A stretch of 63,416 bases of DNA from Solirubrobacterales bacterium. Lineage in GTDB: Bacteria; Actinomycetota; Thermoleophilia; Solirubrobacterales; 70-9. Made by a program: the position numbers and the translations under genes. Within the stretch, counting starts at the first letter, position 1, and each line of letters begins with the position of its first letter. The stretch lies in the NCBI GenBank assembly GCA_040901495.1, contig JBBDYO010000047.1:1-63416 (forward strand), written 5' to 3'. The notes beneath the pieces were generated by a model. That model saw only the letters and a program-made list of their open reading frames with translations, was not told where the DNA came from and made no database searches. Of the stretch, positions 1 to 63,416 are shown piece after piece.

Positions 1-33
1 GAACCGCAACCGCGGCCAGCAGGCCGGCGGCGC

Positions 34-891
34 TCACTCGACCACCTTCGAGAGGCGCCGGATAGCGACAAATCCCGCGAGCTGAAGAACGGCGGCAAAG
101 GCCAGGAGGAACGCCGGGGCGGGTGCGCCCAGCACCTTGGCAAGAAAGCCCGGGTAGAGCAGCTCGGCGAAGAGGGCGCCGCCGGTCGGCATCGCGACGA
201 CCAGCAAGCCGGTGAAGCGGGCCTGCGCGGTCGCCGCGTGGGCGTCCTCGGCGACCCGGTCGCGCTCGGCGGCGCCTTCGCCGAAGCGGCGCAGCAGGCT
301 GGCCAGGTCTCCCCCCGCCAGTCGCTGGCTGAGCAGGGCGGCGGCGAAGGCATCAACCCGCGGCGAGCGCATGCGCCGGCGCCATTCCTCGACCGCATCG
401 ACGGTCGGTGCGCCCAGGTCGAGCTCTGCCCCGAGGCGTGCCAGCTCAACCGCGGCCGGACCGTCGAGCGAGCCCGCCGCGGCCGGCAGGGAAGCGCGCA
501 ACGACCGCCCCGCCGTCAGCGAGTCGGCGATAGCGACGGCGACATCCGGCAGGGCGCGCTCCACCGCGGACCGGTAGCGGCCGCGCCGGCTCGAGACCGC
601 CCATGCAGCAAGCGCCGGGCCGGCTACGGCCAGCGGGATGGCAACCATCGCCCCCGCCAGAAACCAACCACCGGCCAGGGCGGCGCCGGCCCCAAGCAGA
701 GCGAGGCGACGGCGCTCCAGGTCCGAGGGCGCGTAACCCTCACGCCCCGCCCGCTGCAGGGGCTCCAGCGCCAGCCGCAGCCAGCTTGCAGCGGCGGGGC
801 TCGCCAGCACCGCCTCCCGCACGGCCAGCGCCGTCAGCCCCCCAGCGATGGCGCCCGCCAGTAGGAGCAGGAGGCTCGGGTCGCCGCTCAC
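34..891 (-). CDS. Tad/Flp pilus assembly membrane protein, TadB-like (type II secretion system F family)
   Basis: 285-aa ORF with N- and C-terminal hydrophobic helices and a soluble middle typical of T2SS-F/TadB. Start overlaps the stop of the upstream CpaF-type ATPase gene. Confidence 0.6.
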   Translation of the reverse strand: MSGDPSLLLLLAGAIAGGLTALAVREAVLASPAAASWLRLALEPLQRAGREGYAPSDLERRRLALLGAGAALAGGWFLAGAMVAIPLAVAGPALAAWAVSSRRGRYRSAVERALPDVAVAIADSLTAGRSLRASLPAAAGSLDGPAAVELARLGAELDLGAPTVDAVEEWRRRMRSPRVDAFAAALLSQRLAGGDLASLLRRFGEGAAERDRVAEDAHAATAQARFTGLLVVAMPTGGALFAELLYPGFLAKVLGAPAPAFLLAFAAVLQLAGFVAIRRLSKVVE

Positions 892-2033
892 CGGGCCGAC
901 GAAGGGTCGGGCAGCGATCTGACCGCCGTTGCGCCGGCGGTCCGCACCACCTCGGCGATCTCGGTCACCAGCCTGGTCCCGTCCGAGCGACGCTCCAGGT
1001 GCACGACCAGGTCGATTCCCCGCTGGACCTGCGAGGCGATCGCCTCGTGCGGCAGGCCCACGCCCGCCATCAGGGCGAGCGTCTCGAGCCTGCTCAGGGC
1101 ATCGGCCGGCGAGTTGGCGTGAATGGTGGAGAGCGCGCCGTCGTGACCGGTGTTCAGCGCGGTGAGCAGGTCAAGCGCCTCGGCGCCCCGCACCTCGCCG
1201 ATCACGATCCGGTCGGGACGCATCCGCAGGGCGTTGCGCAACAGGTCGCGAATCGTCACCTCCCCCCTGCCCTCGACGCTGGGCGGCCGGCTCTCCAGCC
1301 GCACCACATGCGGCTGCTGGAGGCGAAGCTCGGCGGCGTCCTCGATCGTCACCACCCGCTCGCCCTCCGCGATGAAGCTCGAGAGGGCGTTGAGCATCGT
1401 CGTCTTGCCGGAGCCGGTGCCACCGCTGACCAGGACGCTGCGCCGGGCGGCGACCGCCTGGGCCAGCAGCTCGTGCTGCGCCTCTGTAAGCGAGCCGAGG
1501 CTGACCAGCTCTCGCGGGCCGGGACGCTTCGCGCCAAAGCGCCGGATCGAGAGCGTCGGCCCGTCGATCGCCAGGGGCGGGATCACGACGTTGACCCGGG
1601 AGCCGTCGGCAAGCCGGGCATCGACCATCGGGCTCAGCTCGTCGACGCGCCGTCCCAACGGAGCAAGGATGCGCTCGATCGCGTTGCGCAACTCGTCCTC
1701 GCCGGCGAACGCCACCCCAGCGGGCTCGATCCTCCCGCCTCGCTCCACATATACGCACCCGGGGCCGTTGACCATCACCTCCTCGACAGCGGCATCGGCC
1801 AGCAGGTCCTCGAGCGGCCCGAGCCCGACCGTGTCTCGAAGGATGCGGGCCGCGATCGCCTCGCGATCCGCGGTGCTCAGCAGCGCCGTCTCCCTCTCAA
1901 CCAGCTCATCGACCTCATCGGCGAGCTCTCCCGGCTGGGAGGCGCCCGTCGCGGCGCTGGAGCGACGCTGCTCGATCAGCCGAACCCGGAGCGAGTCCGC
2001 GAGCTCCTCGACATGCCGCTGCCTCGCCTCCAT
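888..2033 (-). CDS. cpaF: CpaF/TadA-family pilus assembly ATPase
   Basis: Walker [15 protein letters not shown]; VTIEDAAEL and [14 protein letters not shown] motifs of the VirB11/CpaF family. ATG at 2033 lies 1 nt after the cpaB stop; the ORF track allows an alternative start at 2084. Confidence 0.85.
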
Positions 2034-2034
2034 C

Positions 2035-2691
2035 TCAGCCCACCGGAAGCAGGGTGAGCTTGCGAGCAAAGCTTTCGGCGGCAATCAGGCTCAGCGCCTG
2101 GCTCTTCGTCAGGCCGAGCGTCGCGGCGGCGAGCCCACCAGCGCCGGAGCCTTCGACCCCACGCCTCAGGGCAAGCAACGGCACGCCCGCCGCGGCGACA
2201 TAGGTGCGACCCGGCCCGGCGCCATCGGGTTCGGTGGTCACCACCACGTCCACCTTCGCGCCGGCCACGGTGGGCCCGGTCGCGAACAGGGCGTCGGCGC
2301 CGCTGACCAAGATCTCAACCGGACGACGGCCGCGACCCAAGCCGTTGGTGGCCGGGCTCCCCCGTCGCGGGGGACGCAGTTGCGCCGCCAAGAGATAGGA
2401 GCCCGCCGGCAGCATCGCCGCGGGGACGAGGCCAAGCGCTTCCTCCGGAACGACAAGCGCGCCGCTGGGAACGAACCGCTCCGGAACGCGGCGTACCGCC
2501 AGGCTCGAAGCGATGACCGCGGGGTCGATCCGCTCCCTGGCGGGAATATCGGCGCCGATGACAACGACTGGGCGCAGCGGCCCATAGCCACTGGCAACAC
2601 TCGACCCGTAACGATCGGCGATTCCGGCCGCTGCCGCCGCGGTGACCAGAGCGAGCAGAAAGAAGGCGAGCGCGCGGCCGCGCCGGCTCAT
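2035..2691 (-). CDS. cpaB: Flp pilus assembly protein CpaB/RcpC-like (SAF domain)
   Basis: 218 aa with an N-terminal membrane anchor followed by a SAF-like region, immediately upstream of cpaF. Overlaps the histidine kinase stop. Confidence 0.6.
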
Positions 2692-3416
2692 GCGGCCAGC
2701 CCGGCTCCACTCGATGCCAGGGGCAGCTCAAGCACGGCGACCGACCCCGAGTCCGAGCAGCGCAGCACCAGCCGGCCTTCGTGAGCGGCGACGATTCGGC
2801 GCACCACGGCGAGCCCGTGTCCATGCCGGCGCCTACCCGCAAGGCGAGCAATCACATCGGCGGGCGTTTCCTCCCGCGACTCCGGCCGGGCGGCGCGCCC
2901 GGAATCCGTTACCGAGACTCGCAGCCGACCACTCTGGACCTGGGCTTCGACCGCGATCGACGGGCCTCCGTGCTCGATCGCGTTGACGATCAGGTTGTCG
3001 AGCGCCTGGGAGAGCTCGGACCGGTCGCCGTCGACGACCGCCCTGCCGGCACGCCAGCGCATCGTCAGCGAATCGCCAATGAGATTTGCTCGTGCCTTCC
3101 AGCGCCCGACCGCCGCTTCGACCAGGGGCTGCGCCGAGAGTTCCTCGCGCGTGCCCCGCGGAGCGCCGCCGTTGATCTCACAGTCGAGGCGTTCCAGGGC
3201 CGCCGCGGCGAGCTGTGCCGAGCTCTCGACGTGGCCGGCGCCAACGGGCCCTTGATCCGTCGCCAGGACGATCGCCTGCAGGGGGCGGCGCAACTCGTGG
3301 AGCGCCGCGTTCAGCGCGGTGCGCCTCCTGCCGGCGCGCAGCCCCTGAGCGGTGATCACCATCGCCAGCGAAGCGGCGATGGGCCAGGCGGCGCCGATGC
3401 TGATCAGGTCGCTCAT
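2688..3416 (-). CDS. sensor histidine kinase
   Basis: H-box [11 protein letters not shown]-box [13 protein letters not shown]-box GHGLAVV. ATG at 3416 makes an ATGA overlap with the response-regulator stop. Confidence 0.8.
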
Positions 3417-4126
3417 CCATCCACCAGCCTGTATCCGACGCCCCAGCAATTGACCACGTAGAGCCCGTGCTCGGGGTCGAGTTTGCGGCGCAGCCGGCTG
3501 GCGTGCGAGTCGAGCGTCCGCGTACGGGCAGCGGTCCGGAAGCCCCAGACCTCACCGAGCAGCTCCCGCTTGGAGAAGACCCTGTGCGGCTCAGAGGCGA
3601 GGACGCGCAGGAGCGAAAACTCTTTGTTCGAGAGCTGGACCTCCCGCTCCCCCACCCACACCTTCCGCCGCGCCGGGTCGACCACCAACTCGCCCACGCG
3701 GCACGGGCCCTCGCGGCGCTCGCCGCGACGGCGCAGCACCGCGGCGATCCGCGCCCGCAGCTCGGGGTAATGGAAGGGCTTGACCAGATAGTCGTCGGCC
3801 CCGCACTCGAGACCGCGGACGCGATCCTCGGCTGCGCCGCGACCGGTGAGGACGATCACCGGAAGATTGGGGTCGAAGCGGGACCCGGCCTCATCCGCCT
3901 CGCGCAGCTCCCGCAGGACGTCCAGCCCCGCCGCATCGGGCAGCGTCAGGTCAAGCAGCATCAGGTCGGGCTGCTTGTAACGGCAGAGCCGCAGCGCATC
4001 GGAAGCGCTGGGCGCCGGCAACACCCCAAACCTGTCGGCAACCAGGTGGTCGCAAAGCAACTCGAGCGTCACCGCATCGTCCTCGCAGACCACGACACTG
4101 GCTATCTCGCGTTTCTGGGGAAGCAT
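3413..4126 (-). CDS. OmpR-family response regulator
   Basis: Receiver domain (DLMLLDLTLPD, KPF) plus a winged-helix C-terminus (LSNKEFSLLRVL ... GVGYRL). Confidence 0.9.
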   Translation of the reverse strand: MLPQKREIASVVVCEDDAVTLELLCDHLVADRFGVLPAPSASDALRLCRYKQPDLMLLDLTLPDAAGLDVLRELREADEAGSRFDPNLPVIVLTGRGAAEDRVRGLECGADDYLVKPFHYPELRARIAAVLRRRGERREGPCRVGELVVDPARRKVWVGEREVQLSNKEFSLLRVLASEPHRVFSKRELLGEVWGFRTAARTRTLDSHASRLRRKLDPEHGLYVVNCWGVGYRLVDG

Positions 4127-4295
4127 CTATGCGTGTAAGGAGCGAGCCAGTCAATCTCTCCCCCCTGAGGCCGCCCGCTCCACGCACCGAGCAAGCACCC
4201 TGCGGCAATCGAGCGCACCGCAACCCGATCGCCCCTGCTGGACGAACGCGCTCGGGGCGGGCCCCTCGCGGGAGCGGATGGAGCCCCGATCGTGC

Positions 4296-4622
4296 TCACC
4301 GTGGCCCTCGCGCCGGCTGCGCGAGCTCGAGAACGGCATCGGCCCGGCGGTTGGCGACGAAGCATCGACTGGAGACGGCGCGGTGAACCGAAAGGGGAAG
4401 GCCGCGGTGGTCAAGGAAGACGATGTCAATCGGGAACCTCATCCCGAAGGTATGGACGCTGAAACAGCGGGGGATCAGCAATCCGGGGCCAGCCTCCTCG
4501 CGGTCGAGATACGCCAGGCCCAGCAGGCGGGCCCTGGGGCCCGTTGCCACGGGGACCTCTCGGCCAAAGAACTCGGCGGTCGGCAGACTGCTGAGCCGCG
4601 GCGCAATGCTTTCGGGTTGCAT
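4296..4622 (-). CDS. DUF192 domain protein
   Basis: 108 aa with HTFGMRFPIDIVFLD and AVLEL motifs typical of DUF192. Confidence 0.6.
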   Translation of the reverse strand: MQPESIAPRLSSLPTAEFFGREVPVATGPRARLLGLAYLDREEAGPGLLIPRCFSVHTFGMRFPIDIVFLDHRGLPLSVHRAVSSRCFVANRRADAVLELAQPARGPR

Positions 4623-4782
4623 GACGAGTTAAGCGGGGCGAGGGGCAAACTCGCCCCCACCCAAACCCCACGCGGTGCAAACGCTGTTTCAGGGATCACG
4701 CCAGGGGGCCTCGGGCTACGATGAACAGGCATGATCCAGCACCTGTTCGCGCTGGGCTTGCGCGAGCGGATGGGCTTCAACT

Positions 4783-5262
4783 GTGAATAGGAAGACAACT
4801 CAAAGAGGGAACTACGAGTCGGGGTCCGACTACGTGCTCGAGTACGGCGAGCTCCGCTTTGCCTTCAACGAGGAGGACTTCGGACAGCGCGTCGAGCAGG
4901 CCGCTGTCAAATTGGGCTTCGTCCAGCAGGGGCTGAGCCGCGAGGAGCTCGACGATCTGCTCGACCTGGCCGTGAATGGAGAGATCACCGAGCCCAACTC
5001 CGGCCTCGGCGATCACATCAACGAGAGCTGGGAGGACCTCGTTGGGCCCGCCAACCGCAGCCTCGTGCACTGGCTGCGGCGCCTCGTCTTCCGCGGCGCC
5101 TGGCTCGACCAGCGCGTAAAGGAGGGCGAGCTGGACGTCGTCTTCGACGAGCGCACCCAGACCTTCGGCTACGTCCAGCCAGATCGCAGCAGGGAGCTGA
5201 TCGAGCTCTCCAAAGAGCCTTCCTGGCGCCGCATCGCCTACCGGCGCCAAGAGTCTTACTAA
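4783..5262 (+). CDS. hypothetical acidic protein
   Basis: 159-aa ORF with coding-like GC3, no recognisable motif, GTG start with weak RBS. Confidence 0.4.
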   Translation: MNRKTTQRGNYESGSDYVLEYGELRFAFNEEDFGQRVEQAAVKLGFVQQGLSREELDDLLDLAVNGEITEPNSGLGDHINESWEDLVGPANRSLVHWLRRLVFRGAWLDQRVKEGELDVVFDERTQTFGYVQPDRSRELIELSKEPSWRRIAYRRQESY

Positions 5263-5285
5263 GAACCTGCCCTAAGCCGCGACGG

Positions 5286-6137
5286 CTACTCGGGCTTCTC
5301 GACCGCCGCGACCACCGTCAGCGAGCCGCTTCCACCCTGGCTCAGCTTTCCGCTGGCGTCAAACAGCTCCTTGGCCGCGCCGGTGCCACCGTATGCCTCG
5401 GCAAAGCGGCTGAGCGAATCGATCAGGACGATCACGTTTTCTCCGCCATCGGCGCGGCGCACGGCCTGGGCGATCGCGTCGTCGGCGTGCCGAGCCTGGC
5501 CCGCGGCGACGATCTCGGCCTGCGGCACCTCACGCCTCCAGTCGGCCAGCTCCTCGGGGGTGGGGTCGGCCAGAAGCGCAATCGGGTCGGGGCCCTGCGA
5601 CGCCGTGGCCAGCTCGGCCGCGACCTCGCGCAGGAGCGCTGTGCACTCCTCCCTGCTCCCGGCGTAGACGACCGCTTGGCGCCCCGACATCGGCGGCAGC
5701 AGCAGATCGTGGACGCGAACGCCCTTGGGGCGCCGGCCCCAGCGACGGCGACGGCGTTTGCGTTTCGGGCGCCCGGGCTCAGACTGAGGCTGGGAAGCCT
5801 CGGGTTTGGGAGGTGACGGCGGGCTTGCCTCCGGTTTCCTTTGCCTGGTCGATCCGGAACCGCCGCTTTTGGGACCGGAAGACTCTGACCGGCGGCCACC
5901 ACCGCCACCGCCCCCCTGTCCGCCCCGGCTTCTCCTGCGCGGTGGGCGCTGGCGCGCGGGCCCACGGTCGGACGTGGGACCGCGGTCGGACGCTTGCTTC
6001 GGCGCGCCCCCTCCGCCGCCGCTCAGCTTCGCGATCAGCTCTCCGCGGGGCAGCATCCTGTAGCGCTCCACACCCGCATCGGCGGCTAGCGCGTGCAACT
6101 CGGCGAGGGACTTGGACTCCAGCTCAGATTTGTTCAC
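5286..6137 (-). CDS. Rho-like protein: Rho_N domain, Arg/Gly/Pro-rich linker, degenerate truncated RecA-type domain
   Basis: The N-terminus LAELHALAADAGVERYRMLPRGELIAKL matches Rho_N. The C-terminus aligns to the Rho ATPase core (VIVLIDSLSRFAEAY vs Rho VIILLDSITRLARAYN; GSGSLTVVAAV vs GGSLTIIATAL). Where the Walker A should be, the sequence reads AGSREEC. Confidence 0.6.
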   Translation of the reverse strand: MNKSELESKSLAELHALAADAGVERYRMLPRGELIAKLSGGGGGAPKQASDRGPTSDRGPARQRPPRRRSRGGQGGGGGGGRRSESSGPKSGGSGSTRQRKPEASPPSPPKPEASQPQSEPGRPKRKRRRRRWGRRPKGVRVHDLLLPPMSGRQAVVYAGSREECTALLREVAAELATASQGPDPIALLADPTPEELADWRREVPQAEIVAAGQARHADDAIAQAVRRADGGENVIVLIDSLSRFAEAYGGTGAAKELFDASGKLSQGGSGSLTVVAAVEKPE

Positions 6138-6170
6138 GCGCGCAGGTTATTCAACCGGCGTAGTGGAGGC

Positions 6171-7847
6171 TCAGGAGCTCGCGCCGGCGGGATCGATCCC
6201 GGCCTCGGCCGCCGCGGCCGGCCAGGCCTCCGCCTCGCGCTCGATGCGCTCCTCCGACCAGCCCAGCTCCGCGCCGAGCACCTCGGCAACCGGGCGGGCG
6301 GCCTCGGCCGTCCGCAGCTGTGGCGCGGCGAGCAGCCCCAAGCGGGTTCGGCGGAGCAGCACGTCGGCGACGCAGCGGGCCTGCTCGAGACGGGCGGCGA
6401 TTGTCGCCTCCGCCAACAGGTCAGGGCGGCCCTCGACGATCGGCGCAGCCAGCTTCGGGTCCTCACGGGCAACGTTCAGGACGGCGCGCACCGCGTGCCC
6501 GTAGCGGAAGGCGAGCTGAGATAGCGACTCCTCCCCCACCCCCTCCGGCGCCTCCAGGTCCTCGGGGCGAGCCTCCATCCCGAGCGGGATCTCCGCCGTG
6601 TGGCAGGGCGCATCGCGGCCCTCGCGCTCGACCAGCCGGTCGACGGTTTGCTTCGCCATCCGCCGCCAGGTCGTCAGCTTGCCGCCGGTGATCGTCAGCA
6701 TCCCGGAAGAGGTCTCATATAGCTCCGCCTTGCGGGAGATGTCGACCGACTTCTTCGGGTCGCCGGTTGAGAGCAGAGGCCGCACTCCGGCGTAGGCACC
6801 GACCAGATCGTCCCGCGTCAGCGAAAGGTCGAAGAACGTATTGACCGCATCGAGCAGGTAGTCGATGTCCTCGCTGGCCGGCTGGGGGTGGTCGATGTCG
6901 CCATCGAAGTCGTTGTCGGTCGTGCCGACCAGGGTGCGCCCGTACCAGGGCAGCGCGAAGATCGCGCGGCCTTCGCCGGCCGGGACGATGCAGGCAGCGC
7001 TTCCGGTCGCAAGGTCGTTGCGGTCCAGCAGCAGGTGGGTGCCGCGGCTGGGCGTGATCCGCGGCACGTCCTCCTCCTCGAACACCTCCGGACGGATGCG
7101 GTCCGCCCAGACCCCGGTTGCGTTGACGACGTGGTCGGCTTCGACCTCGAAGCGCTCGCCCGACTCGGCCTCGACGAAGGCGACCCCGGACGCCCGGTCC
7201 TTGGTCGTCAGCACCTCGGTCACCTCGGCGCCGTTCAACATCACCGCGCCGAAGCGTTCGGCCTCCCCCAGGATGGTGAGGACCAGGCGCACGTCGTCGG
7301 TCTGGCAGTCGTAGAAGAGGTAGGCGTCCTTCGGGTCGCGAACCTCCAGCGCGGGGACCATCTCCAGCACCTCGTCGTGGTCGATCGTCCGGTGGCGGTC
7401 GGGGGACCAGTAGAAGTCCTCGTCCTCCTCCTTGGAGGACCGCATCTCCCGCCGGCCGCGACCGACCCGCGTCGTCGCCATCGCGTCGTACATGTTCAGC
7501 CCGAGCCCGAGCCCGCGCTGGCGACGCTCCTCGGCGAAGGCGGGGACGAGGAAGGGCGTCGGGTAGACGAGATGCGGCGCCAGCTGGACCATCAGCTGGC
7601 GCTCCAGCAGCGCCTCGCGAACAAGGCCGAGGTCGAAGTTCTGCAGGTAGCGGAGGCCGCCGTGGACCATCTTCGAAGAGCGGCTCGAGGTCCCGATCGC
7701 GTAGTCGCCGCGCTCCAGCAGCGCCACCGAGTAACCGCGCGAGGCGGCATCGAGGGCGACGCCGGAGCCGGTGATCCCGCCGCCGATCACGACGACCTCG
7801 AAGCGCTGTCCGGCAATCTCCTCCACCGCTGTGGCCCGGGTGAGCAT
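6171..7847 (-). CDS. glpD: FAD-dependent glycerol-3-phosphate dehydrogenase
   Basis: VVVIGGGITGSGVALDAASRG dinucleotide fold, SSRSSKMVHGGLRYL motif, 558 aa. Confidence 0.9.
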   Translation of the reverse strand: MLTRATAVEEIAGQRFEVVVIGGGITGSGVALDAASRGYSVALLERGDYAIGTSSRSSKMVHGGLRYLQNFDLGLVREALLERQLMVQLAPHLVYPTPFLVPAFAEERRQRGLGLGLNMYDAMATTRVGRGRREMRSSKEEDEDFYWSPDRHRTIDHDEVLEMVPALEVRDPKDAYLFYDCQTDDVRLVLTILGEAERFGAVMLNGAEVTEVLTTKDRASGVAFVEAESGERFEVEADHVVNATGVWADRIRPEVFEEEDVPRITPSRGTHLLLDRNDLATGSAACIVPAGEGRAIFALPWYGRTLVGTTDNDFDGDIDHPQPASEDIDYLLDAVNTFFDLSLTRDDLVGAYAGVRPLLSTGDPKKSVDISRKAELYETSSGMLTITGGKLTTWRRMAKQTVDRLVEREGRDAPCHTAEIPLGMEARPEDLEAPEGVGEESLSQLAFRYGHAVRAVLNVAREDPKLAAPIVEGRPDLLAEATIAARLEQARCVADVLLRRTRLGLLAAPQLRTAEAARPVAEVLGAELGWSEERIEREAEAWPAAAAEAGIDPAGASS

Positions 7848-8356
7848 CAGTCGAGGAAAACCGTCGTCTCGGTCACAAGCGGCCGTTCCGGTGGAGCCTG
7901 CTCCTGGCGCGGCAGGCCAAGGTGAAGCAGGCCGACGAAGCGCTCTGCGGCCGACAGCTCGACCGCCAGGCGCCCCTCCTCGGTGCGCAGCAGCTCCGGC
8001 GTCCGCCAGTACCCGGCGAAACCGCGGGCGTGCGCGGCCAGCAGCACGATGTAGGAGGCGACGGCAGCGGCGTGCAGGTCCTCCTCGTCTTGGACCGGGT
8101 CGCCGCCGAGCAGACAGGAGACGACGATCAGCGTGGGAGCGCGATCGAGCTTGGCGGCGCCCTCCGGCCCAACCGCCTCCTTCAGCCGCTCCAGCGCCCG
8201 CGGCCCGACCACGCGGAAGCGCCAGGGAGCCGTCAGGTGATGGTTGGGCGCCCAGCGGGCCAGCTCGAGCAGCCCCTCGATCTCTTCCCGCTCCAATCGC
8301 TCCGCGCCGAATGCCTTATGGGTGCGGCGGGTCCGGATCGCGGTCTCAACGTCCAT
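7847..8356 (-). CDS. small nitroreductase-family protein
   Basis: 169 aa starting MDVETAIRTRRTHKAF, with WAPNHHLTAPWRF typical of nitroreductases. The longer ORF up to 8872 overlaps the upstream gene and is Arg/Pro junk. The stop overlaps the glpD start by 1 nt. Confidence 0.7.
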   Translation of the reverse strand: MDVETAIRTRRTHKAFGAERLEREEIEGLLELARWAPNHHLTAPWRFRVVGPRALERLKEAVGPEGAAKLDRAPTLIVVSCLLGGDPVQDEEDLHAAAVASYIVLLAAHARGFAGYWRTPELLRTEEGRLAVELSAAERFVGLLHLGLPRQEQAPPERPLVTETTVFLD

Positions 8357-8438
8357 CCCCGCGAGGGTATAGACCGTCAACGCCGTTCCCCCATCGGCAG
8401 CCGACCCACTTCCGCACGATGGACGTTTCGAGGCGGGG

Positions 8439-10328
8439 CTACCAGGCGAAGCGACGGCCGAAGAAGAGAACTCCGCCGAGGGCGAGTGCGGCGGTGCCGA
8501 GCCCGATTCCCAGGGGTACCCACGGGTCCGGGCCAGAGTCCTCGTCGGCCGTGAAGGGAGCCGCCGACGCGGGGGGTTCGGCCGCTGCCGATTCCGGCTC
8601 CTCGCCGACGGGCCCGGTGGTCCCTGTGCCGGGCGCGAAGGGCAGCCCTTTCTCGCCCGGGGATGCGGGCGCGGGGCTCGGGGCGCTCCCCGAACCGGAG
8701 CCGCCGCCGCCCGGGGCCGGCGATTCTGGGGCTTCTTCGGTCCCCGGCGAGACGCCTCCCCCCTGCGGCGTAGGAGCGGGTGTCGGCGACGGCCCCGGGA
8801 GGGGGTTGGGGCCGGGTTGGGTCTTGCGCGGCACCGGGGGAATCGGGAACGCCTCTTCGGCGACCGCGGCAAGCGCCTGGCCGGTCACCCATACCGGGGT
8901 CTGGTCCCTTGAGTCGGAGTACCTGTAGTGGCCGTCTTCCCCCTGGCGCGCCGCGAGGTAGTCGAGGGCGCTCTTGCCCCCCTCGCGAACCGACGCGGGG
9001 TCCTCGCCAACGGCGAGCATCCCCTGAACCGCCCAGGCGGTCGACTGGGAATTGACCTCGCCGGCGCCCCCCAACGGAAACCCACCGCTGGGACGCTGCA
9101 CGCTGCGCAGAAAGGCGAACCCGCGGCGCGCGGCCTTGGTGTCGGGCATCGCCTGCATCACGGCGGCGGTCCCGTCGGCTGTGCTCGGCGACCCGGGGAC
9201 ATCGCCCCATCCACCGTCGTCGTTCTGGATCCGGGCGAGCCATGAGATCGAGACCTTCAACCCGCCGGTCACCCCCGCCGCGCGCAGGGCGAGGACGGCG
9301 AAAGCGGTCGAGCCCGGCCAGCCCTCGAATGACCCGCTCTCTCGGCGGCGCTTTTCAAGCGCCTTGACGAGGTCATGGCCGCCGAAGGACCGCGAATCGA
9401 TCCCGGCTCCCTCGAGGGCGAGGATGGTCCGGGCGAAATCGCCGCTGCTGCTCAGCTCATCGACCTGTCCGCGCAGGAAGTCGACCGGGGTTCGCCCGAG
9501 GCGGGCGACTTCAAGCGGGTTGCGACCCGCCGCCTCGAATCCCAGCATCACCCAGGCGGTGGAGTCGGTACTCGAATCGCGGTCGGGGGAGGAGCCCCAT
9601 CCACCGTCGGCGTTCTGGACGGAGAACAGCCAGCTGGTGGCGCGCTGCTCACCGGCCGCCCGGGCCTGGGCCGGCCATGCCGTCACCACCAGCGCGACTA
9701 CCGCCAGCAGCGCCGTCGCGCCAGCCGGGACACGCCACTCGAACCGCTCCCGGAAGCGCACCAGCATCCGCACCATCGCCGGACCCGCCACAAAGGCGAG
9801 GATAGCGTTGCCGATCGCGTGGGCCAAGTCGAACGGCACCGCGCGCGACTCCAGGACGAGGAATCGCTCCATTGAGAGATCGCCGCCGTAGGTGGCCATC
9901 AAGGAGAAGTTCAGCAGAGCACCGTAGGCGATTCCGGCGAGCCCGCAGACAACGGCCAGCGTGAGGCGCCCGGGGGTGCGACCGCGGCGCGCCAGCGCGG
10001 CGCCCAAGATCCCGCAGAGGCCCCAGCCGGCCATCTGCCAGGGCGTCCAGGGGCCCTGCCCAAACCAGAAGTTCGAGACCAGCGCGGCCAGCGCCCCGAC
10101 AGCGAACCCCGGCGCGCCGCCGAGCGCGATGCCGGCGAAGATGACGATGTCGGTGGTCGGCTTGACGTTGGGAAAGGCGGCAAAGGCGATCCGACCGGCG
10201 ATCGCCAGCGCGGCCAGGACAGCGACCAGCGCAACGACCTGGGAGGTCGGCCGCGAGCGCTCATACCAGGCGAAGCCCGCGATCAAGACGGCGCCGAGGA
10301 TCAGGAAGCTGGCCAGCTCCCAGGACAT
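8439..10328 (-). CDS. ECF transporter S-component-like membrane module fused to a prenyltransferase/squalene-cyclase-repeat (alpha/alpha toroid) domain, Pro-rich linker and C-terminal TM anchor
   Basis: N-terminal ~200 aa with multiple TM helices (NVKPTTDIVIFAG, SNFWFGQGPWTPWQM). Then repeats QNADGGWG, ESGSFEGW, QNDDGGWG, QRPSGGF and RQGEDGHYRY. A Pro/Gly-rich stretch follows, and the final helix ends LFFGRRFAW. Confidence 0.7.
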   Translation of the reverse strand: MSWELASFLILGAVLIAGFAWYERSRPTSQVVALVAVLAALAIAGRIAFAAFPNVKPTTDIVIFAGIALGGAPGFAVGALAALVSNFWFGQGPWTPWQMAGWGLCGILGAALARRGRTPGRLTLAVVCGLAGIAYGALLNFSLMATYGGDLSMERFLVLESRAVPFDLAHAIGNAILAFVAGPAMVRMLVRFRERFEWRVPAGATALLAVVALVVTAWPAQARAAGEQRATSWLFSVQNADGGWGSSPDRDSSTDSTAWVMLGFEAAGRNPLEVARLGRTPVDFLRGQVDELSSSGDFARTILALEGAGIDSRSFGGHDLVKALEKRRRESGSFEGWPGSTAFAVLALRAAGVTGGLKVSISWLARIQNDDGGWGDVPGSPSTADGTAAVMQAMPDTKAARRGFAFLRSVQRPSGGFPLGGAGEVNSQSTAWAVQGMLAVGEDPASVREGGKSALDYLAARQGEDGHYRYSDSRDQTPVWVTGQALAAVAEEAFPIPPVPRKTQPGPNPLPGPSPTPAPTPQGGGVSPGTEEAPESPAPGGGGSGSGSAPSPAPASPGEKGLPFAPGTGTTGPVGEEPESAAAEPPASAAPFTADEDSGPDPWVPLGIGLGTAALALGGVLFFGRRFAW

Positions 10329-12073
10329 CAGGCCCCCGCTCCCGGCTCATCGGGGGCACCGGGCGGCCGGGCCTCTCTGAGGCGCGCCGCGCCCTGCTCG
10401 GGGGTCACGACACCGGGAAGGTCGAGGATCCGGGCCACCTCGGTGGCGAAGTACCAACCGCCGGAGAGGATCTCCGCGGCATCGCCGTCGGCGATCACGA
10501 CCCCGTCGCCGAGGAGGACAACCCGCTCCGCAAAGGCCGCGGCGAACTCGACGTCGTGAGTGGCGACCATCACGCCAGCGCCACCGGCCGCGAAGCGTTC
10601 GATCAAGGCGACCAGGTCGTCCTTGCGGCCGCGATCCATCCCCCTGGTCGGCTCATCGAGGGCGACCAGCCCCGGCAGCTCTTGCTGCTCCATCCTGCCG
10701 GCCAGCGCGATCGCCAGCGCCAGCCTCTGCCGCTCGCCGCCCGAGAGGTCGCGCGGATCGGTATCGAGCGCGTGCTCCAGGCCCACCGTGCGCAAGGCGA
10801 CCAGGCCCAGGGCCCCCGGCAGCTCGTCCTCGACTCGCTCCCGGACCAGGTAGTCGGAGGGGTTCTGGGTCAGCAGCGCGATCCCGCCCGGCGCCTCCGC
10901 CTTGCCCCGGACCGGGCGAACAAGTCGTGCCGCGGCCCGCAGCAGGGTGCTCTTCCCGGCCCCGTTGCGCCCCATCAGCGCGACCCGTTCTCCAGCATGC
11001 ACGTCCAGCTCTATCCCTCGCAGCACGTCCCGGGCGCTCTCGCCGTCGCCAAGCTCGACCCATAGGTCCTTCGTCTCGAGCGCCATCGGATTTAGAGGAG
11101 GCTGGGGGCCTTGGTGGCGCGCTGGGTTTTTCGCCGTGGGCGATGCTTCGTTTGGAGAGTGGTCTGTGCGAAAAACAGGACGCCGCGCGCCACCAAGACC
11201 CCCAGCCTCCTCTCCAGTCGTGGTGCTTCTTCGCGCAAGGGCTTGGCGAGCTTGGCGCACACCGGTCGGGAGCGGGTCTATTCCGGCCAGTGAGAAGAGG
11301 CGGGCGCCCGGGGTCTCCAGCGCCGGGTCCGCGTCGCTTGCCCAGGCGAGGAAGTCGCCGGGGGCGCCGTCGAAGGCGATCGCACCCGAGTCCATCGCGA
11401 TGACGCGGTCGGCGGCGGCGAGGCAGCGCTCCAGCCGGTGCTCGGCGAGGAGCACCGTCACCCCCCACTCCTCGTTGAGGCGGCGCAAGAGCCAGATCAG
11501 CTCATCGCCGGCGACGGGGTCGAGCTGGGAGGTCGGCTCGTCGAGCAGGACCAGCTGCGGGCGCGTGACCAGAGCGGCGGCAAGGGCGACGCGCTGGATC
11601 TCCCCCCCGGAGAGCGTGTCGACCGTTCGTTCGAGGAGCTGGGGGATCGCCAAGGCCAGGGCCACCTCCTCCACCGCTCGCGCGCGAGACGCAGGGGCCT
11701 CGCCGCGCATCTCGAGGGGCAGCTCGATCTCCGCCGCGACGGTGGTCGAGACGACCTGGGTCTCGGGGTCCTGGGCCACATAGCCGACCGCGGTGGCCAG
11801 CTCGCCCGGGCCGCTGGAGATTGCGTCGAGGCCGGCGACGCTGACGCCACCGGAGATCTCCCCGCCGTGGAAGTGGGGAACCAGGCCGCAGGCCGCGCGC
11901 AGCAGGGTCGACTTCCCGCAAGCCGAGCGCCCGGCGAGCAAGGCGAACTCCCCGGCCCCCAACTGGGTCGAGACCCCGGCGAGGGCCGGGCGGGTGGCGT
12001 GCGGATAGCTGTAGGTGAGCTCATCCACCACGAGGGCAGGAGTGGACCGGGACGGAGCGGCGAGCTCAGGCAC
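10328..12073 (-). CDS. ECF transporter ATPase with two fused ABC domains (EcfA-EcfA')
   Basis: Two Walker A motifs (GRSACGKST, GRNGAGKST), two signatures (LSGGEIQR, LSGGERQR) and two Walker B motifs (LLDEPT, ALDEPT). The likely GTG start at 12073 overlaps the ecfT stop. The N-terminal extension to 12454 in the ORF track is out-of-frame junk over ecfT. Confidence 0.8.
   Translation of the reverse strand: MPELAAPSRSTPALVVDELTYSYPHATRPALAGVSTQLGAGEFALLAGRSACGKSTLLRAACGLVPHFHGGEISGGVSVAGLDAISSGPGELATAVGYVAQDPETQVVSTTVAAEIELPLEMRGEAPASRARAVEEVALALAIPQLLERTVDTLSGGEIQRVALAAALVTRPQLVLLDEPTSQLDPVAGDELIWLLRRLNEEWGVTVLLAEHRLERCLAAADRVIAMDSGAIAFDGAPGDFLAWASDADPALETPGARLFSLAGIDPLPTGVRQARQALARRSTTTGEEAGGLGGARRPVFRTDHSPNEASPTAKNPARHQGPQPPLNPMALETKDLWVELGDGESARDVLRGIELDVHAGERVALMGRNGAGKSTLLRAAARLVRPVRGKAEAPGGIALLTQNPSDYLVRERVEDELPGALGLVALRTVGLEHALDTDPRDLSGGERQRLALAIALAGRMEQQELPGLVALDEPTRGMDRGRKDDLVALIERFAAGGAGVMVATHDVEFAAAFAERVVLLGDGVVIADGDAAEILSGGWYFATEVARILDLPGVVTPEQGAARLREARPPGAPDEPGAGA
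11094..11213. repeat. 120-nt palindromic (foldback) element in-frame in the ecfA inter-domain linker
   Basis: 29-nt arms at 11094-11122 and 11185-11213 are reverse complements with one mismatch, which becomes G-U on the coding-strand RNA. An inner 9-nt pair is GTTTTTCGC (11126-11134) and GCGAAAAAC (11168-11176). Confidence 0.85.
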
Positions 12074-12968
12074 GCGACGCCTCTGGCGCGGAGTGGCGGG
12101 CCGGGCGACGACGGAGCGGCGCGAAGCCGCTCGCGACGATGAGCGCACAGATCGCCACGGTCGAGGGGCGGATCCCCACCTCGACGGTCGGGTAGAAGCG
12201 GACGTCGTTGGCGCCCAGCAGCAGGCCGGCGATGGCAACAGCCAGAAGCAGCGCCCCCACCGTGTAGAAGCGCGCGTCATAGCGGGAGCGGGATCGAGCT
12301 CCCTTCGCCCGGGGCGCGTCGAGGCCGTAGCCGCGCAGCTCCAGTGTCGCGGCGACGTCGACGGCACGGTCGAGCGATCCGGCGAGGAGCCGGCGGGCGA
12401 GGGCGGCGCGGCCCAGCGGCGCGGCAGCCGGCCCGCGAAGGCGGCCGGCGTCACGGAGGCGCACCGCGTCCGCGGCGGCCACCGGGACGAGGCGCGAGAC
12501 CAGCGCCGCGGTCAGCGCCGAGCGGCCGGCCAGCGGCCGCAGGGCGCGGAGCACCCGGTCTGGATCGACGCAGGCCGAGTAGACGGCAAAGGCGACCATC
12601 GCGACGGCGGCGCGGAGGCCGATCACCGCACCGGCGACGATCGCCTCAGCGGTGACATCGACCCGGCCGAACAGCGGCCACTCGCCAAGCCGCAGCAGCA
12701 CAGTGTCGCCACGGTCGACGACAAGCGCGTTGACCGCAACGATCAGCACCGCGAGCGTCAGGCCCATCCACAGCGCGGCGCGGACGGCGTCGCGCGCGCC
12801 GGCGTTAAGGCCCGCCAGGACCACCGCGATCCCTGCGGCCACCAGCACAGCCGGGTTCGAGTAGAGAAAGGTCACGGTGACCAGAGCGCCGAGATAGGCG
12901 ACCGCCGCGCCGGGCGACGCCGACTGCAACGGTCCAGGCTTGGGCGTGTAGGCAAATGGCGATCTCAT
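12066..12968 (-). CDS. ECF transporter transmembrane component EcfT (CbiQ family)
   Basis: 300 aa from MRSPFAYTPK, multiple TM helices and Arg-rich coupling-helix region (RSALTAALVSRLVP ... RLRDAGRLRG). Overlaps its neighbours at both ends. Confidence 0.7.
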   Translation of the reverse strand: MRSPFAYTPKPGPLQSASPGAAVAYLGALVTVTFLYSNPAVLVAAGIAVVLAGLNAGARDAVRAALWMGLTLAVLIVAVNALVVDRGDTVLLRLGEWPLFGRVDVTAEAIVAGAVIGLRAAVAMVAFAVYSACVDPDRVLRALRPLAGRSALTAALVSRLVPVAAADAVRLRDAGRLRGPAAAPLGRAALARRLLAGSLDRAVDVAATLELRGYGLDAPRAKGARSRSRYDARFYTVGALLLAVAIAGLLLGANDVRFYPTVEVGIRPSTVAICALIVASGFAPLRRRPARHSAPEASRA

Positions 12969-13882
12969 CGCACCGGAAGCGGTGTCGTCTTCCCACCTTC
13001 GACAGCCACCGCGTAATGGTCCCGCAGGCTGGCGGCGTCGAGCAGCTCGGCGGCGGAGAGCACGCCGCGGGCATCGGCACCGGTGACGATCCAGACCGGA
13101 GGAGCGTCGTATCGCCGCGTCGCGGCGACCAGGCCGGCACCGGGGCCAAACCGACGAACGAACTCGCCGCCTTCGTCGAGGCCTTGCAGTTCGAAGCGCG
13201 ACCCGCGCCGCGCGAAGTCCGCGAACACCCCGCTTTCCTGCGGACCCGACTCGAGCTGCGCGGCCACCGCCACCTCGCGAACCCGCCCCCACGGACCGAC
13301 CAGGACTTCGATCGCGTCCTCCGGCGAGCCGGTAGCCGGAGAGACGCCCGCTCCTTCAAGTCGTTCCCGCACCATGGCGCAAGCCTCCCCACCGCCCCGG
13401 CAATCCACCGTCACCGGGTGCTCCTCTTCGTCGTATCCACCGAGGAACGGCTGGGGCCAGGACCCGACCACCGCCGGCACTCGCGACGCAGCCGACCAGT
13501 CGCGGTAGTCCCACCAGATCGCCTCGCCCCCATGCATTGAGTAGTCCGCCGCGCCCACCGGAGACTCAACCCCGTTGACGTAGAAGAACCAGTCGTAGCG
13601 CCGGCCGGCATGCACGTCTTCTGAGACCCCGTTGATCGACGCCACGAACCCGCCGCCGTAGCGGGTCGAGATCTCGGCGTTGCGATCGAGGACCCGCATC
13701 ACCGTGTCGGACTCGGTGATGTCCTCGGAGATTGGCGCGACAACGTCGGCCGCGCCGAAGTCCCTCGTCACTCTGACTTCGGCCTCACCGACCTCCTCGC
13801 CGGCGCCGAAGCCGCTGCCGGCGGCCGCGAGCGCTGCTCCAAGCAGCGCAATCGCGACCGCCGTAACGCGGCGTGCCTTCAA
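12965..13882 (-). CDS. secreted DUF4430-domain protein (transcobalamin beta-domain-like) with extra C-terminal domain
   Basis: Signal peptide KARRVTAVAIALLGAALAAAGS. Core YGGGFVASINGV ... RYDWFFYVNG typical of DUF4430. TTG start at 13882 preceded by AAGGCAGG; alternative upstream starts up to 13951. Confidence 0.65.
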   Translation of the reverse strand: MKARRVTAVAIALLGAALAAAGSGFGAGEEVGEAEVRVTRDFGAADVVAPISEDITESDTVMRVLDRNAEISTRYGGGFVASINGVSEDVHAGRRYDWFFYVNGVESPVGAADYSMHGGEAIWWDYRDWSAASRVPAVVGSWPQPFLGGYDEEEHPVTVDCRGGGEACAMVRERLEGAGVSPATGSPEDAIEVLVGPWGRVREVAVAAQLESGPQESGVFADFARRGSRFELQGLDEGGEFVRRFGPGAGLVAATRRYDAPPVWIVTGADARGVLSAAELLDAASLRDHYAVAVEGGKTTPLPVR

Positions 13883-13892
13883 GGAACCTGCC

Positions 13893-14630
13893 TTAGGGGC
13901 ACTTACCACCGATGCAGACCGCCTCGCGGTTGGAGGGGATGTCCTTCCCATGCGTGGCGATCAACTCAGTCGGCTTGTTGATGACCACCTCTGTGCCGCC
14001 GTCGTTGCCGGTGAGGCCGGTCCCACCGGTCACCTTGACGCCGGAGGCCGGTCTTTTTTTGCCCGTGTCGTCGTAGGTGAAGACATGGACTTCGAACGGC
14101 TTGCCGGCGACTGCTTTGCCAGGAGCCCTCAGCGAGAGCTCATTGGGGTAAGGGAACCCGGCGAGCGCCCAGAGGACTTCGTCGCCTTTCTTCACCTTCA
14201 CCGACTCGCCCCCGATTTCGGGGTTTTTGTGGTTGACCTTCAGGTACCAGGAGCGTTTCGGGGTGTAAACGGATTTACCGATCCCGCAGAGCCCGAGCCC
14301 GAAGTCGAAGGCGTCGGTGATCAGCAACGGCCGCAGCGCCGCCGTGTACTTGGATGCCTGAATCAGCATGCCGAGCGCGGTCGGGCCTTTGATCGTCAAT
14401 TTGCTGCCGCTGCCGCCGGTCCCGGAGCCGAAGCAATCCGCTTTCGGGCTCGCGACCACCGACGTGGTGGCGGTCCCGAACGAGTCTTCGGCCAGCACCT
14501 TGTTGCCGCTCCCGACGACGCGCAGATCCGCGACCGGCCCTTTGGCCACCGCGATTGCCGCGGTCGAGAGGATGAGAATTGAGGCCAGCACGCACGCGGC
14601 GACCAGCCGATTTGGAATGAGTCTTGGCAT
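13893..14630 (-). CDS. secreted DUF4430-like protein with Ig-like C-terminal domain
   Basis: Signal peptide MPRLIPNRLVAACVLASILILSTAAIAVA. Contains WYLKVNHKNPEIGGESVKVKKGDEVLW, then a beta-rich FEVHVFTYDDTGK domain. First gene after the riboswitch. Confidence 0.55.
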   Translation of the reverse strand: MPRLIPNRLVAACVLASILILSTAAIAVAKGPVADLRVVGSGNKVLAEDSFGTATTSVVASPKADCFGSGTGGSGSKLTIKGPTALGMLIQASKYTAALRPLLITDAFDFGLGLCGIGKSVYTPKRSWYLKVNHKNPEIGGESVKVKKGDEVLWALAGFPYPNELSLRAPGKAVAGKPFEVHVFTYDDTGKKRPASGVKVTGGTGLTGNDGGTEVVINKPTELIATHGKDIPSNREAVCIGGKCP

Positions 14631-14661
14631 TTAAGCCACCCTTTCCTCGAGGGTTGTCATG

Positions 14662-14845
14662 GCTCGGCCGGGGACAGGTCTCCTGGCTTCCGGGGTGATT
14701 GGCCGCACCTTCCCAGGGACTCAGTGTCGCCCCCAGTGGCTGGCGCAACGTGCGCCTGCGACTTCCTTGCCCGGTCACAGTGGCGGGACCGCGCCGGTTT
14801 CTCACCGGACTTCCCTTGACCACCGACCGTATGTACGCGGGTGAG
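14662..14845 (-). promoter_or_regulatory. cobalamin (B12) riboswitch
   Basis: The minus strand reads GGUGGUCAAGGGAAGUCCGGUGAGAAACCGGCGCGGUCCCGCCACUGUGACCGGG ... GCCAGCCACUGGGGGCGACACUGAGUCCCUGGGAAGGUGCGGCC ... GGAAGCCAGGAGACCUGUCCCC. This gives the B12 box (plus coordinates 14672-14688) and two GCCACUG elements in canonical order. Confidence 0.9.
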
Positions 14846-14985
14846 TCTATATGGCGATCGCGAACGATCGACCACACCATCTTCCTCAGCGTTAGAGAAA
14901 GCGAACGTTTGTCCAATCATCTTGGGGTATCGTTTAGAGCGAACTAGATTCGATCTCCCAAGCAGCTCCAACCGTAAGGGGGGAT

Positions 14986-15687
14986 ATGAGGCAACGGAAT
15001 CGGTTCGGTTCACCGGCTTTGATCATCGCGATCATCGCGATGTTCATAGCCCTTGGCGGCACTGCTGTCTACGCAGCCAAGAAGATCGACGGCAAGTCGA
15101 TCAAAGTGAAGTCAATTCCGGGCAACCGCCTCAAGCCGCGCTCCGTCACCGCCAAGCAGCTCAGCCTGGGAGTGCTGCTCGGCGCCGAATCCGCCCAGAT
15201 CACCGGCAAACAGATCAACGAGGCGAGCCTCGGTCAGGTCCCGAGTGCCATCCACGCCAATACGGCCGATACCGCCCGCAGCGCCACCGACGCCCTCACC
15301 GCGCTGACCGCGGTGAATGCCATCTCCGCGGAAAAAATCAACGGCCACAGCGCCGGCTGCCTGCCGGGGACACAACTCTTCGCCGGTGCCTGTTGGGAGA
15401 GCTCGGCCAGTACCAATGTTGCCGACGCAGTGAGCGCCGCAGTTTCTTGCGGCTTTAAAGGCGGAACGCTCCCTAGTGCTCTTGAGCTTTCGGCCTTTGC
15501 CCAAGGATCTGGAGCAACACTCGATGCAGGAGGTGAGTGGGCGAGCGACATTGTGAGCTTCACAAGCAAAAACGTCTTCGCAGTGGGCACCGTGACCTCT
15601 GATGGGGCAATTGACTCGGCCATCTTCAATAGCGGCGGGATGAGCGCGAACAGGAAATTCCGCTGCGTGATTCCCCTGGTCAAGTAA
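14986..15687 (+). CDS. membrane-anchored hypothetical protein with fibre-like middle and Cys-containing globular C-terminus
   Basis: Strong RBS AAGGGGGGAT before the ATG and an N-terminal TM helix ALIIAIIAMFIALGG. The C-terminal part (GGTLPSALELSAFA) vaguely resembles Lcl/DUF1566-type domains. Confidence 0.5.
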   Translation: MRQRNRFGSPALIIAIIAMFIALGGTAVYAAKKIDGKSIKVKSIPGNRLKPRSVTAKQLSLGVLLGAESAQITGKQINEASLGQVPSAIHANTADTARSATDALTALTAVNAISAEKINGHSAGCLPGTQLFAGACWESSASTNVADAVSAAVSCGFKGGTLPSALELSAFAQGSGATLDAGGEWASDIVSFTSKNVFAVGTVTSDGAIDSAIFNSGGMSANRKFRCVIPLVK

Positions 15688-15753
15688 CCACGGGCACCGA
15701 TCAAACGGACGCCCATCCGACCCGGTATTACGCCCCCTCTATTCTCAAATCAG

Positions 15754-16674
15754 ATGCGACGGCGCACGCCCAGGGTTAGACAGCGCTTCGTGGGCGCCAT
15801 CGTGGCACTCGCGTGCCTGGCACTGCTCGCGCCCATCGGGCCCGCCAGCGCCTCCACCCGCCTGCACCCAGCTGCGCCGGCGGCCAATGGCGAAGTGAAG
15901 CGCGTGCTCAACTACTGGACGCCGGACAGGATGCGCAACGCCCGGCCTCTCGACGCACCGCTGTTCAGCTCCACCGCGACCGCCAGCTTCGCCCCCGTCA
16001 CCGAACCGACCGTTGCGCCGCGCATCGTCAACGGCCGCCTCTTCGTTCGTCAGCAGGGCAGCCAGGGCTTCTGCTCCGCCACCGCGATCAACAGCCCGTC
16101 CCGGCAACTGATCCTGACCGCGGGACACTGCGTCAACTCCGGCCCGCTGGGCTTTCGCGGCAACAGCGCTTGGTCACGCTACGTTCAGTTCGTCCCGGCC
16201 TACACCGACGGCATCGCGCCCTTTGGCGCGTTCGTGGCCCGTCGCAACTTCGTCTTCGCCCCGCGGCAATGGGTCGAGTTCGGCAACTCAAACTTCGATG
16301 TCGGCGCGATCCTCACCTCGCCCAACGCCGAAGGGGTAAACGTCGCGGATGCGGTCGGTGGCGCGACGATCGTCACCGACCTCACCCGTCGCCAGCGGTT
16401 CCAGACCTTCGGCTATCCCGGCAAATCCACCTCGATGCAGGGCTGCGAATCGCCGTACGTCGGCGACGATGTCCTCACCTACCAAGCCCCCGGCCCGCCA
16501 ACCCTCGCGATCCGCTGCCACTGGGCACCTGGGGCAAGCGGTGGGGGCTGGCTGATCAACGAAGGGACCGCGATCAACGGGCTGACCAGCTACGGCAAAC
16601 GCCGCGACCGGGTCCACACCTTCAGCCCGTACTTCAGTAGTCGCACCGTCGGCCGCCTTGTGGCGGGCATGTAG
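15754..16674 (+). CDS. secreted trypsin-like (S1) serine peptidase
   Basis: Signal peptide, catalytic His motif LTAGHCV, catalytic Ser motif GASGGGW. Confidence 0.75.
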   Translation: MRRRTPRVRQRFVGAIVALACLALLAPIGPASASTRLHPAAPAANGEVKRVLNYWTPDRMRNARPLDAPLFSSTATASFAPVTEPTVAPRIVNGRLFVRQQGSQGFCSATAINSPSRQLILTAGHCVNSGPLGFRGNSAWSRYVQFVPAYTDGIAPFGAFVARRNFVFAPRQWVEFGNSNFDVGAILTSPNAEGVNVADAVGGATIVTDLTRRQRFQTFGYPGKSTSMQGCESPYVGDDVLTYQAPGPPTLAIRCHWAPGASGGGWLINEGTAINGLTSYGKRRDRVHTFSPYFSSRTVGRLVAGM

Positions 16675-16688
16675 CCGGCGCGGCTGCC

Positions 16689-17102
16689 TCAGGCGCTAAG
16701 CCGATTGCGATAGAAGCGGTAGTCGCCTCGCTCCGGGCGCAGGTTCGAGGCGAGGGCCAGGTGGTGGCGCGCACGCTCCGTCTCTCCGGTCTTCGCCAGC
16801 GCCCTGCCCAGGCAGAAGTGGGCGTAGTCGTTGACCTGATGGGAATCGACGACCGCCTCGAACTCCGTCGCTGCCGCGGCAAACCGGCCGAGGCGGAAAT
16901 AGGCGCGCCCCAGCGCCTCGCGAATCGACGACTTCTCGGGCGCCCGCCGCGCCGCGGCCTCCAGCGGCACCGTCGCCTGCTCGTAGTCCGACTCCGCGAG
17001 CAGCTCGATTCCACGCCGGTAGAGCGTGAAGGTCGAGTCGCGATCGGTCACGGAGCCCATCGCTAAAAGTTTAGGCAGGCGTCGTGGCCGGCCGGCGAGC
17101 AT
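16689..17102 (-). CDS. TPR-repeat protein
   Basis: TPR-like A/Y/F periodicity (ALGRAYFRLGRFAAAATEFEAVV, FCLGRALAKTGETERARHHLALA). An alternative start is possible at 17060. Confidence 0.6.
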   Translation of the reverse strand: MLAGRPRRLPKLLAMGSVTDRDSTFTLYRRGIELLAESDYEQATVPLEAAARRAPEKSSIREALGRAYFRLGRFAAAATEFEAVVDSHQVNDYAHFCLGRALAKTGETERARHHLALASNLRPERGDYRFYRNRLSA

Positions 17103-17126
17103 TGCGAGCGCGGAGCTGCCCGCTCC

Positions 17127-18122
17127 TTACCTAGACCGCACGGCCCCGACCGTCTGCCGCAGCGTGTCGGTGGCGTCGTGGTGCGGCCTCCAGTGCAGCT
17201 TCTCGCGAGCCCTGGAGGTATCCATCAGCACCGGCCGGCGGAGGGTCTCGATCCAGGCGGCCTCATCGGGCAGGAACGGCAGGTACGCCACCGCCTCGGC
17301 GGCCACGCCGACAGCGAAGCGAGGAGCCGGCACCGCATGCCAGCCGAGCGCGTGGGCCAGGTCGGAGACGGTCAGCTGTCCGGGCCCGGCGAGGTTGTAG
17401 ACGCCCGGCTCGCCCTCGCCGACCACGGCCGCGCACAGCGCCGCGGCCACGTCGTCGTGGTGGATCAGCTGGAACGGCACGCCGGGATCGGGCAAGACCG
17501 GGCGCAGCTCGGGGACCTTGCCCAGCGCCCACCGCAGCGGGCCCGGGATCCTCTGGCCGATCGCCAGCAGTGGGATCAGATCGAGCAGCAAGGTCGCATC
17601 CGGCCCGGCGACGATGCAGGGACGGAAGACGTAGGCGTCCGTATCGGAGCCCTCCAGCGCCTCGGCGAGCACATCCTCGACCTCTGCCTTGTGGGCCGAA
17701 TAGGGGTGGCGAGCGGTTCCCCGCACCGGCGTGTCCTCGGTCAGCAGAGCCGGCGCGTCGGGGTGAAACCCGTAGGCGGCAACCGAGGACGTGTAGACGA
17801 GCCGCTTGGCCTTCGCCGCCGCCGTGGCCTCGAACACGTTGCGCGATCCGGTCAGGTTGATCTCGCGACTCTCGCCACGGCCGGCGACGATCACGAAGGC
17901 GAGGTGAACGACGACATCGGCCTCCTCGACGAGAGCATCGACCGCCTCCCGGTCGAGGATGTCCCCGCGGCGATATTCGAGCTTCTCCCAGTCGCGGCCG
18001 GCCAGCTTGAAGGGCCGCCGCGCCATGCCGATCACGCGCTCCACCTGTGGCTCCCGCTCGAGCGCCGCAAGGAACGGCTTGCCGATCTCTCCGGTCGGCC
18101 CGGTCACCGCAACGGTCAGCAT
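17127..18122 (-). CDS. NAD-dependent epimerase/dehydratase family protein
   Basis: N-terminal VAVTGPTGEIGKPF Rossmann motif and YSAHK catalytic Tyr-x3-Lys. Confidence 0.8.
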   Translation of the reverse strand: MLTVAVTGPTGEIGKPFLAALEREPQVERVIGMARRPFKLAGRDWEKLEYRRGDILDREAVDALVEEADVVVHLAFVIVAGRGESREINLTGSRNVFEATAAAKAKRLVYTSSVAAYGFHPDAPALLTEDTPVRGTARHPYSAHKAEVEDVLAEALEGSDTDAYVFRPCIVAGPDATLLLDLIPLLAIGQRIPGPLRWALGKVPELRPVLPDPGVPFQLIHHDDVAAALCAAVVGEGEPGVYNLAGPGQLTVSDLAHALGWHAVPAPRFAVGVAAEAVAYLPFLPDEAAWIETLRRPVLMDTSRAREKLHWRPHHDATDTLRQTVGAVRSR

Positions 18123-18150
18123 CTAGTCGATTTTCTCAGCTGCGCGCGAC

Positions 18151-19068
18151 CTACTGGGTCGAGGCGAGCCAACGCCGCTCCTTCGAACGCATCACCGGTG
18201 TGGCAAGGAGGCTGCCCAGGCGGCGCTGCACCTTTCGCGCCCGTGAGTCATGCCCTGCCGGAAGCAGCTTGGCGAGCTGACGGTACTCGCGCGAGACGCT
18301 GCTCGTCCGGAAGGCGGTGGCGATCGTGGTGAGCAGGTCCGATGGCTCGGACACCGTGGTCCTCACCAGCTCCTTCCCTTCGGCCGTGATCCGCAGCTCC
18401 GCCGGGTAGCTGCGGGCGGGCGGAGGCTGTAGCGGCGTGGCGAGCGTGGCGCCTATCGAGGTGGCCAGCTCGGCGCGGATCTCCTCTGGGTCGCCCGAGC
18501 GAGCCCGCGCGCGCCCTTCGCCCTCCTTGGCCTGCACCAGGCGGGCGCTCCCCAGCTCCCCTTCATTGAGCTCGTCGAGCAGCCAGCGATCGCCGCTTGC
18601 GACCAGCACCGGGATCCCCTCGGCCGCGAGGCCCTGCGCGTAGACCTGGACCTCGCTCAGCGACTCGCCGTCGAGCAACACCTCCATGTCCCAGACGAAG
18701 GTGTGCGAGGAAAATCCGCGCGGGCTGGGCGTCTTGGCGTGGTGGCCGATCATCACGACTGCGTCGAGAGGGCCGCCGTGGGCCTTCGTCATCGAGGGGT
18801 TGGCCTCGACCAGCGCCAGGTCGGCGATCGGGCGCACTTCTATCCCGTCCGGCATGCGCTCGCGTTCGATGTTGGTCCCGACCATGTGCCAGTCCCCGAC
18901 CGAGATGCGCTCGGCCCCGCCGTCGCGCAGGGCAGCAACCACGGCAAGCACCTCATTGGTCATCAGCGCCCGGCCACGCGCGTAAGCGGCAGGGTGCGAG
19001 GGCAGGCAATCGCCGTAGTCGTCGATGCCCGCTATCCCCTCCATATCCGCGGCAATCAGGACGTTCAC
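18151..19068 (-). CDS. M55-family D-aminopeptidase (DppA-like)
   Basis: MNVLIAADMEGIAGI N-terminus, GDWH and GHHA motifs as in B. subtilis DppA. Confidence 0.7.
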   Translation of the reverse strand: MNVLIAADMEGIAGIDDYGDCLPSHPAAYARGRALMTNEVLAVVAALRDGGAERISVGDWHMVGTNIERERMPDGIEVRPIADLALVEANPSMTKAHGGPLDAVVMIGHHAKTPSPRGFSSHTFVWDMEVLLDGESLSEVQVYAQGLAAEGIPVLVASGDRWLLDELNEGELGSARLVQAKEGEGRARARSGDPEEIRAELATSIGATLATPLQPPPARSYPAELRITAEGKELVRTTVSEPSDLLTTIATAFRTSSVSREYRQLAKLLPAGHDSRARKVQRRLGSLLATPVMRSKERRWLASTQ

Positions 19069-19273
19069 ACCGTTACCCTAGACCACCCCGAAACCCTTGG
19101 CCTAAGGCGGCCGCGAAAGCAAAAATGCGCCAATAGCTGGGACTACTGCTACGGTGTTGGTGTCGGGTTTGGCGCAGTTCGCCACCCGAGAGGTTCCGTT
19201 CCCTTCGTGCGTTGCTTTGCGTTTAGGGGTCGCTGGATCTCCCTTAAACGCTCAAAAAGGAGCTCACCACATC

Positions 19274-20521
19274 ATGTCGTTTGCCGATCTCGGCATCTCT
19301 AAGCCTGTTCTGGGCGCACTCGCTCAGCGCGGCATCACTCAACCTTTCCCTGTCCAACAGATGGTCATCAGCGACGCGCTGGAGGGACACGACCTTCTCG
19401 TCCAGTCGCCGACCGGCTCTGGCAAGACGCTCGCCTTCGGCCTGCCGCTGGTGGAGCTCGTCGAGCCGTCTGACCAGCGCCCCTCCGCCCTCGTGCTCGC
19501 GCCGACGCGCGAGCTGGCGAGCCAGATCGTCGACGAGCTGGAGTCGATTGCCGGCACCCGCCGGCTGCGGATCGCCGCGGTCTACGGCGGCGTCGGCTTC
19601 GGCCCGCAGAGCACAGCCGCCCGCCGCGCCGACATCGTGGTCGCGACGCCAGGGCGCCTCGAGGACCTTCTTCAGCGCGGGGTGATCTCGCTTGGGCACA
19701 TTCGCGTCCTCGTCCTCGACGAGGCCGACCGCATGCTGGACATGGGGTTCAAGCCCGCGGTGGACCGGATCGTCTCCAAGACCCCGGCCCAGCGCCAGAC
19801 ACTCTTCTTCTCCGCCACCCTGGAAGGCGCCATCGGCAAGCTCGCGGCCGCCTACACGCATAACGCGCGCCACCACACCCAGGCGGCGGCCGAGCGCAGC
19901 AAGGCCGACATCGAGCACCGCTTCGTCCACGTCGATTCCCAGGGCGCGAAGCTCGACCACCTGGCCGGGCAGCTGCGCGACGGCGAGCAGAGCCGCACGC
20001 TGGTCTTCGTCCGCACCAAGCGAGGCGCCGACCGGCTGGTCAAGCGTCTTCGCAGCCATGATCTGGAGGCGGTCGCGATGCACGGCGACAAAAGCCAGGG
20101 CCAGCGCGAACGGGCCCTCGCCCGTTTCGAGCGCGGCGACGTTCACACGCTTGTGGCGACCGATGTCGCCGCCCGTGGAATCGACGTCGCGGACATCACC
20201 CACGTGATCAACTTCGACGTTCCCGGGGATCGTGACTCCTACGTGCACCGGGTCGGCCGCACCGGACGGGCGGGCCGCCGCGGGGCGGGGACCAGCTTCG
20301 TGCTGGCCGACCAGGCCGCGGACATGCAGCGCATCGCCCGCGACCTCGGCCTCGGCCGTGAGTTCGACCAGGGCCGGAGCGGTCAACCCCGAGGCAATGG
20401 AAATGGCAATAGGAAGCCGGCCTCGTCTCACAATGGGAAGCCGTCGCCATCTCACAACGGGAAGCCCTCCTCGTCTCAGAGCGCGCGCCGTCGCCGGCGC
20501 AAGCGCAAGGTGACCGCATGA
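19274..20521 (+). CDS. DEAD-box ATP-dependent RNA helicase
   Basis: Q motif (FPVQ), AQSPTGSGKT-like SPTGSGKT, DEAD, SAT, HGD and RTGRAG motifs. RBS AAAAAGGAG upstream of the ATG at 19274. The basic tail has NGKPS repeats. Confidence 0.9.
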   Translation: MSFADLGISKPVLGALAQRGITQPFPVQQMVISDALEGHDLLVQSPTGSGKTLAFGLPLVELVEPSDQRPSALVLAPTRELASQIVDELESIAGTRRLRIAAVYGGVGFGPQSTAARRADIVVATPGRLEDLLQRGVISLGHIRVLVLDEADRMLDMGFKPAVDRIVSKTPAQRQTLFFSATLEGAIGKLAAAYTHNARHHTQAAAERSKADIEHRFVHVDSQGAKLDHLAGQLRDGEQSRTLVFVRTKRGADRLVKRLRSHDLEAVAMHGDKSQGQRERALARFERGDVHTLVATDVAARGIDVADITHVINFDVPGDRDSYVHRVGRTGRAGRRGAGTSFVLADQAADMQRIARDLGLGREFDQGRSGQPRGNGNGNRKPASSHNGKPSPSHNGKPSSSQSARRRRRKRKVTA

Positions 20522-20910
20522 GCCAAAGCCCGAAGACATCGAAGAAATGGACGTGCGACCAGTGCGAAATGTCCGTCGGTCAAATCGACAGCAAGCCCGT
20601 CCCATTCCCCGATACCTGGGCAAGCTCGGCCGATGGCCAGTTTTGCCTGGTCTGCAGGCGTGAGCGCGCAGCGAAGGCAGCGCTGGAGTCGGCTCCCGAC
20701 TGCTCGCTGGCAGCTCGCGCACAGCTTCGCCGCGCCGCTCTGATCGAGTTCGAGGTCCGTCGCACACCCGACCATTCGGATGGGATGATCGCCAAGGCCT
20801 GTCACTCCTCGGTCTCGGCGGTCGCCAAGGCGCGCACCCGCCTGCGGCTACCCACTCCCCCGCCGACCACCGGCAGGCGCGCTAATCATCGCGAGCCCGC
20901 GCGCCGATAG
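20518..20910 (+). CDS. hypothetical zinc-ribbon / HTH-like small protein
   Basis: CDQC ... CLVC pairs, then an HTH-like stretch MIAKACHSSVSAVAKAR. ATGA overlap with the helicase stop. Confidence 0.45.
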   Translation: MSQSPKTSKKWTCDQCEMSVGQIDSKPVPFPDTWASSADGQFCLVCRRERAAKAALESAPDCSLAARAQLRRAALIEFEVRRTPDHSDGMIAKACHSSVSAVAKARTRLRLPTPPPTTGRRANHREPARR

Positions 20911-20931
20911 TAGGTCCGTGGGGACGTTCGC

Positions 20932-21801
20932 ATGGAGATAGGTATCGGCCTGGCCATCGCGGCGGGGCTGTTGACGAACGTTGCGTCGCTGCTCAAGCAT
21001 CGCGGCTGCCACAACGTCGATCCGATCTCGATACGGAAACCACTCCGCAGCGCACGGGGGCTGGCCGCTTCACGCTGGTTCGCGGCAGGCTGGGGACTGG
21101 CGGCGGTCGCTTGGCTGGTCCACGTCGCCGCCCTCTCGATGGCCCCGATCTCAATCGTTCAGGCCATCTTGGCCGGCAGTGCCGTGACCCTCGCGGTGAT
21201 GGCGCAGCGCCTGTTCGGCGATCCCGTCGAGCGACGCCAGTGGTTCGCGCTCTTCCTGGGCAGCGCCGGCATCGCCCTGCTCGTCGTCACGGTCCCGCAC
21301 TTCAGCGGAAGCCATTCTGAATTCTCGGTCGCGCCGATCCTCGGCTTCGAGGGCGGGCTTGCGTTGATCGCCGCGGCGCTCCTCTCCGGTCACCGCTCCG
21401 AGCGCCTCAACGAGCACGGTGGCATCTTGCTCGCGGCGATCGCGGGAATCCTCATCGCCCTCGCGGGTGTCGCCATCAAGGGGCTGACGGGAGCCGGAGG
21501 CGTATCGGTCGCGGTGCTCGCACCCTGGATCTCGCTGATCGTGCTTGCTGGAGCACTTGCCCAGTACGCCACCGTGGCGGCGCTTCAACGCGGCGGTGCG
21601 ATCGAGACGATCGGCTTGATGGGACTCGTCGCAAACGCGGCGCAGATCGCGGGAGGAGTCATCGTCTTCGGAGACCCACTCTCCACAGACCCCGTCGGCC
21701 TCGTCCTCCAGGTCATGGCCTTCGCGATGGTCTGCGCCTCGGCGCTGCTCATCCCGTCGCAACGAGCCGGCATAAAGCCGCTGGCCACCACCACGGCCTA
21801 A
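20932..21801 (+). CDS. DMT-superfamily (EamA/NIPA-like) membrane transporter
   Basis: 289 aa, about nine hydrophobic helices, no soluble domain. Confidence 0.55.
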   Translation: MEIGIGLAIAAGLLTNVASLLKHRGCHNVDPISIRKPLRSARGLAASRWFAAGWGLAAVAWLVHVAALSMAPISIVQAILAGSAVTLAVMAQRLFGDPVERRQWFALFLGSAGIALLVVTVPHFSGSHSEFSVAPILGFEGGLALIAAALLSGHRSERLNEHGGILLAAIAGILIALAGVAIKGLTGAGGVSVAVLAPWISLIVLAGALAQYATVAALQRGGAIETIGLMGLVANAAQIAGGVIVFGDPLSTDPVGLVLQVMAFAMVCASALLIPSQRAGIKPLATTTA

Positions 21802-21836
21802 TCAAGCCGGCCCCACACTCGACTACCATCGAGCCC

Positions 21837-22238
21837 ATGCTCTTTGGTCAACAGCACGTCGATCGCTACCAGGCCACCGGCGGCGAGGAGGGCCACGAGT
21901 GGCAAGGGACCCAGACCCTGCTGCTCACCACCACCGGCCGTAAGTCGGGCGAGCCGCGCACCACGCCGCTGATCTACGCCCCGCACGACGATGCCTACAT
22001 GATCGTGGCATCCAAAGGCGGCACCGACGACCCGCCCGCGTGGTACCTGAACCTCTCCGAGAACCCCGAGGTGGAAGTGCAGGTCAAGGGAGACAAGTTC
22101 AAGGCCCGCGCCCGCACGGCAAGCGCGGAGGAGAAGCCGGAGATGTGGGAGACGATGGCCAAGGAGTGGCCCGCCTACAACGACTATCAGCGCAACACCG
22201 AGCGCGAGATCCCAGTCGTAGTCCTAGACCGCATCTAG
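21837..22238 (+). CDS. deazaflavin (F420)-dependent nitroreductase-family oxidoreductase (DDN family)
   Basis: TTTGRKSGEPRTTPL, ASKGG and PAWYLNLSENPEVEV motifs characteristic of the DDN/PPOX-class family. Confidence 0.8.
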   Translation: MLFGQQHVDRYQATGGEEGHEWQGTQTLLLTTTGRKSGEPRTTPLIYAPHDDAYMIVASKGGTDDPPAWYLNLSENPEVEVQVKGDKFKARARTASAEEKPEMWETMAKEWPAYNDYQRNTEREIPVVVLDRI

Positions 22239-22246
22239 AAGCCGAA

Positions 22247-23752
22247 TTACCTGGCGAAGCCGGGGATCTGACCCTTAAGGCACATGGGCAGCGGCCCGCC
22301 GGGGTTGCAGACCTTGAACCTGGTGACCTCCGGCGGCCCTTTCAGGCCGGTCCAACCGATTGCGCGAACTCGAAAGACATGCGTTCCGAGCCCTACGCGG
22401 TAGCTCTTCGGCGAGCGGCATCGCTTGACCGGCCGCCCATCGAGCTTGCAGGCGAAACCGCGAACCTGGGCACCGTTCGTCGCGAAGAAGCGGAACCGGG
22501 CTTTGTACGTGTGGCCTTTGATCTCGACGCCGGGAAACGGTCGCAGCGCGATTGTCGTCCGCGGTCGCTTCGGCCGTTTCTTGCCTTTCCCTTTGCCTTT
22601 GTTGTCGACGGGCGCCGGCGGGTCCACGAACGGGTTCTTGCTGGTGAATATCTGGCCCTTGATCACCACTGTCGCGCAGAGCGAGGTCGATGGGCACGAG
22701 ACCCCAAACATGTGGTTGGCCGCGGTTTCTTCGACCTGCGGGTACGGAATGACGTTCTCGAAAGTCCAATCGCCTGGCCCGCCGGTTGGGTTGGTGGACG
22801 TCAGAACGTCGCCGTTGTTGTCGACCGCGACGCAGCGACTCAACGAGATGCATGAGACGCCGGTGATCTGCACCGAGCCGCCCCCGTCAACCGAGTCCCA
22901 GACAGAAGCGCTGCCCGTGGGGTTGGTGGAGCTGACCAGGTTCCCAATCAGGTTGCCGGTCACGCAAAGGGCCGGCGACGGACAGGAGACTCCCCCGAGG
23001 CCGCCCTGCCCGCCGGGCATTTGCACGGACTGCCAGGCGCCGCCGAGTGGATTGGTCGAGCTGACGATCTCGCCGTCATAAGTGGTGTTGTCGCCGTCAT
23101 CGCCGACGGCAACGCAGAACGTGGGGGAAACACAGGAGATCCCGCGCAGTTCGACCGAGTGATCGAGTGTGGCGATCGACCAGTCCGAGACCCCACCAGT
23201 CGGGTTGGTCGAGGTCACGATTTTGCCTTTGCCAGCCGACGCCGCGCAGAACGACGGGGTCGGGCAGGAGATCCCGAGCATGTGGGTGTTGGGACCTTTG
23301 CCGTCGAGATCGACCGTGCTCCAGGCAGCCTCGCCACCGGTCGGGTTGGTCGAGGCGTAGATCAGCCCATCGAAGGACACGGCTACACAGAGCTCAGACG
23401 AGGGGCAGGAGACACCCCGGATCTGACGCCCGTTGAAGCTGCTGTTAGGCGCCGTCAGGATCGCCCCTTCCCCCACATAGGCGGCTTTCCAATCCGCGAC
23501 CCCACCAGTCGGGTTGGTCGAGGTAGCAACCGTGTTGTTGCCCCCCACAGCAACGCACAGCGAGGCCGACGGGCACGACACCCCGAACATCCCCACCTTC
23601 CCCGCCTCGCCAGTCAGCTGCACCCCAGTCCAAGTCGCCCCAACCGCCGTCCCAGCACCAACCACAAGCAGAACAAAGGCAAGGAGCAGGCCAAGCAGCG
23701 AGCGCCTTAGAGCACTCCGTCCCTCACGGACCTCTTTCGCCTCCATCTCCAT
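22247..23752 (-). CDS. secreted protein with seven Cys-pair/Asp-box-like repeats (propeller-like) and a basic Ig-like C-terminal domain
   Basis: Signal/TM LLGLLLAFVLLVVGAG. Seven copies of (V/I)SCPSxxLCVAV ... STNPTGGxxxW. Then a KGKGKGKKRPKRPR linker and a Cys-containing beta domain. Start ATG at 23752 or 23746. Confidence 0.6.
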   Translation of the reverse strand: MEMEAKEVREGRSALRRSLLGLLLAFVLLVVGAGTAVGATWTGVQLTGEAGKVGMFGVSCPSASLCVAVGGNNTVATSTNPTGGVADWKAAYVGEGAILTAPNSSFNGRQIRGVSCPSSELCVAVSFDGLIYASTNPTGGEAAWSTVDLDGKGPNTHMLGISCPTPSFCAASAGKGKIVTSTNPTGGVSDWSIATLDHSVELRGISCVSPTFCVAVGDDGDNTTYDGEIVSSTNPLGGAWQSVQMPGGQGGLGGVSCPSPALCVTGNLIGNLVSSTNPTGSASVWDSVDGGGSVQITGVSCISLSRCVAVDNNGDVLTSTNPTGGPGDWTFENVIPYPQVEETAANHMFGVSCPSTSLCATVVIKGQIFTSKNPFVDPPAPVDNKGKGKGKKRPKRPRTTIALRPFPGVEIKGHTYKARFRFFATNGAQVRGFACKLDGRPVKRCRSPKSYRVGLGTHVFRVRAIGWTGLKGPPEVTRFKVCNPGGPLPMCLKGQIPGFAR

Positions 23753-23864
23753 CGTCCCCCAAACCCAACCCGCCACAAGAAGTTTCCGACCAGCCCAAGC
23801 GGCCTGCATATGTAGGGCTCGACCCCGCGGACGCAATCGGGTTCCAATCTCGTCCCCGCTTTAG

Positions 23865-23937
23865 TACCGCTACCGGGATTCGAACCCGGGTTTCCGGACT
23901 GAGAATCCGGCGTCCTAGTCCCCTAGACGATAGCGGC
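23865..23937 (-). tRNA. tRNA-Glu (anticodon CTC)
   Basis: Hand-folded cloverleaf: acceptor GCCGCTA/TAGCGGT, anticodon stem CCGGA/TCCGG with loop TTCTCAG, T-arm CCGGG-TTCGAAT-CCCGG. Confidence 0.85.
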
Positions 23938-24008
23938 GAGGAGGCGGCATTCTAGCGAGAGTGATGGTTAGCGTCCTTTGCTGGGTCCGTCCTAGAGACG
24001 AGGTAGTC

Positions 24009-24030
24009 TACGAACATGTGTTCGTACAAT
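24009..24030 (+). promoter_or_regulatory. LexA (Cheo/SOS-box type) palindrome overlapping a TACAAT -10 element
   Basis: TACGAACATGTGTTCGTA at 24009-24026 contains an exact CGAAC-N4-GTTCG. TACAAT at 24025-24030 lies 47 nt upstream of tRNA-Leu. Confidence 0.5.
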
Positions 24031-24076
24031 TGCATGGCTCCCGCCCTCGCTCCAACCGCTAGATTGAAGGCCACAA

Positions 24077-24159
24077 GCGGGTGTGGCGGAATGGCAGACG
24101 CGCGAGCTTCAGGTGCTCGTGTCCTTCGGGACGTGGAGGTTCGACTCCTCTCACCCGCA
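24077..24159 (+). tRNA. tRNA-Leu (anticodon CAG)
   Basis: Acceptor GCGGGTG/CACCCGC+A, anticodon stem CGAGC/GCTCG with loop TTCAGGT, long variable arm, T-arm GGAGG-TTCGACT-CCTCT. Confidence 0.9.
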
Positions 24160-24175
24160 CTTTCGAAAGGCGCTG

Positions 24176-24961
24176 GTGCATAGTTGGGCCACGGTCACAG
24201 AAGCGCTGAGGCTGCGCGATGAAGAGGGGCTTGGCGCACGACAGGTCGCCCGTCGTCTTGAGTTGCCTTTGCCGACCGTGCGGGATTGGCACGCGGGAAA
24301 GCTGCCTCGTCACTCCCGCCCCACGAACGGAGCCTACCCGGCCATCTGTCCGGCCTGCGGGCAACAAGAGCATCGATTCGATGGGCTCGGGGCGGCTTAC
24401 GTCCATCTACTTGGGCTTTACCTAGGAGACGGCAGCATCTCCGCTCACGCTCGCGGCGTCCACCGTCTACGCGTCTTCCTGGATATGAAATATCCGAAGA
24501 TTGTTGAGGAATGCATCGAGACGATGCGGGCCACTGTCCCCGAAAATAGTGTGCATGCGCTGCTCACCCCCTCGAATTGCTATTCGGTCTCTGCTTACTC
24601 GCGATCCTGGCCTTGCTTATTTCCCCAGCACGGCCCAGGAATGAAGCACACGCGGCCAATCTTCCTTGCCGACTGGCAGCAGGCGCTTGCAAGGAAGTGG
24701 CCGGAGCAATTGCTCAAGGGATTGATTCAGTCGGACGGATGCCGGTCGTACAGCACTGGCGCTGGGGGCTGGCGACAGCCTCGTTACATCTTTTCCAACT
24801 GCTCCACCGACATCACCAGCATCTTCTGCTCGGCGTGCGATTGCCTAGGGCTGCGATGGACCGCGTCATTTCCGAAACGCGAGTCGGCCGCGGTGTCGAT
24901 CTACGTTTCCCGCAAGGATGATGTGGCAAGGCTCGACGAGTTCATCGGGCCGAAGCGCTGA
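24176..24961 (+). CDS. free-standing double-motif LAGLIDADG endonuclease-like protein with N-terminal HTH and CxxC
   Basis: HLLGLYLGDGSI and LLKGLIQSDGC motifs about 100 aa apart. N-terminal HTH (GLGARQVARRLELPLPTVRDW) and CPACG. GTG at 24176 after GAAAGG; the ORF-track start at 24083 lies inside the tRNA. Confidence 0.65.
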   Translation: MHSWATVTEALRLRDEEGLGARQVARRLELPLPTVRDWHAGKLPRHSRPTNGAYPAICPACGQQEHRFDGLGAAYVHLLGLYLGDGSISAHARGVHRLRVFLDMKYPKIVEECIETMRATVPENSVHALLTPSNCYSVSAYSRSWPCLFPQHGPGMKHTRPIFLADWQQALARKWPEQLLKGLIQSDGCRSYSTGAGGWRQPRYIFSNCSTDITSIFCSACDCLGLRWTASFPKRESAAVSIYVSRKDDVARLDEFIGPKR

Positions 24962-24967
24962 GGTCGA

Positions 24968-25885
24968 TCAGGCGGGTTGCTTGACCTTCGGAGCCTTGTC
25001 GGCGCGGGTGGCATTGGCGACGATCTCGTCGACGAAGGTCGGCCAAAGGGCCTTGGGGAAGTCGTGGCCCATGCCGTCGATCACGCGCAGGTGGGCGCCG
25101 GGGATGGCCCTCGCGGTGGCGCGACCGGCGACGGGGCGGATCAAGGGGTCGCTGGCGCCATGGATGACCGCGGTCGGGACTCGCAGCTGGCGCAACGCCT
25201 GGGTGCGGTCGCCGGAAGCGCTGACCGCGTGCAGCTGGCGGCTGATGCCGGCCCGGTCATGGGAGCGGTCATAGGAGATGCCCGCCAGCTTGCGAAAGCG
25301 CTCCTCGTCCATCGGGTAACCGGGCGAGCCGATGGCGCGGAAGGTCTTCACCGCCTGATCGATTGCCGCATCGCGTCCCTTGACGGGGCGGGCGAGCAGA
25401 GCTCCGAACGCCTTCCAGGTTGGCACCCCAAGCCAGCGGTTGCCGGTGCTCGACATCATCGAGACCAGCGACCGCACGCGCTCGGGTCGGCGGATCGCAA
25501 CCGTCTGCCCGATCATCCCACCCATCGAGGCACCGACCAGATGCGCCGCGTCAATCTTCAGATGGTCCATCAGGCCGGTCGTGTCATCCGCCATGTCACG
25601 CAGCAGGTAGGGAGCCGTGCGGCGGCGACCCAACACCATGTCGGTTCGCTTCGGCAGGCCGGCCGACTCGATCTTGGTCGAGTGGCCGATGTCGCGGTTG
25701 TCGAAACGGACCACGCGAAAGCCGTGCTCGGCCAGCATCGCGCAGAAGGGCTCCTGCCAGGCCACCATCTGGGTCGCGAGGCCCATGATCAACAGGATCG
25801 CCTCGCCATCCGGATCGCCCATTTCCTGGTAGGCGATCTCGATTCCGTTGGCGGGTGCGAGGCGCTCCTCGCTGAGTCCCAGCAT
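24968..25885 (-). CDS. alpha/beta-fold hydrolase
   Basis: HG oxyanion region and GASMGG nucleophile elbow, 305 aa. Confidence 0.8.
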   Translation of the reverse strand: MLGLSEERLAPANGIEIAYQEMGDPDGEAILLIMGLATQMVAWQEPFCAMLAEHGFRVVRFDNRDIGHSTKIESAGLPKRTDMVLGRRRTAPYLLRDMADDTTGLMDHLKIDAAHLVGASMGGMIGQTVAIRRPERVRSLVSMMSSTGNRWLGVPTWKAFGALLARPVKGRDAAIDQAVKTFRAIGSPGYPMDEERFRKLAGISYDRSHDRAGISRQLHAVSASGDRTQALRQLRVPTAVIHGASDPLIRPVAGRATARAIPGAHLRVIDGMGHDFPKALWPTFVDEIVANATRADKAPKVKQPA

Positions 25886-25989
25886 CTGACGATCTTAGCC
25901 CCCACGCCGACCAGTTCTCGATGCGCATCGCGATTGGGGCTATTTCCATAGCGTGATGCGCGCGAAAGCCGAACGGCTAAGTTGGGCGA

Positions 25990-27099
25990 GTGCGCACCGC
26001 GATCGTCTCCGACCTGCACCTGGGCAGCGCCTTCGGCGAGGACCTACTGCGCGACGCCGGCATCCGCCGAGTGCTCTTGGAGGAGATCGGGACGGCCGAC
26101 CGGGTCGTCCTGCTTGGCGACGTGCTCGAGCTGCGCGAACTGCAGCTCATAACGGTGCTGGAGAGCAGCCAACCTTTCTTCGAGGAGTTGGGTGAGGCGA
26201 TGGCGGGCCGCCAAGTCGTGCTCGTCCCCGGAAATCACGATTACCGACTCGCCGAGCCACTGCTCGAAGAGACCGCGCTCGCGGAGCAGCCACTCGGCCT
26301 GGAGCAACGCGCCCCCGCCTCCACCGATCCTGCCTCCCGGATCGCGAGCTGGCTGGGCAGCGCCGAGCTGGAGATCGCCTACCCCGGGGTCTGGCTGCGC
26401 GACGACGTCTACGCGACCCACGGTCACTACATGGACTGCCATATGAGCCTGCCCCGGATCGAGTGCATAGCGGCGGCGGCGATGATGCGCCGCTTTGGGG
26501 CATTGCCCAACCCCGCTACCCCCGCCGACTACGAGCGGGTCCTGCGGCCGATCTACGGGTTCTCCTTCTCGCTCGCCCAATCTGGCTCGGCGCGGGAGGC
26601 GACCCGCCCCTCCGAGCGCGCCTGGCGCGCGATCTCCAGCAACGGCGCGCGCGGCAGTCGTGCGCGGCGCGCGGCGCTGGGGGCCGCCGTCAAGGCTGGG
26701 ATTCCAGCCACCATCTGGAGCATCAACCGACTGCTCCGCGCCGGCTTCAGCGCCGACCTCTCCCCCACTTCAATCACCGGCAGCGGCATCTCCGGCGCCA
26801 CCCAGATGAGCGAGCGACTGGACATCCAGGCCGCCCATGTGATCACCGGCCACACTCACCGGGCGGGGCCGACGAGCAAGGACGGCGAGTGGGCGCTGCC
26901 CGGTGGTGGCCGCCTCCACAACACCGGCAGCTGGATCTTCGCCTCCGCCTTTCACCACCCGGGGACCCCTCCCGGCCCCTACTGGCCGGGAACCGTGACC
27001 TGGATCGAGGGCGACGCACCGCCCCGACGAGTACGGCTTCTAACCGAGAGCTCGCGGGAGGAACTGAAGGCCATGGTCACCCGTCATATAGCGAGGTAG
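25990..27099 (+). CDS. metallophosphoesterase
   Basis: VSDLHLG, GDVLE, GNHD, HGH and GHTH motifs. Confidence 0.75.
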   Translation: MRTAIVSDLHLGSAFGEDLLRDAGIRRVLLEEIGTADRVVLLGDVLELRELQLITVLESSQPFFEELGEAMAGRQVVLVPGNHDYRLAEPLLEETALAEQPLGLEQRAPASTDPASRIASWLGSAELEIAYPGVWLRDDVYATHGHYMDCHMSLPRIECIAAAAMMRRFGALPNPATPADYERVLRPIYGFSFSLAQSGSAREATRPSERAWRAISSNGARGSRARRAALGAAVKAGIPATIWSINRLLRAGFSADLSPTSITGSGISGATQMSERLDIQAAHVITGHTHRAGPTSKDGEWALPGGGRLHNTGSWIFASAFHHPGTPPGPYWPGTVTWIEGDAPPRRVRLLTESSREELKAMVTRHIAR

Positions 27100-27103
27100 G
27101 CCC

Positions 27104-27988
27104 TCAGCTGTCCGAAAGCCACTCGGCGACGATCCGCCCGATCTCCTCGCCGGCGTCCTCCTGGAGGTAGTGACCGGCGTTCTCGATTTTCCGCGGCGGC
27201 GGGTAGCCGAGCGCCTCGGAGACCATCTCGCCTACCGAGAAGGGAAGCGCAGGGTCCGAGTCGGCCCAGAGCACCAGGGTCGGGCGCTCGTCCTCACGCA
27301 GCGCCACCGCCAGACGCTGGCCCTCGGCCGCGCCCGGCATGTCGGGCTCGGTCGGCAGGATCAGCGGGAAGGCACGCGCGCCCGCCTTCGACTCGGGATT
27401 GGGGAAAGGCGCGTCGTAGGCGGCAATGACGTCATCTCCGGGGTCGTTCTTGCAGCCGGCCTTGACCAGGAAGCCGGTTGGCACATCCTCGTTGCTGCGC
27501 ACGAAGTCGCGGAATTTGAGCCAGGTGTCGCTCATCTTCTGATAGCCGGTGAAGGGGCCGGTGTCCATGATCACGATCCGGTTGAAGCGCTCGGGATGCT
27601 CGACCGCGAGCCGCAGTCCGATCGGCCCGCCCCAGTCGTGGACGACGGCGGTCGCATCGCGCACGTCCAGCTCCTCGAGCAGCGCTGCCATCAATTCGAC
27701 GTGGCGGTCATAGGTGTACCAATCGAGGTCGGTTGGCTTGTCGGAGCGGCCGAAGCCGGCGAAGTCGGGCGCGATGCAGCGGTAGCCGGCATCGCGAACC
27801 GGCGGGATCACCTTGCGCCAGAGGAACGACCAGGTCGGCTCTCCGTGGAAGAAGACAACCGGCTTGCCCTCCCCCTCGTCGAGATAGGCGAGCCGTAGTC
27901 CGTCTATCTCCCGGTAGCTCGACTCGAAGGGAAAGTCGGGCAGCCCCTGCAACTGCTCGTCCGGCGTTCTCATGACATCGGCGCTCAC
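27104..27988 (-). CDS. haloalkane dehalogenase-type alpha/beta hydrolase
   Basis: FFHGEPTWSFLWRKV and VVHDWGG (nucleophilic Asp) motifs, 294 aa. Confidence 0.75.
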   Translation of the reverse strand: MSADVMRTPDEQLQGLPDFPFESSYREIDGLRLAYLDEGEGKPVVFFHGEPTWSFLWRKVIPPVRDAGYRCIAPDFAGFGRSDKPTDLDWYTYDRHVELMAALLEELDVRDATAVVHDWGGPIGLRLAVEHPERFNRIVIMDTGPFTGYQKMSDTWLKFRDFVRSNEDVPTGFLVKAGCKNDPGDDVIAAYDAPFPNPESKAGARAFPLILPTEPDMPGAAEGQRLAVALREDERPTLVLWADSDPALPFSVGEMVSEALGYPPPRKIENAGHYLQEDAGEEIGRIVAEWLSDS

Positions 27989-28141
27989 GGCGCGAGTCTA
28001 TCCGCGACGCATCAGTGCAGTCGAAACCGTTTCAACTTCATTCTTGACATTCCTGATGAACATTGTGTTAGGGTGCCCGCCTCTTTTAGAACCAAGTTAG
28101 TCAAGAAACTAAGCAACTCAAGAAAGAAGGGGAGCACCCCA

Positions 28142-29170
28142 ATGCCAAACGCCCGTGAGAAAACCCGGTGGAGCAACGTGAGCGTCGGCCTCATGGCCGC
28201 CCTCCTCGTCCTCGCCTTTGCAGCTGTGGGAATCGGCTGCGGCTCCTCCGACTCGACGAGCGGTGGCAAGCTCGACATCGTCGGCTACTCCACCCCGGAG
28301 GCCGTCTATGAGGAAGCGCTCGAGCCCGGCTTCGAAGCTACCCCTGAGGGCGCTGACGTCAGCTTCAGCAACTCCTTCGGCGCCTCTGGCGACCAGAGCC
28401 GCGCGGTCGAGGCCGGCCAGCCTGCCTCGGTCATCCACTTCGCCCAGGGCGGCGACATGATCCGCCTGGTCGAATCCGGCCAGGTCGCAGCCGACTGGGA
28501 CAAGCAGCAGTACGACGGCATCGCCCAGGACTCGGTGATGGTGCTGACGGTCCGCAAGGGCAACCCCGAGGGCCTCGAGTCGATCGACGACCTGCTCACC
28601 GAGGACGTCGAGATCATCACCCCCAACCCGTTCAGCTCCGGAGCCGCCCGCTGGAACATCATGGCGATCTACGGCTCGCAGCTGCACCAGGGCAAATCCG
28701 AGCAGGAGGCGCTCGACGCGGTCAAGACCGTGCTTGAGAAGACAGTGGTCCAGCCGGGCAGCGCCCGCGACGCGCTTGCCGCCTTCACCCAGGGCGAGGG
28801 CGACGTGCTCCTCGGCTACGAGAACGAGGCGATCAAGGCCCAAACCGAGGGCGAGGACGTCGATTACGTGATCCCGCCGAGCACGATCCTGATCGAGACT
28901 CCGATCGCGGTCACCAAAGACGCTCCGGAGTCCGCGCAGAAGTTCCTCGACTACATCTGGTCGGACGCCGGCCAGGAACTCTGGGCTGAGAACGGCTACC
29001 GGCCGGTCAACCCGAAACTGGTCGACGAGAAGCAGTTCCCGACCCCCGAGGACCTGTTCACGATCGACGAGTTCGGCGGCTGGGCAACGGTCAACGACGA
29101 GTTCTTCGACGACGAAACCGGCTCGGTAGCCGAGATCGAGAAGGAACTCGGAGTCTCCACCAGCGGCTGA
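28142..29170 (+). CDS. sulfate/thiosulfate ABC transporter substrate-binding lipoprotein
   Basis: Lipobox AVGIGC, Sbp/CysP-like sequence, RBS GAAGGGGAG, followed by cysTWA. Confidence 0.85.
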   Translation: MPNAREKTRWSNVSVGLMAALLVLAFAAVGIGCGSSDSTSGGKLDIVGYSTPEAVYEEALEPGFEATPEGADVSFSNSFGASGDQSRAVEAGQPASVIHFAQGGDMIRLVESGQVAADWDKQQYDGIAQDSVMVLTVRKGNPEGLESIDDLLTEDVEIITPNPFSSGAARWNIMAIYGSQLHQGKSEQEALDAVKTVLEKTVVQPGSARDALAAFTQGEGDVLLGYENEAIKAQTEGEDVDYVIPPSTILIETPIAVTKDAPESAQKFLDYIWSDAGQELWAENGYRPVNPKLVDEKQFPTPEDLFTIDEFGGWATVNDEFFDDETGSVAEIEKELGVSTSG

Positions 29171-30075
29171 TGGACGCTCACCCGGCAAACATTCCCCCAT
29201 CCACAGCACCCCGGGCGGGCATCCGCCTGCCCGGGCTCGGCGTCGGCCTCGGTCGAGGCATGGTCGTCCTCTACCTGTCCCTGATGGTGATGCTGCCGCT
29301 GGCCGCCGTGGTCGCCGAGTCGACCAGCGGTGGCTTCGGCGCCTTCTGGAACTCGGTCACCGGCGCCCAGTCGCTGGCAGCGCTGAAACTGACCGTGATC
29401 AGCTCGCTGATCGTGGTCGCGATCAACGCGGTCTTCGGCACGATCATCGCCTGGGTCCTGGTCCGCGACGAGTTCCCCGGCAAGGGCGCCGTCAACGCTC
29501 TAATCGACCTCCCCTTCGCGCTGCCGACGATCGTCGCCGGCCTGACCCTGCTGACGCTCTACGGATCCGAGAGCCCGTTCGGCCTCAACATCGCCTTCAC
29601 CAGGGTGGCGATCGTGGTCGCCCTCTGCTTCATCACCCTGCCCTTCGTCGTCCGCGCGGTGCAACCGCTGCTGATGGAGATGGACCGTGAGATGGAGGAG
29701 GCGGCGACCTCGCTCGGCGCCGGCGGCTTCACCGTCTTCCGGCGGATCATCTTCCCCAACCTGTTGCCGGGAATCGTCGCCGGTGTCCTGCTCGCCTTCG
29801 CGCGGGCGCTGGGCGAGTACGGCTCGCTGATCCTGATCTCCGGCAACCGCCCCTTCGAAACCGAGGTCTCCTCGGTCTTCATCCGCAGCCAAATCGAGAC
29901 CGGCAACGTCGCCGGCGCATCCGCGGTGTCGGTCGTGCTGCTGGCGATCTCGCTGGCGCTGCTGATCGGGGTCAGCCTCTTCGCTCGCTCCGGCGCGCAC
30001 GGTGAGAAGCGGAGCATCTTCGGACGCCTCTTCAAGCGGCTCTTTGACCGCTACGGGGGGGTGTACAACAAGTGA
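29170..30075 (+). CDS. cysT: sulfate ABC transporter permease CysT
   Basis: Six-TM permease with EAA loop (EEAATSLGAGGFTVFRRIIFP). Start overlaps the sbp stop. Confidence 0.85.
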   Translation: MDAHPANIPPSTAPRAGIRLPGLGVGLGRGMVVLYLSLMVMLPLAAVVAESTSGGFGAFWNSVTGAQSLAALKLTVISSLIVVAINAVFGTIIAWVLVRDEFPGKGAVNALIDLPFALPTIVAGLTLLTLYGSESPFGLNIAFTRVAIVVALCFITLPFVVRAVQPLLMEMDREMEEAATSLGAGGFTVFRRIIFPNLLPGIVAGVLLAFARALGEYGSLILISGNRPFETEVSSVFIRSQIETGNVAGASAVSVVLLAISLALLIGVSLFARSGAHGEKRSIFGRLFKRLFDRYGGVYNK

Positions 30076-30947
30076 CCCCCGCCAAGCCCGCCAAATGGGG
30101 CCTTCGCACCCTCGCCTTCGGCTACCTGGGCCTGCTTCTGCTGGCCCCGGTGGGAATGATCTTCTACAAGACCTTCGAGCACGGCCTCGGGCCGCCGATC
30201 GAAGCGATGACCTCGCCCGACGCCATTCACGCGATCTGGCTGACGCTGCTGATGGTCGCGGTCGCGGTACCGCTGAACACGATCTTCGGGGTCGTCTGCG
30301 CGCTGCTGCTCGTCCGCCACAAGTGGAAGGGCAACGCGGTGCTCGACGGGATCATCAACCTCCCCTTCGCGATCTCCCCGATCGTCGTCGGCCTGGCGCT
30401 GTTCCTGCTCTACGGAAACGACGGCTGGTTCGGGCCGACGCTGAGCGAATGGGGCATCCAGGTCCTCTTCTCAACCCCGGGGATGATCCTCGCCAGCGTC
30501 TTCGTCTCGCTGCCATTCGTCGTCCGCGAGGTGGTCCCGGTCCTGCAGGAGATCGGCACCGAGCAGGAGCAGGCGGCCTCCACCCTGGGCGCCAACGGCT
30601 GGCAGACCTTCTGGCGAGTCACCCTGCCGGCGATCCGCTGGGGGGTCGCCTACGGAGTCGTGCTGACCACCGCCCGCGTGCTGGGCGAGTTCGGCGCGGT
30701 GACGATCGTCTCCGGCTCGATCTCGGGCGAGACCGAGACGCTGCCGCTGTTCGTCGCTAAGGCCTTCGAGCAGTTCAACGAGGAAGCCGCCTACGCCGGC
30801 GCGATCGTCCTCGCCCTGCTCGCTCTGACCACCCTGCTGCTGATGAGCATCGGCGGCCGCAAAACGAAGGCCCAGTCCAGCGGGCCGATCCCGATCACGG
30901 GTGACGTCCCAATCTCAACGTCCAAATCAAAGGAGGAGGGTTCCTGA
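30072..30947 (+). CDS. cysW: sulfate ABC transporter permease CysW
   Basis: Second permease with EAA loop ([21 protein letters not shown]). 4-nt overlap with cysT. Confidence 0.85.
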
Positions 30948-31990
30948 TGGGAATCGCAGTCGAGGGAGCGCGCAAGCGCTTCGGTGACTTTCAGGCTCTT
31001 GACGATGTTTCGATAAACGTGCCCGACGGCTCGCTGACGGCGCTGCTCGGGCCCAGCGGCAGCGGCAAGTCGACGCTGCTGCGGGCGATCGCCGGGCTGG
31101 AGACGCTCGATGCCGGCCAGGTTGTGATCAACGGCGCCGATGCGACGGCGACGCCGGCGCAGAAGCGCGAGGTCGGCTTCGTCTTCCAGCACTACGCGGC
31201 CTTCAAGCACATGACGGTGTTCGGGAACGTCGCCTTCGGGCTGAAGATCCGCAAGTGGGAGAAGGCCAAGATCAGCGACCGGGTGCACGAGCTGCTGCGC
31301 CTGGTCCAGCTCGACGGCCTCGCCGAGCGCTACCCCGACCAGCTCTCCGGCGGCCAGCGCCAGCGCATGGCCCTGGCCAGGGCGCTGGCGGTCGAGCCGC
31401 AGGTCCTCCTGCTCGATGAGCCGTTCGGGGCGCTTGACGCGAAGGTCCGCAAGGACCTGCGCACCTGGCTGCGCCGCCTCCACGACGAGATGCACGTGAC
31501 GACGATCTTCGTCACCCACGACCAGGAGGAGGCGATGGACGTCGCCGAGCAGCTGGTCGTGATGAACGAAGGCCGGGTCGAGCAGTCGGGGACCGCCGAC
31601 GACCTCTATGACCATCCCGCCAACGAGTTCGTGATGAGCTTCGTCGGCGAGGTCAACCGGCTCGGCGAGCACTTCGTCCGGCCGCACGACATGGAGGTCG
31701 TGCTCGATGCCGACGAGCGGACCGAGGAGGCGATGGTCCAGCGGATCGTCGCGCTCGGCTTCGAGATCCGGGTCGAGTTCGTGCTCGGCGACGGCACCGA
31801 GGTATGGGCCCAGCTGACCCGTAGCGAGCTCCAGAAGCTGGAGTTGCGCGAGGGCCAGATCGTCTACCTGCGGCCCGGGCAAATCAAGAGCTTCAGCGGT
31901 GATGCGCCATCGCCTAACGGCCGCGGGGCCTCGACTCCCCGCGACCCAGAGGGCGATGACGACGTGGAGGTTTCCTCCGCAGCCGCCTGA
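30947..31990 (+). CDS. cysA: sulfate ABC transporter ATP-binding protein CysA
   Basis: [17 protein letters not shown] and LLLDEPF motifs, plus a TOBE-like C-terminal domain. Confidence 0.9.
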
Positions 31991-32000
31991 AGGGGCGACA

Positions 32001-32038
32001 GGGGTGGGGCGCCCTTTTGCCGGGTGGCGCCCCGCCCC
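32001..32038. terminator. GC-rich hairpin between convergent cysA and the phoD-like gene
   Basis: GGGGTGGGGCGCC (32001-32013) pairs with GGCGCCCCGCCCC (32026-32038) with one wobble and a 12-nt loop. No U-tract. Confidence 0.45.
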
Positions 32039-32047
32039 ACCTCGCCC

Positions 32048-33691
32048 TCAAGCGATGCGGCGCTCGAAGGTCTTTTCGAGCGAGACCTCGTCCTCCTCGC
32101 CGGCGATCGTCTTGTCCAGCCGCACCGTCGCCGTTCGGCCATTGAGGTGCACGGTTCCGACCTGGTTGTCGAAGTACGGCCCCTCCAGTAGGCGCCAGCG
32201 GATGCCAGGGTCCGGAACGCCCGCGACTTTGGCCAGCGAACGCGTCAACGCTTTGAAGGGAGCGGAGAAGCCAATTCGGATCGCCTTGCGCTCGCGCTCG
32301 TCGAGCGGGTTTCGATAGGGCGAACAGACCGCCTGTACAACTGGGCTCTTCACTCCCGCGCCTTGCTTGAAGGCGACATCGCAAAGGTAGGCATGATGCA
32401 CGTCGCCGGAGAGAATCACGATCGACGCCGGCGGCTTCCCACGCTTGCCCGAGCCCACCTCTTCCAACAGCTTGCGGAATCGCTGGAAGGAGAACTGGAA
32501 GGCCGCCCAGTGGTCAAAGTCACCGAGGCGGCGCAGCTTCTCGCTGCCCCGAGCCAGCAGGCCTCCCCAGGCGCCATCGCAGAGTCGCTCGTTCCAGGCC
32601 TCTAGATAGTGGAAGCCAGGAGAGAGAAGGTAGGGAACCGTGGTGGCGATCAGCAGGTGATCGAAGTCACCGCTGGCGTGGTCGACGATCCAGTCCCAGA
32701 CATCGTCGTCGAACATCGAACGTCGGTCCTCGGTCAGGACGCGGGCAGCGCGTGAGTCCAGGAACACGACACGCACCCCGTCGATGTCGCGGCAGAAGCT
32801 CCAGCGGGTTCCCGCCGCGGTGGAATCGATGCTCCTCGCCCACTCGCGCAGCACGCTGGTCGCATCGGGATTTCCCCGCACTCGCAGATAGACATCGTTC
32901 TCGTCCAGCTCGCGCGGTGAGAGGTTTCCGAGGTGCTGGTAGATCCAGTAGCTCATGATGCCGCCGATAGCGCGCTCGTGCCACCAGTCTTTCTTTTCCA
33001 TCTCCTCATGCCAAGAGCGGGAGATGTTCCAGTCGTCGCTCATGTCGTGGTCGTCCCAAACCATTGAGGTGGAGACCGTGGAGAAGAGCCAGCGAATCAG
33101 CTTGTCCTCCCAGGCCTCTCCGTAAAGCCAGGTGTACTCCTCAAAGTCGATGACCTCCTCCCCCGGTGGCCTGCTGGTGTCGCGCCGGGCGCGGATCCGC
33201 TCACGCGCCGCGGGCGATCCCTCATCGACGTAGACCTGGTCGCCAAGCAGGAGGAGCAACTCCGGCCACTCGTCACGCTCAGCGCGAATCATCTGGCGCG
33301 CAAGGACGTAGAGCGCGTCGAGCTCGTGGCCGTCTTCGTGGCTGTCCTTGCTCTTCGTATAGGGCTCCTCGTGTGGCAGCGCGACTCGACAGGACCCGAA
33401 GCAGATGTCGAGCGGCTTGTCCTTAGCGAAGGGTCTGATTACGCTCGGAGGCAGGTCATCTGACGATCGCGGCCAGCAGGGCTCGCCGTCAAGCGCGACC
33501 TCGTACTCATAGAAGCCCCCCGGCTCGAGGCCCTCGACCCGAACCAGCGCGTAGTGATGCCCTTCGACGCCGAAGGTCGGCTCACGGTGACCAAGGATCT
33601 CCACCTCGCACGGCCCACTCGTCTCCACCCAGATCGTCGCCTCGGTTCCCGAGACATAGCGCAGCGCTGGACCCAGAAGAAGCTTGGCCAT
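32048..33691 (-). CDS. PhoD-like phosphatase (alkaline phosphatase D family metallophosphatase), no signal peptide seen
   Basis: The N-terminal beta-sandwich (ATIWVETSGPCEVEI ... YEYEV) and metallophosphatase motifs (GDQVY, WDDHD, GDVHH) match the family. The N-terminus MAKLLLGPALRY lacks a Tat/Sec signal. Confidence 0.7.
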   Translation of the reverse strand: MAKLLLGPALRYVSGTEATIWVETSGPCEVEILGHREPTFGVEGHHYALVRVEGLEPGGFYEYEVALDGEPCWPRSSDDLPPSVIRPFAKDKPLDICFGSCRVALPHEEPYTKSKDSHEDGHELDALYVLARQMIRAERDEWPELLLLLGDQVYVDEGSPAARERIRARRDTSRPPGEEVIDFEEYTWLYGEAWEDKLIRWLFSTVSTSMVWDDHDMSDDWNISRSWHEEMEKKDWWHERAIGGIMSYWIYQHLGNLSPRELDENDVYLRVRGNPDATSVLREWARSIDSTAAGTRWSFCRDIDGVRVVFLDSRAARVLTEDRRSMFDDDVWDWIVDHASGDFDHLLIATTVPYLLSPGFHYLEAWNERLCDGAWGGLLARGSEKLRRLGDFDHWAAFQFSFQRFRKLLEEVGSGKRGKPPASIVILSGDVHHAYLCDVAFKQGAGVKSPVVQAVCSPYRNPLDERERKAIRIGFSAPFKALTRSLAKVAGVPDPGIRWRLLEGPYFDNQVGTVHLNGRTATVRLDKTIAGEEDEVSLEKTFERRIA

Positions 33692-33722
33692 ATCGCATCC
33701 CTTCCCACTTCCCTCTTTTGTA

Positions 33723-33745
33723 TTCTTGAGTTATATACTCAAGAA
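33723..33745. promoter_or_regulatory. perfect palindrome TTCTTGAGT-N5-ACTCAAGAA in an AT-rich promoter region
   Basis: 9-bp arms at 33723-33731 and 33737-33745, 32-54 nt upstream of the phoD-like ATG. Shares the TCAAGAAAC word with the sbp and multicopper-oxidase upstream regions. Confidence 0.5.
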
Positions 33746-33988
33746 ACTCAGGAAGGAGGCTCGCGGAATGACTTCCAGGATCACCACAAGATTCACTTCG
33801 AGAGGCAGGCTTGCCGGTTTGGTTCGAGACGAGGCTCCGGCCGGGACCGGCCAGAATCGCGCCGGCCGCGCCGCGCGCCGGGATGCTGGCCAAGCCAGCG
33901 CAGATGAGGCGCTCTATTACCGGGCCCGCTTGATACTTGGCGATTCCATCCCCCGCCCCGACCGCTGAGGCCAGGATGACTGATCCAA

Positions 33989-34873
33989 CTAAGGCAGTTC
34001 GCGCAGGAAGTTCGCGATCGATGGGCCGAAGTAGGGCGAGTAGAGGCGGGCGGTGCTCCTCTTCGCGTAGCTGTAGCTGGTGACCCCGTTGACGTATTCG
34101 CCCTTGATGATCCAACTGCCACCGCTGGAGCCCGCCGCCATGTCGCAGGCAGCCGGCACGGTTGGCGGCCCGAAGAAGATGTTGGTGAGAAAGTCCATGC
34201 CAAGGCCAGTGGCCCGGCAGCTGCGGAGCTCCTCGCCGCGCAGCGCAGCCGCCGGATAGCCAAAGATTTCGAAGTCGGAGCGGCGCGATTTGGACGTCGC
34301 ATATCCCCGCCCGCCGACCACGTCGGTCAGCGCTCCCGCGGAGGTCGGCTTCACCTTCAATGCCGCGACGTCGAAGTCCGGGTTTTCGCTGCGACGCCAT
34401 GGCGGCATCACGTAGATGGCCTCGGCTTCGAAGCTCCCGAACGGGCGTCGACCATGGTTGTAGGCGGGGACGAAGATGATCCGTTTGAAGCGGGCCCCCC
34501 GCTCCATCACGCAGTGACCGGCGGTGATCACGATCGAGCGACTTGGCGTGTTCAGCGCGGTGCCCGAGCAGGAGTACCCACTCCCGTAATGGTCCACTCC
34601 GAGGATTTTCCCATTGGTCCGCGTTCCCGCCGCTTTGGAACGCGCAACATGGATGCTGCTGGCACCGGCGATCTGACCCCCGTCAAAGCGGCTGGCCGGC
34701 GGGCGTCCGGGGACGAGCAACGGCTGGCCCGCGGACGACGCGGCGGGTCCTCCGCCCCCCAGCTCATACACGGGGATCGAAAGGGCATGCGCCGGGGCCA
34801 ACGCAAGAAAGACGAAGGCCAGCATCGCCGGAAGAGCGGCTCGTCGCAGTAAGGCTCCAGCGGCAGTCGTCAT
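33989..34873 (-). CDS. secreted trypsin-like (S1) serine peptidase, paralog of 15754-16674
   Basis: Signal peptide LPAMLAFVFLALAPAHA; ITAGHCV and GSSGGSW motifs. An alternative start is possible at 34912. Confidence 0.75.
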   Translation of the reverse strand: MTTAAGALLRRAALPAMLAFVFLALAPAHALSIPVYELGGGGPAASSAGQPLLVPGRPPASRFDGGQIAGASSIHVARSKAAGTRTNGKILGVDHYGSGYSCSGTALNTPSRSIVITAGHCVMERGARFKRIIFVPAYNHGRRPFGSFEAEAIYVMPPWRRSENPDFDVAALKVKPTSAGALTDVVGGRGYATSKSRRSDFEIFGYPAAALRGEELRSCRATGLGMDFLTNIFFGPPTVPAACDMAAGSSGGSWIIKGEYVNGVTSYSYAKRSTARLYSPYFGPSIANFLRELP

Positions 34874-35014
34874 CGCCGAGATGATGACAAACGCACCCTC
34901 ACCAAAAACCAAACTTTCTGAGCGTTTGCTTGGCCCGCAAGGAAATGGTTGCCGTGCCCCGAACTCGCGCTTAGGATTTCTTTACCTCTCCACCGCTCAC
35001 GAAAGGGTTACGCA

Positions 35015-35401
35015 ATGAACGATGAGAGCTTGATCAGTGGCTGGTGGGTTTTCGCCGGCGTGCTGCTCCTAGTCGCAGGCATCCTCAACATGATCTACGG
35101 CATCGCCGCAATCGGCGATTCGAAGTTCTTCGCCGAAGACGTCACGTTCATCCTCAGCGGCCTCAACACATGGGGATGGATCCTCTTGATCATCGGCGTG
35201 CTCGAGCTTGTCGCCGCTTTCTCCCTCTTCTCAGGTGGAGAGTTCGGTCGCTGGTTCGGCATTTTCGTCGCTTCGCTGAACGCGATCGGGGCACTGCTCT
35301 CGATCCCCGCCTATCCGTTCTGGTCGCTGGCGATCTTCGCCCTCTCGATCATCATCATCTACAAGCTGGCCGAGGGCCCAGAAGGCGGGCCGGTTGCCTG
35401 A
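35015..35401 (+). CDS. HdeD/DUF308-family membrane protein
   Basis: 128 aa with four helices and a WWVFAGVLLLVAGILNMIYGI pattern typical of DUF308. Confidence 0.6.
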   Translation: MNDESLISGWWVFAGVLLLVAGILNMIYGIAAIGDSKFFAEDVTFILSGLNTWGWILLIIGVLELVAAFSLFSGGEFGRWFGIFVASLNAIGALLSIPAYPFWSLAIFALSIIIIYKLAEGPEGGPVA

Positions 35402-35405
35402 CGGG

Positions 35406-36491
35406 TCAGCCGCTTAGCGGCGGGCCAGATACATGCTGCGGACGAAGGCCCTGGGAACCCGGGGCCTTCGTCGTTGCGGCCTCCTCGGCCGACCCAGCCG
35501 GCTCCGCGAGGTCGAGGGTCGACCATGGCGCCGGGGTCGTCTCGCGACCCTCGTAGAGCACGTCGACCTTGGCGAGCCGGTCCTGCCAGCCGCGGCGGCG
35601 CGCGTCGAAGAGGATCCCGAGGAAGCCGAGGCCGAAGGGGATGGCCGCCAGCCAGAGGCCGAGCAGGCGCAAGAAGGAGCGGCGCGGCTGCAGTCCGCGC
35701 CCCTCGACGCCCAGTCTGATGCCAAAGAAGCGCATGCCGGGCGTCTGCCCAGCCAGCGACCAGAAGGCCACCAGGTAGAGAGACCCGAGCGCGAGCCAGG
35801 CGCTCGTGCCAAGCGCCAGGGCGAGGCCGGACACGTTGCCCGCGTCCCCCGAGAAGAACGAGCCGATCAGCGCCGCAATCGCCGCCATGCCCGAGAAGAC
35901 GAGGTTGACGATCAGCCCGTCGAGCGCAAAGGCGAGGGCTCTGGTCACCGCGCCGGCGCGCTCGGTCGCCTCTGCGCGCCGGGGACGGAAGAAGACTCGG
36001 CGCACGATCCGCTCCAGCGCCCCGTCCAAGCGGCGGGTCGTCTCGCCGATCGTGTGGCCGATGTCCTCGATGAAGCCGACGCTCTGGGCGCTGATCGCCG
36101 CGCGCAGCTCCGGCGCCTCGGCGATCCGCTCGACCAGCCGCTGGGCCTCATCGCTGGCCAGCAGCCGCTGCCACACCTCATCGACGAGCTCGCTGTCAAG
36201 CGCGTCGATCAACGCCCGCTTGACGGCCTCGCTTTCCAGCGCACCCTGGACGGCGTCCTCGACCACCGGACCCTGCAGCACCCGCACAAGCGCTCGTTCG
36301 ACCGCCTCGCTTTGGACGGCGGCGACCATCGCCTCCTCGGCGGCGGCCTCGACAGCTCGGTCGATGCCGGCTGCCTTGGTCACGTTGCGGGCACTGCGCA
36401 CCCCAGCGCCGAGCAGGCGAACCGAGAGCGGCAGCGGCCTGCCGGAGGGCCCGTCGCCCGACAGCGGGTCCCGTGAGGAAGGCTCGGCCAT
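35406..36491 (-). CDS. RDD-family membrane protein with helical N-terminal domain
   Basis: The C-terminal region with ALDGLIVNLVF and TPGMRFFGIRL resembles the RDD domain. The N-terminal half is Ala/Glu-rich helical repeats. Confidence 0.55.
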   Translation of the reverse strand: MAEPSSRDPLSGDGPSGRPLPLSVRLLGAGVRSARNVTKAAGIDRAVEAAAEEAMVAAVQSEAVERALVRVLQGPVVEDAVQGALESEAVKRALIDALDSELVDEVWQRLLASDEAQRLVERIAEAPELRAAISAQSVGFIEDIGHTIGETTRRLDGALERIVRRVFFRPRRAEATERAGAVTRALAFALDGLIVNLVFSGMAAIAALIGSFFSGDAGNVSGLALALGTSAWLALGSLYLVAFWSLAGQTPGMRFFGIRLGVEGRGLQPRRSFLRLLGLWLAAIPFGLGFLGILFDARRRGWQDRLAKVDVLYEGRETTPAPWSTLDLAEPAGSAEEAATTKAPGSQGLRPQHVSGPPLSG

Positions 36492-36884
36492 CTAGGGCAG
36501 CCCCTCGGCGGGATCCATCGGGTGAAGCTCGCCCCTCTCCAGGGCTTCGGTGCGCAGATGCCCGACCGCCTGGTACTCGGTCGAGCCGATCATGTCGAGG
36601 AAAGCCTGGCGGGTCGGGTACTCGACCAGGGCGACCATGTCCCATCCGTCCCCACCGAGCAGCGGTGACGCAGTCTCGCCGACGAAGACGATCCGGCCTC
36701 CCACCTTCTCCAGCAGCGGGGCCACGGCGTCGCCGTATTCCTCGTAGCGCTCACGCCCTCCGTCGGGCTTGAAGCTGAGCAGGTTCAGCATCACCACCGG
36801 GGCGTCCTCAGCGGCGCGGCCGGCAAACGCCGCAAACCCCTCCTGGTTCAAGAGCTCGGGCTCGGGTTGAGTCGCTGCGTCCAC
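36492..36884 (-). CDS. DUF1330 domain protein
   Basis: MLNLLSFKPDGGRERYEEYGDAVAPLLEKVGGRIVF matches the DUF1330 pattern. GTG start at 36884 preceded by GAGAGGAAG. Confidence 0.6.
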   Translation of the reverse strand: MDAATQPEPELLNQEGFAAFAGRAAEDAPVVMLNLLSFKPDGGRERYEEYGDAVAPLLEKVGGRIVFVGETASPLLGGDGWDMVALVEYPTRQAFLDMIGSTEYQAVGHLRTEALERGELHPMDPAEGLP

Positions 36885-36948
36885 GCCGCTTCCTCTCTTT
36901 CGCGACCTCGGCGTTACGGCTGGGGCGAGTATACGTTCGCGCCGGCCT

Positions 36949-37467
36949 TCACCGGGAAGCGCGAAGGTGGTCGAGCAGGCGGTCGACGAACTCGTCCTGC
37001 GCGGCGATGATCTTCTGGCGCGCCTCATCGGGGGTGAACCACTCAGCCCGATCGACCTCCGGGAACTCGCGCTCGACCCCGGAGCGCGGCGGCCACTCCA
37101 TCGCAAACGTGTTGCTGTCGAGCCTTGCGGGATCGAACTCTCCCTCGGCCGCCCAGGCATGGACGACTTTGCCGCCTTTCTGCTGCACCGACCCCAGCTC
37201 GATCAGGTCGTCTACACAGAGCTCGGGGGGCGCGCCCAGCTCCTCGACGAACTCGCGCAATGCGCACTGGTGGAGCTTCTCTCCGTCCTCACAAACACCC
37301 TTCGGGATCGACCACGCCCCCAGGTCTTTCTTCGCCCAGTAGGGGCCCCCGGGGTGGATGAGAAGCATTTCCGGCTCCCCTTTCACCACCCGGAAGAGAA
37401 GGATCCCAGCGCTGGTGGGCACCCGCGCTACCCGCGGCTCACGTGTCGCGAACCCATCCGGGCGCAA
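36949..37467 (-). CDS. NUDIX hydrolase
   Basis: Nudix box GVCEDGEKLHQCALREFVEELG. Confidence 0.8.
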   Translation of the reverse strand: MRPDGFATREPRVARVPTSAGILLFRVVKGEPEMLLIHPGGPYWAKKDLGAWSIPKGVCEDGEKLHQCALREFVEELGAPPELCVDDLIELGSVQQKGGKVVHAWAAEGEFDPARLDSNTFAMEWPPRSGVEREFPEVDRAEWFTPDEARQKIIAAQDEFVDRLLDHLRASR

Positions 37468-37549
37468 ACTTTATCCGTACGACTCCGCAAGATGCGCGCC
37501 GCTCTTCCAAAGCGTCCCCCCCAGGCGGATCCCCGAATGAAACGGCTGC

Positions 37550-40108
37550 TTAGGGGAGGATCTTAAACCTGGTCGAGCGTCGTTTCGACTTGAGGCCACC
37601 GGAGTCGGTCGCCTGAGCGATCAGTTTGTATTTCCCTGACGGCAGGGTGCCTTTTTTGCCTTTGAAGCGGCCGGTGAAGCGCACCGTCTTCTTACCGCCC
37701 TTTTTCATATTGCGGCTGAACGTCCGGACTTTCACTTTCGGCCGTTTCGGGCGCAGGCGCTTGACGGTGAACTTCACCCTCGCCGGCTCGGAAAGCGTGA
37801 AGCGAATCTTCGTGCCGCGCCGTTTTTTGGCTTTTTTGCTGGTACTGGCCAGTTTCAGTTTGGTAAATCCTTTGGCGACGGCGAATTTCCTGGGGACGAC
37901 CCGGAGTTTTTTGATCACCGGTTTGACGTTCGGCGCCGGCGCCGGGTTGACCTTCAGGTACAGCGGGATCTGGCCCTTGAGGCCATTCGAGTCGGTCGCC
38001 GTGACGTAGACGATCTGGGTGCTATCCGCGCTGGTCGTCGGATAGGTCCAGGTGTATTTCCCGCCGCCGTTGTCGGTGACGCTCCCGACCGACGAGCTCA
38101 GCGTCACCGGGTCTCCATCGCGGTCTTTGTAGGTACCGGTCACCGTCGCGGTGCCGCCTTGCGTGACCGCCAGCTCGGAGTTGTCGACGTTGACGTCGGG
38201 CCGCTCATTGCCTGCGGAGTTCGTGACTACGACCTCCGAGAGCATGCCGTTGGTGGCGTGGAAGAAGATGTGGCAGTGGAAGACCCAGCGGCCGAGCGCG
38301 CCGCCCGCGGTCGTACCGTCCGCGAGTGGCCTTGGGTCCATTTTCACTTTGTATTTCAGCGTGAACCCGCCCGGGACGTCGACGTTGTCCCTGAACTCCG
38401 GGTAGGTCCACGTGAACGTTTCGCCTCCGTTGGTCAGCTGCACCGGCTGGATCGAGAAGCCGTGCAAGTGGAACGGATGGCTCGCCGCGGTTTGGTTTTT
38501 GACTTCGAGCTGCAATACGTCGCCTTCTTTGGCGTAGCGGCTGGAGCCGAGGTGGGCAGCGTCCATGTAGTCGCCTTCCACGTCGTGGGTGCCGAATTTG
38601 CCGTCGACGCCAAGATCAACCGCTGCGTTCGCGGTGAGTTTGATGTCCTGGTTGGGAAGGCCTTCCTTGGGCGGGGTGAAGACCGCCGGGTTAAGCAGGA
38701 GCCCGGTAGGCGCACCCAGGGTCTCCACCGGGTCGCCGGTCGCGGCGCGCAGCGGTTTGCCGGCGGCGATCGCATAGGCGGGTACGACAGTCGGCCCGGC
38801 CAGGTTCAGGTGCATGACGGGAACGGTCGGGAGGTTCGAGTAGCCGAGCCCGGTGCGTTCGAAATCCTGGGTCCACAGGGTCAGCACCCCGGTGGTCGGC
38901 GCGTTGGGAATGGCTGCCACTACATCGGCCCGGGTGCCCGGCGGCAGGAGAATCTCTCCTGTTCCGTAATTTGTGACCCAGGCGCCCTGTGTACCTCCAT
39001 CTTCGACCGCGTTGTTGAGCAGGCCACCCTCGCCCCCGACCCGCACCAGCGGGACCAGCGCGCCGGCGGCGGTGGTCAGCCTGAGGCGGAAGTACCGCAC
39101 GGCCGAGGCGTTGACCAGCTGCAGACGCAACCCCTGACCCGGCTGCACGTTGAGCGTCGATGCGCCGGCTTCCAGCGCCCCCGGCGCCGCCGGGGTCCCT
39201 GCCCGCCCACCGACGTTCTTGCCGTTGGTCAGCACGGTCTGGCCCTCGTGGGTGGCTCCAGCGTGTTTGGCCGTCTGGATGTTCGGGATGTCCCCGGCCG
39301 CAAACGGCCCGCGCAGCGACCCGTTCTCGTCGATCGGGTAGGGGTTGGCGCCGACTGCTGGGCCTTCGCAAAGGTTTTTCGGGGTGGGCGGCTGCTGTTT
39401 CGGCAGCGCGCCCCCGCTGACGTGGGGAAGCGCCGGATTGTAGGTTTCGGCGTCGTTGGCCCCGGGTGCTTTGCAGACCGTCACGTCGCTGAGCACGATT
39501 GGCTTGGTCTGGCTTGCCGAGGGCAGAGTTCCGGAGGCCTGCAGGGCGGCCTCATTCGGATCCTTGACGACGATCATCCCGTAGAGGCCCTTGAAGACCT
39601 GGTTGGTCGAGGAGTGGTGGTGCGGGTGATACCAGTAGAGCCCCGGCCGGGTGACCGTGAATTTGTAGAGAAAGTTGCCCCCCGGCGCGACCTGGTTCTG
39701 AGTGAACGGAGTGCCGTCAATCCCGTTCGCCAGCTCGATCCCGTGCCAGTGGATGCCGCTCTCTTTGGTGAGGTTGTTCTGGTAGTGGACGACCACCGTG
39801 TCGCCGACGTTGAGGATGAAGGTCGGGCCGGGGATCTGGCCGTTGAAGGTCTGCGCGCGGGCCGTTTTGCCATTGCCGATCTCGACCGTCGCTTCTTCCG
39901 AGGTGAGCGTCGTTTCGACGATGTTGGCAGCGGGGTTGGTGTCGTTGACCAACGGGACGCTGTACGGGTCCCCGCCGGAGGTCGCCGAAACGAACGGGTT
40001 CAGCGCGATTAGGTAGACCGCCGACACGACCGCGACGCCTACCGCCAGTGCGGCAAATCGATGGGAACGCAGAGCATGAGCACCCGGTGCTGCGAGCCGC
40101 TGCTTCAG
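37550..40108 (-). CDS. multicopper oxidase with cadherin/Ig-like and highly basic C-terminal domains
   Basis: Copper ligand motifs HWHG, WYHPHHH, HPFHLHG and HCHIFFHATNGM. The first canonical start, GTG at 40027, truncates the signal peptide. An in-frame CTG at 40108 follows GGAGGG by 5 nt and restores the n-region. Confidence 0.8.
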   Translation of the reverse strand: MKQRLAAPGAHALRSHRFAALAVGVAVVSAVYLIALNPFVSATSGGDPYSVPLVNDTNPAANIVETTLTSEEATVEIGNGKTARAQTFNGQIPGPTFILNVGDTVVVHYQNNLTKESGIHWHGIELANGIDGTPFTQNQVAPGGNFLYKFTVTRPGLYWYHPHHHSSTNQVFKGLYGMIVVKDPNEAALQASGTLPSASQTKPIVLSDVTVCKAPGANDAETYNPALPHVSGGALPKQQPPTPKNLCEGPAVGANPYPIDENGSLRGPFAAGDIPNIQTAKHAGATHEGQTVLTNGKNVGGRAGTPAAPGALEAGASTLNVQPGQGLRLQLVNASAVRYFRLRLTTAAGALVPLVRVGGEGGLLNNAVEDGGTQGAWVTNYGTGEILLPPGTRADVVAAIPNAPTTGVLTLWTQDFERTGLGYSNLPTVPVMHLNLAGPTVVPAYAIAAGKPLRAATGDPVETLGAPTGLLLNPAVFTPPKEGLPNQDIKLTANAAVDLGVDGKFGTHDVEGDYMDAAHLGSSRYAKEGDVLQLEVKNQTAASHPFHLHGFSIQPVQLTNGGETFTWTYPEFRDNVDVPGGFTLKYKVKMDPRPLADGTTAGGALGRWVFHCHIFFHATNGMLSEVVVTNSAGNERPDVNVDNSELAVTQGGTATVTGTYKDRDGDPVTLSSSVGSVTDNGGGKYTWTYPTTSADSTQIVYVTATDSNGLKGQIPLYLKVNPAPAPNVKPVIKKLRVVPRKFAVAKGFTKLKLASTSKKAKKRRGTKIRFTLSEPARVKFTVKRLRPKRPKVKVRTFSRNMKKGGKKTVRFTGRFKGKKGTLPSGKYKLIAQATDSGGLKSKRRSTRFKILP

Positions 40109-40228
40109 TTTGACCCTCCGTATTTCCCAGCGCGAATCGTCGCGATCCGCTCAAGAAACCTTACGTGCAAAGCGCCCTCGGTGCAACCGCACCTCGACGG
40201 AACACTGAGCGACGTGCCTGCCGAGTGG

Positions 40229-42181
40229 CTAGCCGGCAGGGATCTCGAGCTGGAAGGCTCCTCGCATCCGCGTACCGTCGCGCGTATGGGCGACAACCGC
40301 GATCTCGAAGGGGCCAGCCTCGAGGTCAACGTCTGCAACGAACTTGCCCGCGTTCAGTCGCCGCACGGCCTTTTGCCGGGCCGGATCATCTCCCGCGGCG
40401 GCGGTCAGCACGAGCTGCTCAACGGGGTAGGTAGTGCCGAAGACCGTGTAGCAAGCCACATGCACCTTGCTCGGACCTGCTCGTTCGGGAACTAGCTCGA
40501 TCCGAATGTTCCCAAGCGACCCAATCAGCATCGTGTACTTGGGTGACTGCCCAGGAACGCGCAGCACCGAGAGGAACTGCTCTGAACCAGGCAGATAGAG
40601 CTCGAGCGGGACCTCGACCGCATCGTTGCTCAGCTGGACCGTCGCGTCCACGCCCCAGCGGCCGTCGAAAGCCAGGTGCGAGCCAGATCCCACATACGAA
40701 TCGTCGGGACCAGGCGTGAGCGCCAGCGAAGATGGCTCGACCCCGGGGTCATCGAGCGGGGTGAAGCGAAGGCTCACCTCATCGGCGTCCAGCGGTTCCC
40801 CGGAGTCGTAGTCCTCCACCCGAACCTCGAAGCGGTTGGGGCCGGGGTCATCGGAGGCTGCTGTCATCTCCACTTGGATGGTTGTGCCGAAGTCCGACCC
40901 CGAGACAGAAAGCCCCTGTAGCGCAGTCGATTGCCCCGAGACCGGGGGCGCCAGCGTCCCGAGCAACGCCGCGACGGCAAGCGCCACGACAGCAAGGACC
41001 AGCTCTCCGATCGAGATGCGCCGCAGGGGGTTGAGGTCCTGGGACGCGGCGGGCAGCCCACGACTGCGGTTTCGCGCCGCGAGCACGACGATCAACCCGA
41101 TCAGCAGGAACTTGGCCACAACCGCCCGCCCGTACCCGCTGTCGATCAGCTCGCCCCAGGAGGAGAGCTCGTCAACAGCGCGCAACGTCCCCGTGACGAA
41201 GACGACGACCAGCATGGCGATGGCCACACCGGCAAAGCGTCGCACCGCGGTCGCCTTCTCGGCGGATGGCTCGCCGCGAATGCCGAGCAGCAGCGCCGTC
41301 AGGCCACCAAACCAGACGCCCGCGGCGGCAAAGTGCGCCGACTGGGCCGCAACGGTGATCGCCGAGGACCAGCTGCCTGCCGCGGCGTGCCCGGCGTTGA
41401 CGTGCGCAACGATCGCGGCCAGCCCGGCGAGGAAAGCGAGGGCGAGGGAGGGGCGGCGCACCTGGGGTCGCCGCCAGGCGACGAACAGCGCTACGGCGGC
41501 GAGGCCGAGGGCCACAGCTCGCCAGATCAGGGCCCGGCCCACCGACGTATCGAGCAGCCCCCCGAGTGAGGCTCCCGCCACCCTCCGCTGGGCGTCAGCC
41601 AACAGCAGCAGGCCGACGGCCGAAACTGCCAGCCCTGCGCCGGCGAGGACAAGGTCGCTGCCAGTGGACCCGCCGAACCGGACCACCGCGGCCACCGCGC
41701 CTCCGAGCAGCGCGACGATGCCAATCAGGAAGATCCAGCGGGCGACCAGCTCGAACCGCGAGCTGGATGGCGTCGAGCTGCTCGAGGACGTGGCCGCACC
41801 TTTCGGAGAGACCCCGACGCCGAACGCGTAGGCCCCTATGGTCGCGTGCCCATCGACGGCCGAAAAGACCTTCCAGCTCACCGTGTAAACCCCCCGGGGC
41901 AGCCGCCGCACAGGCACCTCAAGCGTTAGCGGATCGTCGCCGACCGACCGCGGGCTTCCCCTCTGCTCCTCGGCGCCCCCGGAGCCGAGCACGCGAATCT
42001 CCGACAAAGAGGCCTCCGGCTGCTCCGAGAACGACAACCGCACCGCATCGGGGGCGACACCCAGCGTCGCGCCGAGGCCGGGGTCGGCGGCGATCAGCCC
42101 AGCGTGTGCCGCCGCGCTCCCGGGGAGGAGCGCCGCCAGCAACGCGGCGAAGAGCAGTGCGGTGGCGAAACGCCGGCTCAG
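40229..42181 (-). CDS. copper resistance protein CopC-CopD fusion with C-terminal Ig-like domains
   Basis: CopC start HAGLIAADPG ... VRLSFSE, an eight-plus-TM CopD-like core, and beta-rich C-terminal domains. Canonical TTG at 42142; the signal-peptide n-region (SRRFATALLFAA) is encoded upstream from a CTG at 42181. Confidence 0.75.
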   Translation of the reverse strand: MSRRFATALLFAALLAALLPGSAAAHAGLIAADPGLGATLGVAPDAVRLSFSEQPEASLSEIRVLGSGGAEEQRGSPRSVGDDPLTLEVPVRRLPRGVYTVSWKVFSAVDGHATIGAYAFGVGVSPKGAATSSSSSTPSSSRFELVARWIFLIGIVALLGGAVAAVVRFGGSTGSDLVLAGAGLAVSAVGLLLLADAQRRVAGASLGGLLDTSVGRALIWRAVALGLAAVALFVAWRRPQVRRPSLALAFLAGLAAIVAHVNAGHAAAGSWSSAITVAAQSAHFAAAGVWFGGLTALLLGIRGEPSAEKATAVRRFAGVAIAMLVVVFVTGTLRAVDELSSWGELIDSGYGRAVVAKFLLIGLIVVLAARNRSRGLPAASQDLNPLRRISIGELVLAVVALAVAALLGTLAPPVSGQSTALQGLSVSGSDFGTTIQVEMTAASDDPGPNRFEVRVEDYDSGEPLDADEVSLRFTPLDDPGVEPSSLALTPGPDDSYVGSGSHLAFDGRWGVDATVQLSNDAVEVPLELYLPGSEQFLSVLRVPGQSPKYTMLIGSLGNIRIELVPERAGPSKVHVACYTVFGTTYPVEQLVLTAAAGDDPARQKAVRRLNAGKFVADVDLEAGPFEIAVVAHTRDGTRMRGAFQLEIPAG

Positions 42182-42813
42182 GACCGGCTGCTCCTCCAGC
42201 GCTCGCGCACGACGAGCCCCAGAGCGACGGCGACAGCGAGTGCGGCGAGCGCGAGCGCCACGATCGCGGTCCTTTGGGCGCTCTCAGCCTTGTCGGTCGC
42301 CTCCTCCGCTCGAGCCGACTCGCGGGTCAGCCTCTGCGCCAATTCCCCGCCTGAGGGGTCCTTCGCCGGGAACTCCGCGCCGGAGCTGCTCTCGACGCAC
42401 TCGAAGGTCGTCTCAGAGCAGGTTGAACTCACCTCGAGCGACCGGCCCTGGAGGGTGCCGGTAACGCGAAAGGCGTAGGTGCCCGGCCGGGTTGGCACCA
42501 GCTCGGCGACCACTTCCCCCGGTCCCGCGCCCGGCACCAGCGACAGCGTCTCCGCCGCGCTGCCATAGGTGACTTCAACGGACAAAGCTCCGGTTGGGAC
42601 GGCGACCGGCGCCCCGGAGGCGTTGGACACATTCACTTCAACAAAGTTGTCCAAGCCGGTGAGGGGCGGCTCGTTGCCCCACCCCATCTCCACACGGAAC
42701 GGTCCGGACTCCGTCTCGACATGGGCCCAGGCAGAAGACGCCAAGGCCCCGACCAGCAACAGGGCAAGCACCGAGACGGCGACGAACCGCTTCCCTCCCC
42801 GCGACCGATCCAT
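42178..42813 (-). CDS. YcnI-like membrane-anchored putative copper-binding protein
   Basis: Signal peptide cleavage at AWA/HVE would leave an N-terminal His (histidine-brace style). It has a C-terminal TM helix and sits first in the copper operon. Family assignment is tentative. Confidence 0.45.
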   Translation of the reverse strand: MDRSRGGKRFVAVSVLALLLVGALASSAWAHVETESGPFRVEMGWGNEPPLTGLDNFVEVNVSNASGAPVAVPTGALSVEVTYGSAAETLSLVPGAGPGEVVAELVPTRPGTYAFRVTGTLQGRSLEVSSTCSETTFECVESSSGAEFPAKDPSGGELAQRLTRESARAEEATDKAESAQRTAIVALALAALAVAVALGLVVRERWRSSRS

Positions 42814-42903
42814 TTTCCAACCGTATGACATCAAGCACCGGCGGCTCGCTGCCAATCGGGGCGACAGGATTTGCACCCCTGCGTCAAGCAGCTCGACGCT
42901 TGA

Positions 42904-43473
42904 CTATTCGTCGCCCTCTCGAACCCTGAAGCCAATTGGCTTCTTTGGACTTGGGGGTGGAGCGATCAGCCGATGCAAGGCCTTGAAGATCTGTTCCAGT
43001 TGCTCGTCGTGCTCATCGAGTCGTCCGACCATTTCCCGCTCCAAATCCTCTAGCCGCTCCTGAATTGCCGCATAGGAGCTCGCGACGCGGCGAAGCTCCA
43101 CGAATGCACGCATGATCTCGATGTTCACCGCGATGGCCCTCTTGCTTCTCAGGACCGAGGAAAGCATCGCTACTCCTTGCTCGGTGAAGACGTATGGGGC
43201 ATAGCGACGCCCTCCTCGGCCGATGTTTGAGGTCGCAATCTGCGACCTCAAAGCTGGCGCCTCGTCCTTGGTGAGCTGGAACATGAAGTCCTCCGGGAAA
43301 CGTTCCAGGTTTCTCTTCACTTGCTCGACTAGGCGTTTCGTCTCCACGCCATAGAGGGCGGCTAGGTCTTCATCGAGCATCACCTGCCGATCGCGGATGA
43401 CGAAGATCCGCTGCTCGATCGCAGGCGCGGCAATCGACTCGAGCGAGACTGCTTTCTTTCTCGATTGCGCCAT
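42904..43473 (-). CDS. ORF6N-domain protein (phage/mobile-element associated DNA-binding family)
   Basis: IFVIRDRQVMLDEDLAALYGVETKRLVEQVKRNLERFPEDFMFQLT matches the ORF6N domain. Lower GC than neighbouring genes. Confidence 0.7.
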   Translation of the reverse strand: MAQSRKKAVSLESIAAPAIEQRIFVIRDRQVMLDEDLAALYGVETKRLVEQVKRNLERFPEDFMFQLTKDEAPALRSQIATSNIGRGGRRYAPYVFTEQGVAMLSSVLRSKRAIAVNIEIMRAFVELRRVASSYAAIQERLEDLEREMVGRLDEHDEQLEQIFKALHRLIAPPPSPKKPIGFRVREGDE

Positions 43474-43569
43474 TCGCTGGAGGATGGCAAACGATTCGGA
43501 AGCTATTGTCTACATGTACATGCTGCTGGGTGCCTCCTAGCCAAGCAACCGATATATGCTCAGAGATCA

Positions 43570-44211
43570 ATGCGCCGGTTGTTGACTGTTGGAATGGTCG
43601 TGACGGTGGCTGCTGTCATGCCCATCGCCTCCGCATCAGCTGCAAAGGCCTGCCAGGCCGTGGAGTTTGAAGGGCACACGGTCAAGGTCGGCGTTATCGG
43701 GATCGATTGTCCAGGCGGTCGGGAACGTGTTGAGTTGTTCTACGACCGCTGGAACCCCATCATCGGGCCATCTCTCGTCATTGAGGGCTTCCGATGCACG
43801 GGTGCCTCCGCAGGAGCCGATGTGAGGTGCAAAAGCGAAGACCGATGGATCTATGCGACCACTCGCCCCTATGTTGATGTAACGGAACTAAACCCAAAAC
43901 CGCTTGCGGTTTTCCGGAAATGCGGGTCTTCATCTGGCAGCTTCAAGATTGGGCCTGGAATACCGCCTCTCAAGGCTGAAGTACGCCGCATCGTCACTCG
44001 AAACGTGGGCTGCCGGTGGGCGAAGCGCTTCGCCCACCGGCTGTTTTTCGGACAAGAATGCATCTACTGCGATGCCCCGAACTCCTACCACCCAGGCGAC
44101 CGAGTCAGGTTTCGCGGCTTCCTCTGCCGGGTCACCAAAGGTGAACCCCACACCTTTCACTGCCGACGCGGTGGCAAGCGCATCAATTTCAAGACGGCCA
44201 CGCACTTCTAG
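43570..44211 (+). CDS. orphan secreted Cys-rich protein
   Basis: Signal peptide MRRLLTVGMVVTVAAVMPIASASA, many Cys, no recognisable family, lower GC. Confidence 0.5.
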   Translation: MRRLLTVGMVVTVAAVMPIASASAAKACQAVEFEGHTVKVGVIGIDCPGGRERVELFYDRWNPIIGPSLVIEGFRCTGASAGADVRCKSEDRWIYATTRPYVDVTELNPKPLAVFRKCGSSSGSFKIGPGIPPLKAEVRRIVTRNVGCRWAKRFAHRLFFGQECIYCDAPNSYHPGDRVRFRGFLCRVTKGEPHTFHCRRGGKRINFKTATHF

Positions 44212-44297
44212 TGTCCTGAGTCGTAATTTCGCGGCCACCTCGCGGCGTCTGGCCACGCCTGGAGCCGTCGATCGTCACATGCGGCCGCAGAACTAAG

Positions 44298-44804
44298 ATG
44301 TTCTATGTGACATTGCTCGGGTTTCGACGACTTAGCGTTTGCTTCCTGGTTGTTACGGCAGCCGTCTTCTCCCTAGCTCTCAGCAGGGCAGGAACGGCGA
44401 GTACCGTGCAGACCTACATGTCATGTGGATTCCCGCCGACCATCGGCTACGGCATCGAATCCGAAGGCAAGATCAGCTACAGCCGTCACCCTACGCGGTG
44501 TCACTACAGCGACGATAGCTCGACCGCCCGCTTGGTAAACCTGGTCGGGATCCAGTGGAAAGACTGGGGCGAGCCTCGATCCAAGGCCAAGGCCAAGCGG
44601 GTCGACAACCACGATATGGACAACAACGGGTTTCAGCGACACGCCGTTCGTGTCGTTTTGAGCCGGCTCCGCCCTGCCGTCGGGCATCGGGGCAGCAACA
44701 AGCTCTATTACACCCGGCTTCGCATCATCGACGCAGCTGGTCACTCGTGGACGCTCCGCCTGTTCCGGCCGGGCCAAGATCCAATTCGCCTGCCGGAATA
44801 CTGA
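44298..44804 (+). CDS. orphan secreted/membrane-anchored protein
   Basis: N-terminal hydrophobic segment, no recognisable family, lower GC. Confidence 0.45.
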   Translation: MFYVTLLGFRRLSVCFLVVTAAVFSLALSRAGTASTVQTYMSCGFPPTIGYGIESEGKISYSRHPTRCHYSDDSSTARLVNLVGIQWKDWGEPRSKAKAKRVDNHDMDNNGFQRHAVRVVLSRLRPAVGHRGSNKLYYTRLRIIDAAGHSWTLRLFRPGQDPIRLPEY

Positions 44805-44839
44805 GCCAACGCGACCCCGGGCCGGTTCTGAAGAAGAAA

Positions 44840-44913
44840 TCGGGGAGACAGGATTTGAACCTGCGACCGCTCGGCCCCCAGCCGAGTGCGCTACCAGACT
44901 GCGCCACTCCCCG
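44840..44913 (-). tRNA. tRNA-Pro (anticodon GGG)
   Basis: Acceptor CGGGGAG/CTCCCCG+A, anticodon stem CTCGG/CCGAG with loop CTGGGGG, T-loop TTCAAAT. Confidence 0.9.
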
Positions 44914-44968
44914 TGGCTGTTCTCCATTCTGACGAATCAGCTGGCGGGCGGCTACTCTCCTTCTCCGC

Positions 44969-45039
44969 GCGGCGGTAGCTCAACGGTAGAGCCTCAGCCT
45001 TCCAAGCTGATGACGCGAGTTCGATTCTCGTCCGCCGCT
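44969..45039 (+). tRNA. tRNA-Gly (anticodon TCC)
   Basis: Acceptor GCGGCGG/CCGCCGC+T, anticodon stem TCAGC/GCTGA with loop CTTCCAA, T-loop TTCGATT. Confidence 0.9.
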
Positions 45040-45041
45040 TG

Positions 45042-46237
45042 ATGGGCCGCTCGCTCGCCTGCCTTCTCGCCGTCCTCGGCGCTCTTGCTATCGCTGGCTG
45101 CGGCGATGGCTCGAGCGATGGGCCGGGGGTCGACGGCGAGCAGTTGGTCGACTGGCCGCTGTTCGGACGCGTGCCGGAGCGCACCCATTACCTCCCGACC
45201 GAGCGGCAGGCGCTCGACCCGCCGCTTCGCGAGAAATGGTCGATCAACACCATGGGCTGATCGAGTTCCCGCCCGCGCTCGCCGGCGGCGTCGCCTACGT
45301 CGTCAACAAGTACGGCAACCTGCGAGCGGTCCGGCTCAAAGACCACAAGACGCTGTGGGAACGCACCCGCGATCCCAGCAACAAAGGCAAGCCGACCGAT
45401 GTGACCGCGCCGGCCTACCACGAAGGCCTGGTGTTCATCGCCTTCCTGGATGGCGAACTGGTCGCGCTCGATGCGGAGAGCGGCAAGCCCGCTTGGAAGC
45501 GCCACCTGCCAGGGCACCTCGAATCCTCGCCACTTGCCGTCGAGGGAATGCTCTACATCGGCTCCGACACGACCAACCTGATCGCCCTGCGCTCCTCCGA
45601 CGGGAAGACCCTCTGGCAGTTCAACGCTCCCGGGGCGATCAAAGCGAGCCCCAGCCATCACGACGGTCGCGTCTATGCCGCCGACTACGAGGGAGCGATG
45701 TTCTGTCTCGACGCCACCAGCGGCAAGCTGTTCTGGCGCACCAACACAACCAAGGTGCGGCCGTTTGGCGAAGGAGGCTTCTACTCATCGCCGGCGATCG
45801 ACTTCGGCCACGTCTATGCGGCGCGCGACGACGGCACCGTCTTCGCCTTCGACGAAAAGACCGGAGAGGTGGCCTGGTCTTTTCCGACCAACGACTACGT
45901 CTACGGCTCGCCGGCGGTCGCCGAGGTCCCCGGCACCCCGCCGACCGTTTACATCGGCTCCTACGACGAGCACTTCTACGCATTGAACGCCTTGAGTGGA
46001 AAGCAGGAGTGGAAATTCGACGTCGGTGGGCCCGTGCCGGGGACCGCGACGGTGATCGGCCACACCGTCTACACCTCGAGCTTCAAGACCCGGGAGACGA
46101 TCGGGCTAGACGTCCACACCCATCGCAAAATCTTCGAGCTGCGCCAAGCCGGCTACACGCCGGTCGTCTCCGACGGGCGCCATCTCTATCTGGTCAGCTA
46201 CTACGAGCTGATCGGCCTGCAGCCGAAGCGGCGCTGA
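45042..46237 (+). pseudogene. PQQ-like beta-propeller lipoprotein gene split by a frameshift near 45250
   Basis: The 45042-45260 frame encodes a lipoprotein signal (LAVLGALAIAGCG) and the start of a PQQ-type repeat, then stops. The body continues in the -1 frame (GLIEFPPALAGGVAYVV ... repeated G-x-L-x-A-L/D-x-x-x-G-K-x-x-W). Confidence 0.55.
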
Positions 46238-46323
46238 GGCACGAATCTCACGTTTCGCCCGCCCGCCTCGCGGCCAGGCTTTTACCGACGGTGAGACCAC
46301 GCGCAGAACGACGATCACCGGAC

Positions 46324-46495
46324 CTAAGCGACTATCCGAAAACTCGCGTGTGCGGCTGGTGAGCGCCGGACCGAGCGGGGCAAGGAAGCAGGGAGGCCTA
46401 ATGGCAGCACCATTTGGCCGACCGTGGGACGCCGTCCCCGCGAAGTGTGTCCGCCGCCGCCAGGCGTGCGCGGGGGTTTTCGGATAATCGCTAAG
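46324..46495. repeat. intergenic element bounded by 20-nt imperfect inverted repeats
   Basis: CTAAGCGACTATCCGAAAAC (46324-46343) vs GTTTTCGGATAATCGCTAAG (46476-46495): 18 of 20 positions complementary, 132-nt spacer. Confidence 0.6.
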
Positions 46496-46520
46496 TCGTA
46501 GGAACCGAGATGATGGGTGG

Positions 46521-46802
46521 ATGCCCCAGCCCCGCCGCGCGAAAAAATCCGCCGAACGCGAGGACTATGGCTGGGTGATCTCCTTCGGCTGTAAAGCGAC
46601 AGGCACGCTGCGCCGCCTCAAAGTCACCACCGACCCGGCCTCCGACACGCGGCCGATCGAAGTCCCCTGCGTGTGCGGCGACGTCCACCGCGTCACCGTC
46701 TCCCCCTACCGTCGCCGCCGCTCCGCCGACGAACCCTTTGACGTCGAGGTCAAGTCGCTCGACGAGCTGCGCTCGGACTCGGGCACGCGGCCTCGTAGAT
46801 GA
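46521..46802 (+). CDS. hypothetical small basic protein
   Basis: 93-aa ORF with coding-like composition and no recognisable motif. Confidence 0.35.
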   Translation: MPQPRRAKKSAEREDYGWVISFGCKATGTLRRLKVTTDPASDTRPIEVPCVCGDVHRVTVSPYRRRRSADEPFDVEVKSLDELRSDSGTRPRR

Positions 46803-46848
46803 GCTGCAACCCAGCCCTTTAGTGCGCTAGGAGCAGACTTAGAAAGGC

Positions 46849-47304
46849 CTACTCAAGGCGCTGGGCAACGGCCTTGGCTCGGTAGTCGAAGATCCGCTCA
46901 AGGTCACGGCGAACGAAGAGGACATGCGCGAGTTCGCCGAGCGGGCCCAGCGGGATCGCGTAGCGGACGCGGTCGTGTATGACAGTCGCGGCGTCGCCCG
47001 CCTTCTCGAACAAATGGGTGTGCTCCCAGAGCGAGTAGGGGCCCTTGAGCTGTGTGTCGACGAAGCGCAGTGGCGGTTCCCAGGTCTCGATCCGGGTCTG
47101 CCATCGAACCGGCACTCCGTGCAACTTCAGCTTGTAGTCGAGCAGCGTGCCCGGCCGAAAGGTCAACTCGCCGGGCGTCGTCACCTCGAAGTGAAGCCAG
47201 GGCGGCGTCAGTGGCTCCAGATTGTGAGAGTCCCCGTAGAAATCGAAAGCCTGCTCGATCGGAACCTCGACTCGCTGACTGCGCTCGAGGATGTGTACGG
47301 ACAC
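46849..47304 (-). CDS. SRPBCC (START/cyclase-dehydrase-like) family protein
   Basis: 151 aa with the pattern F..Y.D..N...L.PPW ... G.Y..WEH.H.F typical of SRPBCC proteins. Confidence 0.65.
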   Translation of the reverse strand: MSVHILERSQRVEVPIEQAFDFYGDSHNLEPLTPPWLHFEVTTPGELTFRPGTLLDYKLKLHGVPVRWQTRIETWEPPLRFVDTQLKGPYSLWEHTHLFEKAGDAATVIHDRVRYAIPLGPLGELAHVLFVRRDLERIFDYRAKAVAQRLE

Positions 47305-47349
47305 GGGGCTCAGTCTTGCAGTCCCGCTGTAGGGGGCTACCTTTAAGAG

Positions 47350-48249
47350 ATCGCAACGAGCACACTCATTGCCGGCGCCACCGGTTTCATCGGCGTCCGG
47401 CTGGCCGCCTCTCTGGCGGATACGGAGTCATCTGTGCGATGCCTCGTTCGAGATCCCTCGAAAGCCCACTCGCTCCAGGCGGCAGGCTTCGACCTCCACA
47501 CAGGGGACGTCACCGACGCAGAGAGCCTGGCTGGTGCAGGGAAAGACGTCGAGGTCGCCTATTACCTAGTCCACGCAATGGCCGGGGGTGGCGGGTTCGC
47601 CGAGCGAGAGCAGGTCGGGGCGCAGAACTTCGGCCGAATGGCCAAGCGCGAAGGCGTCAAGCGGGTCATTTACCTCGGGGGACTGGGAGACGTGAGCAAG
47701 TCAAAGCACCTGAGCAGCCGCCACCGGACCGCGAGCGTCCTTGCCGCCGAGGGGCCTCCGCTCACCTACTTCCGGGCAGCGATGGTCGTCGGCGCCGGCA
47801 GCGAGTCCTATCGGACCCTGCGCTATCTGGTGAGACGGTTGCCTGTAATGATCGCCCCCAGCTGGCTGCGGACAGCCACGCAGCCGATCGGCATCGACGC
47901 AACGGTTGAGTATCTGCGACGGGCGCCCGGGGTCCCCGAGTCAGAGGGCCGAGAAGTTCAGATCGGCGGCCCCGACGTTGTCTCCTACTCAGAGATGATG
48001 GATCGGATGGCGATCGCCATGGGCAAGCGGCCACGGCGAAAGATCCCGGTCCCCTTCATCACGCCGTGGCTGTCGGCGCTCTGGCTTGGCCTGGTGACTC
48101 CGGTCGATGTGAAGGTGGCGCGTCCGCTCGTCGAGGGCCTGACCACGGCAACCATCGTCACGGACCCCTCTGGAGCCGAGCCGTTCGGCATCGCACCGGA
48201 GTCGTTTGACGAGGCCCTGCGACGCGCGCTCGCAGAGGAAGAGAACTGA
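47350..48249 (+). CDS. NmrA/SDR-a5-like NAD(P)-binding protein (start codon uncertain)
   Basis: The Rossmann motif IAGATGFIG is encoded at 47368-47394, upstream of the first canonical start (GTG at 47434). The frame is open from 47347, with only ATC (47350) or ATT (47368) as near-cognate starts. Confidence 0.6.
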   Translation: MATSTLIAGATGFIGVRLAASLADTESSVRCLVRDPSKAHSLQAAGFDLHTGDVTDAESLAGAGKDVEVAYYLVHAMAGGGGFAEREQVGAQNFGRMAKREGVKRVIYLGGLGDVSKSKHLSSRHRTASVLAAEGPPLTYFRAAMVVGAGSESYRTLRYLVRRLPVMIAPSWLRTATQPIGIDATVEYLRRAPGVPESEGREVQIGGPDVVSYSEMMDRMAIAMGKRPRRKIPVPFITPWLSALWLGLVTPVDVKVARPLVEGLTTATIVTDPSGAEPFGIAPESFDEALRRALAEEEN

Positions 48250-48293
48250 CTGTCTCAGGTTCCGTCCAAGACCTCTCGGCCAGCTACGGAGAA

Positions 48294-48367
48294 CGGGGCA
48301 GCCAGGGCTCGAACCTGGAATCTTCGGTTTTGGAGACCGACGCCTTAGCCAATTTGGCCACTGCCCC
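48294..48367 (-). tRNA. tRNA-Trp (anticodon CCA)
   Basis: Acceptor GGGGCAG/CTGCCCC+G, anticodon stem TCGGT/ACCGA with loop CTCCAAA, T-arm CCAGG-TTCGAGC-CCTGG. Confidence 0.85.
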
Positions 48368-48558
48368 GAGCCACAAACTCTACCTTTAGACACTTCAGAT
48401 GGTCCCGATCGGCCGGGACCACGACAAGCGTTGGGCTCGGCGGAACTATTGCCAAATTTCCCGAGGGGGTCTCCCCCGCGCTTCGCAGATCCACTCGGTC
48501 GGTTGAGGCCATAGTGAGATGAAGTCAAACTCTTCACTGGGCTTGACTAGCAACGGTT

Positions 48559-48813
48559 CTAGGCCCACAGGGCACCGATCGGAACCGCGAAGATCCGATC
48601 GCCAAGGGGAACGGTGGTTTCGCCGGTATAGAGGAGCACCCCGCAACGAAAGCTCTTGGCGCGTGCGTCGCGCAAGCGCGAGAGGGCGCGCCAGTCAGCG
48701 TCCCTAACGGAGGCACTGGCCTTCACCTCTACCGCAGCGATGTGTCCGACGCGATCCTCAGGCACGAGATCGACCTCATCGCGCCCCTGCCGGTAGTGAA
48801 AGAGCCTCGACGA
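48559..48813 (-). pseudogene. 3' remnant of a DUF4143-type ATPase gene
   Basis: Only the last ~84 codons are open (LFHYRQGRDEVDLVPEDRVGHIAAVEVKAS ... LLYTGETTVPLGDRIFAVPIGALWA), matching the C-terminus of AAA/DUF4143 proteins. An in-frame TGA at 48814-48816 and AT-rich non-coding DNA lie upstream. Confidence 0.6.
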
Positions 48814-49179
48814 TCAGCTTTTTACTCCCGCGAGGGATCAGCTCAGGCATGGAATCCGGTTGGTGTTAAATGCGGATTTGGTTTGTGCAAAATGCGAAAT
48901 CGGTTGATGTAAAAGGGCGGTTTTGCTTCCCAAAAACAGACGGGCACAACCGGCTCTAGGGAACGGCTAGGGAACGAAATACCGAAAGAGGCCCATCGCG
49001 GTCAAAAGTACCCAAAATCTATTTCACGGTTTGGAGACCGTGCGCATAGCCGTTAACTCACTCCCCCCAGGAGTTTCGACAAGGCCAAATCCTAGTCCTG
49101 GCGATTCACGGAGCGTCCATCGTGCGCTTGGATCGGGCCATATTTTGCTCGACATGGGCACGTCCCCTACCCTTCGCCT

Positions 49180-50991
49180 ATGACTTCGATGAGCTCTCGC
49201 CCCTGGAAGCGGTCGCATCTGGCGATCGGAATCGTCTTGCTCGCGTCCCTCGCGGCGGGCTACACAGCTGCCGGAGGTACGGCGGCGTCGAGCTGCCTCG
49301 GCAAGAAGGCAACGATCGTCAAGGGTGGCGGCAACGACACGATCGTCGGCACCAAGGCTCCCGACGTGATCGATGCCGGTGGCGGCAATGACGTAATCCA
49401 TGGCCTGGGCGGCAACGACCGGATCTGCGGCGGCGCGGGCAAAGATCGCATCCTCGCCGGCAAAGGGGTCGATCGCGTCTCCGGCGGGGGTGGCGATGAC
49501 TTCATCATCGGCGACAGGGGCGCCGACAAGCTCGCCGGCGACGGCGGCGATGACTACATCGACGGCCAAAAGGGCAGCGACCTCCTCAAAGGCGGAGGCG
49601 GCAACGACCGGCTCCTTGGCGACAAGGGCAACGACACGATGCTTGGCGGCGGTGGCAAAGACGAGCTCGACGGCGGGCTCGGCGACGAGAAGCTGATCGA
49701 CGGCGGCAAGGGCGACGGCGACGTTGTGATCGGCAACCTCGGCACCGACAAGCTCAGCGGCGGGCCCGGAGACGGAGATGTGGTCCGCGGCGATGCTGGA
49801 ATCGATACGCTCGACGGTGGAGGTGGAAAGCACGACATCGCCTCCTTCGCGACCGCCTCGCAGCCCGGCGTCATCGTCAACATTGCCGCCGGCACGGCCA
49901 AAGGCGACGGCAAGGACACGTTGAAGCGGATCAGCGATGTGGTCGGCTCCGCCTTTGACGACACAATCACCGGCAGCAAGGGGGTCAACCTGATCGACGG
50001 TGGGCCCGGCAACGACGACCTGAATGGCATGGCGCCCAGCGGTGAGGGCGATGGCGATCAGGGCTTCGGAGGACCTGGGGCCGACGCCTGCCAGGACTTC
50101 GGCTCAACCAGCTCCTGCAACGACCGCATTCCGCCCCAGCAGGTAACCAGCGTAGAGCTCAACGACGGCCTCGACGGTAAGAGCCTGGTCATCACCGGCA
50201 TCGGGCATGACAGCAACATCTCGGTCTCATTCGGCGGAGCCTTCATCGTCTCCGACACTGCCGGCGTCGAGACCCGGGCCGGCACCGGCTGCGCGATCGT
50301 CGACAGCCAGACCGCGCGTTGCGAGGCGACCCCAGGCGCTCTCAACTTCATCCTGATCGATGCCGGCAACGGCAACGACACGATCACCATCGCCGGCAAC
50401 GTTCCCGGCTCCCTGCCCGTTCGCGCCAACGGCGGCAACGGCAACGACAACATCAACGGCGGCGCCGGCGACGACATCCTCGAGTCAGGCGACGAGTACT
50501 CGGGCACCAGCGGCAACGACACCCTCAACGGGAACGAGGGCTCGGACGGGCTGGTCAGCGACCCCGGGGGCGACGTGATGAACGGCGGGCCCGGCAATGA
50601 CCTGATGGTCTCCTCGGCGGCGCTCTGCCAGGGGCATACCTTCGACGGCGGGCCGGGGATCGACACGGCCTCCTGGGCACGCTCGAAGCCGGCCGGCGGC
50701 ATGGTGATGACGCTTGGAGGAACCGCCGGGCCCAGTGGCTGCAGAGCCCTCGACAGGGTCCTCAGCTCGAACGAGAGCCTGGAGGGCTCCGACGGCGACG
50801 ATGTCCTCAACGGCGATGACGGCAACAACCACCTGATGGGCCATCTGGGGGCCGACGTCTTCAACGGAAGCGGCGGTTCCGATTTGATCGATGCCCTCGA
50901 CGGCGAGCGCGACAAGGCGATCGACTGCGGGCCCGGCGATGACCAGGGTGCCAGCGTCGATTCCGTCGACCCGCCGGCGCGCAGCTGCTGA
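49180..50991 (+). CDS. secreted calcium-binding protein with RTX-type (GGxGxD) repeats
   Basis: N-terminal signal peptide, then more than 20 repeats such as GGGNDVIHG, GGNDRICGG, GGGDDFIIG, GGGNDRLLG. Confidence 0.8.
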   Translation: MTSMSSRPWKRSHLAIGIVLLASLAAGYTAAGGTAASSCLGKKATIVKGGGNDTIVGTKAPDVIDAGGGNDVIHGLGGNDRICGGAGKDRILAGKGVDRVSGGGGDDFIIGDRGADKLAGDGGDDYIDGQKGSDLLKGGGGNDRLLGDKGNDTMLGGGGKDELDGGLGDEKLIDGGKGDGDVVIGNLGTDKLSGGPGDGDVVRGDAGIDTLDGGGGKHDIASFATASQPGVIVNIAAGTAKGDGKDTLKRISDVVGSAFDDTITGSKGVNLIDGGPGNDDLNGMAPSGEGDGDQGFGGPGADACQDFGSTSSCNDRIPPQQVTSVELNDGLDGKSLVITGIGHDSNISVSFGGAFIVSDTAGVETRAGTGCAIVDSQTARCEATPGALNFILIDAGNGNDTITIAGNVPGSLPVRANGGNGNDNINGGAGDDILESGDEYSGTSGNDTLNGNEGSDGLVSDPGGDVMNGGPGNDLMVSSAALCQGHTFDGGPGIDTASWARSKPAGGMVMTLGGTAGPSGCRALDRVLSSNESLEGSDGDDVLNGDDGNNHLMGHLGADVFNGSGGSDLIDALDGERDKAIDCGPGDDQGASVDSVDPPARSC

Positions 50992-51011
50992 GCAACCGTG
51001 CTGATGAAAAG

Positions 51012-51096
51012 TGCGGGCGGAGGGACTTGAACCCCCACGGGCCGAAGCCCACCAGGACCTAAACCTGGCGCGTCTGCCAAATTCCGCCACGCCCGC
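51012..51096 (-). tRNA. tRNA-Leu (anticodon TAG)
   Basis: Acceptor GCGGGCG/CGCCCGC+A, anticodon stem CCAGG/CCTGG with loop TTTAGGT, long variable arm. Confidence 0.9.
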
Positions 51097-51155
51097 GTGA
51101 CTGCCCATTCTGGGCTTAACGCACGACCAATGCCGCGTCGTCGCGGATAGATTCT

Positions 51156-51698
51156 ATGATCGGGGGCGTGACGGTAGGAGAGGTGAGGCCCGGGTACGAG
51201 CTTTGGCATCCCAATCGGGAAAAGGCCGAGGTGGTCACGACCAAGTTCGTGGTCGCCCTGCTGATGGCCGCGACGTCGGTGGTCGCCGCGCTGGTCACGA
51301 TCGGGGGCTTCTCGCTGCTCAGTGGCGGCGGCGGGATGGGCGTCGTCTGCCTGGTCTTCGTCGCGCTCTACGCGTTCTTCGCCTACCTCGTGACCAGGTG
51401 GAGCCGTGGCATCCTGCCGGTCGCCGCCGCCCTCTCGATGATCCTCGCGATCTTTTGCGCCGTTGGCGCCAACAGCTGGTTCGCGCGCGACAAGACCGGC
51501 TTCGACGAGGCGACGCTTCCGGTGCCGGTGATCGGCCTGCTGCTCGTCATCCTCGGTTTGCTCCAGATCCTCCTGATCGCCGCGGCCTTCTACGGCTTCA
51601 GCCAGGACTGGCACGTCGAGGAGGAGCGGCCGATCGGCTCCGGCGAGGACTACGGCGCCGGCGCACCGCCGGACAAAAGCTCCCCGCAACCCGCCTAA
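51156..51698 (+). CDS. hypothetical four-TM membrane protein
   Basis: 180 aa with four hydrophobic helices and an acidic/Pro tail; no known family recognised. Confidence 0.5.
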   Translation: MIGGVTVGEVRPGYELWHPNREKAEVVTTKFVVALLMAATSVVAALVTIGGFSLLSGGGGMGVVCLVFVALYAFFAYLVTRWSRGILPVAAALSMILAIFCAVGANSWFARDKTGFDEATLPVPVIGLLLVILGLLQILLIAAAFYGFSQDWHVEEERPIGSGEDYGAGAPPDKSSPQPA

Positions 51699-51803
51699 AC
51701 GCTTCGAGGCGGAAGCCGCCGCAGGGCCTCGTCAGACGCGGCTCTGTCGCAGATCGCGATAGGAGCGAGATCTCAATCGCCCGAACAATTTTCCTATCTC
51801 TAG

Positions 51804-51887
51804 TGCCGGAGGTGGGACTCGAACCCACAAGCCCGTAAGGGCAATCGATTTTGAGCCGATCGCGTATGCCAATTCCGCCACTCCGGC
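51804..51887 (-). tRNA. tRNA-Leu (anticodon CAA)
   Basis: Acceptor GCCGGAG/CTCCGGC+A, anticodon loop CTCAAAA, long variable arm, T-arm GTGGG-TTCGAGT-CCCAC. Confidence 0.9.
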
Positions 51888-51947
51888 GCGGAGCTGAACG
51901 ATAGAGGTCCACAGGGCACTCTCGAGAGGAACTAGACTCGCCGGCGG

Positions 51948-52790
51948 ATGAGGATCCACCACCTCAACTGCGGGACGCTGTGCCCCCATGGTGCGCGGTT
52001 GATCAACGGCGAGGGCGGGCTTTTCGCCCCCGGCAGGATCGTCTGCCACTGCCTGCTGATCGAGGCAGACGACGGACTGGTCCTGCTCGACACCGGCTTC
52101 GGCACCGAGGACATGCGCAACCCGGGCCAGCTCGGCCTGGCCTACTCACTGATGATGCGGCTGCGCCCCGAGCTCGGCGAAACGGCCCTCAAACAGGTCG
52201 AGGCCCTCGGCTTCGCGGCCGGCGACGTACGCCAGATAGTCACGACCCACCTCGACTCCGACCACTCGGGCGGTTTGCCCGACTTCCCCCACGCGGAGGT
52301 GCACGTCCTCGGGACCGAGCTGGATGCAGCGCTGAATCCAGCCATGCGGGAAAAGCCCCGCTACATCGGCGCCCATTGGAAGCACAACCCCAACTGGGTG
52401 CGGCACGCGGTCGAAGGGGATGAGTGGCTCGACTTCGAGGGCGTGCGGATCCTGCCCGACCTCGGCGCCGAAGTCCTGCTGATACCCCTCGCGGGACACT
52501 CCCGCGGCCACACCGGCATCGCGATCAACACCGGTGACGGCTGGCTCCTGCACTGCGGGGACGCCTACTTCAACCACCAGGAGCTCGAGACGCCCGCCTC
52601 CTGCCCGCCGATGCTGCGCCTCTTCCAAGCGCTGCTGTCGAGCGACAACAAGGCCCGCAAGGCGAACCAGGAACGGCTGCGAGAGCTGGCCACTACACGC
52701 GCGGGCGAGGTGACGCTGTTCTGCTCTCACGATCCCCATGAGTTGGAGCGGGAGCAGGCGCAGGCGGGCACCACAGCAGCAACCTGGTGA
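51948..52790 (+). CDS. MBL-fold metallo-hydrolase
   Basis: THLDSDHSGG (HxHxDH-type) motif plus downstream His/Asp ligands. Confidence 0.8.
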   Translation: MRIHHLNCGTLCPHGARLINGEGGLFAPGRIVCHCLLIEADDGLVLLDTGFGTEDMRNPGQLGLAYSLMMRLRPELGETALKQVEALGFAAGDVRQIVTTHLDSDHSGGLPDFPHAEVHVLGTELDAALNPAMREKPRYIGAHWKHNPNWVRHAVEGDEWLDFEGVRILPDLGAEVLLIPLAGHSRGHTGIAINTGDGWLLHCGDAYFNHQELETPASCPPMLRLFQALLSSDNKARKANQERLRELATTRAGEVTLFCSHDPHELEREQAQAGTTAATW

Positions 52791-54760
52791 CTACGACCGC
52801 CCCCGAACCGCTCTGGCAACCGTCCGCCGAGCTCATCGAGCGGGCGCGCCTCACCGAGTACATGCGCTGGCTCGAGGCCGAGCGTGGGCTGCGGTTCGAC
52901 GGCTACCACGAGCTGTGGCGCTGGTCGGTGGACGACCTCGAGGGCTTCTGGTCTTCGATCTGGGAGTTCTTCGACGTCCAGGCCGACGGCGAGCACGAGG
53001 GTGTGCTCGGCAAGCGTGAGATGCCCGGCGCCAGCTGGTTCGCCGGCACCTCTCTCAACTACGCGGAGCACGTCTTCGCCGGTAAGGGCGACGCCGAGAC
53101 GGCGATCCTCCACGCCTCCGAGCTGCGCGAGCTCGACGAGCTGAGCTGGGGAGAGCTGCGCTCCCAGGTCGGCGCCGTCGCGGCGGGGCTGCGCGATCTG
53201 GGGGTCGAGCGCGGCGACCGCGTCGTCGCCTACTTGCCGAACATCCCCGAGGCGATCGTCGCCTTCCTGGCGACCGCGAGCATCGGCGCGATCTGGTCGA
53301 GCTGCTCCCCCGACTTTGGCCCGGCTAGCGTCATCGACCGCTTCGCCCAGATCGAGCCCAAGGTCCTGTTCGCGGTCGACGGCTACCGCTACGGCGGCAA
53401 GGACTTCGACCGCCGCGAGGTGGTCGCCGAGCTGCAAGGGGCGATGCCCAGCCTGGAGGGAACCGTCCTCCTCCCCTACCTCGACCCCGATCCCGACCTC
53501 TCCCCGCTCAGCGACGCAACCACCTGGGGGGAGCTGCTGGCAAGCAGCGAGGGCGAGGAGCCGCGCTTCGAGCGCGTCCCCTTCGACCACCCACTCTGGG
53601 TCCTCTATTCCTCCGGCACCACCGGACTGCCGAAGGCAATCGTCCAGGGCCAGGGGGGCATCTTGCTCGAGCACCTGAAGAAGCTCCACCTCCACGTCGA
53701 CGCCCACCCCGGCGACCGCCTCTTCTGGTTCACGACGACCGGCTGGATGATGTGGAACTTCCTCGTCTCCGGCCTGCTCACCCGCGCCGCGATCGTCCTC
53801 TACGACGGCAACCCGGGCCACCCCGACATGGGCGTCCTCTGGGACCTGGCCGAGCGGGCCGGAGTGACCACGTTCGGGACCAGCGCCTCCTACATCGCCG
53901 CCTGCATGAAGGCCGGGGTCGAGCCCGGCACCGACCGCGACCTCAGCAGCTTGGGGGCGATCGGCTCGACCGGCTCCCCCCTCTCCCCGGAGGGCTTCGA
54001 CTGGATCTACGAGCACCTCGGCGCCGACACCTGGCTCTTCTCGACCAGTGGGGGCACCGACCTCTGCACCGCCTTCGTCGGCGGAGTGGCGCTGCTGCCG
54101 GTCTACCGCGGCGAGCTCCAGGGGCGGGCACTCGGCGCCGCGGTCGAGGCCTGGGACGAGGATGGGAACGCGGTCACGGACAAGGTCGGCGAGCTGGTCG
54201 TCACCGAGCCGATGCCCTCGATGCCGGTCTTCTTCTGGGGCGACGAGGACGGCAGTCGCTATCGCAGCAGCTACTTTGAGATGTTCCCCGGGGTCTGGCG
54301 CCACGGCGACTGGATTGAAGTCACCTCCCGTGGCACGGCGGTGATCTACGGTCGCTCGGACTCGACAATCAACCGCTCCGGCGTGCGAATGGGGACCAGC
54401 GAGATCTACCGCGCCGTGCTCGACGTCGACGAGGTGCTCGACGCATTGGTCGTCGACATCCTCCGTCCCGGCACCGAGGGATGGATGCCGCTCTTCGTGG
54501 TCCTGCGCGAGGGCGTCGAGCTCGACGACGAGCTGCGGCGCGAGATCGCCCGCCGCATTCGCACCCAGTGCTCCCCCCGCCACGTGCCCGACGAGGTCTT
54601 CACGATCGCCGAGGTGCCGCGCACGCTGAGCGGCAAGGCGCTGGAGGTGCCGGTTAAGCGGATCCTGATGGGCACGCCGCTCGAGAAAGCCGCGAGCCGC
54701 GACTCGCTCGCCAACCCCGAGGCACTCGACTGGTTCGTCGAGCTGGCGGAGCGGCTTTAA
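52787..54760 (+). CDS. acetoacetate-CoA ligase (acetoacetyl-CoA synthetase)
   Basis: 657 aa. N-terminus LWQPS ... YMRWLE ... LWRWSVDDLEGFW and the AMP-binding motif YSSGTTGLPK are typical of acetoacetyl-CoA synthetases. Confidence 0.85.
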   Translation: MTTTAPEPLWQPSAELIERARLTEYMRWLEAERGLRFDGYHELWRWSVDDLEGFWSSIWEFFDVQADGEHEGVLGKREMPGASWFAGTSLNYAEHVFAGKGDAETAILHASELRELDELSWGELRSQVGAVAAGLRDLGVERGDRVVAYLPNIPEAIVAFLATASIGAIWSSCSPDFGPASVIDRFAQIEPKVLFAVDGYRYGGKDFDRREVVAELQGAMPSLEGTVLLPYLDPDPDLSPLSDATTWGELLASSEGEEPRFERVPFDHPLWVLYSSGTTGLPKAIVQGQGGILLEHLKKLHLHVDAHPGDRLFWFTTTGWMMWNFLVSGLLTRAAIVLYDGNPGHPDMGVLWDLAERAGVTTFGTSASYIAACMKAGVEPGTDRDLSSLGAIGSTGSPLSPEGFDWIYEHLGADTWLFSTSGGTDLCTAFVGGVALLPVYRGELQGRALGAAVEAWDEDGNAVTDKVGELVVTEPMPSMPVFFWGDEDGSRYRSSYFEMFPGVWRHGDWIEVTSRGTAVIYGRSDSTINRSGVRMGTSEIYRAVLDVDEVLDALVVDILRPGTEGWMPLFVVLREGVELDDELRREIARRIRTQCSPRHVPDEVFTIAEVPRTLSGKALEVPVKRILMGTPLEKAASRDSLANPEALDWFVELAERL

Positions 54761-54772
54761 GCGCTGACGGTG

Positions 54773-54800
54773 CGTTTCCCACACCCCGGTGTGGGAAACG
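54773..54800. terminator. bidirectional hairpin between convergent genes
   Basis: CGTTTCCCACAC-CCCG-GTGTGGGAAACG: perfect 12-bp stem with a 4-nt loop. Confidence 0.6.
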
Positions 54801-54824
54801 AGTCGATCAAAAGCGCCAGTCAGA

Positions 54825-56375
54825 TCAGGCGGGCGTGACTGGGTTACGACGCTCGGCGAAGGAGCGGTCCTTGCTCGCGGCAAGCGCGAAGCGGCGGATC
54901 AGCTCATCGCGCAGGTCCTCGGGCTGGATCACGGCATCGACGACCAGCTCTGAGGCGAGGTGGAGGATGTCGATGTCGGTCGCGTATTCCTCGCGTTTCT
55001 TGGCGACGAATGCCTCCCGCTCCCCCCCGTCCTCGAACTTGGCGATCTGGTTGTAGAAGACAGCGTTGATCGCGGCCTCAGGGCCCATCACCGCGATCGA
55101 GGCGCTCGGCAGCGCGATGCAGCAGTCGGGCTCGAAGGCCGGCCCCGCCATCGCGTAGAGGCCGGCTCCGTAGGCCTTGCGGACGATCACCGAGAGCTTC
55201 GGCACCGTCGCTTCCGAGACGGCGCTGATCATCTTCGCGCCGTGGCGGATGATCCCCTGGCGCTCAACCGCGGTGCCGATCATGAAGCCGGGCACGTCGG
55301 CGAGAAAGAGCAGCGGCACGTTGAAGGCGTTGCAGGTCTGGATGAAGCGCGCCGCCTTGTCGGCGGAATCGACGAACAGCACGCCGCCTTTCTGGCGCGG
55401 CTGGTTGGCGACGACCCCGACGACGCGCCCGTCGAGACGGCCGTAGCCGACGATCAGCTCTTTCGCCCAGCGCTTGTGGACTTCGAGGAATGAGTCGGCG
55501 TCGAGCAGCGAGTCGAGCACCTCGCGCATGTCGAAGGGCTGGTTCTCGTCGGCCGGGAGGATGCCGGCGATCGGCGCCTCGGAGGCGGGCGGGGCCGGCT
55601 CCGCGGTGGGCGGCTGCTCGCCCCAGTTGCCCGGCATGAAGGAGAGGTAGCGCTTGGCGAGGTCGATCGCCTCCTCGTCGGTCTTGGCCAGGAAGTGGCC
55701 GCAACCGGAGGTGCCGGTGTGCATCTTCGCCCCGCCCATCTCCTCCAACGTCACCTTCTCACCGATCACCATCTCGGCCATCCGCGGGGAGCCCAGGTAC
55801 ATCGAGGCGTTGCCCTCGCGCATGATCACGACGTCGCAAAAAGCCGGGATGTAGGCGCCCCCGGCGGCGCTCGGCCCGAAGAGGAGGCAGATCTGCGGAA
55901 CCTGGCCGGAGAGCCGCACCTCGTTGTGAAAGATCCGCCCGGCGCCGCGCCGCCCCGGGAACATCTGGACCTGGTCGGTGATCCGCGCCCCGGCCGAGTC
56001 GACCAGGTAGACCATCGGCACCTGAAGCACCAGCGCCCGCTCCTGGACCCGGAGGATCTTCTCCACCGTCTTCGGCCCCCAGGACCCAGCTTTCACGGTC
56101 GGGTCGTTGGCCATCAGGGCGACCGGGCGCCCGTCGATCGTTGCCAGCCCGGTGACGACGCCGTCGGCGCCGAGCCCCTCCTGGTCCCAGTTGGCGAGCA
56201 GTCCCTCCTCCGTGAAGGAGCCGGGGTCGACCAGGCGCTCGACCCGGTCGCGCACCGGCAGCTTGCCCTGCTCGGCGGTCTTCTCGTGATGGCGCTGCGG
56301 TCCCCCACCGAGGGCGGCCTCGAGCGCCTTTGCGAAGTCGGTCACCGGCGAGAGACTATTTGGCGGCTTGGCCAC
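54825..56375 (-). CDS. acyl-CoA carboxylase carboxyltransferase (beta) subunit, methylcrotonoyl-CoA carboxylase-like
   Basis: 516-aa carboxyl_trans family sequence. Context with HMG-CoA lyase suggests leucine catabolism. Confidence 0.8.
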   Translation of the reverse strand: MAKPPNSLSPVTDFAKALEAALGGGPQRHHEKTAEQGKLPVRDRVERLVDPGSFTEEGLLANWDQEGLGADGVVTGLATIDGRPVALMANDPTVKAGSWGPKTVEKILRVQERALVLQVPMVYLVDSAGARITDQVQMFPGRRGAGRIFHNEVRLSGQVPQICLLFGPSAAGGAYIPAFCDVVIMREGNASMYLGSPRMAEMVIGEKVTLEEMGGAKMHTGTSGCGHFLAKTDEEAIDLAKRYLSFMPGNWGEQPPTAEPAPPASEAPIAGILPADENQPFDMREVLDSLLDADSFLEVHKRWAKELIVGYGRLDGRVVGVVANQPRQKGGVLFVDSADKAARFIQTCNAFNVPLLFLADVPGFMIGTAVERQGIIRHGAKMISAVSEATVPKLSVIVRKAYGAGLYAMAGPAFEPDCCIALPSASIAVMGPEAAINAVFYNQIAKFEDGGEREAFVAKKREEYATDIDILHLASELVVDAVIQPEDLRDELIRRFALAASKDRSFAERRNPVTPA

Positions 56376-57288
56376 GGTGCCAGTCCACCGGGCCGGCCGT
56401 CAGCACGTGAGCGCCGAGCGGGCGCCCGAGCACCTCCTGAGCGGCGCGCGAGGCCTCGATCAGCAGCTCCAGGTCAACGCCGGTCTCGACACCCATCTCA
56501 TGCAGCATCGAGACAACGTCCTCGGTCGAGACGTTCCCGGTCGCCCCTGGCGGCACCGGGCAGCCGCCCAGCTCGCCGAAACTCGACTCGAATGACTCGA
56601 CCCCCTCCTCCAGCGCCGCCAGCACATTCGCCAGGCCCTGGCCGCGGGTGTTGTGGAAGTGAGCCGTCAGCTCGACTCCGGCGAGGCGGTCGCGGGCAGC
56701 GGCGAAGAACTCGTGCACCTGGCGCGGGTTCGCCATTCCGGTCGTGTCGCCGAACCCGACCTCCGCGCAGCCCCCGGCGGTGAGCCGTTCGGCGATCTCG
56801 AAGACGCGCTCCGCCGGCACCTCCCCCTCGTAGGGGCAACCGAAGGAGACCGAGATCACGCCCTCACAGCGCAGGCGGGCCTCGCGGGCGGTGGCGAGCG
56901 TGCGCTCAAGCCCCGCCAGCGACTCCTCGACCGAGCGGTTGACGTTCATTCGGTTGTGGGTCTCCGAGGCGGAGACGAAGACGTTGATCTCGTCGAAGCG
57001 GTCGCGCATCGTGAGCGCCCGCTCCAGCCCCCGCTCGTTGGGGATCAGCACGGAGAAGGCGACGCCATCGCGGCGCTGTACCCCAGCCAACACCTCCTCG
57101 GCATCGGAGAGCTGGGGAATCACATCGGGCCGGACGAAGGAGGTGACCTCGACCCGCTTCAGCCCCGTCGCCGAGAGCAGGTCGATCAGGCGCACCTTGT
57201 CGGCCGTGGAAATAGTCTCCGGCTCGTTCTGAAACCCATCCCGAGGCCCCACCTCACGAATCTGGACGCTGCTCGGCAACACGGTCAT
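56356..57288 (-). CDS. hydroxymethylglutaryl-CoA lyase
   Basis: EVGPRDGFQNE N-terminal motif and HFHNTRGQGLAN metal-ligand motif. Confidence 0.9.
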   Translation of the reverse strand: MTVLPSSVQIREVGPRDGFQNEPETISTADKVRLIDLLSATGLKRVEVTSFVRPDVIPQLSDAEEVLAGVQRRDGVAFSVLIPNERGLERALTMRDRFDEINVFVSASETHNRMNVNRSVEESLAGLERTLATAREARLRCEGVISVSFGCPYEGEVPAERVFEIAERLTAGGCAEVGFGDTTGMANPRQVHEFFAAARDRLAGVELTAHFHNTRGQGLANVLAALEEGVESFESSFGELGGCPVPPGATGNVSTEDVVSMLHEMGVETGVDLELLIEASRAAQEVLGRPLGAHVLTAGPVDWHRGQAAK

Positions 57289-57298
57289 GGACTGGAGA

Positions 57299-57694
57299 CT
57301 AGGTGGCTGGGGAGCCGAGCTGCCCGAAGTCGACGAAGCGGCGCTCGTGGGTGCCGAAGCCGATCGTCCGCTCGCCCTCGACCACCTCGACGTCGAAGCG
57401 GAGCTTGCGCCCGTCGACGATCTCGCGCAGGGTCGCGCGCGCCCGGCAGGTCGCGCCCTCGGCCGCCGCCGCCACGTGCTTGATGCAGACCTCGAAGCCG
57501 ACCGTGGCCCGACCCTCGGGCAGGTGCTCGTAGGCGAGCGCCGTGGCGCTCGCCTCCATCATCGAGATCATCCCGGGGGTCGAGAGGACGCTGGCGCCGA
57601 TCGTGCCGCCGACGCTCGTGACCAGGCGGTCTTCGACCGTGAACTCATCGCTGCGCTCGATCCCGGGGACGAGCGTGGACTCCCGCTCGGCCAT
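57299..57694 (-). CDS. hotdog-fold thioesterase
   Basis: 131 aa from MAERESTLVPG with the pattern TVGFEVCIKHVAAAAEG. The start overlaps the SDR stop by 1 nt. The long 57299-58786 ORF is a frame artefact. Confidence 0.6.
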   Translation of the reverse strand: MAERESTLVPGIERSDEFTVEDRLVTSVGGTIGASVLSTPGMISMMEASATALAYEHLPEGRATVGFEVCIKHVAAAAEGATCRARATLREIVDGRKLRFDVEVVEGERTIGFGTHERRFVDFGQLGSPAT

Positions 57695-58428
57695 CAGACC
57701 ATTCCCAGGCCGCCGCTTACGCCGAGGGTCTCCCCCGTCACGTAGGTGGCGTCGTCGGAAGCGAGGAAGGCGACCGCGGCAGCCACCTCGTCGGGCTGGC
57801 CGAGGCGCTTCATCTGGGTCGTCGCCTTCATCGTCTCGATCACCTTCTCGCCGATCTCGCCGAACTCCTTGGCGCCCATCAGCAGCGGCGTCTCGATCGG
57901 GCCCGGGGCGATCGAGTTGGCGGTGATCCCGTAGCGGGCGTTCTCGCGGGCGATCGCCTTCATGAAGGCGATGACCCCGCCCTTCGTCGCCGAGTACACG
58001 GCCGAGCCCTTGGAGCCGACCCGGCCGGCCTCCGAGGAGATGCTGACGATCCGCCCGTATTTGGCCTCCTGCATGCCCGGCAGCGCCGCGTGGGTGCAGT
58101 TGAAGACGCCGCCGAGGTTGATCGCAAGCAGTCGCTGCCACTGCTCGGGCTTGGTGTAGGTGAAGAAGCCGAACTCGTCGGTGCCGGCGTTGTTGACGAG
58201 GATGTCCAGCGTGCCAGCCGCCTCTACCGCCGCCTGAGCGGACTCCAGATTGGTGACGTCGAGCTCGATGGCGTGGCCGGAGACCTCCCCCGCAACCCGC
58301 TCCGCACCGGCGACATCGATGTCGCCGACCCTGAGCTCGGCGCCCTCGGCGGCGAGCCGCGCGGCGATCGCCGCGCCGATGCCGCTGGCGCCCCCGGTGA
58401 CCAGTGCCTTTCGTCCCTCCAGCCTCAC
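57694..58428 (-). CDS. short-chain dehydrogenase/reductase (FabG-like)
   Basis: TGGASGIGAAIA, NNAG and YSATKGG motifs. Confidence 0.9.
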   Translation of the reverse strand: MRLEGRKALVTGGASGIGAAIAARLAAEGAELRVGDIDVAGAERVAGEVSGHAIELDVTNLESAQAAVEAAGTLDILVNNAGTDEFGFFTYTKPEQWQRLLAINLGGVFNCTHAALPGMQEAKYGRIVSISSEAGRVGSKGSAVYSATKGGVIAFMKAIARENARYGITANSIAPGPIETPLLMGAKEFGEIGEKVIETMKATTQMKRLGQPDEVAAAVAFLASDDATYVTGETLGVSGGLGMV

Positions 58429-58457
58429 AGGCCGCGGAGCATAGACTGGCGCGGTCC

Positions 58458-59144
58458 ATGAGCGAACCGATCCCGATCATCGGCGGCACCGGGGCCCTTG
58501 GCGCGGGCTTGGCACTGCGCTGGGCGAAGGCCGGAGTGCCGATCGTCCTCGGCTCGCGCTCGACCGAGCGGGCCGAGGAAGCGGCGGCGAAGGTCCGCGA
58601 GGCGGTCCCCGGCGCCGAGGTCGAGGGCCTGCTCAACGAGGAGGCGGCAAAGCGCGGTGAGATCGCCTTCCTCACCGTCCCCTTCCGCGCCCAGTCGGAG
58701 AACCTCAACAACCTGCGCGAGGCGCTGCAGCCAGGGCAGATCCTGGTCGACTGCACCGTGCCCCTCGCCGCCGCCGTAAGCGGCAAAGCGACTCGCTCGC
58801 TCGGCGTCTGGCAAGGCTCGGCGGCGCAGCAGGCTCAGGAGATGGTCCCCGAGGGGGTGACGGTGGTCGCCGCCCTGCACACGGTCGGCGCCCCGACCCT
58901 CGCCGAGGCCGACGCGGAGCTGGACGAGGACGTGCTCGTCTGTGGCGATCGCAAGGTCGACAAGGCGCGGGTGGCGCGGCTGATCGAGCTGATCCCCGGC
59001 CTGCGCCCGGTCAACGCCGGGGCGTTGGAGATGGCGCGGATCGTCGAGCAGCTGACCCCGATGCTGATCTCGGTCAACAGTCGTTACAAGGCCCATGCCG
59101 GGATCAGGATCACGGGCCTCCCCGACGCCGACCACTGGGCGTGA
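58458..59144 (+). CDS. NADPH-dependent F420 reductase
   Basis: IIGGTGALGAGLALRWAKAG N-terminus and family-like length, next to cofD/C/E. Confidence 0.75.
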   Translation: MSEPIPIIGGTGALGAGLALRWAKAGVPIVLGSRSTERAEEAAAKVREAVPGAEVEGLLNEEAAKRGEIAFLTVPFRAQSENLNNLREALQPGQILVDCTVPLAAAVSGKATRSLGVWQGSAAQQAQEMVPEGVTVVAALHTVGAPTLAEADAELDEDVLVCGDRKVDKARVARLIELIPGLRPVNAGALEMARIVEQLTPMLISVNSRYKAHAGIRITGLPDADHWA

Positions 59145-59154
59145 GGGAAGCGCG

Positions 59155-60081
59155 ATGAAGGTCGCCCTGCTCGCGGGGGGCACCGGCGGCGCCAAGCTCG
59201 CCGCCGGCATGCAGGAGGAGATCGGCGCCGACCTCTCGGTAATCGCCAACACCGGCGACGACATCGAGATCCTCGGTGTCCACGTCTCCCCCGACCCAGA
59301 CCTCGTCGCCTACTGGCTTTCCGGCGAAATCGACGAGCAACGTGGCTGGGGAATCCGCGACGACACCTTCACCGTCTTCGAGCGGCTCACCAAGATCGGT
59401 GCCCCGAGTTGGTTCAGCCTCTCCGACCGCGACCTCGCTGCCTGCCTCTACCGTCGTCAATTCCTCGAGGAGGGCGGCAGGCTGACCGACGCACAGGCGC
59501 AGATCGCCCGCGCGCTTGGCGTTGCCGCCCAGGTGCTGCCGATGTGCGAGGCGCCGGTCCGCACCCAGGTGATGACCGCGGCCGGGCACCGCGCCCTGCA
59601 GGAGTACCTAATCCTCGACCGGGGAGAGCTAGAGGTGACCGGAGTCGAGCTGGAGGGCATCGAGAAGGCCGAGCCGACCCTCGAGGTCGCCACCGCGCTG
59701 CGCCAGGCGGACGCGATCGTGATCGGCCCCTCGAACCCGGTGATCAGCATCGGGCCGATCCTCGCCGTGCCCGGGATGCGAGAGGCGATCGCCTCCTCGG
59801 GCGCGCCCGTGGTCGCCGTCAGCCCGTTCGTCGCCGGTGAGGTCGTTAAGGGACCGACCGAGCGCTTCATGGCGGCGGTCGGTCGCCCCTCCACCGCCGC
59901 TGGGGTCGCCTCCCTCTACACGGGGTTGATCGACGCGATGGTCGTCGACGACGGCGACCCCGACCCCCCTCCCGAGGAGATCCCGACCCTGGCGGCTCCG
60001 ATCCTGATGGAGGGCGCGGCCGGCCGGGCACGGGTGGCGCGCACGGTGCTCGACTACGTGGCCGAGCTGCCGCGCCGCTAG
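59155..60081 (+). CDS. cofD: 2-phospho-L-lactate transferase (CofD/FbiA)
   Basis: MKVALLAGGTGGAKLA N-terminus, NTGDD motif, 308 aa. Confidence 0.85.
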   Translation: MKVALLAGGTGGAKLAAGMQEEIGADLSVIANTGDDIEILGVHVSPDPDLVAYWLSGEIDEQRGWGIRDDTFTVFERLTKIGAPSWFSLSDRDLAACLYRRQFLEEGGRLTDAQAQIARALGVAAQVLPMCEAPVRTQVMTAAGHRALQEYLILDRGELEVTGVELEGIEKAEPTLEVATALRQADAIVIGPSNPVISIGPILAVPGMREAIASSGAPVVAVSPFVAGEVVKGPTERFMAAVGRPSTAAGVASLYTGLIDAMVVDDGDPDPPPEEIPTLAAPILMEGAAGRARVARTVLDYVAELPRR

Positions 60082-60095
60082 CCTCGCCTAGAGCC

Positions 60096-60737
60096 GTGAA
60101 AGCGACCGCCATCCTTCCCGTGAAGCGCTTCGCCGAGGCGAAGCAGCGCCTCGCGATGGGAGTTGACGACGAGCGCCGCGTGGCGCTGGCGGCGGCGATG
60201 ATGGAAGACGTGCTGGAGGCGATCGGCGAAGCCCGCTCGATCGAGCACACGATCGTCGTCAGCGGCGACCCGCTGGCACAGGAAATCGCCCACTCCGCGC
60301 ACGCGAAGGTGGTCCCGGACCCCGCGGACGAGGGGCACATCGAGGCGGCGCTGGGGGGCATCGCCACAGCCGAGGTGGACGGCGCCGCCTGCGTAGTCCT
60401 CCTCCCCGGCGACTGCCCGCTGCTCGACCCGCGCGAGCTGGACCGGCTGCTGACAGGCGTCCCCGAGCGCTACGTCGCGGTGGTCCCCGACCGACACGGC
60501 ACCGGCACCAACGCATTAGTGCTGTCGCCACCCCGCGCGATCCAACCCGCCTTCGGTGAGGGAAGCTGCGACCGCCACGTCGCCGCGGCGCGCGAGGCGG
60601 GCATCCCCTTCGCCGTCGAGGAGATGAACTCGCTCGCGCTCGACCTCGACACCCCGGCCGACCTCGTCGCGCTCACCCGCCAGCTGGAGGCCCGAGCCGG
60701 CCGGGGGAAGCGCACCGCCAAGGTGCTGGGGCTGTGA
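60096..60737 (+). CDS. cofC: phospholactate/phosphoenolpyruvate guanylyltransferase (CofC/FbiD)
   Basis: ILPVKRFAEAKQRL N-terminus, LPGDCPLL and GTGTNAL motifs. Confidence 0.8.
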   Translation: MKATAILPVKRFAEAKQRLAMGVDDERRVALAAAMMEDVLEAIGEARSIEHTIVVSGDPLAQEIAHSAHAKVVPDPADEGHIEAALGGIATAEVDGAACVVLLPGDCPLLDPRELDRLLTGVPERYVAVVPDRHGTGTNALVLSPPRAIQPAFGEGSCDRHVAAAREAGIPFAVEEMNSLALDLDTPADLVALTRQLEARAGRGKRTAKVLGL

Positions 60738-60747
60738 GCCAGGCGCG

Positions 60748-61503
60748 ATGAGCGAGCCTGGGGAGCTGCGCGTCATCCCGGTCACCGGGCTGCCCGAGTT
60801 CAGCCCCGGGATGCAGGTCGGCGAGCAGGTAGCGACTCACGCCGAGCTCCTCGACGGCGACGTCGTCGTCTGCTCCCAGAAGATCGTCTCTAAGGCCGAG
60901 GGGCGCATCCGCCACCTCTCCTCGGCGATCCCAGGCAGCGAGGCTCGTCGCCTCGCCGCGCTGCTCGGCAAGGAGCCGGCGCTGGTCGAGCTGATCCTTG
61001 CCGAAAGCCGCGAGGTCCTGCGGGCGGAGCGCGATGTGTTGATCACCGAAACGCACCACGGCTTTGTCTGCGCAAACGCCGGCATCGACAGCTCCAACCT
61101 GCCCGAGCCCGACACGGTCGCACTGCTGCCCGAGGACCCCGACGCCTCGGCGCGGCGAATCCGGGCCGAGATCGCTGCCACGACCGGGAAGACCGTCGCC
61201 GCAATCGTCTCCGACAGCTTCGGGCGGGCCTGGCGCCTCGGCCAGGCCGAGGTGGCGATCGGCTGCGCCGGGCTTGAGCCACTCGACGACTGGCGCGGTC
61301 GTCGCGATGCCGGCGGCCGCGAGCTGGAGGCGACGCTGATCGCGATCGCCGACGAGGCCGCTGCAGCCGCCGACCTGGTCCGCGACAAGGCGAGTGGGAT
61401 ACCCGCCGCTGTTATCCGCGGCCTGGAGCGATTCGTCACCGGCGAGGACGGCCCCGGTGCCGCCGCCCTGCGCCGCCCCCCCGACGAAGACCTCTTCCGT
61501 TAG
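60748..61503 (+). CDS. cofE: coenzyme F420-0:L-glutamate ligase, single-domain CofE
   Basis: VVCSQKIVSKAEGR, HGFVCANAGID and SDSFGRAWR motifs. Only 251 aa, with no C-terminal nitroreductase-like domain. Confidence 0.85.
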   Translation: MSEPGELRVIPVTGLPEFSPGMQVGEQVATHAELLDGDVVVCSQKIVSKAEGRIRHLSSAIPGSEARRLAALLGKEPALVELILAESREVLRAERDVLITETHHGFVCANAGIDSSNLPEPDTVALLPEDPDASARRIRAEIAATTGKTVAAIVSDSFGRAWRLGQAEVAIGCAGLEPLDDWRGRRDAGGRELEATLIAIADEAAAAADLVRDKASGIPAAVIRGLERFVTGEDGPGAAALRRPPDEDLFR

Positions 61504-61508
61504 GCCCG

Positions 61509-61697
61509 CTAGTCGTCCTTGTCGCGCCTCAGCGCGTCCTTGACCCGGTCGGCGGCTCCCTCGACGCCCTCGCGTACCTTGCCCACCGCCTGGTCGACCT
61601 TGCCCTCCTGCTTGAGGTCCTTGTCGCCGGTCAGATCGCCCGCGGCCTCCTTCACTCGGCCTTTGGCGTCGTCGGTGTTCTTGATCTCATCGGTCAT
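61509..61697 (-). CDS. CsbD-family stress protein
   Basis: 62 aa with KGRVKEAAGDLTGDKDLKQEGKVDQAVGKV, typical of CsbD. Confidence 0.85.
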   Translation of the reverse strand: MTDEIKNTDDAKGRVKEAAGDLTGDKDLKQEGKVDQAVGKVREGVEGAADRVKDALRRDKDD

Positions 61698-61728
61698 GGC
61701 TTCCTTTCGTCGCTATCTCGGGATAGCT

Positions 61729-61754
61729 ACCCACGCCAGCGGGTCTGACACCGA
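61729..61754 (-). promoter_or_regulatory. putative SigB/SigF-type promoter upstream of csbD
   Basis: The minus strand reads GGTGT-N15-GGGTAG about 30 nt upstream of the csbD ATG, compared with GGTTT-N15-17-GGGTAT. Confidence 0.35.
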
Positions 61755-61785
61755 ACGCGCAGACCAGCGCCAGTGAAGACGAGGG

Positions 61786-63416
61786 CTAGTAGGTCTCGAC
61801 GATCTCGTAAAGCGTCGTGCGCTGGGCTGGGGCGCGGCCGCCGGCGCGCGCGGCCTCGATCAGCTGCTCGGGCTCCAGCCGCACACCGTGCTGGGAGCCG
61901 GCCATCCGCGAGATGTTCTCCTCCATCAGCGTGCCGCCGAGGTCGTTGACCCCCCAGCGCAGCGCCTCGGTAGCGGCCCCAAGGCCCATCTTCACCCAGC
62001 TGGCCTGCAGGTTGGGGATCGTTTTGCCCAGCGCCAGCCGGAACGCCGCCGTGTGCTTGAGGTTCTCATCAGAGGTGATCTCCTCGATCCCGTGGGTGCG
62101 GCCGAGCATCGTGTTGAACGGGATGAAGCTAAGCGGGACGAACTCGGTGATGCCGCCGGTCCGCTCCTGCAGCGAGCGGATCACCCGCATGTGGCGGGCA
62201 AGCTCGCGGGGCTCCTCGATGTGGCCGAACATCACCGTCGAGGTCGAGCGCAGGCCTGCCCGGTGGGAGGCTTCGATGATCTCCACCCAGCGGTCAACCG
62301 GCAGCTTGTTCGGCGAGATCCGCTGGCGGACCCCGTCGTCGAGCACCTCGGCCGCCGTCCCCGGCGTCGACCCCAGCCCGCACTCCTGCAGGTAGGCGAA
62401 GACCTCGTCCGGGCCCTTGCCCGAGCGCTCGCACATGTAGTGGACCTCCATCGGCGAGTAGGCGTGCAGGTGCAACTGCGGCGCGACCTCCTTCGCCAGC
62501 CGCAGCCACTTGCCGTACTCCTCCAGGGTCAGGTCGGGATGGATCCCGCCCTGCATGCAGATCTCCGTCGCGCCGAACTCGACCGCTTCCAGGATCCGCG
62601 CGGCGAAGTCCTCCTCGGAGACCTCGTAGGCGTCGGGGGAGCGGCGCCCCTGCCCGAACCCGCAGAAGGCGCAGCCGACCACGCAGATGTTGGTGAAGTT
62701 GATGTTCCGGTTGACGACGAACGTGACCCGGTCGCCAACCAGCTCAGCCCGCAGCTCATCGGCGGCGGCGCGCATCTCCTCGATCACCTCAGGGCGCGTC
62801 TCGGCAAAGAGCGCGGTCAGCTCGTCCTCACTCAGCTCCTTTCCCTCGCGCCCCTTGGCGATCCCCACGGGGGCAAGGCCCGGGTTAAGCGACTCCTCGC
62901 GACGCCGCCCCGAACCGCTGCGCGGGATGAAGCTCCAGTACTTCAGCTTGATCACGTCAAGGACCCCCTGCTCCATCCACTCGGGGTCCATGTACTGGGG
63001 ATAGACGCAGAGCCTCTCGGTCAGCGCGTACCCCCGCGGCGCCAGGCCCTTCCGCACCTCGTGCGGGCTGGGAAACGCATGCTCGGGAGAGATGTGATCC
63101 CCATTCGCCGACAGCCCGCCAAGGTCCGTCGCCCCCGCTTCCACCAGCTCAGCCCACCAATCCGAGAGATTGGGGGGAATCTGGATGCCGACGTCCGGCA
63201 TCAATCGCTGGCACTCGCCCACCAGCCGCTTGATCTCCTCGATGCCGATCGGGGTTGACCAAGCTGGAGGCTCGAGCAGTTCGCCTTCGGGCGGCTCCAT
63301 GGCCGAGGTCGAAGACCCCCCCGACGGAAACTCTGGGAGCGGCAAAGGCTTCGATCCTCCATTCCCGTTGTACGTACGGTTTTCGGCGGGGGGGTCTTCG
63401 ACCTCGGCCCATCGGC
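61786..63416 (-). CDS. fbiC: bifunctional FO synthase FbiC (CofG C-terminal part plus CofH), 5' end outside the window
   Basis: CofH radical-SAM motif CVVGCAFCGF. CofG-type IQIPPNL and DLGGLSANGDHISPEHAFP motifs. The frame stays open upstream of the TTG at 63345 to the window edge. Confidence 0.8.
   Translation of the reverse strand, partial: RWAEVEDPPAENRTYNGNGGSKPLPLPEFPSGGSSTSAMEPPEGELLEPPAWSTPIGIEEIKRLVGECQRLMPDVGIQIPPNLSDWWAELVEAGATDLGGLSANGDHISPEHAFPSPHEVRKGLAPRGYALTERLCVYPQYMDPEWMEQGVLDVIKLKYWSFIPRSGSGRRREESLNPGLAPVGIAKGREGKELSEDELTALFAETRPEVIEEMRAAADELRAELVGDRVTFVVNRNINFTNICVVGCAFCGFGQGRRSPDAYEVSEEDFAARILEAVEFGATEICMQGGIHPDLTLEEYGKWLRLAKEVAPQLHLHAYSPMEVHYMCERSGKGPDEVFAYLQECGLGSTPGTAAEVLDDGVRQRISPNKLPVDRWVEIIEASHRAGLRSTSTVMFGHIEEPRELARHMRVIRSLQERTGGITEFVPLSFIPFNTMLGRTHGIEEITSDENLKHTAAFRLALGKTIPNLQASWVKMGLGAATEALRWGVNDLGGTLMEENISRMAGSQHGVRLEPEQLIEAARAGGRAPAQRTTLYEIVETY
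63301..63409. repeat. 109-nt palindromic element inside the fbiC coding sequence
   Basis: GGCCGAGGTCGAAGACCCCCCC (63301-63322) is the exact reverse complement of 63388-63409, with a 65-nt lower-GC spacer. Confidence 0.8.

Follow-up and report, generated by a model that had tools for sequence, protein, structure and literature searches.

A cobalamin-riboswitch-gated ECF operon with a CbrT-like S-component fused to a predicted extracytoplasmic toroid

Analysis of a 63,416-nucleotide stretch of Solirubrobacterales DNA (the window) identified, on its minus strand, an ECF operon of a soil actinobacterium controlled by a vitamin B12 riboswitch. The data support the assignment of this locus as a B12-riboswitch-gated ECF importer. 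The reading that we favour, with a probability of about 60%, is that it encodes a dedicated (group I) corrinoid importer of the CbrT family, repressed by the riboswitch when cellular B12 is sufficient and equipped with a putative capture device made of a toroid and DUF4430 proteins. All five genes behind the riboswitch, encoding g1, g2, EcfT, EcfA-EcfA' and an S-toroid fusion, are translationally coupled. Each item listed in the original prediction was found where it had been placed, and the gene junctions (ATGA, 8-nt and TGATG overlaps) bore out the description of five co-oriented genes that overlap or abut. The operon consists of the following features:

14656..14839, minus strand: cobalamin riboswitch aptamer (RF00174), Rfam covariance match
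14634..14664, minus strand: expression-platform hairpin AGCCA..CCCU-CGAGGAA-AGGG-UGGCU, read from the sequence, carrying the Shine-Dalgarno GAGGAAAGG
14630-13893, minus strand: g1, first gene, 245 aa, ATG at 14630
13882-12965, minus strand: g2, 305 aa, TTG start as in public gene call P0121
12968-12066, minus strand: EcfT, 300 aa, CbiQ family, ATGA overlap with g2
12073-10328, minus strand: EcfA-EcfA' tandem ATPase, 581 aa, GTG start, 8-nt overlap with the EcfT stop
10328-8439, minus strand: S-toroid fusion, TGATG overlap with EcfA-A'

The proposed canonical cobalamin riboswitch was scored with RF00174 and matched over the full model (positions 1-189) with E 3.3e-17; its 76.9 bits exceed the gathering score of 31.5. 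The aptamer sequence shows the B12 box AGCCAGGAGACCUGUCC, both GCCACUG elements and GGGAAGUCCGGUGAGAAACCGG, and it ends 25 nt ahead of the g1 ATG rather than the roughly 35 nt estimated beforehand. Orthologous riboswitch elements were detected by nhmmer in 67 related loci, and Rfam confirmed the riboswitch in the most divergent of these (7/7) and also in the distant locus L087. The expression-platform hairpin ends 3 nt ahead of the ATG; its core CCCUCGAGGAAAGGG was identical in 60/63 related loci, with slight variation in the flanking bases, and the distance to the ATG was 19-22 nt in 62/63, and 28 nt in L068. No intrinsic terminator was found between the aptamer and the ATG. From the sequence, we infer that gating takes place at the translational level: B12 bound to the aptamer would hide the Shine-Dalgarno of the conserved hairpin and block translation of g1, and this block would spread to the later genes through translational coupling.

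The last gene had been described as an S-component-like membrane module fused to about five repeats, and this description was corroborated by homology to CbrT and by a count of five QxxDGGW-type repeats in the toroid. The fusion protein can be divided as follows:

9732..10328, minus strand: CbrT-like S-component module, fusion residues 1-199, phmmer/profile match to CbrT
9657..9731, minus strand: extra (seventh) transmembrane helix, cytoplasm to outside (hydropathy 197-225, AF2 helix 202-236)
8844..9656, minus strand: extracytoplasmic alpha/alpha toroid, fusion residues 225-495 (AF2, Foldseek)
8439..8843, minus strand: Pro/Gly-rich disordered linker, C-terminal transmembrane anchor and stop codon (composition, hydropathy, AF2)

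A phmmer search against the PDB aligned residues 28-199 of the S module with residues 8-179 (172 residues) of 6fnp_A, the 182-aa membrane chain from the ECF-CbrT crystal structure, with E 5.8e-14; a profile search matched CbrT with E 6.2e-15. No S-component other than CbrT, and no CbiM or NikM PDB chain, was matched by the S module at E <= 10 in the phmmer searches. Pfam ECF_trnsprt scored 28.9 bits, under its cut-off of 30.7, and AF2 modelled the S part with low confidence (pLDDT ~50). By these alignments, homology between the S module and CbrT extends over the full length. To our knowledge, CbrT is the only proven ECF B12 S-component. It is a proven transporter of both cobalamin and cobinamide (PMC5997447). 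The identification of EcfT and a tandem-NBD EcfA was confirmed by a Pfam CbiQ match in EcfT (44.6 bits) and two ABC_tran stretches in EcfA-A' (145 bits), the latter protein matching best the NCBIfam models TIGR04520 and TIGR04521 (ECF_ATPase; 233 and 219 bits, each under the equivalog cut-off).

The extra transmembrane helix is preceded by RFRERFEWR and the toroid follows it, and therefore must lie outside the membrane. The far end of the toroid is tethered via a long linker (28 Pro and 19 Gly in the 105 residues 496-600; pLDDT <50 over 505-603) and a second anchor helix, placed at 603-624 by hydropathy and at 603-626 by AF2, after which the protein ends RRFAW; both anchor helices obey the positive-inside rule. 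Pfam SQHop_cyclase/Prenyltrans repeats matched the fusion protein, and the AF2 model of the toroid had pLDDT >90 across most of residues 230-470 and 65-90 near residue 500. Foldseek matched it to squalene-hopene-cyclase-like and prenyltransferase-beta barrels with E of about 2e-7, while rat transcobalamin (8ixt) was found at rank 49 with E 3.5e-4. The suggested resemblance to the alpha domain of transcobalamin thus stood as regards the alpha/alpha toroid and the 8ixt match, but cyclase and prenyltransferase barrels were far closer and Pfam Cobalamin_bind did not match the toroid. Both Cys and the DxDD motif were absent from residues 225-495, and the toroid therefore has neither the acid of a class II cyclase nor the zinc site of a prenyltransferase. 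As modelled, this domain is a terpene-cyclase-type barrel lacking catalytic function, with transcobalamin as a distant fold match.

The two proteins predicted to carry signal peptides and DUF4430 cores were both recovered. Pfam DUF4430 matched g2 with 56.4 bits, and its AF2 model (mean pLDDT 79.8) contained a beta-grasp with a hairpin following the helix. The Foldseek comparison proposed for this family, run on g2, returned 3kq4, 2pmv, 7qbe, 2bb6, 5no0 and 4kki as top PDB matches for the DUF4430 domain; the top matches were the beta domains of intrinsic factor, transcobalamin and haptocorrin, together with the R. gnavus DUF4430 protein 3u7z, and the TM-score to the isolated transcobalamin beta domain was 0.64-0.69. 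The modelled structure supports the view that the g2 domain shares the fold of the B12-binding beta domain of these three carriers. A lipobox Cys was present in 46/47 aligned g2 family members, the copy in the window alone having Ser. The g1 protein is secreted: behind its Sec signal peptide (AVA|KG) come a divergent DUF4430/SLBB domain and, at the C terminus, an Ig-like domain. Its own DUF4430 score was 22.4 bits, just under the cut-off of 23.8, and we call it a DUF4430 protein because the domain was matched in 32/40 orthologues (best E 5e-7); Big_1 was matched in 2/40. The g1 family is kept in L087 (hhalign 96.5%), and g1 and g2 are weakly related to each other (hhalign probability 10.6%, E 0.003).

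The original prediction had proposed a survey of neighbourhoods combining DUF4430, a toroid-fused S-component and a B12 riboswitch. The riboswitch and all five genes were present in unchanged order in 67/67 Solirubrobacterales loci with enough flank, and the distant relative L087 keeps the riboswitch, g1, g2, T, AA' and S-toroid, with a PduO adenosyltransferase adjoining its operon. DUF4430 and toroid are joined in single proteins in relatives (P0350 and P0378), and in L085 a DUF4430-toroid fusion adjoins a BtuF-type binding protein. Among the best 150 toroid cluster representatives, 53 have the S part, and L. delbrueckii CbrT directly matches 32 of these 53. Stand-alone and multi-toroid proteins also occur in other contexts (L067).

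In the importer that we propose, a corrinoid would be captured outside the cell by a DUF4430 protein and the toroid, and would be released beside the S-component pocket because the toroid is covalently joined to the CbrT-like S-component. The S-component would then topple against EcfT, and the EcfAA' ATPase would power import, as in ECF-CbrT. Between them, the two DUF4430 paralogues may cover different ligands (complete cobamides versus cobinamide) or, alternatively, play different roles, one being a free or lipid-anchored scavenger and the other a docking partner. Since ECF-CbrT is functional in E. coli without an accessory protein (PMC5997447) and Lactobacillus cbrT is found without a toroid, such a clamp is not needed for CbrT function.

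An importer without a transcobalamin-like clamp is an unlikely alternative. In it, the DUF4430 proteins would bind the corrinoid alone, and the toroid would have another job, such as envelope-spanning spacer or scaffold, docking platform or binder of a different moiety. This would fit the presence of DUF4430 but no toroid at Lactobacillus cbrT loci, where the small CbrS presumably binds corrinoid alone, and the structure of an isolated transcobalamin beta domain with bound cyanocobalamin (PDB 5np4); it would also fit the closer resemblance of the toroid to cyclase/prenyltransferase barrels than to transcobalamin, and the stand-alone and multi-toroid proteins that occur in other contexts. A clamp is favoured by relatives that fuse DUF4430 with this toroid type in one protein, by the many lineages that fuse the toroid specifically to a CbrT-like S-component, and by transcobalamin itself, described as toroid plus beta-grasp in the searched part of PMC1796856. 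That the toroid is instead a working enzyme, a terpene cyclase or prenyltransferase with an envelope lipid as substrate, and linked to the riboswitch only incidentally, is hardly credible: squalene-hopene-cyclase-like proteins and prenyltransferase beta subunits are its top matches in sequence and fold, but the missing DxDD and Cys, the predicted extracytoplasmic location and the invariable membership of a riboswitch-gated ECF operon all argue against an enzyme.

Other substrates were also considered. Transport of heme, claimed for L. sakei lsa1836-1840, or of another non-corrin tetrapyrrole is improbable. Heme-uptake phenotypes have been described for that similarly organised operon (Verplaetse et al., bioRxiv 10.1101/864751), and partners of the Peripla_BP_2 type, one of which occurs in L085, act on heme, siderophores and B12 alike. 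However, the operon is under a cobalamin riboswitch in every locus examined, its S module is a CbrT homologue, the B12 genes pduO and nrdJ are among the neighbouring genes in relatives, and within the window no connection with iron or heme regulation was found. A cobalt or nickel transporter of the CbiMNQO type is very improbable: B12 riboswitches often control cobalt import and such transporters are a common target, EcfT belongs to Pfam CbiQ and EcfA scores well against cobalt-transporter ATPase models, but the match of the S module is to CbrT rather than to CbiM/NikM, CbiM and CbiN genes are absent, and the accessory domains belong to a type that binds organic ligands.

Among the closest known counterparts of the CbrT-family corrinoid importer proposed here is ECF-CbrT of Lactobacillus delbrueckii (PDB 6FNP; PMC5997447), with which it shares a homologous S module and an energising module of EcfT and EcfA/A'. 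In the original prediction ECF-CbrT was stated to have no such accessories, which proved wrong: the DUF4430 gene cbrS flanks Lactobacillus cbrT in the order nrdJ-cbrS-cbrT-pduO, nrdJ being B12-dependent, so that a DUF4430 gene accompanies the S-component gene in both systems. At the Lactobacillus cbrT locus, however, there is one DUF4430 protein of ~130 aa and no toroid, whereas the operon in the window encodes two larger DUF4430 proteins. The present operon encodes its own, dedicated ECF module with a tandem-fused ATPase, and its S-component is extended by the extra transmembrane helix, the toroid ectodomain, the linker and the second anchor. The operon is also gated by a cobalamin riboswitch, whereas none was found in the Lactobacillus cbrT loci searched.

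Transcobalamin, intrinsic factor and haptocorrin, the best PDB matches of the g2 domain, likewise pair an alpha/alpha toroid with a domain of the beta-grasp (DUF4430) type. These eukaryotic carriers are single soluble alpha-beta chains, whereas here the parts reside on separate, membrane-tethered proteins, Pfam Cobalamin_bind has no match and the toroid is nearer to terpene-cyclase barrels than to the transcobalamin alpha domain.

The statement that this architecture was uncharacterised was overstated. Burroughs, Balaji, Iyer and Aravind (2007) described CbiO/CbiQ operons whose secreted SLBB/DUF4430 proteins may or may not include a toroid, predicted that they scavenge B12 or its precursors, and saw the transcobalamin-like SLBB clade as a Gram-positive innovation (searched part of PMC1796856). 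According to the same part of that text, these operons resemble the present one in their secreted SLBB/DUF4430 protein, often with a second SLBB paralogue, their CbiO-like ATPase and their CbiQ-like membrane protein; it describes neither an S-toroid fusion nor riboswitch control (0 matches for 'riboswitch'). The L. sakei operon lsa1836-1840 is ECF-like and encodes a separate secreted transcobalamin beta-like Lsa1839 and alpha-like Lsa1840, for which a model of a split transcobalamin delivering its ligand to an ECF S-component has already been proposed (Verplaetse et al., 2019, bioRxiv 10.1101/864751). These authors assign heme as the substrate and state that the S-component is without cobalamin-binding residues. 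Both operons have alpha-like and beta-like accessories, EcfT, EcfAA' and an S-component; in L. sakei the toroid is secreted as a protein of its own and accompanied by one beta-like protein, whereas here it is joined to the S-component and there are two beta-like proteins. The idea of B12 scavenging therefore dates from 2007 (searched part of PMC1796856), and Lactobacillus has already served for the study of a split version (bioRxiv 10.1101/864751); to this known kind of system the present operon contributes a variant with the S-toroid fusion, the two paralogous binders and the riboswitch gate.

The predicted arrangement, a cobalamin riboswitch followed by five co-oriented genes that overlap or abut, was borne out on the minus strand, where gene junctions and the Pfam and NCBIfam domain assignments agreed:

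14656-14839, minus strand: cobalamin riboswitch (RF00174), 76.9 bits in Rfam against a gathering threshold of 31.5, E 3.3e-17
14634-14664, minus strand: leader hairpin AGCCA..CCCU-CGAGGAA-AGGG-UGGCU, which includes the Shine-Dalgarno sequence and is conserved in 63 related loci
14630-13893, minus strand: g1, putative exported DUF4430-type protein, ATG start, first of the five co-oriented genes
13882-12965, minus strand: g2, second exported DUF4430-type protein, with the TTG start of public gene call P0121, after a gap of 10 nt
12968-12066, minus strand: EcfT, ATGA overlap with g2
12073-10328, minus strand: tandem EcfA, 8-nt overlap with EcfT
10328-8439, minus strand: fusion of an S-component module to a toroid, 629 aa, TGATG overlap with the tandem EcfA

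All junctions of the operon overlap or nearly do so, and the genes are translationally coupled. The covariance model matched over its whole length (positions 1-189), confirming the riboswitch; the B12 box, the two GCCACUG elements and the GGGAAGUCCGGUGAGAAACCGG core can all be read directly in the leader. The aptamer ends 25 nt before the ATG of g1, which is preceded by the Shine-Dalgarno sequence GAGGAAAGG. The riboswitch occupied the 5' leader of the operon in 67/67 related loci with enough upstream flank, and Rfam analysis of the seven most divergent related loci recovered it in every case (50.9-85.1 bits). The stretch of about 30 nt between aptamer and ATG changed little overall, its CCCUCGAGGAAAGGG core being identical in 60 of 63 related loci. 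The hairpin formed there was nearly constant even in loci where g1 identity has fallen to 34-50%, indicating that the RNA sequence itself is under strong selection. This constancy might reflect a loop-loop contact between hairpin and aptamer; no kissing-loop partner for the hairpin was identified. The minimum-free-energy fold of the leader was no better than that of shuffled sequences (z -0.42), and no terminator was found between the aptamer and the ATG of g1. The riboswitch probably acts on translation initiation, and the conserved Shine-Dalgarno hairpin is the feature seen that may serve ligand-dependent switching of the operon.

EcfT belongs to the CbiQ family (PF02361, 44.6 bits). The tandem EcfA contains two ABC_tran stretches, and the ECF-ATPase models TIGR04520 and TIGR04521 ranked top in NCBIfam; scores were below the equivalog cut-offs (233 against 315 bits), unsurprisingly for a fused and divergent protein. 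The fusion carries an ECF S-component signature followed by squalene-cyclase/prenyltransferase repeats. Its S module, roughly the first 200 residues, scored slightly under the Pfam cut-off for PF12822 (28.9 against 30.7 bits) and is homologous over its full length to the membrane chain of PDB 6FNP (182 residues). Residues 28-199 aligned to 6fnp_A 8-179, including the PNVxPxTDI motif, with E 5.8e-14 for the single sequence and 6.2e-15 for the profile; no other S-component appeared among the PDB matches, even at E 10. We take 6fnp_A to be CbrT, the B12 S-component of Lactobacillus delbrueckii, because the ECF-CbrT entry has no other membrane chain of about 180 aa. Homology stopped exactly at the end of CbrT (RFRERFEWR in the fusion, RFKKKAGWK in CbrT). 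By sequence, the S module falls within the CbrT family and is predicted to transport cobalamin or cobinamide. With an EcfT, two ECF-type ATPase domains and an S-component encoded together, the operon classifies as a group I ECF transporter with a dedicated module.

The CbrT-like part is followed in the fusion by a hydrophobic helix, the seventh (residues 197-225), then by the toroid (225-495), a disordered Pro/Gly-rich linker of 105 residues and a C-terminal anchor helix (603-624) with RRFAW after it. The AlphaFold2 model had pLDDT >90 across most of residues 230-470 and low confidence in the S part. By the positive-inside rule, the toroid is predicted to lie outside the cell, with one end tethered to the S-component and the other to the membrane. 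Five QxxDGGW-type repeats were counted in it, agreeing with the original estimate of about five prenyltransferase/squalene-cyclase repeats. Its best Foldseek matches were squalene-hopene-cyclase-like proteins, drimenyl-diphosphate synthase and prenyltransferase beta subunits (E ~2e-7), with rat transcobalamin 8ixt at rank 49 (E 3.5e-4, 321 aligned columns). The DxDD motif is absent from the whole fusion protein and residues 225-495 contain no cysteine, so that the toroid can be neither a class II terpene cyclase nor a zinc prenyltransferase beta subunit, and an enzymatic role is unlikely despite the enzymes heading the list of matches. No operon protein matched Pfam Cobalamin_bind (PF01122) at E <= 0.01, and the domains reside on separate proteins, which places the system outside the eukaryotic transcobalamin, intrinsic factor and haptocorrin family. 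The proposed likeness to the transcobalamin alpha domain thus held for the fold and failed for the family: this part of the fusion is a non-catalytic alpha/alpha toroid, similar in fold to the alpha domain. The fusion also appears related to SCO2321-type toroid membrane proteins, outside NCBIfam family NF053823 itself (115.6 bits against an equivalog cut-off of 300).

The DUF4430 domain of g2 (PF14478) was recognised by Pfam at 56.4 bits. Its AlphaFold2 model (mean pLDDT 79.8) has two parts, the N-terminal one being a beta-grasp whose helix is followed by an inserted hairpin: strands at 30-40 and 45-56, a helix at 61-68, the hairpin at 71-74/79-83 and more strands after it. Burroughs et al. 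2007 (PMC1796856) give this insert as the signature of a transcobalamin-like SLBB clade. In line with the predicted split transcobalamin, the best structural matches of this domain were beta domains of the animal B12 carriers: the top PDB matches in Foldseek included intrinsic factor (3kq4, 2pmv), haptocorrin (4kki) and transcobalamin (7qbe, 2v3n, 2bb6, 8ixu), together with 3u7z, an uncharacterised DUF4430 protein of R. gnavus, all with modest E values (7e-4 to 8e-3). Against the isolated transcobalamin beta domain (5no0, 5np4), the target-normalised TM-score was 0.64-0.69. The most conserved stretches of the g2 family (STRYGGGFVxSIDG, DWFFYVNGVE and GGEAIWWDYRDW) fall within the hairpin and the final strands, where transcobalamin contacts B12 according to Burroughs et al. 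(PMC1796856); by this analogy, their conservation is consistent with corrinoid binding and is not proof of it.

The first gene product, g1, has a Sec signal peptide and an Ig-like C-terminal part. DUF4430 was sub-threshold in the window copy (22.4 against 23.8 bits), and 32 of 40 orthologues matched it (best E 5e-7) over a central region corresponding to the C-terminal half of the domain; g1 is thus assigned, indirectly through its orthologues, as a probable DUF4430 protein. Similarity between g1 and g2 was weak (hhalign probability 10.6%). Searches with the g1 and g2 family profiles against PDB sequences did not find transcobalamin; these families have diverged too far and their alignments lack depth, hence the need for fold comparison.

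Residues ~150-305 of g2 (12965-13435) form an alpha/beta domain of about 150 residues that belongs to no Pfam family, has weak fold matches to BcsB and alpha-glucuronidase domains only, and is highly conserved, also in a distant relative (locus L087). Codon 23 of g2 (13814-13816) is AGC, encoding Ser, where 46 of 47 aligned family members carry a lipobox Cys (LAAAGC) that makes them lipoproteins. This lone Ser differs from a TGC codon by a single A/T change and could be a true loss of the lipid anchor or an error of sequencing or assembly.

Relatives of the fusion protein number in the thousands, and the best 120 were all full-length (615-643 aa, 65-79% identity), several of them named as Solirubrobacterales. 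Scanning species-representative genomes with a narrow toroid alignment, which matched almost only this order, yielded at least 582 loci, the best 80 of which came nearly all from Solirubrobacterales MAGs. The order riboswitch, g1, g2, EcfT, tandem EcfA and S-toroid fusion was the same in 67/67 loci with enough upstream sequence, so the predicted association of DUF4430 proteins, toroid-fused S-component and B12 riboswitch is conserved. Outside these 67, eleven loci lose their upstream flank at contig ends and two (L067 and L019) are different loci. In L067, from one Solirubrobacterales MAG, a stand-alone 474-aa toroid gene (8845-10269) sits alone in the same slot, flanked by the two conserved upstream genes on one side and by the nitroreductase and glpD genes on the other; this slot contains no riboswitch, DUF4430 gene or ECF gene and may reflect natural reduction of the operon or replacement by a paralogue. 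L019, a second locus in the MAG that also gave L004, has a partial EcfA match followed by S and toroid parts, with inverted fragments of the nitroreductase and glpD genes upstream, and may be a rearranged duplicate or an assembly artefact.

More distant relatives retained the B12 context. Among the best 150 toroid cluster representatives (pairwise identity of 50% or less), 53 contained an S part, 32 of them directly matched by L. delbrueckii CbrT. Two other representatives (P0350 and P0378) combine DUF4430 and toroid in one polypeptide, and the first is flanked by a protein with a beta-propeller and two DUF4430 domains and by a BtuF-type periplasmic binding protein. In distant locus L087, a cobalamin riboswitch (66.9 bits) is followed by genes for an Ig-like protein, homologues of g1 and g2 (hhalign 96.5% and 100%), CbiQ, a tandem ATPase and an S-toroid-PAP2 fusion, and then by a convergent gene for a PduO-type cobalamin adenosyltransferase. 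The fusion in L087 (7001-9451; P0324) joins S-component, toroid and PAP2 phosphatase in a single chain. Locus L085 encodes, at 3-1562, a PQQ_2/BamB-like beta-propeller with two DUF4430 domains directly upstream of a DUF4430-toroid fusion and a BtuF-type binding protein; it recalls BtuG of Bacteroides, a beta-propeller B12 binder. Giant proteins of 1505-1786 aa with four toroid matches (P0301, P0310) were also seen.

The genes next to the operon and three other features of the window were as follows:

7847-8356, minus strand: nitroreductase-family gene, 169 aa, same strand as the fusion gene and starting 83 nt beyond it
14986-15687, plus strand: upstream of the riboswitch and divergently oriented, no NCBIfam match, syntenic in 52 related loci
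15754-16674, plus strand: likewise divergent and with no NCBIfam match, syntenic in 35 related loci
28073-31990, plus strand: four-gene binding-protein-dependent ABC importer with a TOBE domain, no B12 link
37550-42142, minus strand: copper-resistance cluster with a multicopper oxidase adjoining a CopC-CopD fusion, no B12 link
49180-50991, plus strand: RTX-repeat protein, 603 aa, no B12 link

A nitroreductase homologue occurred in 67 related loci, usually directly downstream of the fusion gene and followed by glpD. A role as BluB or as a CblC-like enzyme of B12 processing was considered for it; it is not BluB (22 bits against the cut-off of 150). Its position is conserved alongside glpD and the upstream genes, which may reflect general synteny, and we left it outside the B12 system. 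No B12-related function was apparent for twenty other ORFs in the window.

The evidence best supports a corrinoid importer of the CbrT type with a dedicated module, repressed by the riboswitch and equipped to capture its ligand outside the cytoplasm; that the operon imports corrinoids has a probability of about 0.8. B12 bound to the aptamer would occlude the Shine-Dalgarno sequence; DUF4430, with or without the toroid, would capture a corrinoid and release it into the adjacent S pocket; the S-component would then topple and ATP-driven import would proceed by analogy with ECF-CbrT. Cobalt is an unlikely substrate for an operon with a CbrT-like S module, and so is heme, the substrate claimed for a similar L. 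sakei system.

How the corrinoid is captured is where the main rival lies: the DUF4430 proteins may bind by themselves and the toroid may have another job. This would fit with Lactobacillus, where CbrS suffices and there is no toroid, and with ECF-CbrT alone carrying B12 in E. coli. As Rosetta-stone evidence, the covalent fusion of S-component and toroid argues strongly for a physical partnership of the toroid with a CbrT-type B12 transporter, and the DUF4430-toroid fusions argue in a similar way that these two domains work together. A specific clamp of toroid plus DUF4430 on the corrinoid falls somewhat short of even odds. On a tentative proposal with about one chance in three of being right, the CbrT-toroid fusion and the DUF4430 proteins would assemble in trans into a bacterial counterpart of transcobalamin that is tethered to the membrane and captures corrinoids outside the cell for the ECF S-component. 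If true, it would be the first case of an ECF transporter with a demonstrated dependence on extracytoplasmic binding proteins, and would offer a living model of the bacterial forebear of animal B12 carriers. To our knowledge, ECF transporters are textbook importers operating without soluble binding proteins, a rule that accessory capture proteins would qualify. Solirubrobacterales are an abundant soil lineage, and a system so common among them bears on B12 sharing in soil communities.

Comparison with known systems corrected the original prediction on two points. It had denied ECF-CbrT any such accessories; in Lactobacillus helveticus and Lacticaseibacillus zeae, a DUF4430 protein of 129-136 aa precedes the CbrT orthologue, and the pair is flanked by the genes for PduO and for a ribonucleotide reductase of class II, the B12-dependent type. 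Santos et al. (PMC5997447) cite this cluster as nrdJ-cbrS-cbrT-pduO, which identifies CbrS as the DUF4430 protein. No riboswitch was found at these two cbrT loci, and CbrS matched the g1 and g2 profiles with a probability of ~1% (hhalign), so that g1, g2 and CbrS are linked only through the Pfam DUF4430 model. In the literature searched, which included few subscription journals, we found no description of a toroid covalently fused to a CbrT-like S-component, a pair of larger DUF4430 proteins with extra domains, strict riboswitch gating of such an operon or the prevalence of the system in Solirubrobacterales.

The central idea itself, presented as uncharacterised, has precedents in Burroughs et al. 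2007 and Verplaetse et al. 2019. The former (PMC1796856) describes secreted bacterial transcobalamin-like SLBB proteins, alone or toroid-fused, often with a second paralogue and in operons with CbiO-like and CbiQ-like genes, in organisms usually without key B12 biosynthesis enzymes; it predicts B12 scavenging for these operons and proposes that animal transcobalamin was acquired from Gram-positive bacteria. For that proposed bacterial origin of transcobalamin and intrinsic factor, the operon offers a tractable bacterial system. Verplaetse et al. (bioRxiv 10.1101/864751) describe an ECF operon of L. sakei in which the beta-like and alpha-like parts are separate secreted proteins, and their hand-off cartoon is the same as the one proposed here, but for heme. 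The concept goes back to these papers of 2007 and 2019, and what is gained is a well-defined variant of it, anchored by a riboswitch, rather than a new principle.

Follow-up and report, generated by a model that had tools for sequence, protein, structure and literature searches.

A dispersed palindromic repeat family of Solirubrobacterales with an in-frame copy in the linker of a fused ECF-transporter ATPase

Introduction

Bacterial genomes carry several classes of small palindromic repeat. REP and REPIN sequences are abundant, short GC-rich hairpins with a conserved recognition core; many occupy gaps between convergent genes or 3' ends, and they are retained at orthologous positions. A REP is by definition extragenic, a REPIN is a doublet of ~25-nt REPs, and both REP/BIME and REPIN-RAYT systems are passed on vertically for long periods. 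Imperfect inverted repeats are also subject to quasi-palindrome templated mutagenesis, known from E. coli and phage T4, in which intrastrand template switching makes them perfect. Rickettsia palindromic elements (RPEs) occur in frame in unrelated genes, where the short peptides that they add fall at positions the protein structure can tolerate; neither a transposase nor a target-site duplication is known for them (PMC10969869). Some miniature inverted-repeat elements (MITEs) likewise form in-frame fusions with host ORFs or are terminator-like (PMC10969869).

Here, we analysed a 63,416-nucleotide stretch of DNA from a Solirubrobacterales bacterium (hereafter, the window) in which a 120-nt near-perfect palindrome lies inside the reading frame of ecfA-ecfA'. 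We found that this element is one copy of a previously undescribed palindromic repeat family that litters the genomes of Solirubrobacterales, an order of soil actinobacteria. With a probability of about 0.7, we read it as an RPE/REP-type repeat carried as a passenger in a protein linker rather than as a dedicated regulator of the two nucleotide-binding domains (NBDs).

Results

The palindrome lies on the minus strand at 11094-11213. Its host gene adjoins an EcfT (CbiQ) gene and an S-component gene, and the presence of two ABC_tran domains in one polypeptide identifies the product as a fused ECF-transporter ATPase. The features of the locus are as follows, with columns referring to alignment A1.

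10328-12040, minus strand: gene for the fused EcfA-EcfA' (570 aa), probably starting with the GTG at 12040; alignment with orthologs of 566-610 aa begins at residue 1
~11528-11980, minus strand: NBD1, ABC_tran (Pfam)
~10541-11008, minus strand: NBD2, ABC_tran (Pfam)
14656-14839, minus strand: cobalamin riboswitch at the operon head (RF00174, 76.9 bits); context, outside the element
11094-11213, minus strand: complete palindromic repeat of the fam1 type, residues ~277-316 of the 570-aa EcfA-EcfA'; length and anatomy match the dispersed family
11185-11213, minus strand: 5' outer arm, coding strand, AGAGGAGGCTGGGGGTCTTGGTGGCGCGC; fast-evolving outer stem, perfectly paired; columns 5-33
11094-11122, minus strand: 3' outer arm, coding strand, GCGCGCCACCAAGGCCCCCAGCCTCCTCT; columns 96-124
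11168-11186, minus strand: conserved 5' core GCGGCGTCCTGTTTTTCGC, holding the inner-helix strand GTTTTTCGC at 11168-11176; columns 32-50
11121-11135, minus strand: conserved 3' core GGCGAAAAACCCAGC, holding the inner-helix strand GCGAAAAAC at 11126-11134; columns 83-97, invariant
11136-11167, minus strand: variable centre, 32 nt, ACAGACCACTCTCC..., asymmetric; between-species identity 0.59

The first-pass annotation of this DNA had described 29-nt arms with a single mismatch at 11094-11122 and 11185-11213, a G-U pair at that mismatch on the coding-strand RNA, and an inner 9-bp pair. We recovered the arms (0 matches expected in 100 shuffles), the U·G pair (columns 20/109) and the inner pair (11126-11134 with 11168-11176), and a repeat search extended the arms to 34 nt at 91% identity (11094-11127 and 11180-11213). 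Because the centre is asymmetric, the orientation of an element can be defined. The start of the window centre, ACAGACCACTC, was also found in the off-site copies L098 and L102. Columns 32-50 were all but one invariant among eight species in both orientations, the exception being a T at column 40 in L014.

The element is 120 nt long and has no stop in the ecfA frame, as had been claimed. Its first base is the third of a GGA codon and its last base the second of a CTA codon, which means that 41 codons are touched. The peptide read from it is GEEAGGLGGARRPVFRTDHSPNEASPTAKNPARHQGPQPPL. Exact excision restores ...TTG|NPM..., the short-linker junction that the annotation had predicted. The ATG at 11086-11084, proposed as the Met codon of the second NBD, is real, but Met is absent there in most orthologs; it is thus not a conserved start of the second NBD.

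RNA folding, which the annotation had suggested, gave -81.5 kcal/mol for the coding strand (z = -8.65, with 0/200 shuffles as stable) and -88.7 kcal/mol for the opposite strand (z = -7.5). No U-tract follows the stem on either strand: past the 3' arm, the coding strand reads AAAUCCGAUGGCG and the opposite strand CCAGUCGUGG. We therefore rejected an intrinsic (Rho-independent) terminator, for which the hairpin is present but the U-run is absent on both strands. At the gathering threshold, Rfam returned only the Cbl riboswitch and tRNAs in the window, and a relaxed scan (E≤1) of L036, which bears four copies, gave nothing credible. No second copy was found in the 63-kb window at ≤3 mismatches; the window hairpins at 63301-63409 and 46324-46495 were treated as other families, their GAAAAC/GTTTTC motif order being reversed relative to the element.

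In an AlphaFold2 model, both NBDs fold and linker residues 267-315 are coil with pLDDT<50, and the ~40 encoded residues are accordingly predicted to form a disordered spacer. Alignment of orthologs, also proposed in the first-pass annotation, indicated that these residues are specific to the lineage: the linker spans 36-49 aa in the fused EcfA proteins of outgroups, compared with 65-77 aa where the element is present. Distant EcfA homologs are also fused and lack the insert, which rules out, for the ecfA gene, an origin of the EcfA-EcfA' fusion through the element.

To search for further copies, we used the window core pattern GCGTCYTGTTTTTCGC - 25-45 nt - GCGAAAAACCCAG, which the window element matches exactly. 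The pattern GCGTCYTGTTTTTCGC-N-GCGAAAAACCCAG gave at least 126 matches in soil metagenome contigs, at least 125 of them away from ecfA, which disposes of the possibility, raised in the first-pass annotation, that no other copies exist. Among the matches listed, the dispersed copies had an anatomy identical to that of the window element, with a median length of 120 nt and 24 outer pairs. The family has an outer stem of ~24-29 bp, a conserved asymmetric core and a variable centre of 32-38 nt; the window element, with a 29-bp stem and 120 nt, shows the long near-perfect outer stem round the core and the total length of ~115-123 nt that define a member. Flanking direct repeats of 2-8 nt were no commoner than in a shifted control among the 123 copies listed, and none was visible at ecfA. 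Since target-site duplications are lacking, the element is foldback/MITE-like rather than a MITE proper.

In 1.5 Mb of ecfA neighbourhoods, a sister subfamily with the standard core contributed 36 copies, mostly in gaps between convergent stop codons, and fam1 matches occurred at the ecfA site only. An ecfA-specific fam1 core, which we considered, was overturned by the metagenome scan. A location of all members between convergent genes is true of the standard-core subfamily, but fam1 copies are mostly tandem or intragenic, with many unclear cases.

Among the fam1 matches listed, 14 out of 116 (~12%) lie in coding-like ORFs, so the in-frame tolerance claimed for the ecfA linker extends to unrelated real genes. 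The in-frame copies typically sit at domain junctions, the Pfam arrangements being GATase|element|Anth_synt_I_N, DHODB_Fe-S_bind|element|DHO_dh and UvrD-helicase|element|UvrD_C; MMPL and Wzy_C genes are further hosts. On average, 5.0 of the six frames are open per copy (2.8 in shuffles), and all six are open in 34% of copies, compared with 1% of shuffles. Element DNA is read in at least four of the six frames, giving RRPVFR..AKNPA, LGFSPG..GEKQDAA, AGFFA..GRKTGRR and SCFSP..GEKPSK. On our reading, the element is tolerated because the family is nearly stop-free in all six frames and because its ~40 encoded residues make a disordered, sequence-indifferent spacer.

Across Solirubrobacterales, a hairpin element is present at the same linker site in about 60 of 80 species (a long linker at 62 of 79 species loci, ~78%), and is thus not a recent private insertion. 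Every one of the 62 long linkers is open in frame and encodes a single long hairpin, with folding energies of -93 to -136 kcal/mol over ~200 nt. The linker peptides vary with frame and orientation although the underlying DNA is homologous. The tree calls for ~13 switches between long and short linkers, throughout which the operon stayed intact, and some short linkers keep arm-encoded residues as remnants. Operon gene order is kept in L001 and L003. Nested outer palindrome layers also occur.

Occupancy at ecfA exceeds that of one intergenic site examined, where it is roughly 17/55. A second in-frame site lies in the linker of the neighbouring S-component gene, and hairpins also occur in various species at the ecfT/ecfA and ecfA/S cistron junctions of the same operon. 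A filter requiring 60 coding codons on each side returned no further intragenic hairpins, as it is blind to copies near gene ends; those in the S gene and at the junctions emerged by direct inspection. The high ecfA occupancy and the hairpins at other cistron junctions are compatible with some operon-level benefit.

Orientation at the ecfA site follows no phylogenetic pattern. The elements of L001 and L014 align gap-free to the window element only once reverse-complemented, and orientation required 14 Fitch changes over 45 tips, compared with 13.2 ± 1.3 for shuffled labels. One explanation is an insertion hotspot, at which independent and fairly recent insertions or replacements from active master copies would account for both the random orientation and the intact cores. 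The window fam1 copy does stand apart from other fam1 species on the EcfA tree, one intergenic junction has its gap filled by three unrelated hairpin families in different species, and the nested layers also fit repeated insertion. However, arm family changed only three times on the same tree, and flipped copies, once re-oriented, were as similar to their relatives as unflipped copies, so that similarity tracks relatedness. Indeed, the sister species L014 and L055, of opposite orientation, have outer-stem and loop sequence in common. The fam2 core variant, seen at ecfA in both orientations, was not found elsewhere in the 1.5 Mb sampled, and the 3' boundary of the element falls at the same codon ±1 in fam1 and fam2. 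We regard a hotspot as the strongest competitor to in-place inversion of a resident passenger, though an unlikely one.

Ten multi-member clusters at 90% identity each had a single orientation, and in these limited data we saw no sign of flipping within species; phase variation inside populations was rejected on this ground. Intergenic orthologous copies have one orientation (17 out of 17), whereas the ecfA copy flips, a difference that a uniform neutral inversion rate does not predict.

The core is far more conserved than the rest of the element. Over 34 nt, its identity was 0.99, compared with 0.51 at 4-fold sites and 0.93 at second codon positions in the same species, and the arms were 0.70 identical between species. 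Decay would be expected of a purely neutral passenger, and the core must therefore be under some constraint or be homogenised. A host-level DNA function could do so: the core might be bound or acted on by a nucleoid protein, a topoisomerase or a domesticated REP-associated (RAYT-like) enzyme, in which case the ecfA copy would be retained for that function and the peptide would still be a by-product. Such a function would fit the conservation of the core in both orientations, its presence in at least 125 dispersed copies, the persistence of orthologous intergenic copies with compensatory stems in many species and, by analogy, the long vertical persistence of REP/BIME and REPIN-RAYT systems. Against it, no factor was found (tblastn of 2.4 Mb of fragmentary sequence with E. 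coli RayT and IS200 TnpA, which are approximate and distant queries, gave no Y1/RAYT transposase match), copies are often lost with remnants left, and the occupation of one junction by unrelated hairpin families looks opportunistic. On balance, we consider a retained DNA site rather doubtful.

A more far-reaching version, to which we give still less credence, is that a lineage-specific DNA-processing factor recognises the core, keeps cores intact and inverts or re-templates the element in place. In-frame copies would then be rapidly flipping linker cassettes that exchange the peptide linking two domains, and the family could be an agent of linker creation and possibly of gene fusion.

The outer stem changes quickly and stays paired. 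Among the eight species of A1, 16 of the 29 outer pairs had changed on both sides, so the stem is kept by compensatory change, a lack of which the first-pass annotation would have counted against its proposal; outer-pair cells were paired in 95% of cases, compared with 35-53% in slid controls. On the coding strand, we counted, within solid helices only, 679 Watson-Crick pairs (~97%), 7 G·T, 5 A·C and 6 transversion mismatches, the mismatch counts being small. G·U thus showed no excess over A·C on the mRNA strand, with wobble pairs at ~1%, and intergenic copies had the same mismatch pattern as the ecfA copies.

These data bear on the alternative offered in the first-pass annotation, a selected mRNA hairpin that tunes the two NBDs. 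Such a hairpin might pause translation so that NBD1 folds co-translationally, govern the stability of the mRNA or its cleavage by RNase III/E, or attenuate the B12-regulated operon in a translation-dependent manner. The very strong fold, the high occupancy across species, the compensatory substitutions, and the hairpins at the cistron junctions and in the S-gene linker would all suit selection on the mRNA. But Watson-Crick stems without a G·U excess, together with an orientation that is phylogenetically random despite the asymmetric core and centre, argue against an ecfA-specific mRNA hairpin, as do the ~13 linker-length changes in an intact operon, the absence of a U-tract on either strand and of a conserved restart codon, and the occurrence of the same family in unrelated genes and intergenic sites. 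We therefore disfavour this alternative as improbable.

We give a negligible probability to an artefact of sequencing or assembly, for instance a foldback chimera. Amplified or long-read data can contain artefactual palindromes, and nothing specific points to one here, but homologous sequence occupies the same site in dozens of independent assemblies from different projects and assembly sources, with the reading frame preserved in every case.

Discussion

The first-pass annotation's main proposal, a foldback/MITE-like element tolerated in a protein linker, is supported by the copies elsewhere, the in-frame hosts, the lineage specificity of the insert and the compensatory stem, and none of the outcomes that the annotation listed as refuting it was observed. 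As we picture the passenger repeat, the EcfA-EcfA' fusion predated it: a family member would have entered the linker between the two ATPase domains, which is flexible by nature, and related copies would have come to occupy that site in most descendants. The mismatch spectra, with their small counts, suggest that pairing in the stem is upheld by a DNA-level process, in which one arm of the quasi-palindrome templates correction of the other within the same strand, rather than by selection on ecfA mRNA. The changes of orientation would be in-situ inversions across the arms. The near-invariant core may reflect a family-wide constraint, through a DNA-binding or recombination factor or through homogenisation among copies, rather than a function specific to ecfA.

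In-frame selfish palindromes are textbook in Rickettsia and rarely documented elsewhere; this family appears to be a second large natural example, and its hosts are abundant, mostly uncultured, high-GC soil actinobacteria. The comparative data are unusually clean: one in-frame site can be followed through 80 species, with both orientations, several frames and repeated loss, and with core conservation far above that of second codon positions. The family thus offers a tractable system for asking whether templated correction or selection maintains palindromes, and how proteins take up junk-encoded linkers. In practice, the elements inflate and diversify linkers, and in Solirubrobacterales MAGs they can lead gene calling, the placing of domain boundaries and alignment astray. 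Should the core be recognised by a processing factor as speculated above, six-frame openness and the preference for junctions (EcfA|EcfA', PabA|PabB-type, PyrK-like|PyrD, ecfT/ecfA and ecfA/S) would point to a general route of linker creation and possibly of gene fusion.

How does the family compare with known systems? With MITEs (Correia/CREE, ERIC, Nezha, BOX/RUP and SPRITE), it shares a small, non-autonomous repeat with inverted-repeat ends. Terminal inverted repeats are present only trivially, however, as the inverted repeat runs through the element from end to end; it also has no target-site duplication, and no parent IS with matching ends was identified.

The abundance of hairpins, a core conserved above neutral expectation and positions between convergent genes recall REP/BIME and REPIN sequences. 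By contrast with these, the window copy and ~12% of the listed fam1 copies are intragenic, and it is the sister subfamily that is extragenic, between convergent genes. Quasi-palindrome templated mutagenesis, which would change both arms at once and yield near-perfect Watson-Crick pairing without passing through wobble pairs, fits the stems: these are 97% Watson-Crick, G·T, A·C and transversion mismatches being rare to much the same degree, although the arms are only 0.70 identical between species. It is a mutational mechanism rather than an element family, and it has probably acted here.

The closest likeness is to RPEs, as the first-pass annotation had suggested, and as an analogy it stands: both are dispersed palindromes of ~100-150 bp with an in-frame intragenic fraction in unrelated genes and neither a known transposase nor a target-site duplication, and here 12% lie in ORFs at domain junctions, with an insert predicted to be disordered. 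The differences are also clear. RPE hosts are AT-rich, obligate intracellular Alphaproteobacteria, whereas ours are high-GC, free-living soil Actinomycetota, and families are defined separately per lineage. The elements described here have near-perfect stems of ~25-29 bp, can be read in as many as six frames and are found either way round at one site, and they do not encode the single conserved peptide per family. We therefore do not claim RPE membership; the resemblance would be a functional analogy, with the family set apart by its lineage, Solirubrobacterales, rather than by sequence comparison.

The ecfA element and its host operon

The palindrome in the ecfA linker is a real, well-supported feature of the window.

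Operon and element in the window
8439-14839, minus strand: operon, in the order riboswitch, two DUF4430 genes, CbiQ/EcfT, fused EcfA-EcfA', S-component fusion
14656-14839, minus strand: cobalamin riboswitch at the operon head
11213→11094, minus strand: element in coding-strand order, AGAGGAGGCTGGGGGTCTTGGTGGCGCGC – GGCGTCCT – GTTTTTCGC – 33 nt – GCGAAAAAC – CCA – GCGCGCCACCAAGGCCCCCAGCCTCCTCT

The first-pass annotation had described the element accurately. We recovered complementary 29-nt arms with a single U·G exception, an exactly paired inner 9-bp helix and an open frame. Its 120 nt run without a stop through the reading frame that encodes a 570-aa protein carrying two ABC_tran domains, although the codons touched number 41 rather than the 40 claimed. 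The downstream ATG at the second nucleotide-binding domain (NBD) is present but not conserved. Predicted RNA folding energies were -81.5 kcal/mol (z = -8.65) for the mRNA strand and -88.7 kcal/mol (z = -7.5) for the opposite strand. Shuffled sequence is expected to yield the arm pattern 0 times, and we found no second copy in the 63-kb window at up to 3 mismatches. In an AlphaFold2 model of EcfA-EcfA', both NBDs were folded, with residues 267-315 as low-confidence coil.

The operon is unusual for a B12-riboswitch-controlled ECF transporter in its two upstream DUF4430 proteins and its S-component fusion, an arrangement kept in two relatives (L001 and L003; L numbers up to L083 denote relatives' ecfA loci, higher ones metagenome loci). 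According to Pfam, the S-component gene downstream of ecfA is fused to a squalene-cyclase/prenyltransferase-like domain; this partner resembles the alpha-alpha toroid of squalene-hopene cyclases and prenyltransferases and carries a C-terminal TM anchor.

The same site in relatives

Nearly all of the 120 best EcfA homologs (74-82% identity; Solirubrobacterales wherever named) had a segment of ~40 extra residues at exactly this linker position, with peptides sorting into discrete classes. We compared 80 ecfA loci with 10-kb flanks at the species level. In 62 loci the PxGVR…LWV span measured ~61-81 aa, and in another 17 it measured 41-56 aa; it was free of stops in every locus and contained one single long hairpin in each long linker. 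The peptide classes proved to be the same DNA in different readings. For example, CCCCCTCCGAACGGCTTGTACTT encodes TPSERLVL in one frame and DPLRTACTFS in another, and reverse-complementing the window's RRPVFR…AKNPA element gives the GALGFSP…GEKQDAA peptide. Two arm families, fam1 (that of the window) and fam2, each occurred in both orientations relative to ecfA.

Once L001 and L014 had been reverse-complemented, eight fam1 copies aligned without gaps over 128 columns, including the asymmetric core and the centre. Both sides had changed in 16 of the 29 outer-stem pairs, and 95% of cells were paired, against 35-53% in slid controls. Some short linkers (e.g., L029, L039 and L047) retained only arm-encoded residues, the expected outcome of deletion between arms. 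Outgroup homologs (35-60% identity) were also fused, with spans of 36-49 aa; thus, an old fusion has acquired a clade-specific insert.

Two ecfA homologs (P0066 and P0131) had linkers of double length, ~105 aa, apparently comprising one and a half elements (…RRPVFRT…AKNPASGRG…PPRRQAPPADAPGEKPSNRERPPTRRQDPP), which may reflect tandem or nested insertion. Some elements also carried an extra outer palindrome layer, CTCGGGCGGGTGGCG … CGACAGGACCCGCCC (ecfA linkers L010, L018, L043, L082, L012, L016, L019 and L025; also L045, L047, L056 and L071; metagenome L086, L087 and L109). This layer persists alone in some short linkers and borders dispersed fam1 copies, suggesting that the palindromes nest or grow, or that a longer variant of ~150 nt exists.

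A dispersed, ORF-compatible family

We searched 1.56 Mb of ecfA loci with the elements using BLAST and nhmmer. A sister subfamily with core GGAGCGTCTTGTACTTTTTCG…CGAAAAAGTTAAGCGG had 36 strong off-site copies there, most of them exactly filling the gap between convergent stop codons; they reappear at syntenic positions in a single orientation, and orthologous copies differ by compensatory changes. A census of hairpins irrespective of family counted 115 whose perfect stem was 16 bp or longer across 1.53 Mb, compared with 1 in shuffled sequence. Dispersal of the window's own subfamily was tested decisively by scanning metagenome contigs with GCGTCYTGTTTTTCGC-N25-45-GCGAAAAACCCAG. The scan returned at least 126 matches in at least 120 loci; 125 of the 126 listed lay away from ecfA, so at least 125 further copies exist. 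Several single contigs held 2-3 copies, and some matched known Solirubrobacterales contigs by name or length; Ga0207676_10000031, at 215,877 bp, is as long as the longest contig recorded for the P0056/P0140 ecfA cluster. The dispersed copies (median 120 nt, about 24 outer pairs) share the window element's anatomy, often including the ACAGACCACTC start of the centre, and showed no target-site duplication.

Among fam1 copies with enough flank, 14 of 116 lay inside coding-like ORFs, where the same motif peptides appeared in at least four frame/orientation combinations. Pfam identified the hosts as real genes, including MMPL, Wzy_C and radical-SAM proteins and those below.

In-frame insert positions (Pfam)
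GATase 37-219 / element 224-267 / Anth_synt_I_N 279-418
DHODB_Fe-S_bind 488-522 / element 524-568 / DHO_dh 572-855
UvrD-helicase / element ~243-285 / UvrD_C (two contigs)

Copies had a mean of 5.0 open frames out of six (2.8 in shuffled sequence, 3.9 in flanking DNA), and all six were open in 34% (1% and 5%, respectively). The family is intrinsically ORF-compatible.

Turnover and other hairpins

Occupancy of an orthologous convergent-gene junction varied across species, indicating gain, loss and turnover.

Convergent junction, ~16.6-17.0 kb in L004-L083
Window equivalent, ~5262-5286: empty
Some species: empty 0-20-nt gap
Some species: standard-core element (sister subfamily), always in one orientation
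L007, L048, L061, L078: unrelated 93-nt hairpin
L014, L040: unrelated I3-like hairpin
L050, L069, L055: half or arm remnants

The element's outer stem reaches into the adjacent stop codon here and covaries with it (TAG…CTA versus TAA…TTA).

Within the ecfA operon, an in-frame fam2-like hairpin occupied the low-complexity (Pro/Gly-rich) linker of the S-component/toroid protein in four species, before the C-terminal TM anchor (L017 13388-13505; L030 13391-13508; L075 13368-13483; L037 14905-15022). The equivalent stretch of the window (about 8700-8810) shows no more than a weak inverted repeat (8704-8722 / 8787-8805), perhaps left over from a decayed hairpin. Perfect palindromes of ~50 nt with TATA/GTATG-like centres lie at the ecfT/ecfA junction, over the ecfT stop and likely ecfA start, and others at the ecfA/S junction are translated as the EcfA C-terminal tail (L027, L059, L063, L070 and L076, ~9.88-9.98 kb; L024, L046, L033 and L026, ~11.59-11.70 kb). 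Taking junction and linker hairpins together, every cistron or domain junction of the operon is occupied in some species.

Other hairpins in the window
63301-63409: 31-nt arms at 94%, 23-bp perfect stem, 47-63 nt between arms; similar elements at L026 1225-1306, L048 854-929, L079 19139-19224
46324-46495: imperfect, about 170 nt, 36-nt arms at 78%, -107 kcal/mol; homologs at L063 6988-7149, L065 6934-7097

The hairpin at the extreme window end has CGAAAAC/GTTTYCG-like motifs in reversed order relative to the ecfA element and probably belongs to a different hairpin-repeat family. The imperfect one has the architecture of the convergent-gap elements in L014 and L040 (about 16.67-16.79 kb) and had no Rfam match at the gathering threshold; it represents a third dispersed structured-repeat family.

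Maintenance of the palindrome

Selection for an ecfA-specific mRNA device should make wobble pairs common and skewed to the sense strand. In the solid helices of 60 linker copies, Watson-Crick pairs instead numbered 679, against 7 G·T and 5 A·C pairings and 6 transversion mismatches, and intergenic copies showed the same pattern. On an EcfA tree built with the linker left out, arm family changed 3 times, long/short linker state 13 times, and orientation 14 times among 45 tips, no less often than with shuffled labels (13.2 ± 1.3). We found neither a U-tract 3' of the stem nor an Rfam match for the element. The mismatch spectrum, orientation, state changes and these two absences argue against an ecfA-specific RNA device, and we favour maintenance of the palindrome at the DNA level, where templated correction would preserve it.

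No orientation switch occurred within ten 90%-identity clusters, each being uniform; flipping thus looks like an evolutionary process rather than phase variation. Re-oriented flipped copies were as similar to relatives as unflipped ones, and sister species with opposite orientations had stem and loop sequence in common, which favours in-situ inversion. By contrast with the flipping ecfA copy, intergenic orthologous copies hardly ever flip (17/17 in the same orientation at one site).

Across eight fam1 species, identity reached 0.99 in the 34-nt core in both orientations. It was 0.93 at second codon positions, 0.70 in the outer stem and 0.59 in the element centre, and fell to 0.51 at 4-fold degenerate sites in the flanking ecfA sequence. 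The core must therefore be under constraint or undergo continual homogenisation. The most obvious candidate would be a trans-acting factor; the sole search for one, a weak tblastn for Y1 transposases over 2.4 Mb, found none. Two questions are of real interest: how the core stays invariant, and why it is the in-frame copy that flips.

Comparison with known systems

In our literature search, no description of such repeats from Solirubrobacterales turned up. The family differs from MITEs in lacking target-site duplications. It resembles REP/REPIN sequences in having a conserved core, in placing intergenic copies where convergent genes meet and in persisting over long periods, although, unlike REPs, it is not restricted to extragenic sites. 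Rickettsia palindromic elements (RPEs) are palindromic repeats whose in-frame insertions supply peptides that the host proteins tolerate (PMC10969869). Given the dispersed copies, in-frame hosts and clade-specific insert, the RPE-like reading in the first-pass annotation was essentially right: functionally, the Solirubrobacterales repeats do the same. They are not members of the RPE families, from which their different host lineage and the lack of a single encoded peptide set them apart.
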